In this document: in pieces, positions 1 to 64,000 of the stretch
Position numbering within the stretch: the stretch's first letter is position 1
How the letters are laid out: every line of letters begins with the position of its first letter
Source: Eledone cirrhosa
Lineage: Eukaryota
Direction: 5' to 3'
Assembly: GCA_964016885.1 (NCBI GenBank)
Contig: OZ024757.1
Coordinates: forward strand, 6,386,001-6,450,000
DNA: 64,000 nucleotides
Notes under the pieces: model-generated
Told to the model about the DNA's origin: nothing
Seen by the model: only the letters and a program-made list of their open reading frames with translations
Database searches by the model: none
Made by a program: the position numbers and the translations under genes

Positions 1-985
1 GTATAATATATATATATATAGTGTATATATACTGTATAATATATACAATGTATATATACTGTATAATATATATAGTGTATATATACTGTATAATATATAT
101 AGTGTATATATATGTTGTGACGTCACAGGTGCCAAGCTGTATCGGCCATAACCTTTCTCTTGGACAACATATATAGTGTATATATAGATACTGTACACAG
201 TGTATAATATGTATACAGTATATATGCAGTATATATATACAGTATATATGTTGTGATGTTATTAGTGCCAAGCTGTATCAGCCATTACCTTTCTCTTGGA
301 CATATATATAGTGTATAGATACTGTACACAGTGTATATATTATATGTATGGTTTATATATACTATACATAGTGTATATATAGTATATATATATAGTGTGT
401 ATATATTGTACATAGTGTATATATACAGTATATATGCTGTGAAAGCACTGGTGCCAAGCTGTATCAGTCATTACCTTTCCCTTGGACAACATCATATATA
501 GTGTATAATATATAGTGTACACTGTATATATAATATATATATAGTGTATATATATGTTGTGATGTCACTAGTACCAAGCTGTATCAGTCATTACCTTTCC
601 CTTGGACAACATCATATATAGTGTATAATATATAGTGTACACAGTGTATATATATAATATATATATAGTGTATATATATGTTGTGATGTCACTAGTACCA
701 AGCTGTATCAGTCATTACCTTTCCCTTGGACAACATCATATATAGTGTATAATATATAGTGTACACAGTGTATATATATAATATATATATAGTGTATATA
801 TATGTTGTGATGTCACTAGTACCAAGCTGTATCAGTCATTACCTTTCCCTTGGACAACATCATATATAGTGTATAATATATAGTGTACACAGTGTATATA
901 TATAATATATATATAGTGTATATATATGTTGTGATGTCACTAGTACCAAGCTGTATCAGTCATTACCTTTCCCTTGGACAACATC
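1..985 (+). repeat. SINE-derived minisatellite: ~55-bp constant core plus TA-rich spacer
   Basis: Core gttgtgatgtcactagtaccaagctgtatcagtcattacctttcccttggacaacat recurs at about 120-190 bp spacing, separated by (TA)n/gtgta low-complexity spacers. The same core occurs in reverse at 28-31, 42-43, 46, 49 and 61 kb. Confidence 0.9.
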
Positions 986-1053
986 GGTGGCGTGGAGTGA
1001 GAGACTGGTATAAATGGGTGACTGCTGGTCTTCCTCAAACAACTGTACTTATC

Positions 1054-1445
1054 GTCTTACTCCATATCTTCCATCAATTGTGTGAGGTCAGCTTCTATCA
1101 CTTCATCCCAGGTCTTCCTACTCCATATCTTCCATCAATTGTCTGAGGTCAGCTTCTATCACCTCATCCCATGTCTTCCTACTCCATATCTTCCATCAGT
1201 TGTATGAGGTCAGCTTCTATCACCTCATCCCAGGTCTTTCTACACAATATCTTCCATCAATTGTGTGAGGTCAGCTTTTATCACCTCATCCCAGGTCTTT
1301 CTACTCCATATCTTCCATCAATTGTGTGAGGTCAGCTTCTATCACCTCATCCCAGGTCTTCCTACTCCACAGCTTCCATCAATTGTGTGAGGTCAGCTTT
1401 TATCACCTCATCCCAGGTCTTCCTACTTCACAGCTTCCATCAATT
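1054..1445. repeat. 61-bp tandem repeat (~6 copies) derived from an RTE ORF 3' end
   Basis: tccatatctt recurs at 1061 and 1122. The reverse strand reads RKTWDEVIEADLTQL, matching RKTWDELINSDLTHL of the RTE ORFs in this window. Confidence 0.85.
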
Positions 1446-1947
1446 TTATAAAATGCTTGAAAATGACTTAGAAAAATGTTTCATCAAAGTCAAAATTTAA
1501 TCCCAAAGAGAGGAAATTGGAACATTATCCACTGAAAGTTGCTTAACCCTCTAACATTTAAACTAGCCATAACTGGCCATAATTTTGTCCCCTTTTTCAT
1601 TTTAAACCAGCTGTAATTGACCACTCAGTCTGATGTTAAGGTATTGTTCTCAATATAAATAATATCAAAATCTCATAGATTCGATATTATGTGACATATG
1701 TGAGGTAATGTCTTTACCATGGAAATATAATAGTATATATGTAGTAATGTAAATACTAAAGAAAGGACTTTTAGGTGCCAAAATATTGGACAAATAAAAG
1801 AACAACAACAAAAACATAGCAAAGATTACCAGGTAATTTTTACTTCCCTCATCTTACAGTCCATTTTGCATTGTTTAGCCTTCTATCTCTTTCAACGTTA
1901 CATATTATATAGAATGCTTGAAGTAAACTACAACATTTTATTATATA

Positions 1948-2400
1948 TCATCATCATCAATTAACGTCCATCTTCCACGCTAGCATGGGTTAGACGGGTC
2001 CCATTTAGAGGCAATTTGGGTCAGGTGACTGTGTCTCACTCATATAGGGGTGTTTCTGGCTAGCTTTCTATGGCAGGATGCCCTTCCTAATGCCAACCAC
2101 ATTGACAGTGTGGACTGGGTGCATTTCCCAAGACACCTACATGTCCACTTTACAGTGTGGGCTGGGTGCTTTTTGCTCTGTCTTTTACACGTCCAATGTG
2201 GATGGGAGATATATATATGTCTGTGTCATCTCCATTTAACGTCCATTTTTCCATTCTGGCATGGGTTAGACGGGTCATCCACGCCAGGAGGCAAGTCTGG
2301 CCAGTGTTGGCCATGTGTCACACCTTGCTCAGGTGAGGTCTGTATATTTTGTTGGGTATTTTACAGCTGGATTCCCTTCCTAACACCAACCATGTTTAGG
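1948..2400 (-). mobile_element. two RTE-type 3' tail fragments (SINE or LINE remnants)
   Basis: (cat)n-aacgtcc...gcatgggttagacggg...ggatgcccttcctaa.accaacc motifs, as in the RTE 3' UTR at 21940-22340. Confidence 0.7.
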
Positions 2401-2810
2401 TGTGGAACTGGATGGCTCTGTTATGAGGAGGGACAGGCTAGTTGGCTGCACTGAACCCATCTCACGGTGGAACTATCATTTTAGGGCCTGGTACTGGATG
2501 GCACCACTATGAGGAGGGGTGGCCAGTCAGCTGCACCAAACCCATCTCACAAGGTTACCATAGTTTTGGGGCCTGGTACTGGATGGTACGGATACGAGAA
2601 GGGTTGGCCAGTTGGCTGCGCCACTATGGGGAGGGTAGCCAGTCGGCGGAGCAACACACATCTCACAAGGTTACCATAGTTTTGGTGCCTGGTACGGGGT
2701 GGCACCACTATGTGGAGGGGTAGCTGGTCGGCTGAGCAAAACCCATCTCACAAGGTTACCACAGTTTTGGGGCCCTGTACTAGATGACACCACTATAGTG
2801 ATGGTGCAGC
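2400..2810. repeat. ~85-bp degenerate tandem repeat (~4-5 copies)
   Basis: Recurring ggtactggatggcaccactatg...cccatctcacaaggttaccatagttttgg. Confidence 0.75.
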
Positions 2811-2885
2811 TGTAGTTTGACATATATATAGCCTTGGTTTATATAAATAAACATCACACAGGTATATTTCTACAGTTTACCAATG

Positions 2886-3020
2886 TACCGTATTTACTGG
2901 CGCCGAAGACGACTAATTTTAGAAGAAAAATAATAAACAACCTTCGGCCTCCAGGACGTATGGTAGATTTTTGAGACTTATATTAGAGAAAAAGTAATGT
3001 CTTCGACGCAGGGAAACGTG
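2886..3020. mobile_element. small degenerate Tc1/mariner-pogo-like MITE
   Basis: taccgtatttactggcgccgaagac ... gtcttcgacgcagggaaacg forms an imperfect terminal inverted repeat. Confidence 0.4.
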
Positions 3021-3310
3021 CTAAACATGTAATATTTCCACTGTTAAATCTATCACTGTATTTTAAGTATTCTCTATTATCTCATACTGTTTCTTATAAG
3101 TCCTATAAGAATGCATTTTTTGCTAAACTGCCATAGAGCAGACCTCTGAAGCGGTAGAAGGATATAATTTACAGAGCATGCTGGAATACCACTGCTTACA
3201 TTGGAGAGAATTACTCTGGACAGGAAAGTTGATATCTACAGTTTACCAATATAGAAATATAAAATTTCCACTGTTAAATCTATCTCTGCTTCTAAAGTAT
3301 TCTGTTTTAT

Positions 3311-3336
3311 CTCATACTGTTTCTTTCTTATTTCAG
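3311..3336 (+). promoter_or_regulatory. splice acceptor of the ZNF1 coding exon
   Basis: Polypyrimidine tract tgtttctttcttatttcAG, ~340 nt before the ATG. The same sequence precedes all four ZNF paralogues. Confidence 0.7.
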
Positions 3337-3632
3337 AATATCAGATGACATTGGGATAAATTATTATTTTCAATCTTGGATACATCACCTATATTTATCA
3401 TCATTTGAAGACTAAAACTTTTTTAACAGAACTTATATAACACTGTTTATATAAATCTCTCGTATTACTGCGAAATATTTCCTCAAAACTGAGTTTATTT
3501 TCTTCACTATGAGATGGTTTTGTATTTTAACTAAACTTGGATAAAACATAAGTTTGTGTTATCTTCAGATATTAACTGAAATTACAGTTGAGGGAAATAT
3601 AGAAGATATATTTTATAAGAAATATAATATAA

Positions 3633-4865
<1,233 letters not shown>

Positions 4866-5290
4866 CGCATTGACATCAGTGATAAATCATTCTCTCAAAT
4901 TTGTGAATTAATGAGAATACAAATACATATCATTGTAACATCTTAGGGAAATCATTCTCTTTGAATGTTACATTAACTACACAACACACACATATACATA
5001 CAGCTGGGAAGCCATATCACTTTGATATATTTGGTACACCATTCTCTAAATGTTGTGGCTTCACTAGACACCAACATATACATACAGGAGAGGAACCATA
5101 TCACTGTGATAAATCCTTCTCTAAATGTTGTGGTTTAATTAGACACTAACATATACAGGAGAGGAACTATATCACTGATGTCTGTGGTAAATCATTCTCT
5201 TATAAAGATTACTTCATGCAACACAATTAGATAAAAACCATGTCACTCACCTAAAATAGTGCCACCAATGTTGTTAATATTTTGAATAAA
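4866..5290 (+). other. ZNF1 3' UTR made of degenerate fingers, ending at AATAAA (5285-5290)
   Basis: Broken finger motifs (HTAGKPYHFDIFG, SKCCGFTRH). AATAAA is at the homologous position in all four paralogues (also 18947-18952, 39246-39251, 56679-56684 on -). Confidence 0.7.
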
Positions 5291-5324
5291 CCTGTTTTAC
5301 TAAGAAATTCTTCTCCTTTCATTT

Positions 5325-5690
5325 TATGTCCGTACAAACACAGTCTTCTCTCTTACACACCACTTCAGCTCACTCTTAAACCCAGCTTTTCTTGAACTTG
5401 TCCAAGCTCTCCCTTTCTCTCACACTTACACAACATATCCTACAAAGCATGGTTGTTTCATTTCTCTCCAGTCTACATATCCTCTGCAGTCACCGCCCTT
5501 ATTTCGTTACCATGCATCATTGCATATCACCCACATGTGTCATACAGTTGTCCTTTTTTACAGAGAGAGAGAAACCTTTTGTTGTCAACAGTTGCAGTAG
5601 CTCGTAAACTTTTTCCATCCTATCCTAATTCTAGCTATACATCTTTCAGAGCAGCTTCCTCCACTGCTAATTAACTCACCTACATTGCAA
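5325..5690 (-). mobile_element. old RTE LINE fragment (post-RT region)
   Basis: Reverse-complement homologue of 38390-39020 and 55820-56450. Degenerate SRIRIGWKKF and MMHG motifs. Confidence 0.7.
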
Positions 5691-5859
5691 AATATATTTG
5701 TCAGCATACTTAATGAAGGGTCTGTTTGGAAGTGCCTCCCCTAGTAAACAGTGGTGCCATAACTCAGAAACCAATGGTCACACATACATGGTAAGTTAGC
5801 TAAGAACATAGGTTTTACATTGGTTCACTGTGCTGGAGAAGTAAGCAGCAATCACGTTT

Positions 5860-6460
5860 AGGAGACAAGCTCTATCAAATATTTAAAGGGTTCCATAGAA
5901 GCAGTTGACAGTTTCTGTTACCTGGGGTATCAAATAAGCAGTGGAGGTAGGTGTTCTGAAAGTACAGTAACAAGAGTAAGAACAAGATGGCAGAGGTTTA
6001 GGGTGTTACTACTGCTGCAAGCTACAAAAGGTTGTTTCATCAATTTGATGTGTGCATATGAACAGCAATGCTGCATTGCAGTGAGGACCTCAGAAGATTG
6101 GATAGAAATGAAGCTTGAATTCTCCAATGGTTGTGTAATATTAATATACATGAAGGGGAAAGTGTAAATAAACTGAGAGAGAACCTGGGCATGAGAGGGA
6201 TAAGATACAGTATGCAGGAGTGTAGATTGCTGTGGTATGGACATGTGATGTGTATGAAGGTAGAGATGCTGTATAAAAGGTTGACTGCTTGAAATTGATG
6301 GAAGAGGAAGACCTATGAATGCTTGGGATGAGGAGTTAAAAACTGACCTGACACCATTGTACCTCTCAAAGATGATGACACAGGATTGAAATCTCTGGCA
6401 TTATACAGTACTGCAGGAGACCTGCATTCCCATGTCCACGGGTTGACACAACATTTAGTG
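5860..6460 (+). mobile_element. old RTE LINE 3' fragment
   Basis: Degenerate VDSFCYLGYQISSGGRCSESTVTRVRTRW ... LLWYGHVM. Inverted homologue of 54650-55260. Confidence 0.75.
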
Positions 6461-7642
6461 GTTTGAAGTATGCTCCAATTTTCCTCCCCTTCACATCTTA
6501 ACACTCCACCCCCTTACCAGCTAAGTACATCACCCTGACCTACCTCTCCAATCCCCACCCTACATACACACAACCCCACCCCCACTTTCACATCTGATAC
6601 ACCTCTTTTGACCAACCCATGTATACAAGTAAGGAAAGCTTAACATGCTCTCCTCCAATGCTGCTTAAATGGCTAAAAGCCCTCAGAAACTCCTGTAAGG
6701 TGGTCGTGCAGGTGTCATGCAAAAGAACACAGTCCTCTCTGTTAGGTAATATGACAAAAGAGCACCTAACCCTCCCTGCAAGGTAGTCATGCTGGTGACA
6801 TGACAAATAAGCACCCAGTCTACCCTGTGAGGTAGACATGACAGAAGGCCCCTAGCCCACTCTGTAAAGTAGTCAAGCTAGTGGCAAGACTAAAGGGACC
6901 CAAAGCACCCTTCAAAGTGGTCAAATTGGTGACATGACTTGACACCATTTTTTATTTTACTTCTAAACTATCTCATATATTTAAAAATTACTTATTTATT
7001 TCTTTTAAAAATTACTTTTTAAAGATTATTTAAAATTTTTAAATATTTTTGAACATTTTAAATAGTTTAAGTACATTTAAGTAATTTATTTTGTTAAAAG
7101 GGTTTTTTGAGTATCTTCAGAGATTTAAAAAAAATTTTATTTATTTTTTCCAGAACTTTTAATATTTTAATATTTTTAAATATTTTTTTATTATTTAATA
7201 TTAGAGTTATAACCAATAACTAATTCTGGCTAAATATATCTTTCAACATTTATATCTTTGTCAAAATGGTCTCATACTAACTAATAAATAAACAAAACTG
7301 GGTTTTTCAGTAGCTTTCTAATTTAAAACATTAAAAACATATAAATAATCTTATTAACTCAGTTAATTTAATTACTTACACTAAATATAAACCAGTATCC
7401 CTCATAACTTATTAAAACAATTATCTATAACAGGATATACCCATTTATCCACTCATATATCTATTCTTCTATCTATATATTTCTATCATTTGATTCTCCT
7501 ATTTTCTACTTTATATCTATTTATTTTCAATTTATTTTTCAATGTCTTTATATATATTTATTTTTTCTATATATTTATAATAGTAAATATTATATTGTAT
7601 TATATTAGAATTCTAACAATAATTAGTAAATATACGTAACAT

Positions 7643-7982
7643 CATCATCATCATTTCATTTTACGTCCGCTTTTTCCCTGCTTGCAAGGGTGGGACGGGA
7701 ACTAATGCTGGCTTGATTTCTACAGCTGGATGCCCTTCCTAACACCAACCTCATTTACAGTGAGTGCTGGGTGCTTTTTTTGCCGTGGCACCTACACGAC
7801 CACTTTGCAGTGGAATGATATGGACCCCAGTCCCTATCATCTCATTTCTACAGCTGAGTAAACTGGAGCAATGTGAAATAAAGTGTCTTGCTCAAGGAAA
7901 CAACACATCACCCGGTCTGAGAATTGAACTCACAACCTTTCGATTGCAAGGCCAATGCTCTAACCACTAGGTCATGTGCCTC
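7643..7982 (-). mobile_element. composite SINE: tRNA-like head, CORE-like body and RTE-type tail with (GAT)n
   Basis: On -: A box tgacctagtgg, B box gagttcaattc, ccttgagcaagacactttatttcac body, then an RTE-like tail. Flanked by 8-bp TSD cgtaacat (7635-7642, 7983-7990). Confidence 0.85.
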
Positions 7983-8340
7983 CGTAACATTAATATAAAC
8001 TTAATACTTATTTACATTACATGAGTTCATCCTCTATAAATGTCTTTCTTCTCTCTATCTCATAACAGTAATTTTTTCTCTCTCTTTCTTCCCTATCTTT
8101 CCCCAGCGTAATTTAAATAAACGGTTGTTTTTTCAATTTTTCATACATTCATTTGCATATTCACACATAACTTTGAATTACCCCTAATAATATCCAGCGA
8201 ATTTCCAACCGTTAAGGTTGATTTCCATGGGTATGTCATTATTTATGAAACAAATTGTGTATTTTATCTGATGAAAGCGCACCAAGATTGGCTTGGTCGC
8301 CCTTGAAATATATATAATAAAATAAATATAGTTTGATAAA

Positions 8341-8625
8341 TCATCATCATCACCGTTTTACGTCCGTTCTTCTATGCTAACATGGGTTAGACGGGTTGTC
8401 CTGTTGTGGGCAGTGTCTGGTCGGCTGACCATGCCTTGCTCATACGGGAACTGATTTTGGCTTGATTTCTACAGCTTGATGCCCTTCCTAACACCAACCT
8501 CATTTAAAGTGAGTGCTGGGTGCTTTATTCCGTGGCGCCTACACGTCCACTTTACAGTGTGGGCTGAGTGTTTTTTTGCCATGGCACCTCCACGACCACT
8601 TTGCAGTGGGAGGGTGTGGCGGCAT
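8341..8625 (-). mobile_element. RTE-type tail fragment
   Basis: Same tail motifs and (cat)n end. Homologous to 28995-29190 and 45950-46115. Confidence 0.7.
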
Positions 8626-8791
8626 ATTGTCTATATGCTTCAGCTTGAACCCATGGGAGGTCGGGTACTCTGTATTACTGCGTGACGCCAGAGGTCACGG
8701 TCGTGTGTCATCGCCTTTGAGAGGTGTATATATATATATATATATATTTATTTTTTTTTTTCTTTTAACTTATATGTGTATATAATATATA

Positions 8792-8870
8792 TACAGGGTC
8801 TCCCAAAAAATATAAACACATTTCAACTACAGTCTATGTAAATGTGTATACATTTTTTGGGGACACTGTA
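8792..8870. mobile_element. ~80-bp Tc1/mariner-like mini-MITE
   Basis: tacagggtctcccaaaaaa ... ttttttggggacactgta. An inverted copy lies at 10613-10693. Confidence 0.6.
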
Positions 8871-9640
8871 TTATACATATCATTAAACGTATCTCCTACA
8901 TGTGTATAAATAAATATACATGTATTTTATTAACAATTTTCTGTAGAATCTGTTAAACATGGAAGAAAATGTGGAGACTAAATAAAATTAACGTGTTGGT
9001 CACATTAACTTAATAATATAACTATATATTAATGAAATATGTCTAAATAAAATATAGATTCAGTAGTTTATTATGACCAAGATTGAATATTTAATGGAAT
9101 TAAGTGGAATTTATTAGGAAATAAGACAGTAAAACAGTGAAATGTTGAGGTTAAAAGAGACAAAATGTCCTCTCTTTATAAACTTTAAGGTGGCTGAATT
9201 AGTAGCAGCTCGGCTTACTAAACTCAGCTCTCTCATCTTACAAGGGTTCGAATCTCACGTAGTTCACTATATTGTCTACAGAGTTATCTCCTACTGCTTT
9301 TATATAGTATCACTGTTTACTGTAAAGAGGGCGCTACAATAATTTACTAGTGTGAGCAGTCTGGCTTACTAACGCCAGGACTAAAGTGTTACATGGTTCC
9401 AACCGGGCTGGTTCCTTAATTTTTAAAAAGAGTTATCACCCATAGCCTTTCAGAGTTTCGTTGTTTACTCAATAGGTGACGTGGCGATCTGCTTTTATGA
9501 GGAGTAGTAAGAGACAATAATATATGGAAGGAGGAGGAGTGAGAGAGATAGAAAGACAAAACTGTGTTAATTCTCTCTCCCCCTCTCTTCTTTTACTCTA
9601 TCTACCTCTTATGTCTTCATTTCACTGTTTTATTGTCTTA

Positions 9641-10496
9641 CTAACAGAATGGCCCGGCGTTATTCGGGATTTGCTCTAGGGTTCTTATATATTTGATATA
9701 TATTTATTCTTATCGAGCCTCGTGAAATAAATACGGTTGTTTATATTTTGTTATTGTGTATGCAAAAATATCTGTACAGGAATATATAATTATATATATA
9801 TATTAAAATAACAGATTAAAGTTTAAGCAAAGAATCACTGCTTTCACACTTAACGGGATCTTCTGAAACTAAAGAAAATCAATTCTATGAACGCAGAAAA
9901 TGAATCGCTGCTTTCACACTTAACGGGATTCTTCTACCTAAAAGCAGTATGAAGTACACTAAGACTAACTGATGTAATCGTTGGCCTTGTTTGTTTATAT
10001 TTTCTTTTTGTGTATGCAACAATATCTGTACACGAATATCTATATTAAAATAATATATTAATGTTTAAGCAAAGAATCGCTGCTTTCAACCTTAACGGGA
10101 TCTTCTGAAACTTAAAAAATCAATCTGGAAAACAGGAAGACGATACTTTGGTTCGTGAAGACGTTCCCTAGCATAAGAATATATATATATATACACACAC
10201 ACACACATACATATATACACACACACACTGATCGCGTCATAATGACGTAATGCAGACAGTCAGGCATACAGACAGATAGCATGAAGGCATGATGTCATAT
10301 CTATGTATCTATCTAAAAAGAGAAAGACTAAGAGAAAGAGATTGCCAAATGCGGTGCCTAGGGCATTGAAAATTTGAAATTGTCTTTGCTCAAAACACTT
10401 CCGGGGCCATACGGGTTACATGTGTAAAGTTTGAAAAAAACAGTTGGGTACTTCGAGTTTTAGGGAAACAGACACCCTCTGTTTTATGTATATAGA
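9641..10496 (-). mobile_element. non-autonomous Helitron
   Basis: On -: starts A|TCtatatac, has 3' hairpin cccgaataacgccggg and ends TTAG|T, with no TSD. Removing it restores the inverted repeat of 9071-9144 (tgtctta|tttcctaat). Confidence 0.75.
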
Positions 10497-10612
10497 TTTC
10501 CTAATTCCACTTAATTCCATTAAATATTCAATCTTGGTCGAAATAAATATTTTCATCTGTGACGATCTGTACAACCAATAATAGTAGGAGTCACGTTACA
10601 TGATATGTATAT

Positions 10613-10693
10613 ATACAGGGTGTCCCTAAAATATGTATACACATTTACATAGACTGTAGTTGAAGTGTGTATACATTTTTAGAGGAGACTTGT
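10613..10693. mobile_element. ~80-bp mini-MITE, inverted copy of 8792-8870
   Basis: tacagggtgtccctaaaa...acatttacatagactgtagttgaa is the reverse complement of the 8.8-kb copy. Confidence 0.6.
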
Positions 10694-11524
10694 ATATATT
10701 TTATATATACATATATATATTGAAAAATGATTGATATATAAATATAAACATATATATATATATACACTCATATGTATGTTTATAAATTTATAAATATACA
10801 TATATATATATATATATATACTCTTACGTGCATACATCTGAAAATGTATATATGCATGTAAACATACATGTATACATATAGATGGACAGTTATACATATA
10901 CAATAACTTATTTCTATACATATACCACAAGTAAGGCATGGTGTTGCCAACTAATCAGAGCTCCCTCATAATGGACCAGCTAGATCCCAAAATACAGGCC
11001 TGCTAGCCAACACACAGTCCCAATAAGTGTAAGTTACAGCGCAGCTATCTGGACAGACTTGTCTTAAGACTACTCATTATACCACTACATCTTTTGTATA
11101 CTATATATATACTTATATATATATATATACTGTTTATATATATATATATACACATATAATTGTGTATCCACACATTATCCTAGTAATGAAATAATTAATA
11201 ATTTTAGTAAATTGTTCAAAATTCTTCATTAATCCTTTTGGTAGAAACCCAGCCAAAACTGGTTCTCGTTCTATGGAAATGGTTCCTATCTAAATTAAAG
11301 TCTTCCAACGAAATTCTATATAACAACCATATGTTAAGTTACTATGTTAGTAATTAACTAACAATTGTGATAAATAGCTCATAATTAGTCATAATTAATT
11401 GAAATACGAGGTTCATAATTATAATAAAATCTTCGAATAGGCTACGAAGCCGGTAAACCTGAAAGGTACGCAACACACACATCGCTATAGCGTTTCACCA
11501 GCCAATTCATTCCTCAATCATTAC

Positions 11525-12085
11525 ATAGATGTGTGTGTATGTAATAATTATTTTGTATTGTGTCTATTTATGACTATGTATGAGTAGATGTGTGGGTGTG
11601 TGTAACACAGTAGATGTGTGTGTATATAACTCATTAGATGTGTGTGTGTGTAACATAGTAGATGTGTGTGTATGTAACATAGATGTGTGTGTATGTAACC
11701 CAGTAGATGTGTGTGTATGTAACCCAGTAGATGTGTGTGTATGTAACTCAGTAGATGTGTGTATATGTAACACAGATGTGTGTAGGTATCACAGTAGATG
11801 TGTATATGTAACACAGTAGATGTGTGTGTGTAACACAGTAGAAGTGTGTATGTAACACAGTAGATATGTGTGTGTAACACAGTAGAAGTGTGTATGTAAC
11901 ACAGTAGATGTATATATAACACAGTAGATGTGTGTGTGTATGTAACTCAGTAGATATGTGTGTATAACACAGTAGAAGTGTGTGTGTATATATAACACAG
12001 TAGTTGTGTGTGTATGTAACACAGTAGATGTCTAAGTAACACAGTAGATGTCTGTGTATATAACACAGTAGATGTGTATGTAAGT
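11525..12085. repeat. ~22-bp minisatellite (gtgtgtatgtaacacagtagat)n
   Basis: Directly visible tandem array. Confidence 0.9.
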
Positions 12086-12621
12086 AAAGTGTAACGTACT
12101 TTACGAATGGACAACAAAATGACTTTAACTTGTTTTTTTAACAATTGATGGTGGAAAAGATTTTAAATTGTTTCAACTCAGACCATAAAGGGCCGCAACA
12201 CATGGAGTCTGATACTCTTACCGGCTACATAGCGTGGGAGTCTATTTTACCAGGACCGGCTACATAGCTTCTTCCTAACATCTTCCAACATAATTTTATA
12301 CAAGAACCACATGTTAAGTTACTAATAAAATAATTAATAATTAAAAACTTTAGTAAATCCTTCCAATGATATCTCAGTAATGAAATAATTAATAATTGTT
12401 ATAAATACCTCAAAATTCCTCATTAATTAAACCCAAGACAGGTAAAAACTCCAGAGTCTTTCAGTCGGACATGAAACAAATTAATTTCTAATGGAAGAAG
12501 TAAAGATGTTAAAGTCAGCCAAGGGAGATTACTCTCAGCGACTTATTGTAATTCTTGTTCGTGAATTAATCCTGATTAAATTATTCTGGTGTATTTTGTG
12601 TGGAGGAAACCGGGTTTACGC

Positions 12622-12840
12622 GGTGATAGCGAGTAATTCCCGAACGTATGGTTCGTGAGTTCGAATCCCAGACCGGGCGGTCTGTACGTTGGGGCCTTGA
12701 ACAAGACACTTTATTTCTCAATGTTTCATTTCACCCAGCTGGCAAAAATAATAAGTTGTACCAGTAATTATAGGGGTGTTGTTACATAGAATTGTCACAC
12801 TGAATCTCCCTGAGAATAATGTCAACGGAACACGTGTCAA
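12622..12840 (+). mobile_element. tRNA/CORE-type SINE, degenerate
   Basis: B box gagttcgaatccc followed by ccttgaacaagacactttatttctc...cacccagctg. Confidence 0.7.
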
Positions 12841-12947
12841 TAAAATAACCAGGCATATTATAATATAAGATGGGTTCTATATGTATTTAAATAGGAGGCC
12901 ATGTCACAAGTTTTGTCTTGCTCAATCTCCCTGAGAACTACGTATAT

Positions 12948-14360
12948 ACTAGTGACTATCAGACACAGTATATCTAGGACTACATTATCTAATGTACAGT
13001 ACAGTAGTGAGTATTAGTGACTATCAGACAGTGTATCTTGGACTACATTATCTTATGTACAGTATAGTAGTTAGTATTAATGGCTATCAGACATGGTCTA
13101 TCTAGGACTACATTATCTAATGTACAATATAGTAGTTAGTATTAGTAGCTATCAGACATAGTATATCTAGGACTACATGATCTAATGTACTGTATAGTAG
13201 TTAGTATTAGTAGGTATCAGACATAGTATATCTAGGACTACATTATCTAATGTACAGTACAGTAGTTAGTATTATTTGCCATCAGATATATTGTATCTAG
13301 GACTACATTATCTAATGTACAGTACAGTAGTTAGTATTAGTGGCTATCAGACATAGTGTATCTAGGACTACATTATCTAATGTACAGTACTGTAGTTAGT
13401 ATTAGTGACTATCCGATATAGTATATCTAGGACTACATTAACTAATGTACAGTATAGTAGTTAGTATAGGTGGCTATCAAACATAGTATATCTAGGATTA
13501 TATTATCTAATGTACAGTAGTTAGTATTAGTGGCTATCAGACATAGTGTATCTAGGACTACATTATCTAATGTACAGTATAGTAGTTAGTATAGGTGGCT
13601 ATCAAACATAGTATATCTAGGATTATATTATCTAATGTACAGTAGTTAGTATTAGTGGCTATCAGACATAGTGTATCTAGGACTACATTATCTAATTTAC
13701 AGTATAGTAGTTAGTGTTCGTGGCTGTCAGACATAGTATATCTAGGACTACATTATCTAATGTACAGTAGTTAGTATTAGTGGCTATCAGACATAGTGTA
13801 TCAAGGACTACATTATCTAATGTACATTATAATGGTTGGTATTAGTGGCTATCAGACATAGTGTATCTGGGACTACATTATCTAATGTACAGTAGTTAGT
13901 ATTACTGGCTATCAAATATAGTGTGTAGGAGTACATTATCTAATGTAAAGTACATTAGTTAGTATTAGTAGCTATCAGACATAGTATATCTAGGACTACA
14001 TTATCTAATGTACAGTACAGTAGTTAGTATTAGTGGCTATCAGACATAGTATATCTAGGACTACATTATCTAATGTACAGTACAGTAGTGAGTAATAGTG
14101 ACTATCAGACAGTGTATCTTGGACTATATTATCTTATGTACTGTATAGAAGTTAGTATTAGTGGCTATCAGACATAGTGTATCAAGGACTATATTATCCA
14201 ATGTACAGTATAGTATTTAGTGTTAGTGGCTATCAGACATAGTATATCTAGGACTACATTATCCAATGTACAGTATAGTAGTTAGTATTAGTGGCTATCA
14301 GACATAGTGTATCAAGGACTGCATTATCTAATGTACAGTATAGTATTTAGTATTAGTGGT
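12948..14360. repeat. 65-bp tandem satellite (~22 copies, some 60-bp variants)
   Basis: Unit tagtggctatcagacatagtatatctaggactacattatctaatgtacagtacagtagttagtat. The period is seen at 13141 and 13206. Confidence 0.92.
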
Positions 14361-14364
14361 AAAG

Positions 14365-14530
14365 TTGTTATATATATTTTCACTTGTATATAATTACTGT
14401 ATCGTTGAAGGGTTCACATAATTATATTATTTACATTAATATAGACATTCAGTAAATCTTTGTCAACTTACTTTTTCACATATAATCAATGTGTTGTGTT
14501 AGTTTTTATTAAACAACCAAAGACAAATTC
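14365..14530 (-). other. partial copy of the ZNF 5'-UTR exon/donor block
   Basis: Homologous to ~32958-33130 (ttttcacttgtatataattactg...gtcaacttac). Confidence 0.6.
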
Positions 14531-15242
14531 ATTCTTATAGGACTTTCTAACATAGCTATCATCTCCTCTCCTGATGACATGTCAACACCAGTTTAACTTC
14601 CACCTTTATATTAGTAGGAGTCAATTCTTTCTCAATATCTTTTTCTCTCTTCTCTCTCTCCTTCTCCGGGAGGAATCAGCTGTGTTTAGACCAGGAGTCT
14701 AATGAATCCACATGAATCCATACAATATCTGATTTCACTTGAAGTTTTATTCAGATCTCAATTGTGTTCAGACCATATTGTGTTCAAATATGTGCAAGGA
14801 AGTCTTAAATCCACTAGAGTACCCCTATGACTACCCCAAAATTTACAGGTCCATATATATATATATTTATATACACATATATCCCTTTCTCTGGAAGAAA
14901 TCAAGTGTATTCAGATCTGGAAGAAGGGTGTTGTCTCCACCAGGTCTAAAATACCCAATAAATGTTATATGTCACAAAGGTACCCCTATGATTTCACAAG
15001 GATTTCCTTTCTTTGGGACGATGTCTGGGTCAACCTGTGAAATAGGGATTGAGTTACTGTATTTCAGGGAGCTGTTTTGATATTGAAAGGACATCTGTTG
15101 GTGTAGGGTTTCGTTGGTGACATAAGGTTCTAATACTGTAAAGAGCTACCTGAAACACTGTCTGGTACATGTTTTGGAGACATGATCATAAAGCCATGTA
15201 TAGAGAAACAGTCAGCAAAGTTAGGATTAACATTGACTATAT

Positions 15243-15440
15243 TGAAGAAATATATTTTTCCAATGTTGCTATATTTTCACTTGTATATAATTACTGTATC
15301 GTTGAAGGGTTCACATAATTCTATTATTTACACACATTAATATAGACATTAAGTAACTCTTTGTCAACTTACCTCCTTTAGATGTAATCTATGTGTTGTG
15401 TCAATTTTTACTAAACAACAAACAAAATAATCTCTTGTTT
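15243..15440 (-). other. second partial copy of the ZNF 5'-UTR exon/donor block
   Basis: Homologous to ~32935-33135 and retains gag|gtaagttg on -. Truncated by the adjacent Penelope-like fragment. Confidence 0.6.
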
Positions 15441-15454
15441 TTGTGTGTTCACAA

Positions 15455-15850
15455 AAACTAGATGGTGTCTGACAGAACACAGGAGAGATACTAAATAACA
15501 GCCTTGTCACTGAGGAGGTTATAGAATGTGTGACTACCTTTCCAAACACCCTAACAATAGACTACCACTATTAGACACGGAACTGTGGTTAAACACTACA
15601 GACAAGAGGGCCCAAATTCTCCACTCACACTATGCTAAACACATGGCCTCCAAATACCTGATACTAAAAACTCAACAATGTCCAATAGTGCTAAGTTTAA
15701 TATTCTCATTGCAGACTTGGTAAGAGTGATGAAGAATGTGTCCCGCATGTGTGACCCAACTGAAATGGAAAGACACATCCAACATTTTATCAACTGCATG
15801 CAGTTCTCTGGCTACAACCAAAGAGACAGAATCGGGAGCCACGGATATGT
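15455..15850 (+). mobile_element. Penelope-like retroelement RT/thumb fragment, frameshifted
   Basis: LPLLDTELW...HYAKHMASKYLI / SAKFNIL...RMCD...FSGY resembles the LPFLD..YxKP..K..R..CS..GY pattern of Penelope-like elements. Confidence 0.6.
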
Positions 15851-16067
15851 GTCGAAAGAACTTCGATAGACTATATATATATATATATATATTTACATCT
15901 GTATTTTTAACTGTTGGTCAGTCAATAATAAACTTTGATTGCCAGATAAATTAACTCTGGAGATATAAAAGACACAGAAGCGAAAACCAACCCAAACCAA
16001 ACAGTGAGTATGTTCTGTTATTATTTCTCGCAATATTATAACAATATGACCCTCCCCAAGTATAACA

Positions 16068-16098
<31 letters not shown>

Positions 16099-16102
<4 letters not shown>

Positions 16103-16382
16103 GAACTCAGAGCTGTATGGGAGCCTCCCTAAAGTCACCTCAAAAGTAACACAGATGAGACTGAGGTTAGCTGGACATACTCACCGACATTCAGAGTTGA
16201 CACTGCACTCACTGCTCCTGTGGGACACACTAGAAGATGGAGACCGAGGTTGACATATATTGATGCGCTAAGGACAGACACTGGTCTCTTGGAGACGCAG
16301 GAGATGGCAGCGATGATGAGGGAGAGAGAGAGACCGCTGGAGAGAACTCGTCCATGGATCTCGGGAAGTTTACCCGCTCTCA
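16099..16382 (+). mobile_element. LINE ORF 3'-end fragment inside a (TA)n tract
   Basis: ELYGSLPKVT / RLRLAGH / RPRLTYIDALRTDTGL, typical of RTE-group C-termini. Confidence 0.55.
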
Positions 16383-17659
16383 ATATATACATATATATAT
16401 ATATATAAAGAATATTAACTTGGATATCGAGTTTTGAAACGCCAGTGTATTAGAATTTGTAGGAAAGTAGAAAAACTCGGCGTAATGAAGCTGTTAAAAC
16501 AGTAAAATACCATCGAAGTGGTGTTGGGTAAAACATTACCTCGAAGGAAAGAAATCAGTGGCTGTGAGTTGACTTGAAGAAATGATAGGAAGAAATAGAA
16601 TGGGTACTAAAGAAGATATTTATTTCTCCATTGTTATGAGCCTCCCATTCTTTGCAGTAATCTCAGATTGAAACTGCAGGTGGTCTGAGATCTGATGAGC
16701 GTATTTTAATATGTGACCGCCTCTCACCCCGGGTGGACAAGCATTACCATTGGTAGGGTTGAAACTAGCAAGGTCCATCTCAGCAGCCGATGAACCTGGT
16801 TTTCCGTTTTTTCATTTGTATTTTCATTTTCAAATAATTATTTTTTACGGTTTCCCCTTAAAAAAATGGTTTTTCGTTTTGCCGTGTTTTCATTTGTCTG
16901 GTCCTCAATTTGTTAATTTTCTTAAGTTTATATATATGAATGTAGGTATTGTATATTCAGTAATATACTGTGTTTATCTAAAAACATGTTGAAGGCCCTG
17001 CGCTATGAATTTAAGGTATTGACAGACGTCACATACCTAGCTCCAGGCAACCTGTATGTTAATGAGTTTAAACAGCACATATCATCATCATCGATTAATG
17101 TCTATCTTCCACGCTAGCATGGGTTAGACGGGTTTGTCCAATTTAGAGGCAAGTGTCGTGCTCATATATATATAGAGAGAGAGAGAAAGAGGGAGAAGAG
17201 TAGACAGACAGACAATGACAAACAGGAAGAATCAACCTCAGTATTTCACTGGTATTTCATTTATGGACCTCAAAATATATAAGTAGCTTCACGTCAGTGG
17301 GATTTGTACTGAGAGAGCTAGAACAGACACTGAAAATATATCCAGATGTGCACACATGTATATAAAAACACATATATAAACATACACATACGTATAGACA
17401 GATACACATAATTATACACACATACATATACATACTCACATATAGATATACATATACACAAATAAAGATACATCATATTCATGGACAGAAATTTCCACAC
17501 ACATACATATACACTCATAAATATATCTGTTAGATACGCAGTGACTAACAACAGAATGGTTTAAGTTTGCGTGTCTGACATATATGCGTAGCTTGTGAAT
17601 AAAAAATTCAAGGGGTTTCACTGGCCGTGGTCATCCCTCCCAAATATATTTTGTAATGT

Positions 17660-17830
17660 ATCGTCTTACTGGCTAATTTCATCGTCTTATTGGCTAATCA
17701 ACCAATGAGAGTAATTGTTGCTCAAAAGCATCCGCTACTTTGTTTGCACACTTATTTATTGTTTCGCTTTTGAATCTTCCTCCTGTATTTCGTGGTTTAT
17801 CATCAAAATATTTTTCTCGTTTTGGTAAGT
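17660..17830 (+). promoter_or_regulatory. possible promoter and first exon (CCAAT boxes, G|GTAAGT donor at 17825)
   Basis: attggctaatcaaccaatga gives opposed CCAAT boxes, followed by a pyrimidine-rich leader, a consensus donor and very AT-rich intron-like DNA. Confidence 0.35.
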
Positions 17831-18249
17831 TATATTGTTAATTTATATATGATTTTTTAAATTTATATTAACTAATTTTTTTCATTTTGTTATAACATGC
17901 TTATAATATTGATTGTATCATATTTACTTGTATATATGTCCATATTATTGTTCGTTTTATGTTAGATTATTTTTTATTATTATGTTAGACTATTTGTGTG
18001 CAATATTTAATTTTGATTAATTCAACTATAACAATTATTATGTAAAATATATTTATTTAATATTGATTGTTTTTTGTAGTTGTTTATATTAAAAGTCTGA
18101 AAATATTTTAATACATCTTACAATAATATTTATAACATAATTTATAAAATAACAATTATATAATATAATTACATTACAACTATAATTTATTATTAATATA
18201 TATCATGTTTAACTAGAGTTATTACAAGCGTTGCCTTAAAAATTATTAA

Positions 18250-18696
18250 ACTAGACGTGAAAAATGCGCAAGCTCAAAAGAGCCACAGAATGTTATAATA
18301 AACCTTCAAAAGTGTGAGACTAGAGTTGTTGCTCAAAAATATTGTAACCATTATCTATCGTACACTCTGTGGCATCCTTTTATAAAAAAGAGACTCATAA
18401 CGAACTTAAGACGACACGATAGTTATTTAAGTGAATTTATAATATAGAATTCGGTTTAAGTGCATTTCGTATTAATCATTACTAAACATCTAATATGAGA
18501 TATTGAACATTAGCTTAAATAATTATTGTGTCGTCTTGAATTCGTTATGAGTCTCTTTTTTTATAAAAGGATGCCACAGAGTGTACGATAGATAATGATT
18601 ACAATATTTTTGAGCAACAACTCTAGTCCCACACTTTTGAAGGTTTATTATAACATTCTGTGGCCCTTTTGAGCTTGCGCATTTTTCAGGTCTAGT
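18250..18696. mobile_element. foldback MITE with ~185-bp inverted arms
   Basis: actagacgtgaaaaatgcgcaagctcaaaag... vs ...cttttgagcttgcgcatttttcaggtctagt, with a ~80-bp spacer. Confidence 0.85.
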
Positions 18697-18946
18697 ATAT
18701 ATATTCTTTGCTTAAACTTTAATCTGTTATTTTAATAAATCTTTCTTCTATGGTTTTTATGTATTTGATATATATTTATCCTTATCGAGCCCTCTTCGGA
18801 TTTTATTCTTCCCATTTATTATTATTATTACTATATATATATATATAGTGTTTGTACATTCTGTATCATACAGTTTTGTCAGCACAAGTCTTGGTTACAA
18901 CTTCTACAAATAAAATTAAAGGAGAATAAGTTCAGAATAAACACGT

Positions 18947-19761
18947 TTTATTCAAAACATTAACAATATTGGTGGCATTATTTTGGGTGAGTGATATGGT
19001 TTTTATCTTGTCTGAATGTGTTTGTGATGCATTAAGTAACCTTTACAAGAGCATGATTTACCACATACATAACAGTGATATGGTTCCTCTCCTGTATATG
19101 TTAGTGTCTAGTGAAGCCACAACATTTAGAAAATAATTTACCACAGACATCACAGTGATATGGTTCTTTTCCGGTACGTAGATGTTCATGTATAGAGATG
19201 CCACAACATTTAGAGTATGATTTATCATAGACATCACAGTGATGTGGTTCCTCTCCTGTATATGTTAGTGTGTAGTGAAGCCACAACATTTAGAGTATGA
19301 TTTGTCACAGACATTACACTGATGTGGTTCCTTTTCTGTATATGTTAGCGCAGAGTGAATGACTTATTTCAGAGAATGATTTCCCAGATATCGCAGTGAT
19401 ATGGTTTCTCTCCTGTATGTATATGTTTGTGTTTAGTTAAGTGAGCTTTCATAGTTAATAATTTACCACAAATATTACAGTGATATGGCTTTTCTCCAGT
19501 ATATATATGTTTGTATGTAAATGTAGCAATGAAAGGGAATAATTTCTCCCCAATATCATAGTGGTATGGCTTCTCACTCATATGAATGGATTTGTGTGTA
19601 ATTAATTCACCATTTTGAGACAATGAGATATGACTTTGTTATGGTTTCTCACCTGTATGGGTATATTTGTGACTAGTTAAGCTACTTCATACAGAGAATG
19701 ATTTACCACAGATATCACAGTGATATGACTTCTTACCTGTATGCATACGTTTGTGACTAGT
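18947..19761 (-). other. ZNF2 3' region of decayed fingers with AATAAA
   Basis: Finger remnants in shifting frames (ORFs 19101-19289, 19369-19623) downstream of the stop. Confidence 0.75.
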
Positions 19762-20868
<1,107 letters not shown>

Positions 20869-21188
20869 TTATATGTTATATTCATAAAAATATTTCTTCT
20901 GCTATATTTCCCCCAACTGTGACCTCAGTCAAGATCTGAAGATGATGCAAACTTCTTTATGATCCAAGTTTAATTAAGATTCAAAATCATCTTGTAAATA
21001 TGGTGACGAAATGATATTTTTCCAAGAAACACAGTTCTGAGGAAATATTTCACAGTAATTCTGCCATAGATTTATATAAACAGTGTTATATGAGTTCTGT
21101 ATCAAAAGATTTAGTCTTGGAATAATGATAAATAGAGGGGATGTATTCAAGATTAAAAATTAAATATATCCCAATGTCATCTGGTATT

Positions 21189-21214
21189 CTGAAATAAGAA
21201 AGAAACAGTATGAG
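21189..21214 (-). promoter_or_regulatory. splice acceptor of the ZNF2 coding exon
   Basis: ctgaaataagaaagaaacagtatgag is the reverse complement of the ZNF1 acceptor. Confidence 0.7.
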
Positions 21215-21936
21215 ATAATAGAGAATACTTTAGAAGCAGAGATAGATTTAACATTGGAAATGTATATTTCTATATTGATAAATTGTAGATATCAACTTTC
21301 CTGTCCAGAGTTATTCTCTCCAATGTGAGCAGTGGTATTCCAGCAAGCTCTGTAAATTTTATCTTTCTAACTCTTGGGAGGTCTGCCCTATAGCCTTTAC
21401 CCAGGAACTTCATTCTTATATGACATTCTAACATGGAATTGTCTGAGACCTGAGATGTGTAACTTGACAGTTCCTTGAGTAACAGTTCTTTCTACCTGGA
21501 AGGGGAAATGCTGTGCAATTGCTTGATAAGAGTCAAAGGATTCTCACACATGGCTACCCTAGGCACCCCACCAACATGACTTGTGTTAGTCCTGTAGACA
21601 CAATTAGTGGGAACTTTATTTGCAGGGCTTTTCGTAATTTTGGGTTTTTTTTTCTTTTCTGGTTGGATGCCCTTCCTCTCATCAACCCCTTTACAGCAAG
21701 GACTGGGTGTATTGTTTGTGGTACTAGAGAGATTATTTTACTGGACTTAAGAGCTCTCTACCCTGTATCAGTTTCTATTACGAGTGTCTACAATGATGAT
21801 GAAATATACATATATATAAATATATATACAAATATATACGTGTATATATGTATACACATATATATATAAATACATAAATATATATATATGTATATATATA
21901 TATGTATATACACATATATATATAAATACATACATA

Positions 21937-24900
21937 TCATCATCATCATCATCATCGTTTAACGTCCATGTTCCACGCTTGCATGGGTTTGGACGGGAGT
22001 TTTCCCACTTGAGGCAAGAGTGGTTGTCTTGCTCGCATAGGACTGTCTGGCAGGTTTTCTACAGTTGGATGCCCTTCCTAACACCAACCACATTTACAGT
22101 GTGGGACTGGGAGGTTTTTACCGTGTTGCCTACACGGCCACATTACAGCGTGGACCGTGTGTTTTTTTGTCTGACACCTACACGATCTCATTTGTTTCGG
22201 CCTGGATGTTGTGGCACCAACATAACTTTACATAGAAGGGGGCGGTGTGGATGGGGTGGGGGTGGTGGGACGGGGTGGGGGTGGTGGGACGGGGGTGTAT
22301 TTTGTTAGAGATGCCTACTGACTGTAGTAGGTTTTACTTTGTATTTAGGTAAGGCGGGTCTTCTCTATTACTAAGTACCGCCAAAGGTCTCGGTCCAGTG
22401 ACATTGTCTTGGTGAGGTGTAAGTGTGTGAGGTCGGAGTTTATCAGCTCGTCCCAGGTTTTTCTGGGTCTGCCTATTCCGTGGCTACCGTCTATCTTTAT
22501 TGCCCTGCACTTTGTTATACAGCTATCGTCCTTCATGCGCATCACGTGACCATACCAGCGTAGCCTTCTCTCTAGTAAACAACATCTGATCCCTCTTATT
22601 TCTAATTTTTTCCTTAGTTCGTTTATGCTTTGTCGTTCACGTGTATTACTATTACACATCCAGCGGAGCATGCAAGCTTCGTTTCTCTCTAGTCTGCGTA
22701 TATCCTCTGCACACAATGCCCAGGTCTCACTGCCATGCAACATTGCTGTTCGTATGCAGGCATCGTATAACCTGCCTTTCATTTTTAGGGAGAACCCTTC
22801 AGCGGCTAATAGTGGTATAAGCTCTCTAGCTACTGTACTTTCAGAGCACCCTCCCCCACTGCTGATTTTGTCAACCAGGTAACGGAAGCTGTCCACTATT
22901 TCTATAGAACCCTCTGCGCAGTTGAAAGAGCTAGTATTTTGTGGGCACTTGCTGCTACTTATTGCCCCAGAACACCGGCCGCATGTAAAATCTATGTTCT
23001 TAGTTAGCTTACCTGTGATCCCACTACATCTTTTATGAACCCAAACTTTGCATTTGGGACACAAAATGGAATTTCTACCTACGCCTTTCCTACACTCTGC
23101 GCATGGCCACTTCCCGGAGGGGACCGCCGCCTTATTTTCTTTCTTACAAACTAGAACTTTAGTCTTAGCCAGGTTAATTTTAAGGCCTTTTGATTCTAGG
23201 CCGTGCTTCCATGTTTGGAATTTCTTCTCTAGCTCGGCCATTGATTCAGCTATGAGCTTTAGATCGTCTGCGTATAGGAGTTCCCATGGGCAGCCGGTCT
23301 TGAACTCCACTGTTATAGCCTGGAGGGCAATAATAAATAGTAGGGGGCTAAGAATAGAGCCCTGATGAACACCAACTTTTACACTAAACTCTTCACTATA
23401 TTCGTTGTTAATTCTAACCTTGCTGACTGTTTCTTTATACATGGCTTGTATAGCTCTCACAAGCCATTCATCAACACCTAGTTTTCTAAGAGCCCACTAG
23501 ATAATGGAACGGGGGACTCTGTCGAAGGCCTTCTCCAAGTCGACGAAAGCTAAGTATAGGGGTTTACTTTTAGCTAGGTACTTCTCCTGTAGTTGTCGTA
23601 CAATGAAAAGAGCGTCTGTGGTACTTTTTCCTGACACAAACCCGAACTGCATTTCATCTAGATCAATTTGCTCTCTGATTAGTTGCGCTATTACTTTTTC
23701 CGTGACCTTCATGACCTGGTCGATTAATTTAATGCCTCTATAGTTACTCCTATCTAGGGCATCTCCTTTACCCTTATAACAGTTAACGATAATGCTGCTA
23801 CGCCAGTCCTTCGGAACAACCCCATTATGTATGACTTGGTTGACTATCCGGGTGACCATGGTGTGTCCCACCGTACCAGATGCCTTCAGCATCTCGGCAA
23901 CTATTTCCGAAGACCCAGCCGCCTTGCCTGTCTTCATATCTTTGATTGCCTTACTTATTATACTACCCTCGACTAACACTGCTGGTCCCTCTATTGGGTC
24001 GATGTGGGGGAGACTGTCTTTCTCCCATTTATTCTCCTCATTTAGTAGCCTTTCATAGTGACACTTCCAAGCTACCTTCTTATCGGCGTCGGTGATGGCA
24101 AGTACGCCGTCATCGTTAAGTACACACTTCTCCCCGACAATATCACTGTTTTCCTTGACACTTTGCCTAGCAATCCTGAACACCTCACGTTTTTGGTCCT
24201 CACGTTGTAGAACATGCTTGAACTTTCTTTCCTCTGCTTCCCTTCTTGCGAAGTACACTTGTCTCCTAGCCACTTGATAGTCTTCTCTTCTTCCCCCATC
24301 CCGCCATACTTTCCAAGCCTGCTTTTTGGCCTTAATTGACCCCTCCACCTTACTGTTCCACCACCATGTTACTCTCCTCCTGCCTACAGGCCTGCTCCAG
24401 CCACAGACTTCGTCTGTTGCCGTCAGCAGGTTTGCTTTCAGGAATTCCCACTGTTCCTCTACCTTGTACGACTCTATTTGCTCTTCCTTACTGTCGAAAG
24501 CATCAAGTAATATGCTTTGGAATTTATTTTTGGTTGTGGGGTCCTTTAGCTTCCATATTTTTCTCCTGAGGGTAGTCCTCTTCTGTTGCCTAGTACGTCT
24601 CGTCCTGACTATTAGGTCGCTAATTATCAGTCTATGTTGGGAGGTGCATTCTTCATGGGGGAGGGATTTAGTGTTTACAACAGTCACTTTGTCACGTCTT
24701 CTGGTAAGGATATAATCTACCTGGCTGGTATGTTCCCCCGATCTATAGGTGATAAAGTGATTGTCTCATTTTTTGAAGTTAGTGTTGCAGATATTTAGGT
24801 TATTTGCGTCACAGAATTCCAGGATTCTGGAGCCTTCCTCATTTCTAGTACCGAACCCATAGCCTCCATGGATTTCGTCGTAGCCGTCACAATGTTGTCC

Positions 24901-25562
24901 AACATGACCGTTTAGGTCACCTGCAATAATTATATAGTCACTGTCTGTTATTTGGGAGGTAGTGAGCATCAGTGTCTCATAGAATCTGTCTTTTATAGTG
25001 CTTGGCAGTCCGGATTGGGGTGCGTACGCGGATATTACTGTCACCATGGTTCTATTGAGGACAAGTCTTATTTTAATTATTCTGTCGTTCACTCTATTTA
25101 CGTCTATTATCTGCCCACTTTTCTGCTACCATGATTCCTACTCCACCCAGCCCATCGTCATTTCCCACCCAGAAAAGCTTATAGCATCGTTTTCTACCCA
25201 CAATGTATCTAGCAGACCCACCCCTCCATCTGGTCTCTTGAATACAACAAACATCGACTTCCTTACGTTCAAGCATTTCTACAACCTCGTTAGAGCGACC
25301 CTTTAAGGTGCCTACATTCAAGGTACCAAATCTGAAGTTTTGGATTGCGTTTGGGGGGGTGGGAAAGGTGGGGAGCGGGGGGAGATGGGGTTATGTTAGC
25401 CATCCGCGGCCGAAACAAAGAGGCATGTTCGCATTCTCGTCCACGAGGTGTGTTTGTCTTTAACTTTGGCATTGTCGCTGAGCGTCCAGATCTTTCTCTC
25501 TTCAACTCTCCGGAACTCCGTAGTCCTTCCATCCTACATACCGAAGGCGACCAGGTAAGCGA
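21937..25562 (-). mobile_element. near full-length RTE-clade LINE (APE endonuclease + RT), disabled
   Basis: NVGTL, CIQETRW, SAYAPQ, GDLNGHVG, QVDYIL, NYRGIKL, FVDLEKAFD, GVHQGSILSP and LYADD motifs. TGG>TAG at 23497, frameshifts near 24766 and 25093. 3' UTR and (GAT)n tail present. Confidence 0.95.
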
Positions 25563-25571
25563 TAGTATATA

Positions 25572-25624
<53 letters not shown>

Positions 25625-26019
25625 CCATCTAATCTCTCTTCGCGGCCGAATTGTTGATTTGAGAATGTAAGCAAACCACTATTGTCTGTCTTTCCATTTT
25701 TTGTAGTCCATTTGACCAGTGTCATTTAATCTGTCATTTATGTCTGTTTAGAATCTAATCTCTCTTTTTTTCTCTCGGAATTTCTATTAATATTTCACAC
25801 GTTTTTAATAATATGCCTCATTCTGTTTGACTCTTCCTTAAAACTAACCTTATCCTAAAGTTATCCATTTCCTGCCCTCTCACACCTGCACACCACCATT
25901 GCTATTTGGTCCAATCATAACTCACCGGTTTATAGTAAGTTCTCTTACCAATCTGTATAGCAAAGCCACCACCTCTGTTATTACTCCTTAAGTTTAGACC
26001 TGGTTGTTTTTCGGTTTGC

Positions 26020-27875
26020 TAAGTGGACTGCGGAATTTGGAAAGTCTGAACACTCAATGACAATGTCGCAGATAAAAATAAATTCACCCCCCGCTGCAAG
26101 ACGAGAATGCAAGGACCCCTCTTTATTTCAGACATGGATGACCAACATAATTCCATCTCCCACACACCTCCCTGCCCCTCCAACCCATCAATTCCACTCA
26201 CCCAACTTTAGAGTTGGTACCATGAATGTAGGCACATTGAAAGGTAATTCAAATGAGGTTGTAGAGATAATTGAACGTAAGGAAGTTGATGTTTGTTGTG
26301 TTCAAGAGACTAGGTGCAGGGGTGGGTCTGCTAGATTCATTGTGGGTAAAAAACGATGCTATAAACTTTTCTGGGTGGGAAATGACAACGGACTGGGTGG
26401 AGTAGGAATTATGTTAGCAGAGAAATGGGTAGATAAGGTAATTGCCATAAATAGAGTGAATGACAGAATAATTAAAATAAGACTAGTTCTAAATAGAACA
26501 ACTATGACTATAATATCCACTTATGCACCCCAATCTGGCCTACCTGACGTAATAAAAGACAGGTTCTATGAGTCGCTAATGCACACTACTTCCCAAATAA
26601 CCGATAGCGACTACTCAATTGTTGCTGGTGACCTAAATGGTCATGTTGAACAACATAGTGATGGCTATGATGGAATCCATGGAGGCTATGGTTTGGTACT
26701 AGAAATGAGGAAGGCTTCAAAATCCTGTGACGCTAATAACATGTCTGTAACACAAACTTCAAAAAACGAGACAGTCACTTGATCACCTGTAGATCAGGGG
26801 AACACACCAGCCAGGTAGATTATAACCTTACTAGAAGACATGACAAAGTGCTGTTGTAAACACTAAGTCACTCCCCCATGAAGAATTCACCTCCCAACAT
26901 AGCTTAGTAGTTAGTGACCTCACAGTCAGGACTAGACGTACTCGACAACAGAGGAGGACTACCTTGAGGAGAAGAATACGGAAGTTGAAAGACCCCACAG
27001 CCAGTGATAAATTTAAAAGTTTATTACTTGATGATTTTGACAGTAAGGAAGAGCAATTAGAGATGCACAATATAGCGGAACAGTAGGAATTTATGAAAGT
27101 TAACCTGTTGAAGGCGACAGATGAAATCTGTGGCTGGAGTAGACCTATAGGCAGGAGGAGAGTAACTTGGTGGTGGAACAGTAAGGTGGAGGAGTCAATC
27201 AAGGCCAAAAAGCAGGCTTGGAAAGCATGGCAGGATGGGGGAAGTAGAGAACACTATTAAGTGGCCAGGAGGGAAACTAGGAGACAAGTGTACTTTGCAA
27301 GAAGGGAAGCAGAAGAAAGAAAATTCAAGCATGTTCTACAATGTGAGGACCAACAACGTGAGGTGTTCAGGATTGCAAGACAGTGTGTCAAGGAAAACCG
27401 TGATATTGTCGGGGAGAAGTGTGTCCGTAATGATGATGGTGTACTTGCCCTCACTGATACTAACAAGGTATCTTGGAAGTGTCACTACGAGAGACTACTA
27501 AATGAGGAGAATAAATGGGAAAAAGATAGTCTGCCCCAAATCGATCCAATAGGGGACCAGCGGTGCAATCAAAGATATGAAGACAGGAAAGGCAGCGGGC
27601 CTTCGGAGATAGTTGCTGAGATTTTGAAAGCATCTGGAATGGTGGAACATACAATGGTCACCCGGATAGTAAACCAAGTAATACAGAATGGGGTCATACC
27701 AAAGGACTGGTGCAGCAGTATCATCGTTAACTGCTCTACCAAACTATAGAGGCATTAAGGTAGTTGACCAGGTCATGAAGGTCACAGAAAGAGTTATAGC
27801 AGAACTAATCAGAGATCGAATTGATCTAGATAAAATGCAGTTTGGGTTCGTGCCAGGTAAAAGTACCACCGCTAA
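26020..27875 (+). mobile_element. 5' half of a related RTE LINE, degenerate
   Basis: Endonuclease ORF 26057-26782 and fragments to QFGFVPGKSTT, with multiple stops and frameshifts. Confidence 0.9.
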
Positions 27876-27884
27876 CTCGAAGTA

Positions 27885-28190
27885 GCTAGTCAACAAATTG
27901 ATGTAGTGATAATTCCTGTCACAATCTTTATTACTCGATATTCAATGTAGCAACAAGTGAATATTGTTATTGTAAAATAAACATTGTCGACATCACAATT
28001 CTGACATTATTCTTTTTATCATTCATCCACAAAAGAATACATTTATCCACTACATATGCAACAAACAAAAGGGGTCCAAGAACAGATCCCTGTGGTACAC
28101 CAGATGACATCTCGTACAGTGAAGAATGCTGTCCTAGAACCGTGACTACCTCTCTTCAACTGAGAGTGAAGGATTTCAACCAGTTAAAAA
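27885..28190 (-). mobile_element. CR1/L2-type RT fragment
   Basis: On -: NWLKSF...SSGVPQGSVLGPLLFVAY. Confidence 0.7.
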
Positions 28191-28990
28191 CTATACACCA
28201 TGTACAGTATATATACACTATATATATATTATATATACACTATATACAGTATATATACACTATATATATATATACACCATGTACAGTATATATACACTAT
28301 ATATATATTATATATACACTGTGTACAGTATATATACACTATATATATATTATATATACACTATGTACAATATATATACACTATATATATATTATATATA
28401 CACTATGTACAGTATATATACACTATATATATATTATATATACACTATGTACAGTATATATACTCTATATATATATTATATATACACTATGTACAGTATA
28501 TATACACTATATATATATTATATATACACCATGTACAGTATATATACACTATATTATATTATATATACACTATGTACAGTATATATACACTATATATATA
28601 TTATATATACACTATATATATATTATATATACACTATGTACAATATATATACACTATATATATATTATATATACACTATGTACAGTATATATACACTATA
28701 TATATATTATATATACACTATGTACAGTATATATATACACTATATATATATTATATATACACCATGTACAGTACATATACACTATATATACACACCATAT
28801 ATGATGTTGTCCAAGAGAAAGGCAATGGCTGATACAGCTTGGCACCAGTGACGTCACAACATATATACACTATATATATACACTATACACAGTATATATA
28901 CCCTATATATATATTATATATATACTATGTACAGTATATATGTTGTCCAAGAGAAAGGCAATGGACGATACAACTTGGAACCAGTAACAA
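28190..28990 (-). repeat. TA-rich ~38-bp minisatellite with SINE-derived cores
   Basis: (tatacactatgtacagtatatatacactatatatatattata)n, then ttgtccaagagaaaggcaatggctgatacagcttggcaccagtg cores. Confidence 0.9.
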
Positions 28991-29559
28991 CTCATATCAT
29001 CATCATCACCGTTTTACATCCATTCTTCTATGCTAGCATGGGTTAGACGGGTTCTCCTGTTGAGGGCAGTGCCAGGTCGGGTGACCATGTCTTGCTCATA
29101 TGGGAACTGATTCTGGCTTGATCTCTACAGCTGGATGCCCTTCCTAACACCAACCTCATTTACAGTGAGTGCTGGGTGCTGTTTTCCGTGGCACCTATTT
29201 TATATATACTAGTTATATACACTATATATATATTATATATACATTACATATACACTATATATATTACATATACACTGTGTACAGCATATATGACGATGGG
29301 AAGGGCAAGATACAACTTGGCACCAGTGACATCACAACATATATACTATGTATATACACTATGTACAGTATATATACACTGTCACCCGTCATTTCTGTTC
29401 TCCTGGTCATTCTTCCTTACATGTTTCAGTCCTGGGTCTCCTTTTACATCATGGATCACAGGCCTCACGCACCAGGACTGGACAAAGTCTGATTCACCGC
29501 CTTGGGTCCTATTCCCCTCTTGGACTCAACTCACCGCCCCCCCCCCCCAATTTCTCTAA

Positions 29560-30170
29560 TACTCCGTCCATTATCACACCCCTAGATTCCTATCACTTTC
29601 TCTTCATCATTAACGTCTTCTCTTCAAACTAATACAGGCCGACTATATATGCTCACTCCACTTTTCCCTTCACTGCTCTTTATACATACACACCCTTATA
29701 TTAACATACTGTTGCTCATAGCTTTGTACTTACATGCACACACACTCTTTTACTCACATATACACACACATTTCTTCTTAGCTTCGTACGGACGTATAAT
29801 AACAGACACACACACACACTTACACATGTGCACAAGTGTAGATCTTTTTACAAAACGTTTTTTTTTCCATTTCAGGTAGACGTGCTCCATCATCCACTTT
29901 TCTAAAAAATAAATCATACACAAAACGCCAGCACCAACAGTTTTGCAAGAGATGTCAACATGAATGGACCTGTTATTTTTATCTAAAGACATTTTTTCCA
30001 ATCCCACCCCACCCATCTCCTCAATCTATTTTATTTCGCATTCTTTCTTCTGATGAAGGACTAGCATCTGAAACGTTAAGACCCTCTTCCTGTTATATAA
30101 AGCGTTAACCTAATATATCCCTTCGATATACTGTAACAATTGTGTTGTTATTTCTGTTTACCTTTTACAT
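29560..30170 (+). mobile_element. possible Penelope-like terminal-repeat relic with minimal hammerhead motif (30046-30081)
   Basis: tctt-CTGATGA-aggactagcatct-GAAA-cgtt-aaga in pyrimidine-rich, (CA)n-rich context. Confidence 0.4.
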
Positions 30171-30174
30171 ACAT

Positions 30175-31386
30175 ATATTATATATACACTGTGTACAGGA
30201 TATATTATACACTATATATATATATTATATATACACTATGTACAGTATATATTATACACTATATATGATGTTGTCCAAGAGAAAGGCAATGGCTGATACA
30301 GCTTGGCACCAGTGACATCACAACATATATACACTATATATATATATTATATATACACTATGTACAGTATATATTATACACTATATATAATGTTGTCCAA
30401 GAGAAAGGCTATGTGATACATCTTGGCACCAGTGACATCACAACATATATACTATATATACATTATATATACACTGTACAATATATATTATACACTATAT
30501 ATGATGTTGTCCAAGAGAAAGGCTATGGCTGATACAGCTTGGCACCAGTGTCACAACATATATACTATATATACATTATATATACACTGTGTACAGTATA
30601 TATTATATACTATATATAATGTTATCCAAGAGAAAGGCTATGGCTGATACAGCTTGGCACCAGTATCACAACATATACACTATATATATATTATATATAC
30701 ACTGTGTACAGTATATATACACTATATATACATTATATATACACTGTGTACAGTATATATTATACACTATATATGATGTTGTCCAAGAGAAAGGCAATGG
30801 CTTATACAGCTTGGCACCAGTGACATCACAACATATATACTATATATATATATTATATATACACTGTGTACAGTATATATTATACACTATATATGATGTT
30901 GTCCAAGAGAAAGACAATGGCTGATACAGCTTGGCACCAGTGTCACAACATATATACTATATATATATTATATATACACTGTGTACAGTATATATACACT
31001 ATATATATATTATATATACACTGTGTACAGTATATATTATACACTATATATAATGTTGTCCAAGAGAAAGGCTATGTGATACAGCTTGGCACCAGTATCA
31101 CAACATATATACTATATATATATTATATATACACTATGTACAGTATATATTATACACTATATATATATTATATATACACTGTGTACAGTATATATTATAC
31201 ACTATATATAATGTTGTCCAAGAGAAAGACAATGGCTGATACAGCTTGGCACCAGTAACATCTCAACATATATACACTATATATATATTATATATACACT
31301 GTGTACAGTATATATTATACACTATATATAATGTTGTCCAAGAGAAAGGCTATGGCTGATACAGCTTGGCACCAGTGACATCACAA
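30175..31386 (-). repeat. SINE-derived minisatellite array
   Basis: About nine ~55-bp cores with TA-rich spacers. The last core runs directly into the SINE head. Confidence 0.9.
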
Positions 31387-31522
31387 CTCATTTCTACAGC
31401 TGAGTAAACAATGTGAAATAAAGTGTCTTGCTCAAGGAAACAACAAATCATACGGTGCGATAATCGAACTCACAACCATACGATTGCAAGCCCAATGCTC
31501 TAACCACTAAGCCATGATACCT
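31331..31522 (-). mobile_element. tRNA/CORE-type SINE 5' part
   Basis: On -: tggcttagtggttagagc (A box), gagttcgatt (B box), ccttgagcaagacactttatttcac, then the satellite core. Confidence 0.8.
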
Positions 31523-31952
31523 TCCAGAACCAACCGTGATATAGAGAGACCATAAAGACAACCGTTGTTTTCATAGTCTAAGCTTTAAAATACCTCTCAT
31601 ACATGCTTTAAGTACATATAAACTCATTAAAACACACTTTTGTATTTAAACACCAAAAACAGCCAGTAACGATCGTATAGAAACTACCACCAACCATCAT
31701 ACCACTAGTTACCAATGAGGACTATTGCCAGCCACGGTAGCCACTTGGTAATACACTACACATCTCCCGTCAATCTATGAAGGGTTTGTAGTAGATTAGA
31801 GCAAAACACAATCAGTAAAACAGTAATGGAATGAAAAATATAAACATTTGTTCATAATTAAAGCCTTAAGATGTCCCTTCCTTACGATATACACTTTAAT
31901 AACATTGAAACTTATTTAATAAGTTTCAAATTTAAACACTTTTTATTCAGAC

Positions 31953-32046
31953 GTACCGCGATAAGAAATTAGATACGTTCCTAAGAAATATCCGCGATGT
32001 AACGGGACCGCGAAAAGTGAACCGCGATATAGCGGGGGATTATTGT
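31953..32046. mobile_element. pogo/Tigger-like terminal inverted repeat end
   Basis: ccgcgaaaagtgaaccgcgatatagcgggggatta(c/t)tg-ta. Copy B is at ~50515-50665. Confidence 0.55.
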
Positions 32047-32098
32047 ATATATACACACACAACATACATCTATCTATATACAATCATAACATATATTT

Positions 32099-32716
32099 CG
32101 GCAGTGTCATGGTATTAGCTGTCAGAAGTGAAAGTAGAAGAAGGTGACGTCATTCGTCAACCTTCTTAATCCTTTATTTCCGTATCACTATTCCCTTTAT
32201 TTATGTTTAGGATTTTCTAAGAGATACGTTTACGATGAGATACACTTATTAAAAAATATGGGGACCAAATAAGCCCGTAATTTTCGAGAGAAACGATAAT
32301 ATACAATTTATTTAACATGTGCATTAAAAACTACACTAGCTGTTACAATTGTAATTAACGTGTAAGAACTTAAATGAAAATATAGGTGGCCCTTAAAAGG
32401 GCCGGTGTTGAACTTAAATTTGGTTTCTAATTTGATAACCATGACTTGTTTCAACACCGGCCCTTTTAAGGGCCACCTATATTTTCATTTAAGTTCTTAC
32501 ACGTTAATTACAATTGTAACAGCTAGTGTAGTTTTTAATACACATGTTAAATAAGATTGTATATTATCGTTTCTCTCGAAAATTACGGGGTTATTTGGTC
32601 CTCATAAATAAAATAATAAACGTAAAAAAACGGAATAGTGATATGGAAATAAAGGATTGAAAAGGTTGACGACTGACGTCACCTTCTTTCTGACAGCTAA
32701 TACCACGACAGTGCCC
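32099..32716. mobile_element. palindromic MITE with a histone-type stem-loop in each arm
   Basis: Long inverted arms (ggcagtgtcatggtattagctgtcagaa / ttctgacagctaataccacgacagtgcc). GGCCCT-TTTA-AGGGCC-ACC at 32459-32477 (+) and 32385-32403 (-). Confidence 0.85.
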
Positions 32717-33069
32717 TTTATTTCGATATCTTACGTTAAAATGTTGACTGAGGGTGTGACAACTGTTTCTTGTTTGAGGTTGTTCCAGGGGTTGAAATAT
32801 AGACGGAGGTAATTAAATAATAAAGACAGTCATAACAATATATTTTATATCACATGTAACAGTGGAATCTGATGATTGAGAAATATCACATCAACATTTC
32901 AGTTTGGAAGTGTTTTTTCTATATATAAAAGTGGAGGAAGAAATATATTTTTCTAATGTTGTTATATATATTTTCACTTGTATATAATTACTGGGTCGTT
33001 GTAGGGTTCACATAATTATATTATTTACACACATTAATATAGACATTAAGTAAATCTTTGTCAACTTAC

Positions 33070-33268
33070 CTCCTTCACATATAATCAATGTATTGTGTTG
33101 TTAGTTGTTACTAAACAACCAAAGAAATAATCTCTTTGTTATCAAATTAGAAGTTTCAATGTTATCAGCTTTATTTCACGACATTAACGTTGGTGTATCT
33201 TCTTCATCTTTAGTCATAAATTGATATCTTGTCAGAATGAAGTAGTGAGGCTGACTTTATGTCTTTAG
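33070..33268 (-). other. predicted 199-nt non-coding 5'-UTR exon
   Basis: On -: tttcctatcaaatctgtAG| ... gaaggag|GTAAGTtg. Both sites and the length are conserved at 51696-51894. Confidence 0.5.
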
Positions 33269-33468
33269 CTACAGATTTGATAGGAAATATATATATATTA
33301 GGTTGATATGTGGTCTAAAATATATATATTGTCTATAAATGACTGATAGCAGATGTTCTGGTGAAATAGTAGTTTTACTACTACAGATTGTAATGGAACT
33401 CTTAGTAGACACAATTGTAAAGTAAGAATAGATATGACAGTGTAAGACTGATGGCGGGGAATTAAAAT

Positions 33469-33505
<37 letters not shown>

Positions 33506-33854
33506 GTTACACAAGATATAATTAGATTAATTAAATTTATAATGAAGACAGTAGGTACCCGCTGTGGTTGGTAATGTTTCAACTGTCGTACCGGTGCCAC
33601 ACGTTAAAAGTCCCTGATATAATTTAATACCTTCAGACACAGTTCCAATCGTATTTACTTGATTGTAAATCAGAAAGTATCACTCAATAAAATATCAATT
33701 ATATATCAATAAGAAAACCTCTACGTAGTCTCTCTAACTGCTAGAAATAGCAGCGATATTATCCAATACAACTGTTCTCTCTCTCTATATATATATTTAT
33801 ATATATACCCACACATATATGTACGTATGTATGTAAATGTGTATACAACTCTTA

Positions 33855-34470
33855 GTTGTATGTATAAACAACTATTTTATGGAGAGTTAGTTAAAGGAAA
33901 ACGACCTCCACATAAACCAAAAAAGAGGTCTAAGGATTCCTTGAAAGCCTCTTTGAAAGACGCTAACATCTCTGCTGATACATGGGAAAATGTTGCTGCT
34001 GATCGTAATGTGGGATGTGAGGAAGGGCATTACCATTGCATTTGCAGCCTCTGTGCGAGATTTTGCCTCAGCAAAGCTGGACTCGAAAGTCATCTTCGCA
34101 GTCACAAAGTAAGACCAGTGGTTGACTACCAGGCTGCTGTTGGAGATGCTACTCATCATGCCTGCCAAGCATGTGGTAGAGAATGTAACTCAGCAGGAAG
34201 GCTCAAACGACATGCAAAAGTACATCAACTCCAGCCACAGCCGGCTATTCCCAGTGAATGTTTTGGTTGCCAACTCTGTGCAAGACATTATAGATCATTG
34301 GCTGGGCTAAAAAGCCACATTCGATCGCAGCGCTGTTAGTTGCTATTATGTGTGTGCGTGTATATATATACATATATATATATATATATGTATATTATTA
34401 TTGTTGTTGTCGTTATTATTATTATTGTTTTTTTTTCCCTACTCGATAACGAGGGGGCAGCCATCATATA
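33855..34470 (+). mobile_element. 3' end of an RTE/BovB-like LINE with three C-terminal C2H2-like fingers
   Basis: KQLFYGELVKGKRP..KKR.KDSLKASLK..WENVAADR, then CSLC..HLRSH, CQAC..HAKVH and CQLC..HIRSQ. Confidence 0.7.
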
Positions 34471-34959
34471 TGGGTATGTATGAGTGTGTATGTGTGTTTG
34501 CACGTATGTATGGTGTGTATATATGTACATAGGGTTTTGGTATATGTACGTGTGGTGAACATGTGTATTTACCTGTAGGTATTTGAGTGTGCATTCTATA
34601 CGCATTTATGCGCGTATATTTATATATGTATACACACACACACATATTTATATGTGTGTGTGTGTATACGTTCGTATGTGTGTGGGTATGTGTCAAGCCG
34701 GTTTACGTATGTGTGCGCGTGTTTATGTGTACGTGCATGTATATGCATGCATGCCGTGTGTTTTCGCATATACACGTGTATAAATGTGTGTATGTATATA
34801 TTTAAGATTCATGATTTCAATAACATTCGTCATTTTCGTTCTACTAATTTATTTACATTATTCTGAACTCCGAAGCCGAGAATCATTCAGTTTCCTAAAT
34901 AATATATTAGTCTACGACTCCATTTATACCTTAAACGTGGTTTTGTCTTTGCGTGTAAT

Positions 34960-35150
34960 TGTTCTCACCGCTCCACATAACGAGGTATGATCTTCGCTTC
35001 TTTTCGTTCATTACCAGGGAACATCTTCACGAACCAAAGTATCGTCTTCCTGTTTTACTTCGGTTGCAGCATTTTTCAAAATATTTACTTCTACGTTCAC
35101 AGATTGATTTTTTTCAGTTTCAGATCCCGTTAAGGGTGAAAGCAGCAATT
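34960..35150 (-). promoter_or_regulatory. candidate ZNF promoter and first exon
   Basis: Locally CpG-rich non-microsatellite DNA with aaacaggaag (ETS-like) and possible donor cg|gtgaga at 34968. Conserved at ~54335-54520. Lies upstream of the 33.1-kb exon. Confidence 0.3.
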
Positions 35151-35269
35151 ATTTATGTATGTCGGGTGGGGATTGGAGAAGTAGGTCAGAGGGGTTACTT
35201 CGCTGGTAAGGGGGCGGGGTGTTAAGAAGTGGGGAGGAGGAAAATTGGGGCATACTTCAAACCACTAAA

Positions 35270-35690
35270 TGTTGCTTCATCCCGTGCACATGGGAATGCA
35301 GGTCTCATGCAGTACTGTATAACGCCAGAGATTTCAATCCTGTGTCATCACCTTTGTGAGGTACAAGGGTGTCAGGTCAGTTTTTACCTCCTCATCCCAA
35401 GCATTCATAGGTCTTCTTCTTCCATCAATTTCAAGCAGTCAACCTTTTATACAGCATCTCTACCTTCATACACATCACATGTCCATAACACAGCAATCTA
35501 CACTCCTGCATACTGTATCTTATCCCTCTCATGCCCAGGTTTTCTCTCAGATTATTTACACTTTGCTCTTCCTGTATATTAATATTACACATCCATTGGA
35601 GAATTCAAGCTTCATTTCTATCCAATCTTCGGAGGTCCTCTGCACACACCAACCAGATCTCACTGCAATGCAGCATTGCTGTTCATATTT
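35270..35690 (-). mobile_element. old RTE 3' fragment
   Basis: Homologue of 54650-55060 and inverted homologue of 6050-6460. Confidence 0.7.
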
Positions 35691-35694
35691 TCAT

Positions 35695-36590
35695 CCATTA
35701 CCTGGGTGACAAAATCAGCAGTGGGGGAGGGTGCTCTGAAAGTACAGTAGCTAGAGTCAGAACTGGGTGGAAAAAGTTCAGAGAGCTTATACCACTATTA
35801 GCCGATAAAGGGTTCTCCCTAAAAATGAAAGGCAGGTTGTACGATGCCTGCATACGAACAGCAATGTTGCATGGCAGTGAGACCTGGGCATTGTGTGCAG
35901 AGGATATACGCAGACTAGAGAGAAACGAAGCTTGCATGCTCCGCTGGATGTGTAATAGTAATATACGTGAACGACAAAGCATAAACGAACTAAGGAAAAA
36001 TTAGAAATAAGAGGGATCAGATGTTGTTTACTCGAGAGAAGGCTACGTTGGTATGGTCACGTGATGCGCATGAAGGACGATAGCTGTATAACAAAGTGCA
36101 GGGCAATAAAGATAGACGGTAGCCACGGAATAGGCAGACCCAGAAAAACCTGGGATGAGCTGATAAACTCCGACCTCACACACTTACACCTCACCAAGAC
36201 AATGTCACTGGACCGAGACCTTTGGCGGTACTCAGTAATAGAGAAGACCCGCCTTACCTAAATACAAAGTAAAACCTACTACAGTCAGTAGGCATCTCTA
36301 ACAAAATACACCCCCGTCCCACCACCCCCACCCCCTTCTATGTAAAGTTATGTTGGTGCCACAACATCCAGGCCGAAACAAATGAGGTCGTGTAGGTGTC
36401 ACGACAAAAAAAACACACAGTCCACGCTGTAATGTGGTTGGTGTTAGGAATGGCATCCAACTGTAGAAAACCTGCCAGACAGTCTTATGCGAGCAAGACA
36501 ACCATTCTTGCCTCAAGTGGGAAAACCCCCGTCCAAACCCATGCAAGCGTGGAACACGGACGTTAAGCTTTGATGATGATGATGATGATG
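35695..36590 (+). mobile_element. young 5'-truncated RTE insertion, copy A only
   Basis: YLGDKISSGGG...IEKTRLT*, 3' UTR and (GAT)n. Absent at the homologous site near 55060. Confidence 0.9.
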
Positions 36591-36969
36591 CAAATATCAA
36601 ATTGGTGAAACAACCTTTTGTAGCTAGCACCAGCAGTAGTAGCACCATAAACCTCTGCCATCTTGTTCTTACTCTTGTTTCTGTACTTTCAGAACACCTA
36701 CATCCACTGCTAATTTGGTCACCCTGGTAACAGAAACGGTCAACAGCTATAAATGTGTGACCATTGGTTTCCGAGTCCACTTATGGCCACCACTGTTTAT
36801 TGGGGAGAGGCACTTCCAAACAGACCCTTCATTGGGCATGTTGACAAATATATTAAAAGGAAGTTCTTTCCTCCAACAATTTTCACCCCAAACAGACGAG
36901 AGTTTCCTATTGTCAAAAAGGGAGGTAAATCTTTATTGGTGGAATTGTCAGTCTTAATTATATATGTAA

Positions 36970-38379
36970 CTAGCAGAGGTACCTGGCGTATCTCAGGCAT
37001 TAAATAGCTGTCATGTGTAGTATTCATGTCAATAACTCAGTGCTGCTTCGAAAACTATACTTGTACACAATCGTCTTTTTCCAAAAGGGGGTTCCAGCCC
37101 CCAGGGTCCCCTACTCAATATGTCCCAATTCATCTGTAAAACGTACGTAGCCCATGTGTCAAGTTTGGTAAAAATCGGTTGCGAACTCCAGAAGTTATGA
37201 CGTTTTGTTGCAATGCACTGCAGTGCTTCAGGCGACACCAAGGAAGTGGTTAAAGGGGGTTATCTGCCCCTGGGGAGCCCTATAATCAATATCTGGAAAA
37301 ATGAAAGTGCCCATGACCATCCGAAATACATAAGTAACATGTCTTAAATACAACACTGCTTGTAGTTTTCTAACACTCTTGCAGTAGCTTTACATTCAGC
37401 ATCTTGCGATCATCTAATTGCAGCCTTCACTGATGATTCCTTTGCTTTCCTTCTTTTCCCTCTCTCAGCTTTTGCTGTTTTTCGACCAATGGTGGATCTC
37501 TTCCTTGGAGGCCTTATCTAAGGAAAGAGGACATAACACACTAAGATGAGTAAAATGTTAACCAACAATTATTTAAGTTTTGCACATGTGACGTGATTGT
37601 CACGGTGATCCAGTACAGCCTTCGTCCACCTAGGGGCCACATTAGACACAAATGAAAAATTTTATGAGTCCACAACACTTCTGGGAACATAACCCTTTTT
37701 TGTTCCAAATTTGAAGAGAATCGGTTGCAAACTGTAGAAGTAACGTAGGTACGGACATACACACACACATCCTCAGTTTTATATGTATATATATAGAGAT
37801 GCATGTTTGTGTGTGTGTATGTGGACATTATCACTTCCCCAGACACACAACACAACACACACAGTCACAGTACGTCTTGTGTGAAAGAGAGAGAAAGAGA
37901 CGTAAGGTTGAGGAAGGGGGAGAGTTAAACAGTGTGTAAATAATAAATAAAAGTAAAAGTTGTTGAACGCTATCATTTTCTCCCCTCCCCAATCCCCTAC
38001 ACTCTCTTTCTCTACAGAATGGAGAACAATCAACAATGCACATTGTCGTCTACTTTGGTTGAAATTTCTATATGTATATTTCTAGTAAGTTGTTGCCACG
38101 TTTTGGAGGACTGAGTTGTGGGAGGAGGAAGGGGAGTAGTGGAAGAGAGGGTTTAACATACAGTAGTAGTATCTCCTCTTCCCCCTCTCTCACTGAAACA
38201 TCTCTTTCCTCCTCCATTGTAAAGATGTCCACAGGGGTTCCATTTATTGAAATATAATTAGCCAGTCGTTTCTGAATATTAGCTTAACATGTGTGTAAAG
38301 TTTCATCAGGATCTGATCACTGGTGTAGGTACCAACTGGTTATACACAGACAGACAGAAATTGCCATTTATATAGTAGA
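36970..38379 (-). mobile_element. non-autonomous Helitron, copy A only (1410 bp)
   Basis: On -: A|TCtactatataaa...(ctgt)n ... hairpin cctgagatacgccagg ... CTAG|T. The empty site tatgtaa|tta is at ~55811 in copy B. No TSD. Confidence 0.85.
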
Positions 38380-38389
38380 TTATACACAC

Positions 38390-39025
38390 ATAGAAGTGGT
38401 TGATTGCTTTTACAATCTAGTTGACTTAATTATCAGTAGAGGGGGCTGCTCTGAAAGATGAATAGCTAGAATAAGAATAGTATGGAAAAAGTTTACAGAG
38501 CTACTGCAACAGTTGACCACAAAAGGTTTCTCTCTCTGTACAAAAGGACAACTGTATGACACATGTGGGTGATGTGCAATGATGCATGGTAACTAAACAA
38601 GGGCTGTGACTGCAGAGGATATGTAGACTGGAGAGAAATGCAACAACCATGCTTTGTAGGATATGTTATGGAAGTGTGAGAGAAAGGCAGAGCTTGGACG
38701 AGTACAAGAAGAAGCTGGGTTTAAGAGTGATCTGAAGTGGTGTGTAAGAGAGAAGACTGTGTTTGTACAGACATGCGATGAACATGGATAATGACCACTG
38801 GGTGATGAAGTGCCAGGAAATCCCAGTAGAAGGAAACCATAGTAGAGGTAGACCAATAAAGACCTGGAGAGAGGCTGCGTGAACTGACTGCAAAGAACTG
38901 ACTCTCACAGAGGAGATGACAAAGGAACACGTCAAGTGGAAAGATGCCATGTTGAGAAGGACCTGTCCAACCAAGCAAGCATAGAAAAACCGACATAAAA
39001 ACAGTGATGATGTTGATGAAGATGA
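38390..39025 (+). mobile_element. old RTE 3' fragment
   Basis: Degenerate CSER.IARIRIVWKKF...RGRPIKTW with gat-repeat end. Confidence 0.7.
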
Positions 39026-39339
39026 CGTACATATACACACATACATATACAAATAAATCAAACACAGATATGCACATACGTATATACAAACATAGATACA
39101 ACATATACATGGACACAAATTTCTACACACATACATTCACATATATATAACGTGTGTAAATTCTGAAAAATACAGTTTTGTCGGCAAAACTCTTGGTTAC
39201 AACTTCTACAAATAAAATGAAAGAAGAATTTCTTAGTAAAACAGTTTTATTCAAAATATTAACAACATTGGTGGCACTATTTTGGGTGAGTGACATGGTT
39301 TTCATCTTGTCTAATTGTGTTACATTAAGTAATCTTTAG

Positions 39340-39631
39340 AAGAGAACGATTTACCACAGACATCACAGTGATATGGTTCCTCTCCTGTAGATGTTAGTGT
39401 CTAGTGAAGTCACAGAATTTAGAGAAGCATTTACCACAGACATCACAGTGATATGGTTCCTCTCCTGTAGATGTTAGTGTCTAATGAAGTCACAGAATTT
39501 AGAGAAGCATTTACCACAGACATCACAGTGATATGGTTCCTCTCCTGTAGATGTTAGTGTCTAATGAAGTCACAGAATTTAGAGAAGCATTTACCAGACA
39601 TCATAGTGATATGGTTCCTCTCCTGTAGATG
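39340..39631 (-). repeat. 80-bp tandem repeat of a dead zinc finger in the ZNF3 3' UTR (~4 copies)
   Basis: catcacagtgatatggttcc recurs at 39361, 39441 and 39521. Confidence 0.85.
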
Positions 39632-41377
39632 TTAGTGTGTAGTGAAGCCACAACATTTAGAGAATGATTTACCACAGATATCATAGTGATATGGCTTGTC
39701 TCCTGTATGGGTACGTTTGTGGCTAGTTAAGGTACCACTTAGAGAGAATGATTTACCACAGATATCACAGTGATATGGCTTGTCTCCTGTATGTGTACGT
39801 TTATGTGTAGTTAAGTTACTACTTAGAGAGAATGATTTACCACAGATATCACAGTGATATGGCTTGTCTCCTGTATGGGTACGTTTGTGGCTAGTTAAGG
39901 TACCACTTAGAGAGAATGATTTACCACAGATATCACAGTGATATGGCTTGTCTCCTGTATGGGTACGTTTATGTGTAGTTAAGTGACTACTATCAGAGTA
40001 TGATTTACCACAGATATCACAGTGATATGGCTTGTCTCCTGTATGTATAAGTTTGTGTCTAGTTAAGTGACTACTATTAGAGTATGATTTACCACAGATA
40101 TCACAGTGATATGGCTTGTCTCCCGTATGTGTGCGTTTGTGTCTAGTTAAGGTACTACTATCAGAGTATGATTTACCACAGATGTCACAGTGATATGGCT
40201 TGTCTCCCGTATGTGTACGTTTGTGTCTAGTTAAGTTACTACTTAGAGAGAATGATTTACCACAAATATCGCAGTGATATGGTTTCTCACCCGTATGGGT
40301 ATGTATGTGAGAAGTTAAGGCACTACTATCAGAGAATGATTTACCACAGACATCACAGCGATATTGCTTCTCTCCTGTATGGGTACGTTTGTGGCTAGAT
40401 AAGGTACCACTTAGAGAGAATGATTTACCACAGATATCACAGTGATATGGCTTCTCTCCTGTATGGGTACGTTTGTGGCTAGTTAAGGTACCACTTAGAG
40501 AGAATGATTTACCACAGATATCACAGTGATATGGCTTGTCTCCTGTATGTGTACGTTTATGTGTAGTTAAGTTACTACTTACAGAGAATGATTTACCACA
40601 GATATCACAGTGATATGGCTTGTCTCCCGTATGTGTACGTTTGTGGCTAGTGAAGGTACTACTTTGAGAGAATGATATACCACAGATATCACAGTGATAT
40701 GGCTTGTCTACTGTATGTGTATGTTTGTGTCTAGTTAAGTGACTACGTTGAGAGAATGATTTACCACAGATATCACAGTGATATGGTTTCTCTCCTGTAT
40801 GTGTGCATTTGTGCCTAGTTAAGGTACTACTATCAGAGTATGATTTACCACAGATATCACAGTGATATGGCTTGTCTCCCTTATGTGTGTGTTTGTGTCT
40901 AGTTAAGGTACTACTTACAGAGAAAGATTTACCACAGATATCGCAGTGATATGGCTTGTCTCCTGTATGGGTACGTTTGTGTCTAGTTAAGTGACTACTA
41001 TCAGAGTATGATTTACCACAGATATCACAGTGATATGGCTTGTCTCCTGTATGTATATGTTTGTGTCTAGTTAAGTGACTACTAACAGAGAATGATTTAC
41101 CACAGATATCACAGTGATATGGCTTGTCTCCTGTATGTATACGTTTGTGTCTAGTTAAGTGACTACCATCAGAGTATGATATACCACAGATATCACAGTG
41201 ATATGGCTTGTCTCCCGTATGTGTGCGTTTGTGTCTAGTTAAGTTACTACTTAGAGAGAATGATTTACCACAGATATCACAGTGATATGGCTTGTCTCCC
41301 GTATGTGTACGTTTATGTGTAGTTAGGCTACTACTTTGAGAGAATGATTTACCACAGATATCACAGTGATATGGCAT
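39632..41377 (-). CDS. C2H2 zinc-finger ORF (ZNF3), 20 fingers plus one degenerate; starts at a linker-derived ATG (gene or pseudogene)
   Basis: 581-aa uninterrupted ORF. The ancestral 5' end upstream is disabled. Confidence 0.75.
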   Translation of the reverse strand: MPYHCDICGKSFSQSSSLTTHKRTHTGDKPYHCDICGKSFSLSSNLTRHKRTHTGDKPYHCDICGISYSDGSHLTRHKRIHTGDKPYHCDICGKSFSVSSHLTRHKHIHTGDKPYHCDICGKSYSDSSHLTRHKRTHTGDKPYHCDICGKSFSVSSTLTRHKHTHKGDKPYHCDICGKSYSDSSTLTRHKCTHTGEKPYHCDICGKSFSQRSHLTRHKHTHTVDKPYHCDICGISFSQSSTFTSHKRTHTGDKPYHCDICGKSFSVSSNLTTHKRTHTGDKPYHCDICGKSFSLSGTLTSHKRTHTGEKPYHCDICGKSFSLSGTLSSHKRTHTGEKQYRCDVCGKSFSDSSALTSHIHTHTGEKPYHCDICGKSFSLSSNLTRHKRTHTGDKPYHCDICGKSYSDSSTLTRHKRTHTGDKPYHCDICGKSYSNSSHLTRHKLIHTGDKPYHCDICGKSYSDSSHLTTHKRTHTGDKPYHCDICGKSFSLSGTLTSHKRTHTGDKPYHCDICGKSFSLSSNLTTHKRTHTGDKPYHCDICGKSFSLSGTLTSHKRTHTGDKPYHYDICGKSFSKCCGFTTH

Positions 41378-41713
41378 GCCTCCTGTATGGGTAGGTTTGT
41401 GATCAGTTAAGCGACTGCTGAGAGAGAATGATTTACCACAGATATCACAGTGATATGGCTTATGTCCTGTATGGGTACGTATGTGAGAAGTGAAGTCACT
41501 ACTTCGAGAGAATTATTTACCACGGATATCACAATATGGCTTATCTCCTGTATGTATAACTTTGTGAGTAGTTAAGGTACTAAGTTTATTAAATGATTTA
41601 CCAGATATCACAGTGATATGGCTTCTCTTCTCTAACCTTCGTCATCTCACCAGGAATACTAAACACTTTAGATTGTGTTACACGTTTAATCTTCTTTGTC
41701 AAATATTTTCCAT
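41378..41713 (-). pseudogene. disabled ancestral leader and first fingers of ZNF3
   Basis: ATG GAA AAT ATT TGA at 41713 (1-nt loss vs ZNF1). 2-nt deletion in finger 1. His deletion, Cys>Arg and TAA in finger 2. Confidence 0.85.
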
Positions 41714-42063
41714 AATTATTCCTTCTTCAACAGAATATACAGATGTTTTCCTTGTAATTTTATTATATTATAATTCTTATAAAATATTTCTTCTTCTATA
41801 TTTCCCTCAACTATATTTCAGATAACATCTGAAGATAATACAAACTTCTTTTTCATCCACGTTTAGTTAAAATACAAAATCATCTTATAGTGAAGAAAAT
41901 AAACTCAGTTTTGAGGAAATATTTCACAGTAATACGATGAGAGATTTATATAAACAGTGTTATATAAGTTCTGCTTAGAATGTTTTAGTCTTAAAATGAT
42001 GATAAATAGAGGTGATGTATCCAAGATTGAAAATAATAATTTATCCCAATGTCATCTGATATT

Positions 42064-42089
42064 CTGAAATAAGAAAGAAACAGTATGAG
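42064..42089 (-). promoter_or_regulatory. splice acceptor of the ZNF3 coding exon
   Basis: ctgaaataagaaagaaacagtatgag. Confidence 0.7.
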
Positions 42090-42164
42090 ATAATACAGAA
42101 TACTTTAGAAGCAGAGATAGATTTAACAGTGGGAATTTTATATTTCTATATTGGTAAATTGTAG

Positions 42165-42697
42165 ACTACCTTGAGTAGAAGATTATGGAAGTTAAAGGAC
42201 CCCATAGCCAGTGACAAATTTAAAAGCCTATTACTTGATGCCTTTGACAATAAGGAAGATCAATTAGAGAATGCAATATAGAGGAGGAGTGGCAATCCTC
42301 GAAAGTGAACCTGCTGAAAGCAACAGTCAGTAGGAACCTCTAACAAAATACACCCCCGTCCCACTACCCCCACCCCATCCACACCACCCCCTTAAATGTG
42401 AAGTTATGTTGGAACCACAACATCCAGTCCGAAACAAATGAGGTCGTGTAGGTGTCACGACAAAAAAAAAAACACACACAGTCCACGCTGTAATGTGGCC
42501 GTGTAGGTAACACGGTAAAAACCTCCCAGTCCACACTGTAAATGTGGTTGGTGTTAGGAAGGGCATCCAGCCGTAGAAAACCCACCAGACAGTCCTATGC
42601 GAGCAAGACAAGCATTCTTGCCTCAAGTGGGAAAACTCCCGTCCAAACCCATGCTAGCATGGAAGATGGACGTTAAACGATGATGATGATGATGATG
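42165..42697 (+). mobile_element. internally deleted RTE: ORF piece fused to 3' UTR and (GAT)n
   Basis: RRLWKLKDP.ASDKFK...KVNLLKAT joined to acagtcagtagg 3' UTR. Also at ~60806-61327. Confidence 0.8.
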
Positions 42698-42909
42698 TAT
42701 ATATACACTGTGTACAGTATATATAATACCCTATATATGTTGTATGTTGTCCAAGAGAAAGGCTATGGCCGATACAGCTTGGCACTTGTGACATCACAAC
42801 ATATATATACACTATATATATTATACAGTATATATACACTATATATATGTCGAAGGGAAAGGCAATGCCTGACACAGCTTGGCACCAGTGACATCACAAC
42901 ATATATATA

Positions 42910-42953
<44 letters not shown>

Positions 42954-43378
42954 TGTGTACAGTATATATATATACACCATATATGTTGTCCAAGGGAAAT
43001 GTAATGGCTGATACAGCTTGGCACCAGTGACATCACAACATATATATACACTATATATATATATATATACACTGTGTACAATATATATATACACTATATA
43101 TGTTGTCCAAGGGAAAGGCAATGGCTGACACAGCTTGGCACCAGTGACATCACAACATATATATACACTATATATATATATATACACCATATATGTTGTC
43201 CAAGGGAAAGGCAATGGCTGACACAGCTTGGCACCAGTGACATCACAACATATATATACACTATATATATATATATATACACTGTGTACAATATATATAT
43301 ACACTATATATGTTGTCCAAGGGAAAGGCAATGGCTGACACAGCTTGGCACCAGTGACATCACAACATATATATATAA
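42698..43378 (-). repeat. SINE-derived minisatellite array
   Basis: Six cores with TA-rich spacers. Confidence 0.9.
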
Positions 43379-43794
43379 CTTATATCCCAGACTTCCATAG
43401 ATTATTTCTATTCTACAGCTATCTCTCTTCCCCACTTTCAAAATGTTCTGTTTACGTTATTATTATCATTCACTTGTTTCCACAACGTATATACTTCGAC
43501 CTTGTTTTTGATATAAACCATGTTGGACATTGTGTCTTTCTCTACAAACTCAACCCTAACCCCCGCCATTACCTCCCCTTTCTCCCACTCATTCATTTCG
43601 GTGATTACAAAGCTAGGAGACAATCTTTGAAATTCTTGCATATTTGCCTTGTCTAATATGTCTACTTACATCTGCTTATTTCCCCCCGAATCTCCTGTGA
43701 TGATATATGTCATGATGGCTACCTATCTCACAATTTCCCACTCACCACCATAGGCTATTTGACCAATCAAACCTCAGCAACATGTCCTTATCCA

Positions 43795-44785
43795 TTACCA
43801 GCCCCAACAAACTCTGCCATTACTACAACTGTCCTTCTAGCCCTTACCAGCCCCAACAAACTCTGCCATTACTACTACTGTCCTTCTAGCCCTTACCAGC
43901 CCCAACACACTCTGCAATTGCTACTACTGTCCTCCTAGCCCTTACCAGCCCCAACAAACTGCCATTAATACTACTGTCCTTCTAGCCCTTACCAGCCCTA
44001 ACAAACACTGCCATTACTACTACTGTCCTTCTAGCCCTTACCAGCCCCAACAAACTCTGCCATTACTACTACTGTCCTTCTAGCCCTTACCAGCCCCAAC
44101 AAACTCTGCCATTACTACTACTGTCCTTCTAGCCCTTACCAGCCCCAACAAACTCTGCCATTACTACTACTGTCCTTCTAGCCCTTACCAGCCCCAACAC
44201 ACTCTGCAATTGCTACTACTGTCCTCCTAGCCCTTACCAGCCCCAACAAACTGCCATTAATACTACTGTCCTTCTAGCCCTTACCAGCCCTAACAAACAC
44301 TGCCATTACTACTACTGTCCTTCTAGCCCTTACCAGCCCCAACAAACTCTGCCATTACTACTACTGTCCTTCTAGCCCTTACCAGCCCCAACAAACTCTG
44401 CCATTACTACTACTGTCCTTCTAGCCCTTACCAGCCCCAACAAACTCTGCCATTACTACTACTGTCCTTCTAGCCCTTACCAGCCCCAACACACTCTGCA
44501 ATTGCTACTACTGTCCTCCTAGCCCTTACCAGCCCCAACAAACTGCCATTAATACTACTGTCCTTCTAGCCCTTACCAGCCCTAACAAACACTGCCATTA
44601 CTACTACTGTCCTTCTAGCCCTTACCAGCCCCAACAAACTCTGCCATTACTACTACTGTCCTTCTAGCCCTTACCAGCCCCAACAAACTCTGCCATTACT
44701 ACTACTGTCCTTCTAGCCCTTACCAGCCCCAACAAACTCTGCCATTACTACTACTGTCCTTCTAGCCCTTACCAGCCCCAACACA
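43795..44785. repeat. 49-bp minisatellite (~20 copies) with 292-bp higher-order period
   Basis: Unit gccccaacaaactctgccattactactactgtccttctagcccttacca. Variant tctgcaattg occurs at 43911, 44203 and 44495. Confidence 0.92.
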
Positions 44786-46115
44786 CTCCCCCGCAAAAAT
44801 TCACCCTCTCCCACAAATGATGGCAAATGTCCAAAACTCTGAGTTGGCAGCATCAACATAAGCACAATGAAAGGAAGGGAAGGAGAAATTATAGACATGC
44901 TAGAGTGAAAAGATATTGACGTATGCTGTGGGCCAGGTCATGATGGACCAGGTCATGAAAGTAATGGAAAGAGTCATAGCACAGTTGATCAGGGACTGGG
45001 TAAAACTAGATGAGATGCAGTTTCGGTTGTTGCAGGAAAAAGCACCACTGATGCCCTCTTCCTTGTGAGGCAGTTACAGGTAAAGTACCTAGCTAAAAGC
45101 AAGCCGCTCAACCTGGCTCTGGTCGATATGGAAAAAGCCTTCCACAGAGTGCCCCGTGCTATAATATGGTGGGCTCTTAGAAATCTAGCAGTAGATGAGT
45201 GGCTTGTGAAAGCTGTACAAGCCATGTATAGGGGCCATGTCAGTAAAGTTAGGCTTAACAATTACTATAGCGAGGAATCTAGCATACAGGTCGGTGTCTA
45301 CCAGGGCTCTGTTCTTAGCCCTCTCCTGTTTATTATAGTATTGCAGGCTATAACAGAGGAGTTTAAGACCTGATGCCCATAGGAACTCCTATATGTGGAT
45401 GATCTTACACTTATAGCTGAATCTATGGCAGAACTAAAGAAACAAGCACCACCAAACTCTGGGAGAGCTCTGTAGAAACAATAGACAGCTTTTGCTACCT
45501 AGGTGACCGAATAAGCAGCAGAGATGGGTGTTCTGAAAGTACAGTAACCAGGGTAACAACGGGATTGAAGATGTTCAGGGAGCTACTGCCACTGCTAGCT
45601 GCAAAAGGCTTTTCCCTCAAAATGAAAGGCAGACAGTATGATGCGTGCATACGAACAGCAATGTTACATGGTAGTGAGACCTGGGCGCTGTCTGTAGAAG
45701 ACTTGCGTAGATTAGAAAGAAACGAAACTTGCATGCTCCGATGGATGTGTAATAGTAATATACGCGAACGGCAAAGCATTAACAAATTGAGAGAGAGACT
45801 GAGCATAAGAGGAATCAAATGCTGTGTGCAGCAGAGGAGGTTGTGTTGTAGCCCCTGGGTACAAGCCGAAGCACATAGACAATATTCCCCGACCCCCTCC
45901 CACTGTAAAGTGGCCATGGAGGTGTCACAACAAAAAAGCACCCATCACTCACTGTGAGGTTGGTGTTAGGAAGGGCATCCAGCTGTAGATATCAAGCCAG
46001 AATCAGTTCCCATCTGAGCAAGACAAGGTCACCCCACCTGGCACTGCCCACAACAGGACAACCTGTCTAACCCATACTACCGTGGAAGAAGGGACGTAAA
46101 ACGGTGATGATGATG
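44786..46115 (+). mobile_element. multiply deleted RTE LINE
   Basis: Endonuclease start (VGSINISTMKGR), RT pieces (LVDMEKAF, GVYQGSVLSP, LYVDD), post-RT region, tail and (GAT)n. Confidence 0.85.
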
Positions 46116-46379
46116 ATATACATACTGTATACAGTATCTATACACGATATATATGTCCAAGAGAAAGGCAATGGCCAATACAGCTTGGCACGAGTGACGT
46201 CAAAACATATATATATACTATATATATACACTATGTATATATTATATATACACTGTGTACAGTATATATCCACTATATATATGACCAAGAGAAAGGCTAT
46301 GGACGATACAGCTTGGCACTAGTAACATCACAACATATATATATATACAATATATATTATACAGTATATATATATATAA

Positions 46380-49300
46380 TCATGTTAGCAGAAAAATGGG
46401 TGGATAATATAATAGACGTAAATAGAGTAAACGACAGAATAATTAAAATAAGACATGTTCTAAATAGAACTACTGTGACAGTAATATCTACATACGCGCC
46501 CCAATCCGGACTGCCTGGCGCTATAAAAGACAGATTCTATGAGACACTGATGCTCACTACCTCCCGAATAACCGACAGTGACTATATAATTATTGCTGGC
46601 GACCTAAATGGTCATGTTGGACAACATTGTGATGGCTATGATGGAATCCATGGAGGCTATGGGTTTGGTACTAGAAATGAGGAAGGCTCCAGAATCCTGG
46701 AATTCTGTGACGCAAATAACCTAACAATCTGTAACACTAACTTCAAAAAACGAGACACTCACTTGATCACCTACAGATCAGGGGAACATACCAGCCAGGT
46801 AGATTATATCCTTACCAGAAGACGTGACAGAGTTACTGTTGTAAACACTAAATCCCTCCCCCATGAAGAATGCACCTCCCAATATAGAATGATAATTAGC
46901 GACCTCATAGTCAGGACGAGACGTACTAGACAGCAGAAGAGGACTATCCTCAGGAGAAAAATATGGAAACTAAAGGACCCCACAGCCAGAAATAAATTTC
47001 AAAGCATATTACTTGATGCTTTCAACAGTAAGGAAGAGCATTTAGAGTCGGACAATATAGAGGGACAGTGGGAATTCCTGAAAGCAAACCTGCTGATGGC
47101 GGCAGACAAAGTCTGTGGCCGGAGCAGGCCTATAGGCAGGAGGAGAGTAACATGGTGGTGGAACAGTAAGGTGGAGGAGTCGATTAAGGCCAAAAAGCAG
47201 GCTTGGAAAGTATGGCGGGATGGGGGAAGTAGAGAAGACTATCAAGTGGCCAGGAGGGAAGCTAGGAGACAAGTGTACTTCGCAAGAAGGGAAGCAGAGG
47301 AAAGAAAGTTCAAGCATGTTCTACAACGCGAGGACCAAAAACGTGAGGTGTTCAGGATTGCTAGGCAATGTGTCAAGGAAAACCGTGATATTGTTGGGGA
47401 GAAGTGTGTACTAAATGATGATGGCATACTCGCCATCACTGACGCTGATAAGAAGGTAGCTTGGAAGTTTCATTACGAGAGGCTACTAAATGAGGAGAAT
47501 AAATGGGAGAAGGATAGTCTACCCCAGATCGATCCAATAGAGGGACCAGCAGTGTTAGTTGAAGGTAGTATAATAAGTAAGGTAATCAAAGATATGAAGA
47601 CGGTAAGGCGGCTCGGCCTTCGGAAGTAGTTGCTGAGATGCTGAAGGCCTCTGGAACGGTGGGACACACCATGGTCACCCGGATAGTAAACCAAGTCATA
47701 CAGAATGGGGTTGTTCCGAAGGACTGGCGTAGCAGCATCATCATTAACTGTTACAAGGGTAAAGGAGACGCCCTAGATAGGAGTAACTATAGAGGCATTA
47801 AATTAATCGACCAGGTCATGAAGGTCACGGAAAAAGTAATAGTGCAACTAATCAGAGAGAGAATTGATCTACATGAAATGCAGTTTGCGTTTGTGTCAGG
47901 TAAAAGTACCACAGACGCTCTTTTCATTGTATGACAACTACAGGAGAAGTACCTAGCTAAAAGTAAACCCCTATACTTAGCCTTTGTCGACTTGGAGAAA
48001 GCCTTCAACAGAGTCCCCCGTTCCATTATCTGGTGGGCTCTTAGAAAACTAGATGTTGACGAATGGCTTGTGAGAGCTATACAAGCCATGTATAAAGAAG
48101 GTTAGAATTAACAACAAATATAGTGAAGAGTTTAGCGTAAAAGTTGGTGTCCATCAGGACTCTGTTCTTAGCCCCCTACTATTTATTATTGCCCTTCAGG
48201 CTATAACAGAGGAGTTCAAGACTGGCTGCCCATGGGAACTCCTATACGCAGATGATCTAACGCTCATAGCTGAATCAATGGCCGAGCTAGAGAAGAAATT
48301 CCAAACATGGAAGCACGGCCTAGAATCAAAAGGCCTTAAAATTAACCTGGCTAAGACTAAAGTTCTAGTTTGTAGGAAAGAAAATAAGGCGCCGGTCCCT
48401 TCCAGGAAATGGCCATGCTCAGTGTGTAGGAAAGGTGTAGGTAGAAACTCCATTTTATGTCCCAAATGCAAAGTATGGGTGCATAAACGATGTAGTGGGA
48501 TCACAGGTAAGCTAACAAAGAACACAGATTTTACATGTGGCCGGTGCTCTGGTGCAATAAGTAGCAGCAAGTGCCCACAAAATACTAGCTCTTTCAATTG
48601 CGCAGAGGGTTCTATAGAAATAGTGGACAGCTTCCGTTACCTGGGTGACAAAATCAGCAGTGGGGGAGGGTGCTCTGAAAGTACAGTAGCTAGAGTCAGA
48701 ACTGGATGGAAAAAGTTCAGAGAGCTTATACCACTATTAGCCGCTAAAGGGTTCTCCCTAAAAATGAAAGGCAGGTTGTATGATGCCTGCATACGAACAG
48801 CAATGTTGCATGGCAGTGAGACCTGGGCATTGTGTGCAGAGGATATACGCAGACTAGAGAGGAACGAAGCTTGCATGCTCTGCTGGATGTGTAATAGTAA
48901 TATACGTGAACGGCAAAACATAAACAAACTAAGGAAAAAATTAGAAATAAGAGGGATCAGATGTTGTTTACTCGAGAGAAGGCTACGTTGGTATGGTCAC
49001 GTGATGCACATGAAAGTCGATAGCTGTATAACAAAGTGCAGGGCAATAAAGATAGACGGTAGCCACGGAATAGGCAGACCCAGAAAAACCTGGGACGAGC
49101 TGATAAATTCCGACCTCACACACTTACACCTCTCCAAGACAATGTCACTGGACCGAGACCTTTGGCGGTACTCAGTAATAGAGAAGACCCGCCTTACCTA
49201 AATACAAAGTAAAACCTACTACAGTCAGTAGGCATCTCTAACAAAATACACCCCCGTCCCACCACCCCCACCGCCCCTTTCAATGTAAAGTTATGTTGGT

Positions 49301-49707
49301 GCCACAAAATCCAGGCCGAAACAAATGAGATCGTGTAGGTGTCACGACAAAAAAAAAAAAAAAAACACACAGTCCACGCTGTAAATGTGGCCGTGTAGGC
49401 AACACAGTAAAAACCTCCCAGTCCACACTGTAAATGTGGTTGGTGTTAGGAAGGGCATCCAGCTGTAGAAAACCCGCCAGACAGTCCACGCTGTAATGTG
49501 GCTGTGTAGGCAACACGGTAAAAACCTCCCAGCCTCACACTGTAAATGTGGTTGGTGTTAGGAAGGGCATCCAACTGTAGAAACCAGCCAGACAGTCCTA
49601 TGCGAGCAAGACAACCACTCTTGCCTCAAGTGGGAAAACTCCCGTCCAAACCCATGCAAGCGTTGAACATGGACGTTAAACGATGATGATGATGATGATG
49701 ATGATGA
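46380..49707 (+). mobile_element. 5'-truncated RTE LINE (EN partial + RT), disabled
   Basis: ORFs 46313-47629, 47638-47934 and 48278-49201 match the 22-25 kb copy. Frameshift ~47605, CGA>TGA at 47932, deletion ~48100. Partly duplicated 3' UTR and (GAT)n tail. Flanked by TA satellite on both sides. Confidence 0.95.
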
Positions 49708-49889
49708 TACATTATATATATTATACAGTATATATACACTATATATATATTATACAGTATATATACACTATATATATTATACAGTATATGTACACTATAT
49801 ATATATTATACAGTATATATACACTATATATATATTATACAGTATATATATACACTATATATATTATAGAGAATATATACACTATATAT

Positions 49890-50082
49890 ATGTCCAAGGG
49901 AAAGGCTATGGCCGATACAGCTTGGCACCAGTGACATTACAACTCATTTCTACAGCTGAGTAAACTGGAGCAACGTAAAATAAAGTGTCTTGCCCAAGGA
50001 CACAACACATCACATGGTCCGAGAATCGAACTCACCAACTTTTAATTGTAAGCCCAATGCTCTAACCACTAAGCCATGATAC
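49890..50082 (-). mobile_element. tRNA/CORE-type SINE 5' part (copy B)
   Basis: Homologue of 31331-31522. Confidence 0.8.
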
Positions 50083-50716
50083 CTTCCAGAACCAACCGTG
50101 ATATAGAGAGACCATAAAGACAACCGTTGTTTTCATAGTTTAAGCCTTAAAATACCTCTCATACATGCTTTAAGTACATATAAACTCATTAAAACACACT
50201 TTTGTATTTAAACACCAAAAACAGCCAGTAACGATCGTATAGAAACTACCACCAACTATCATACCACTAGTTACCAATGAGGACTATTGCCAGCCACGGT
50301 AGCCACTTGGTAATACACTGCACATCTCCCGTCAATCTATGAAGGGTTTGTAGTAGATTAGAGCAAAACACAATCAGTAAAACAATAATGGAATGAAAAA
50401 TATAAACATTTGTTCATAATTAAAGCCTTAAGATGTCCCTTCCTTACGATATACACTTTAATAACATTGAAACTTATTTAATAAGTTTAAATTTTAAATA
50501 CTTTTTATTCAGACGTACCGCGATAAGAAACTAGATATGTTCTAACGAATAATCCGCGATGTGGCGAGGATTACCGCGATAGGAAATTAGATACGTTCCA
50601 AAGACATATCCGCGATGTAACGGGACCGCGAAAAGTGAACCGCGATATAGCGGGGGATTACTGTATATATACACACACAACATACATCTATCTATATACA
50701 CTCATAACATATATTT

Positions 50717-51338
50717 CGGCAGTGTCATGGTATTAGCTGTCAGAAGTGAAAGTAGAAAAAGGTGTCGTCATTCGTCAACCTTCTCAATCCTTTATTTCCG
50801 TATCACTATTCCCTTTATTTATGTTTAGGATTTTCTAAGAGATACGTTTACGATGAGATACACTTATTAAAAAATAATATGGGGACCAAATAACCCCGTA
50901 ATTTTCGAGAGAAACGATAATATACAATCTTATTTAACATGTGCATTAAAAACTACACTAGCTGTTACAATTGTAATTAACGTGTAAGAACTTAAATGAA
51001 AGTATAGGTGGCCCTTAAAAGGGCCGGTGTTGAACTTAAATTTGTTTTCTAATTTGATAACCATGACTTGTTTCAACACCGGCCCTTTTAAGGGCCACCT
51101 ATATTTTCATTTAAGTTCTTACACGTTAATTACAATTGTAACAGCTAGTGTAGTTTTTAATACACATGTTAAATAAGATTGTATATTATCGTTTCTCTCG
51201 AAAATTACGGGGTTATTTGGTCCCCATAAATAAAATCATAAACGTAAAAAAACGGAATAGTGATATGGAAATAAAGGATTGAGAAGGTTGACGACTGACG
51301 TCACCTTCTTTCTGACAGCTAATACCACGACAGTGCCC
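50717..51338. mobile_element. palindromic MITE with histone-type stem-loops (copy B)
   Basis: Stem-loops at 51010-51025 (-) and 51081-51096 (+), identical to copy A. Confidence 0.85.
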
Positions 51339-51695
51339 TTTATTTCGATATCTTACATTAAAATGTTGACTGAGGGTGTGGCAACTGTTTCTTGTTTGAG
51401 GTTGTTCCAGTGGTTGAAATATAGACGGAGGTAATTTAAATAACAAAGACAGTCATGATAACAATATATTTTATATCACATGTAACAGTGGAATCTGATG
51501 ATTGAAAAATATCACATCAACATTTCAGTTTGGAAGTGTTTTTTCTATATATAAAAGTGGAGGAAGAAATATATTTTTCTAATGTTGTTATATATATTTT
51601 CACTTGTATATAATTACTGGGTCGTTGTAAGGTTCACATAATTATATTATTTACACACATTAATATAGACATTAAGTAAATCTTTGTCAACTTAC

Positions 51696-51894
51696 CTCCT
51701 TCACATATAATCAATGTGTTGTGTTGTTAGTTTTTACTAAACAACCAAAGAAATAATCTCTTTGTTATCAAATTAGAAGTTTCAATGTTATCAGCTTTAT
51801 TTCACGACATTAACGTTGGTGTATCTTCTTCATCTTTAGTTATAAATTGATATCTTGTCAGAATGAAGTAGTGAGGTTGACTTTATGTCTTTAG
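51696..51894 (-). other. predicted 199-nt non-coding 5'-UTR exon (copy B)
   Basis: Same acceptor and GAG|GTAAGT donor as 33070-33268. Confidence 0.5.
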
Positions 51895-52469
51895 CTACAG
51901 ATTTGATAGGAAATATATATATATTAGGTTGATATGTGGTCTAAAATATATATATTGTCTATAAATGACTGATAGCAGATGTTCTGGTGAAATAGTAGTT
52001 TTACTACTACAGATTGTAATGGAACTCTTAGTAGACACAATTGTAAAGTAAGAATATATATGACAGTGTAAGACTGATGTCGGGGAGAGTAAATTGTGTA
52101 TATATATATATATATAATTGTTACACTAGATATAATTAGATTAATTAAAGTTATAATGAAGATAGCAAGTACCCGGTGTCGTTGAGAACGTTTCAACTGT
52201 CGTACCGGTGTCACACGTTAAAAGTCCCTGATGTAATTTAAAACCTTCAGACACAGTTCCAATCGTATTTAATTGATTGTAAATCAGAAAGTATCACTCA
52301 ATAAAATATCAATTATATATCAATAAGAAAACCTCTACGTAGTCTCTCTAACTGCTAGAAATAGCAGCGAAATTATCCAATACAACTGTTCTCTCTCTCT
52401 ATATATATATTTATATATATACACACACATATATGTACGTATGTATGTAAATGTGTATACAACTCTTAT

Positions 52470-53125
52470 GTGTATGTATAAACAACTATTTTATGGAGAT
52501 TTAGTTAAAGGAAAACGACCTCCACATAAACCAAAAAAGAGGTCTAAGGATTCCTTGAAAGCCTCTTTGAAAGACGCTAACATCTCTGCTGATACATGGG
52601 AAAATGTTGCTGCTGATCGTAATGTGGGATGTGAGGAAAGGCATTACCGTTGCATTTGCAGTGTCTGTGCGAGATTTTGCCTCAGCAAATCTGGACTCGA
52701 AAGTCATCTTCGCAGTCACAAAGTAAGACCAGTGGTTGACTACCAGGCTGCTGTTGGAGATGCTACTCATCATGCCTGCCAAGCATGTAGTAGAGAATGT
52801 AAATCAGCAGGAAGGCTCAAACGACATGCAAAAGTACATCAACTCCAGCCACAGCCGGCTATTCCCAGTAAATGATTTGGTTGGCAACTCTGTGCAAGAC
52901 ATTTTAGATCATTGGCTGGGCTAAAAAGCCACATTCGATCGCAGCGCTGTTGGTTGCTATTATGTGTGTGTGTGTATATATATACATATATATATATACA
53001 TGTATATTATTATTGTTGTTGTCGTTATTATTATTACTATTATTATTATTATTACTATTATTATTATTGTTTTTTTTTCTCGTGCAATGGCCATACTCGA
53101 TAACGAGGGGGCAGCCATCATATAT
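52470..53125 (+). mobile_element. RTE/BovB-like 3' end with C2H2-like fingers (copy B)
   Basis: Homologue of 33855-34470, with a stop before the third finger. Confidence 0.7.
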
Positions 53126-53282
53126 GGGTATGTATGAGTGTGTATGTGTGTTTGCACGTATGTATGATGTGTATATATGTACATAGGGTTTTGGTATATG
53201 TACGTTTGGTGAACATGTGTATTTACCTGTAGGTATTTGTGAGTGCGTTCTATACGCATTTATGCGCGTATATTTATATATG

Positions 53283-53998
53283 TGTAACGGAATATGATGT
53301 GTGGTTGTAACGACAAGTGGATGAATGGATGTAACTGTTGGTATGGTGGTTTCAGTGTAAATAAAAATACCAGGAGTGTTGTTACAAAGTTTATTTTATT
53401 ACAACAATATTCAATTTGAATATTGAATGATAAAATAATTGACACAAAATATTCATACAATAATTTGGTGGCTCTTCGAGCCACGTAAATTCAAATATCA
53501 CAGAATACGATTATAATATGTGTAAACAGAAATGAATGGCGCGTGTACAAATGCTGGACTCACTATGAATTGCGTGTGTGCGGCGTATCAGTATATTTAC
53601 TTATTTGCATTGCAGGAGTCAGCGATCAGCCAGGAAGGTGAGAATAAATGGCAGACTGGTTTTCGTGACGAGAGCCTGTAAATGAGACTCGTCTTGTCTG
53701 TATCTCACTTCTTTTCTGTTTTTGGCGTAAACAACCCCTGTCTTTATAAGAGTTGAAGTTAGAAGGATAGATATATCCTCTGAACTTTGGTTAGTCTCCC
53801 AAGGGATTAGTTTGCCAAGAGTAAACAAGTCAGAAAGATGGATATATCCTCTGACCTATTTTCTGTCAGCCGTAAACACCTCTGACCTGTGTTTAGCATC
53901 TCCCAAGGGGTTAGTCTCTTGAGCGTAAACAAATTACAACAGCTTGTCCCAGAGGGGGGAAAGCTCAGATACGGTTTCGAATCTTCGCCGCCGTTATA
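53283..53998. mobile_element. solo LTR (716 bp), copy B only
   Basis: Ends TGTAACGG...CCGTTATA, with 4-bp TSD TATG (53279-53282, 53999-54002). Empty site at ~34625 in copy A. Confidence 0.8.
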
Positions 53999-54649
53999 TA
54001 TGTATACACTCACACACACATATTTATATGTATTTGGTGTATACGTTCGTATGTGTGTGGGTATGTGTTGCACCGGTTTACGTATGTGTGCGCGTGTATA
54101 TGTGTACGTGCATGTATATGCATGCATGCCGTGTGTTTTCGCATATACACGTGTATAAATGTGTGTATGTATATATTTAAGATTCATGATTTCAATAACC
54201 TCTGTCATTTTCGTTCTACTAATTTATTTACATTATTCTAAAATCCGAAGCCGAGAATCATTCAGTTTCCTAAATAATATATTAGTCTACGACTCCATTT
54301 ATACCTTAAATGTGGTTTGTCTTGGCGTGTAATTGTTCTCACCGCTCCACATAACGAGGTATGATCTTCGCTTCTTTCCGTTCATTGCCAGAGAACGTCT
54401 TCACGAACCAAAGTATCGTCTTCCTGTTTTACTTCGGTTGCAACATTTTTCGAAATATTTACTTCTACGTTCACAGATTGATTTTTTTCAGTTTCAGATC
54501 CCGTTAAGGGTGAAACCAGCAATTCTTTATGTATGTGGGGTGGGGATTGGAGAGGTAGGTCAGAGGGGTTACTTCGCTGGTAAGGGGGTGGAGTGTTAAG
54601 ACGTGGGGAGGAGGAAAATTGGGGCATACTTCAAACCACTAAATGTTGC

Positions 54650-55300
54650 TTCATCCCGTGGACATGGGAATGCAGGTCTCCTGCAGTACTGTATAACGCC
54701 AGAGATTTCAATCCTGTGTCATCACCTTTGAGAGGTACAATGGTGTCAGGTCAGTTTTTACCTCCTCATCCCAAGCATTCATAGGTATTCTTCTTCCATC
54801 AATTTCAAGCAGTCAACCTTTTATACGACATCTCTATCTTCATACACATCACATGTCCATACCACAGCAATCTACACTCCTGCATACTGTATCTTATCCC
54901 TCTCATGCCCAGGTTCTCTCTCAGTTTATTTACACTTTGCTCTTCATGTATATTAATATTACACATCCATCGGAGAATTCAAGCTTCATTTCTGTCCAAT
55001 CTTCGGAGGTCCTCTGCACACAGCGCCCAGATCTCACTGCAATGCAGCATTGCTGTTCATATGCAGACATCAATTTGATGAAACAACCTTTTGTAGCTAG
55101 CAGTAGTAACACACTAAACCTTTGACATCTTGTTCTTACTCTGGTTACTGTACTTTCAGTACACCTACCTCCACTGCTAATTTGGTCCCCCTGGTAACAG
55201 AAACTGTCAACTGCTTCTACAGAATCCTTTAAATATTTGATAGAGCTTGTCTTCTAAAGTGATTGCTTCTTACTGCTCCAGTGCAGTGACCCCTTGTAAA
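54650..55300 (-). mobile_element. old RTE 3' fragment
   Basis: Inverted homologue of 5820-6460. Confidence 0.7.
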
Positions 55301-55376
55301 CCCTACATTCTTAGCTAACTCACTATGTATTCCACTAAATCTCTGGTGTACCCATAGTCTCTTTAGTGTAAATAAT

Positions 55377-55562
55377 TGTTTCTACTTTTGACACAATGCC
55401 AGCAATTATCCCAGTGTATCACTGGTACTTTATTTTATCGACCCCGTAAGGATGAAAGGCATAGTTAACCTCGGCGGGATTTGAACTCAGACCATAAAGG
55501 GCCGTAACTCTTTGCTGCAAAGCATGGCGTCCGTCCCTCTACCGACACTGCCAATCCGCCGC
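55377..55562 (-). mobile_element. tRNA-derived SINE with 16-bp TSD
   Basis: On -: tggcagtgtcggtagag (A box), gagttcaaatccc (B box), gcctttcatccttacggggtcgataaaat. TSD ctttagtgtaaataat at 55361-55376 and 55563-55578. Confidence 0.85.
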
Positions 55563-55819
55563 CTTTAGTGTAAATAATGTTTCATACACACATGTATGTG
55601 TGACCATTGGTTTCTGAGGCCACTTATGGCCACCACTGTTTAATGGGGGAGGCACTTCCAAACAGACCCTTCATTAAGCATGCTGACAAATATATTAAAA
55701 GGAAGTTCTTTCCTCCAACAATTTTCACACCAAACAGAGGAGAGTTTCATATTGTCAAAAAGGGAGGTAAATCTTTAGTGGTGGAATTGTCAGGCTTAAT
55801 TATATATGTAATTAGACAT

Positions 55820-56456
55820 ACATAGAAGTGGTTGATAGCTTTTGCAATCTAGGTGACTTAATTAGCAGTGGCGGGGGCTGCTCTGAAAGATGAATAGCTA
55901 GGATAAGGATAGGATGGAAAAAGTTTAGAGAGCTACTGCAACAGTTGACCACAAAAGGTTTCTCTCTCTGTACAAAAGGACAACTGTATGACACATGTGG
56001 GTGATGTGCAATGATGCATGGTAACGAAACAAGGGTGTGACTGCAGAGGATATGTAGACAGGAGAGAAATGGAACAACCATGCTTTGTAGGATATGTTGT
56101 GTAAGTGTGAGAGAAAGGCAGAGCTTGGACGAGTACAAGAAGAAGCTGGGTTTAAGAGTGATCTGAAGTGGTGTGTAAGAGAGAAGACTGTGTTTGTACA
56201 GACAAGGGATGCACATGGATAATGACCGCTGGGTGATGAAGTGCCAGGAAATCCCAGTAGAAGGAAACCATAGTAGAGGTAGGCCAAGAAAGACCTGGAC
56301 AGAGGCTGTGTGAACTGACTGCAAAGAACTGACCCTCACAGAGGAGATGACAAAGGAACACGTAAAGTGGAAAGATGCCATGTTGAGAAGGACCTGTCCA
56401 ACCCAAGGAAGCATAGAAAAAGCGACATAAAAACTGATGATGTTGATGAAGATGAC
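55820..56456 (+). mobile_element. old RTE 3' fragment
   Basis: VVDSFCNLGDLISSGGGCSER...RGRPRKTW. Homologue of 38390-39025. Confidence 0.75.
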
Positions 56457-56769
56457 GTACATATACACACATCCATACACAAATAAATCAAACACAGATA
56501 TGAACATACGTATATACAAACATAGATACAACATATACATGGACACAAATTTCTACACACATACATTCATATATATATAACGTGTGTAAATTCTGAACAA
56601 TACAGTTTTGTCGGCAAAACTCTTGGTTACAACTTCGACAAATAAAATTAAACGAGAAGAATTTCTGAGTAAAACAGTTTTATTCAAGATATTAACAACA
56701 TTGGTGGCACTATTTTGGGTGAGTGACATGGTTTTCATCTTGTCTAATTATGTTGCATTAAATCATCTT

Positions 56770-57265
56770 TAGAAGAGAACGATTTATCACAGACATCACA
56801 GTGATATGGTTCCTCTGCTATAGATGTTAGTGTCTAATGAAGTCACAGAATTTAGAGAAGCATTTACCACAGACATCACAGTGATATGGTTCCTCTCCTG
56901 TAGATGTTAGTGTCTAATGAAGTCACAGAATTTAGAGAAGCATTTACCACAGACATCACAGTGATATGGTTCCTCTCCTCTAGATGTTAGTGTCTAATGA
57001 AGTCACAGAATTTAGAGAAGCATTTACCACAGACATCATAGTGATATGGTTCCTCTCCTGTAGATGTTAGTGTCTAATGAAGTCACAGAATTTAGAGAAG
57101 CATTTACCACAGACATCACAGTGATATGGTTCCTCTCCTGTAGATGTTAGTGTCTAATGAAGTCACAGAATTTAGAGAAGCATTTACCACAGACATCATA
57201 GTGATATGGTTCCTCTCCTGTAGATGTTAGTGTCTAGTGAAGTCACAACATTTAGAGAAAGATTT
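56770..57265 (-). repeat. 80-bp dead-finger tandem repeat in the ZNF4 3' UTR (~6 copies)
   Basis: Same unit as 39340-39631. Confidence 0.85.
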
Positions 57266-57421
57266 ACCAAATATATCAGTGATATGGCTTCCCAGCTGTA
57301 TGTATATGTTTGTGTGTAACATTCAAAGAGAATGGTTTCTCTCACATGTCACAATGATATGTATTTAAATTTTCATTGATTCACAAATTTGAGGGAATGA
57401 TTTATTTCTGATGTCAATGCA

Positions 57422-60034
57422 TTATGATTTCTCTTCTGCATGTATAAGTTTGTGAGTAGCTAGGCTACTTTTCCCAGAGAATGATTTACCACAGATATCA
57501 CATTGATATGGCATGTCTCCTGTATGTGTACATTTATGTGTAGTTAAGTTACTACCTAGAGAGAATGATTTACCACAGATATCACAGTGATATGGCTTGT
57601 CTCCTGTATGGGTACGTTTATGGCTAGTTAAGGTACCACTTAGAGAGAATGATTTACCACAGATATCACAGTGATATGGCTTGTCTCCTGTATGTGTACG
57701 TTTATGTGTAGTTAAGTTACTACCTAGAGAGAATGATTTACCACAGATATCACAGTGATATGGCTTGTCTCCTGTATGGGTACGTTTGTGGATAGTTAAG
57801 GTACCACTTAGAGAGAATGATTTACCACAGATATCACAGTGATATGGCTTGTCTCCTGTATGTGTACGTTTATGTGTAGTTAAGTTACTACTTAGTGAGA
57901 ATGATTTACCACAGAAATCACAGTGATATGGCTTGACTCCTTTATGGGTACGTTTGTGGCTAGTTAAGGTATCACTTACAGAGAATGATTTACCACAGAT
58001 ATCACAGTAATATGGCTTATCTCCTGTATGTGTACGTTTATGTGTAGTTAGGTTACTACTTTGAGAGAATGATTTACCACAGATATCACAGTGATATGGC
58101 TTGTCTCCTGTATGTATACGTTTATGTGTAGTTAAGTTACTACTTTGAGAGAATGATATACCACAGATATCACAGCGATATGGCTTGTCTCCTGTATGTA
58201 TACGTTTATGCTTAAATAAGGATCTACTTTCAGAGAATAATTTACCACAGATATCACAGTGATATGGCTTGTCTCCTGTATGGGTCCGTTTGTGGCTAGT
58301 TAAGGCACTACTTTCTGAGAATGATTTACCACAGATATCACAGTGATATGGCTTGTCTCCTGTATGTATAAATTTGTGTGTAGTGAAGGTACTACTTTGA
58401 GAGAATGATTTACCACAGATATCACAGTGATATGGCTTGTCTCCTGTATGTGTACGTTTATGTGCAGTTAAGTTACTACTTAGAGAGAATGATTTACCAC
58501 AGATATCACAGTGATATGGCCTGTCTCCTGTATGGGTACGTTTGTGGCTAGTTAAGGTACCACTTAGAGAGAATGATTTACCACAGATATCACAGTGATA
58601 TGGCTTGTCTCCTGTATGTGTACGTTTGTGTCTAGTTAAGTGACTACTTAGAGAGAATGATTTACCACAGATGTCACAGTGATATGGCTTGTCTCCTGTA
58701 TGGGTACGTTTGTGGCTAGTTAAGGTATCACTTACAGAGAATGATTTACCACAGATATCACAATTATAAGGCTTGTCTCCCGTATGTGTACGTTTATGTG
58801 CAGTTAAGTTACTACTTTGAGAGAATGATTTACCACAGATATCACAGTGTAATGGCTTGTCTCCTGTATGTATAAGTTTATGCTTAAATAAGGATCTACT
58901 TTCAGAGAATGATTTACCACAGATATCACAGTGATATGGCTTGTCTCCTGTATGTGTACGTTTATGTTTAGTTAAGTTACTACTATCAGAGAATGATTTA
59001 CCACAGATATCACAGTGATATGGCTTGTCTCCCGTATGTGTACGTTTGTGTCTAGTTAAGGGACCACTTACAGAGAATGATTTACCACAGATATCACAGT
59101 GATATGGCTTATCTCCTGTATGTGTACGTTTGTGGCTAGTGAAGGCACTACTTTGAGAGAATGATATACCACAGATATCACAGTGATATGGCTTGTCTCC
59201 TGTATGTGTACGTTCATGTGTAGTTAAGTGACTACTTTGAGAGAATGATTTACCACAGATATCGCAGTGATATGGTTTCTCACCCGTATGGGTATGTATG
59301 TGAGAAGTTAAGGCACTACTTTCAGAGAATGATTTACCACAGATATCACAGTGATATTGCTTATGTCCTGTATGTATATGTTTGTGTCTAGTAAAGGCAC
59401 TACTATCAGAGAATGATTTGCCACAGATATCACAATGATATGGCTTGTCTCCTGTATGTGTACGTTTGTGTGTAGTTAAGTGACTACGTTGAGAGAATGA
59501 TTTACCACAGATATCGCAGTGATATGGTTTCTCACCCGTATGGGTACGTGTATGAGAAGTTAGGGTACTACTATTAGAGAATGATTTACTGCAGATATCA
59601 CAGTGATATTGCTTATGTCCTGTATGTATACGTTTGTGTCTAGTCAAGGCACTACTATCAGAGAATGATTTGCCACAGATATCACAGTGATATGGCTTGT
59701 CTCCTGTATGTATACGTTTGTGGTTAGTTAAGATACTACTTACAGAGAATGATTTGCCACAGATATCACAGTGATATGGCTTGTCTCCTGTATGTATACG
59801 TTTGTGATCAGTTAGGTGACTATTTTGAGAGAATGATTTACTACAGATATCGCAGTGATATGGTTTCTCACCTGTATGAGTATGTATGTGAGAAGTTAAG
59901 GTACTACTATGAGAGAATGATTTACCACAGATATCGCATTGATATGGTTTCTCTCCTGTATGTATACGTTTATGCCTAATTAAAGAACTACTATCAGAGA
60001 ATGATTTACCACAGATATCACAGTGATATGCCAT
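57422..60034 (-). CDS. C2H2 zinc-finger ORF (ZNF4), 31 fingers; starts at a linker-derived ATG (gene or pseudogene)
   Basis: 870-aa uninterrupted ORF ending GKSSLATHKLIHAEEKS*, like ZNF1. Confidence 0.8.
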   Translation of the reverse strand: MAYHCDICGKSFSDSSSLIRHKRIHTGEKPYQCDICGKSFSHSSTLTSHIHTHTGEKPYHCDICSKSFSQNSHLTDHKRIHTGDKPYHCDICGKSFSVSSILTNHKRIHTGDKPYHCDICGKSFSDSSALTRHKRIHTGHKQYHCDICSKSFSNSSTLTSHTRTHTGEKPYHCDICGKSFSQRSHLTTHKRTHTGDKPYHCDICGKSFSDSSAFTRHKHIHTGHKQYHCDICGKSFSESSALTSHIHTHTGEKPYHCDICGKSFSQSSHLTTHERTHTGDKPYHCDICGISFSQSSAFTSHKRTHTGDKPYHCDICGKSFSVSGPLTRHKRTHTGDKPYHCDICGKSFSDSSNLTKHKRTHTGDKPYHCDICGKSFSESRSLFKHKLIHTGDKPLHCDICGKSFSQSSNLTAHKRTHTGDKPYNCDICGKSFSVSDTLTSHKRTHTGDKPYHCDICGKSFSLSSHLTRHKRTHTGDKPYHCDICGKSFSLSGTLTSHKRTHTGDRPYHCDICGKSFSLSSNLTAHKRTHTGDKPYHCDICGKSFSQSSTFTTHKFIHTGDKPYHCDICGKSFSESSALTSHKRTHTGDKPYHCDICGKLFSESRSLFKHKRIHTGDKPYRCDICGISFSQSSNLTTHKRIHTGDKPYHCDICGKSFSQSSNLTTHKRTHTGDKPYYCDICGKSFSVSDTLTSHKRTHKGVKPYHCDFCGKSFSLSSNLTTHKRTHTGDKPYHCDICGKSFSLSGTLTIHKRTHTGDKPYHCDICGKSFSLGSNLTTHKRTHTGDKPYHCDICGKSFSLSGTLTSHKRTHTGDKPYHCDICGKSFSLGSNLTTHKCTHTGDMPYQCDICGKSFSGKSSLATHKLIHAEEKS

Positions 60035-60368
60035 GCCTCTTGTATGGGTAGGTTTGTGATCAGTTAAGTAACTGCTGAGAGAGAATGATTTACCACAGAT
60101 ATCACAGTGATATGGCTTATGTCCTGTATGGGTACGTTGTGAGAAGTTAAGTCACTACTTCGAGAGAATTATTTACCACGGATATCACAATATGGCTTAT
60201 CTCCTGTATGTATAACTTTGTGAGTAGTTAAGGTACTAAGTTTATTAAATTATTTACCAGATATCACAGTGATATGGCTTCTCTTCTCTAACCTTCGTCA
60301 TCTCACCAGGAATACTAAACACTTTAGATTGTGTTTCGCATTTAATCTTCTTTGTCAATTATTTTCCT
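60035..60368 (-). pseudogene. disabled ancestral leader and first fingers of ZNF4
   Basis: The original ATG is deleted (gaagaaggaaaataattgac). Shares the finger-1 and finger-2 lesions of ZNF3, plus further changes. Confidence 0.85.
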
Positions 60369-60706
60369 TCTTCAACAGCATATACAGATGTTTTCCTTGT
60401 AATTTTTTTTATATTATATTTCTTATAAAATATTTCTTCTATATTTCCCTCAAATATATTTAAGTTTATATCTGAAGATAATATAAACTTCTTTTTCCTC
60501 CAAGTTTAGTTAAAATACAAAATCATCTTATAGTGAAGAAAATAAACTCAGTTTTGAGGAAATATTTCACAGTAATATGACGAGAGATTTATATAAACAG
60601 TGTTATATAAGTGCTGCTTAGAATGTTTTAGTTTTAAAATGATGATAAATAGAGGTGATGTATCCAAGATTGAAAATAATAATTTATCCCAATGTCATCT
60701 GGTATT

Positions 60707-60732
60707 CTGAAATAAGAAAGAAACAGTATGAA
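60707..60732 (-). promoter_or_regulatory. splice acceptor of the ZNF4 coding exon
   Basis: ctgaaataagaaagaaacagtatg. Confidence 0.7.
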
Positions 60733-60805
60733 ATAATACAGAATACTTTAGAAGCAGAGATAGATTTAACAGTGGAAATTTTATATTTCTATATTGGTAA
60801 ATTGT

Positions 60806-61327
60806 AGACTACCTTGAGTAGAAGATTATGGAAGTTAAAGGACCCCATAGCCAGTGACAAATTTAAAAGCCTATTACTTGATGCCTTTGACAATAAGGAA
60901 GATCAATTAGAGACATGCAATATAGAGGAACAGTGGCAATCCTTGAAAGTGAACCTGCTGAAAGCAACAGTCAGTAGGCACCTCTAACAAAATAGACCTC
61001 CACCCCATCCACACCACCCCCTTAAATGTGAAGTTATGTTGGAACCACAACATCCAGTCCGAAACAAATGAGGTCGTGTAGGTGTCACGACAAAAAAAAA
61101 AAAACACACAGTCCACGCTGTAATGTGGTCGTGTAGGTAACACGGTAAAAACCTCCCAGTCCACACTGTAAATGTGGTTGGTGTTAGGAAGGGCATCCAG
61201 CCGTAGAAAACCCACCAGACAGTCCTATGCGAGCAAGACAACCATTCTTGCCTCAAGTGGCAAAACTCCCGTCCAAACCCATGCTAGCATGGAAGATGGA
61301 CGTTAAACGATGATGATGATGATGATG
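60806..61327 (+). mobile_element. internally deleted RTE (copy B)
   Basis: Homologue of 42165-42697. Confidence 0.8.
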
Positions 61328-61535
61328 TATATATACACTGTGTACAGTATATATAATACCCTATATATGTTGTCCAAGAGAAAGGCTATGGCCGATACAG
61401 CTTGGCACTTGTGACATCACAACATATATATACACTATATATATTATACAGTATATATACACTATATATATGTCGAAGGGAAAGGCAATGCCTGACACAG
61501 CTTGACACCAGTGACATCACAACATATATATACAC

Positions 61536-61569
<34 letters not shown>

Positions 61570-61669
61570 CACTGTGTACAATATCTATCATACACTATAT
61601 ATGTTGTCCAAGGGAAATGTAATGGCTGATACAGCTTGGCACCAGTGACATCACAACATATATATACAC

Positions 61670-61701
<32 letters not shown>

Positions 61702-61898
61702 TACACTGTGTACAATATCTATCATACACTATATGTTGTCCAAGGGAAATGTAATGGCTGATACAGCTTGGCACCAGTGACATCACAACATATATATACA
61801 CTATATATATATATACACACACCATATATGTTGTCCAAGGGAAAGGCAATGGCTGACACAGCTTGGCACCAGTGACATCACAACATATATATATATAA
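61328..61898 (-). repeat. SINE-derived minisatellite array (copy B)
   Basis: Five cores with TA-rich spacers. Confidence 0.9.
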
Positions 61899-62315
61899 CT
61901 TATATCCCAGACTTCCATAGATTATTTCTATTCTACAGCTATCTCTCTTCCCCAGTTTCAAAATGTTCTGTTTACATTATTATTATTATCATTCACTTGT
62001 TTCCACAACGTATATACTTCGACCTTGTTTTTGATATAAACCATGTTGGACATTGTGTCTTTCTCTACAAACTCATCCCTAACCCCCGCCATTACCTCCC
62101 CTTTCTCCCACTCATTCATTTCGGTGTTTCCAAAGCTAAGTGTCCATCTTCGAAGTTCTTGCATACTTGCCTTGTGTAATATGTCTACTTATATCTGCTT
62201 ATTTCCCCCGAATCTCCTGTGATGATATATGTCATGATGGCTACCTATCTCACAATTTCCCACTCACCAGCATAGGCTATTTGACCAATCAAACCTCAGC
62301 AACATGTCCTTACAC

Positions 62316-63002
62316 ATTACCAGCCCCAACAAACTCTGCCATTAGTACTACTGTCCTTCTAGCCCTTACCAGCCCCAACAAACTCTGCCATAACTACTAC
62401 TGTCCTTCTAGCCCTTACCAGCCCCAACAAACTCTGCCATTACTACTACTGTCCTTCTAGCCCTTACCAGCCCCAGCAAACTCTGCCATTACTACTACTG
62501 TCCTTCTAGACCTTACCAGCCCCAACAAACTCTGCCATTACTACTACTGTCCTTCTAGCCCTTACCAGCCCCAACAAACTCTGCCATTACTACTACTGTC
62601 CTTCTAGCCCTTACCAGCCCCAACAAACTCTGCCATTCCTACTACTGTCCTTCTAGCCCTTACTAGCCCCAAAAAACTCTGCCATTACTACTACTGTCCT
62701 TCTAGCCCTTACCAGCCCCAACAAACTCTGCCATTCCTACTACTGTCCTTCTAGCCCTTACTAGCCCCAAAAAACTCTGCCATTACTACTACTGTTCTTC
62801 TAGCCCTTACCAGCCCCAACAAACTCTGCCATTCCTACTACTGTCCTTCTAGCCCTTACTAGCCCCCAAAAACTCTGCCATTACTACTACTGTCCTTCTA
62901 AACCTTACCAGCCCCAACAAACTCTGCCATTACTACTACTGTCCTTCTAGCCCTTACCAGCCCCAACAAACACTGACATTATTACTACTGTCCTTCTAGC
63001 CC
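62316..63002. repeat. 49-bp minisatellite (~14 copies, copy B)
   Basis: Same unit as 43795-44785 with different variants. Confidence 0.9.
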
Positions 63003-63139
63003 TGCACCAAAGTATACTTGATTACTGTTATGTATGGAGGAGCGAAGGATAAATGGAACAACACCGAATAAATAAATGAATATGAATCCGCGAGTTACCA
63101 AGCTCCCATGCAAAGCTTTAATTCAGAAACAGGAAGCAT

Positions 63140-64000
63140 ACACATTCCCCTGCAAAAATTCACCCTCTCCCACAAATGATGGCAAATGTCCCAAACTCTG
63201 AGTTGGCAGCATCAACATAAGCACAATGGAAGGAAGGGAAGGAGAAATTATAGACATGCTAGAGTGAAAGGATATTGACGTATGCTGTGTGCAAGAGACT
63301 AGATGGAGAGGAGAGTCCGCTAGAGTCCTTGTAGGCAAAAGTCAGTGCTATAAATTTTTCTGGGTGGGAAATGACAATGGGATAGGTGGTGTAGGTATAC
63401 TATTAACTGACAAATGGGTAGATAAGGTAATAACCACATGTATTGTTAACCAGGTAATACTAGAGGGTGTCATACCAAAGGATAGGTGCAGCAGCATCAT
63501 TGTCAACTGCTACAAGGGTAAAGGAGATGCACTAGATAGAATAAACTATAGAGGTATAAAGCTGATGGACCAGGTTATGAAAGTAATGGAAAGAGTCATA
63601 GCACAGTTGATCAGGGACTGGGTAAAACTAGGTGAGATGCAGTTTGGGCTTGTGCCAGGAAAAAGGACCACTGATGCCCTCTTCCTTCTGAGGCAGTTAC
63701 AGGTAAAGTACCTAGCTAAAAGCAAGCCGCTCTACCTGGCTTTTGTCGATCTGGAAAAAGTCTTCAACAGAGTGCTCCGTGCTATAATCTGGTGGGCTTT
63801 TAGAAAACTAGGAGTAGATTAGTGGCTTGTGAAAGCTGTACAAGCCATGTATAGGGGAGCAGTCAGCAAAGAGTTAACAATGACTATAGCAGGGAATTTA
63901 GCATACAGGTCGGTGTCCACCAGGGCTCTGTTCTTAGCCCTCTCCTGTTTATTATAGCATTGCAGGCTATAACAGAAGAGTTTAAGACCGGATGCCCATA
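63140..64000 (+). mobile_element. deleted RTE LINE (copy B), continues past the window
   Basis: QETRWRG...GVGILL joined to IVNCYKGKGD...FVDLEKVF...GVHQGSVLSP. Confidence 0.85.

Follow-up and report, generated by a model that had tools for sequence, protein, structure and literature searches.

A palindromic Merlin transposon of the octopus Eledone cirrhosa with the captured 3' end of a histone H4 gene

Introduction

Only replication-dependent histone mRNAs are held to end with a stem-loop (PMC4604434). The window analysed here, a stretch of 64,000 nucleotides from Eledone cirrhosa that forms part of a C2H2 zinc-finger gene cluster in a genome of 3.0 Gb, contains a palindromic DNA transposon with such stem-loops in both arms, and this raises the question of how they came there and whether they act as mRNA ends. 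A preliminary description, made from the sequence alone, had suggested that a parent element may end its transposase mRNA in the histone manner. Our preferred reading, to which we give a probability of roughly 0.6, is that the palindrome is a non-autonomous Merlin element with a captured H4 3' end and that the stem-loops would be passengers rather than working mRNA ends.

The palindrome and its surroundings

The element is a palindrome of 616 bp, as had been recognised for 32099..32716, with true limits (32100-32715) one base inside those. Its left and right arms align with 251 matches, 14 mismatches and 4 gaps, the inner arms (32308-32412 and 32450-32554) are 99% complementary with a centre of 37 nt between them, and the DNA is predicted to fold at -259.6 kcal/mol (z -52 against 20 shuffles). 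The motif GGCCCT-TTTA-AGGGCC-ACC is found in both arms (32459-32477, +; 32385-32403, -) and again at 51081 (+) and 51010 (-), where sequence and Rfam Histone3 matches agree with the positions first given, and both stem-loops of the palindrome do read outward from its short centre. The features of the locus are the following.

32091..32099, + strand: degenerate left target-site duplication (7/9 bases match 32716-32724)
32100..32715, no strand: non-autonomous palindromic Merlin (IS1595-type) element without ORF, 616 bp; relatives have 8-bp target-site duplications and a PF12762 transposase
32100..32127, + strand: left terminal inverted repeat, starts with GG, 93% complementary to the right repeat
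32214..32253, - strand: distal piece of H4 flank, found in the left arm alone, some +300 to +340 from the stem; 38/38 aligned bases identical to L171 2817-2856
32257..32410, - strand: captured H4 segment, left-arm copy; 130 matches, 6 mismatches, 7 gaps against L171
32388..32403, - strand: histone stem-loop of the left arm, outward; Rfam 40.5 bits
32411..32451, no strand: centre, Merlin-internal sequence, 97.6% identical to L097 5189-5229; motif also in the 3' UTR of L152
32452..32606, + strand: captured H4 3' end and flank, right arm; 131 matches, 6 mismatches, 6 gaps against L171
32459..32474, + strand: histone stem-loop of the right arm, outward; Rfam 40.5 bits; 43/44 nt as in the donor H4
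32491..32495, + strand: AAGTT, host-type downstream motif (putative U7-pairing element); mirror at 32367-32371, - strand
32688..32715, - strand: right terminal inverted repeat, pairs with the left repeat
50718..51337, no strand: second copy, 98% identical, loops at 51081-51096 (+) and 51010-51025 (-); segmental duplication of a zinc-finger-gene unit

The copy at 50718 did not arise by an independent insertion, since it sits inside a duplicated block (31268-35688 versus 49815-55062, 92-96% identity) that contains both window copies. The window copy has no clean 8-bp target-site duplication (TSD), the degenerate 7/9 match being its sole candidate, and no empty insertion site for it was found among the loci examined. 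An assembly artefact is unlikely: many diverged copies have TSDs, and contigs of the X1/X2 runs bridge both ends and the centre, these contigs coming from one study, possibly of the source sample, and hence not being independent. A histone pseudogene in the window is not supported, as none of its 43 ORFs of at least 120 aa encodes a histone, in line with what had been stated before.

The surroundings are repetitive. Four ORFs encode C2H2 zinc-finger arrays with 84-bp repeats in tandemly duplicated units (3633-4865 (+), 19762-20868, 39632-41512, 57422-60151 (-)), and pieces of LINE reverse transcriptase or endonuclease ORFs, labelled by eye, lie at 22345-24765, 25961-27749 and 46100-49201. Two short ORFs on the + strand (33713-34339 and 52327-52875), 1 kb from the element and duplicated with it, encode divergent C2H2-like fingers and are possibly the tail of a LINE ORF. 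A tandem repeat family of about 120 bp (1-985, 30200-31400, 42700-43375, 61330-61900) and a 49-bp tandem array (43783-44790, 62317-63003) recur in the duplicated units.

Family assignment

Merlin elements have been defined by terminal inverted repeats (TIRs) of 24-462 bp starting with 5'-GG, TSDs of 8 or 9 bp and a DDE_Tnp_IS1595 transposase (PMC8101967). The palindrome is a non-autonomous, foldback-like Merlin (IS1595-type) DNA transposon, because its TIRs of 28 bp, with GG at 32100 and 32715, fit this definition, 8-bp target duplications flank dispersed copies that have these ends, and its relatives encode a PF12762 transposase. Among 33 end pairs of the family, some of which were wrongly paired by the script, the two TSDs matched at 8/8 in 13 cases, 7/8 in 7, 6/8 in 5 and at most 5/8 in 8, and never at 9/9. 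The genome has 85 exact matches to the window TIR type, 548 to a degenerate TIR pattern and 608 to the loop with ACC, as against 0 for each reversed control.

One copy of 2355 bp (L097) combines window-type TIRs and loops in both arms with PF12762 transposase fragments inside. An ORF of 302 aa in another (L152, 3407-4315) matches PF12762 with E 6.7e-19 and has the DDE triad in the motifs VEIDE, ISDLW and HIECLW. The proteins nearest to the related transposase are ISXO2-like transposases of Octopus bimaculoides and O. sinensis (79% and 73%). The families hAT, Mutator, P and PIF are not favoured, since copies with these same ends contain PF12762. Transposase copies differ by about 2% from the column majority and are, by this measure, recent. 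The N-terminus of the L152 protein has CPSC and CKRPC motifs that suggest a zinc finger, PF12762 being its sole Pfam match; Merlins are said to be without Zn_Tnp_IS1595 (PMC8101967).

Several palindromic Merlins contain two divergent transposase copies (L148, L154 and L159 of subfamily B; L151 and L096 of another family). The 8-bp TSDs are perfect in L154 and L159 and match at 7/8 in L148, so that these three moved as units. The family also has giant members, with many TIR pairs lying 23-31 kb apart:

C1:155773155-155798795, C1:392475292-392498874 and C2:36344524-36369827 (G000), plus three more (L219-L236): giant Merlin elements

All six giant copies tested (23.6-28.4 kb) have TSDs, five of them at 8/8 (one inside a TA repeat) and one at 7/8, and they have a collinear cargo of ~870-bp satellite units, simple repeats and LINE fragments in common; three have the B transposase ORF at one end. 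No viral cargo was recognised by eye among their ORFs of at least 170 aa, and Rfam RNAs other than Histone3 were not found in the six stretches. The word Merlin does not occur in a review of giant eukaryotic transposons (PMC6431247).

Capture of a histone H4 3' end

The four window loops match Rfam Histone3 (RF00032) with 40.5, 40.5, 40.5 and 39.5 bits, against a gathering score of 34, and no other Rfam match was found in the 64-kb window; the check that had been proposed thus upholds their first identification as histone mRNA 3' stem-loops. They have a 6-bp stem with G at position 2, a 4-nt loop with U1 and U3, and ACC on the 3' side. A stem-loop follows 52 of the 56 core-histone ORFs scanned in the host.

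The source of the loops is one of 12 H4 genes, G000:C7:67458180-67458491 (L171, L255), whose own stem-loop scores 42.1 bits. The loop region of the window copy matches this gene in 43 of 44 nt (40 in the next best H4 gene), the right-arm 5' flank (32452-32458) is the same as in the donor, with the 5' adenines present, and the arm is about 96% identical to the H4 3' end and flank over 137 aligned bases, the match extending into flank that is specific to the donor gene. In the right arm, the segment has a deletion of 58 nt beginning directly after the downstream motif. A sister copy (L101) retains the last 8 H4 codons, the stop and the UTR of the donor (226 matches, 10 mismatches). A host fragment thus lies between TIRs and its donor locus is identified, as in other cases of host-gene capture; a chance hairpin or convergence is ruled out by the donor gene, with reversed-pattern controls at 0. 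The capture, of about 410 bp, went from host to element, because L101 contains H4 codons and no TIR is present within 10 kb around the donor H4; the opposite direction is ruled out on the same grounds. The donor loop TTTC has become TTTA in the element, by which the DNA palindrome reaches 7 bp per side, and the captured module is found in both arms of three amplified subfamilies. As an aside, five H4 ORFs displayed among the host histone genes (L237-L272) start with MTGRG, the usual H4 start being MSGRG.

The first reading had added the caveat that no clear purine-rich downstream element was visible. This falls, because the host histone genes, which are likewise without a long purine-rich element, share an (A/T)AGT-type motif about 16-20 nt past the stem, and the element has the same motif. 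With a profile built from 38 non-H4 host genes, the downstream region of the element scores 12.7 against a host median of 13.6 (shuffle p 4e-4). The AAGTT of the element may serve as a U7-pairing element. A U7 gene above the Rfam cut-off was not found (best 29.7 bits, E 0.23; 65 scored of 585730 candidates). The sub-cut-off U7-like candidate L194 (G000:C3:314686447-314686503, -) has a pyrimidine tract without obvious pairing to the host AAGT.

Stem-loops behind transposase genes

Among the best 30 PF12762 loci the loop is present in two, both of subfamily B, and in 0 of the 28 others, which are the top transposase loci of other Merlin families. Twenty further loci were taken from 150 scored PF12762 hits, 17 of them belonging to B, and the B set comprises 27 transposase 3' ends at 24 loci, none picked via the loop. 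A loop in sense orientation lies downstream of the stop in 26 of these 27 ends, at distances of 97-458 nt with a mode of 137 (15 at exactly 137 nt, 18 at 134-137 nt), and most B copies have a further loop, directed away from the ORF, in their 5' arm. ORF-bearing relatives with the loop 3' of the stop, which the preliminary description had hoped for, therefore do exist, and its proposal does not fall on this ground. The transposase-linked loop scores 34.0 bits, which is the Rfam cut-off itself, is predicted to fold within the transposase UTR (p 0.99-1.0), and is followed by an intact downstream motif (score 16.4, shuffle p 2e-4); just upstream of it recurs the sequence that forms the centre of the window palindrome (32411..32451).

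These observations would fit a co-option of the H4 signal by the transposase subfamily, in which SLBP and U7 would cut the mRNA after the loop, partly or in oocytes, tying it to S phase, the time at which cut-and-paste elements gain copies, while the outward loop of the other arm would cut antisense read-through; Ac/Ds offers a rationale for such replication-coupled transposition (PMC5371812). We nevertheless consider co-option rather unlikely. An A at -3 or -2 is found in none of the 26 transposase-linked loops as against 52 of 52 host genes, two 5' adenines being part of the minimal SLBP site (PMC10388802), and the flank of these loops scores -8.8, far from the host range of 1.2 to 7.8. In 50 of 52 host genes the loop lies 19-49 nt past the stop, and a distance of 25-60 nt has been called critical for regulated stability (10.64898/2026.10.14.759114); the transposase copies lie beyond this range, and the window copy has no ORF from which to count. 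In 24 of 27 B ends an AATAAA comes first, upstream of the loop, and CA and U/GU-rich sequence follow it. In the window subfamily, whose copies have a host-type flank, none of the 15 loci scanned showed a transposase of its own. What stands of the earlier suggestion is thus the position of the loop behind the transposase stop, whereas the lost adenines and the preceding AATAAA speak against a histone-type mRNA end. Comparison of the coding element with histone upstream regions gave no convincing match, which speaks against a histone promoter having been taken up by the transposase gene.

Conservation, trimming and spread

Conservation of the loop above the rest of the arm, which had been named as a further test, is seen neither in the cluster copies, with 9 minor alleles at 32 loop sites versus 68 at 221 arm sites (p = 1.0; 35 aligned rows), nor in the coding B copies, where divergence is 3.0% in the loop versus 2.2% in the ORF (27 transposase ends). 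This also counts against co-option, in a test that is blind to selection on a few active master copies, because in the ORF, too, the three codon positions decay alike (2.2, 2.0 and 2.3%).

The trimming of the captured DNA points the other way. Of the ~410 bp, subfamily B keeps only the part from the stem start to +64/+70 (20-22 of 23 TIR-chosen ends), as does subfamily M (27-29 of 30); in the window subfamily the retained part runs from -7 to +36, ahead of its deletion (8-9 of 15). The common core is thus exactly the loop and the downstream motif, as co-option would have it; the trims are few and partly nested, and the hairpin itself can fix breakpoints. The 5' trimming, which ends exactly at the first stem base, would equally suit a palindrome kept as a subterminal site at the DNA level, where binding of transposase or a host factor, or the hairpin as such, would aid pairing or cutting of the ends. 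Such a site would explain why the palindrome is found in each arm of coding and non-coding members alike, at 150-340 bp from the tips, and the change from TTTC to TTTA extends it. We hold this to be unlikely, since a loop-less copy of 175 bp (L103) has a perfect 8-bp TSD (its loop may have been lost after insertion), other Merlin families here move without a loop, and breakpoints at a hairpin base can be mutational.

Segmental duplication has carried the window copy itself through the zinc-finger cluster. Among the 35 aligned rows, two of which are the same locus, 23 have at least one flank in common with the window copy and 12 represent another insertion context, in which the 8-bp TSD is intact; most cluster copies therefore stem from segmental duplication of about two insertions. 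In six cluster copies (L011, L033-L035, L111, L113) the left and right flanks belong to different insertion contexts, which suggests ectopic recombination through the palindrome.

At least 22 loci with the flanks of the window copy lie in, or resemble, the zinc-finger cluster, and the loop and flank of the window copy are canonical, as in H4 over 43 of 44 nt. One may ask whether the window copy now serves the host as an exapted histone-type 3' end of zinc-finger-cluster transcripts. This is highly improbable: the nearest zinc-finger stop is 7 kb off, conservation does not exceed that of the arm, and in a read-through RNA the loop is predicted to be buried. For an RNA running from the TIR to the loop of the window copy the predicted stem-pair probability is 0.0, whereas a transcript starting in the centre is predicted to form the loop.

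Merlin elements at histone loci

Within 36 stretches chosen for their histone genes (360 kb) there are 6 exact family TIRs, against 0.066 expected from the genome count of exact TIRs (Poisson P 1e-10), so that family ends lie about 90-fold above the genome average near histone genes; counted by locus, 3 of ~20 have a TIR (P ~4e-5). With up to 3 mismatches allowed, 12 TIR ends with differing flanks are found in 5 stretches. A Merlin trace of any kind is present in 9 of 36 histone stretches versus 0 of 20 arbitrary ones (200 kb, unmatched in gene density; p = 0.012), and TIRs alone in 5 of 36 versus 0 of 20, which is not significant (p = 0.10). The insertions are located as follows.

C7:79.69, C7:93.73, C2:142.16 and C2:321.54-321.57 Mb (L238, L244, L253, L261, L262): about 7-8 family insertions, a few kb or less from histone genes

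The end of one coding copy lies about 60 nt past an H3 loop. An H4 gene at G000:C7:25163.3-25163.9 kb (L256, L164) has kept its promoter and first codons, and right after them a piece of transposase from a different Merlin family (43% to family A) takes the place of the gene's interior; the stem-loop of this H4 gene is gone. Targeting of histone loci by Merlin elements is no more than likely, because some of the 36 stretches were known to contain Merlin before they were chosen and the control is unmatched. Since loop-less Merlin families also occur at histone loci, the preference likely came first and would explain the capture.

Origin of the palindrome

We envisage that a Merlin element landed at a histone locus, that about 400 bp of H4 tail and flank were copied into it during gap repair, that copying from arm to arm placed the H4 module in both arms, and that internal deletion left the ORF-less palindrome, which would have been mobilised in trans by the transposase of ~302 aa. 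The mRNA of this transposase would normally end at the AATAAA, 71 nt past the stop and upstream of the loop, and in a read-through RNA of the window copy the loop would lie concealed within a single long duplex. We favour this passenger reading because of the lost adenines, the 137-nt distance, the upstream AATAAA, the absence of excess conservation, the buried loop and the loop-less state of other Merlins. It has to contend with deletions that spare exactly the loop and the downstream motif, and with a loop that lies in sense orientation 3' of the stop in nearly all B ends and is predicted to fold. The fuller scenario, in which an octopus Merlin homes to histone loci, took the H4 3' signal and now uses SLBP and U7 to end its transposase mRNA with S-phase or oocyte timing, seems to us quite improbable.

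Significance

Transposons that capture gene fragments are already on record, among them a Culex Helentron with a piece of H4 (PMC4067079), as are, by title, foldback elements in histone genes. No description of a histone 3' end within a transposon, or of histone-locus or octopus Merlins, came up in the literature listings searched, with Repbase, Dfam and subscription journals outside their scope; the family may be recorded already in Repbase, Dfam or supplements. A paper on Octopus vulgaris repeats tabulates 2 recently active Merlin families, and the word histone is absent from its main text (PMC13282606).

In the present case, copies of a cut-and-paste transposon in an animal genome have brought a histone 3'-end signal to about 600 sites, compared with the 52 stem-loop histone genes seen. 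The dispersed loops will mislead Rfam-based histone annotation and could truncate host transcripts or add hairpins to them, and the enrichment at histone loci represents a possible new insertion preference. A transposase mRNA that did end at the loop would break the histone-only rule and give a transposon a direct readout of the cell cycle.

Comparison with known systems

The signal resembles the 3' end of replication-dependent histone mRNAs (RF00032, SLBP, U7) in stem, loop, 3' ACC, host-type downstream motif and descent from H4 (PMC4604434, 10.64898/2026.10.14.759114). It differs in that no histone ORF precedes it and that the transposase copies have no 5' adenines, a distance of 137 nt and a poly(A) signal ahead of the loop.

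Long-TIR DNA elements reported at histone genes also include the foldback elements TFB1 of Chironomus and TU1 of sea urchin, compared here by title alone. Sea urchin TU1 reportedly sits in an H2B orphon. The titles, cited in PMC4079207, give no sign of a histone 3' end or of Merlin identity.

With Merlin and IS1016/IS1595 elements as described in PMC8101967, the family has in common the GG-ended TIRs, the 8-bp TSD, a single DDE_Tnp_IS1595 transposase of about 300 aa, internal tandem repeats and the occurrence of several families per genome. Unlike the Merlins described there, in a paper whose main text does not contain the word histone, it has arms with captured host histone DNA, members of up to 24-28 kb and an enrichment at histone loci. 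Like Pack-MULEs and the gene-capturing Helitrons and Helentrons, its non-autonomous members have host gene fragments between their ends and would be moved in trans (PMC6431247, PMC4067079). The Pack-MULEs cited in PMC6431247, by contrast, measure at most 7 kb. Unlike all of these, the element belongs to another superfamily, and what it has kept of its host gene is a 3' processing signal, located in both arms and behind a transposase stop.
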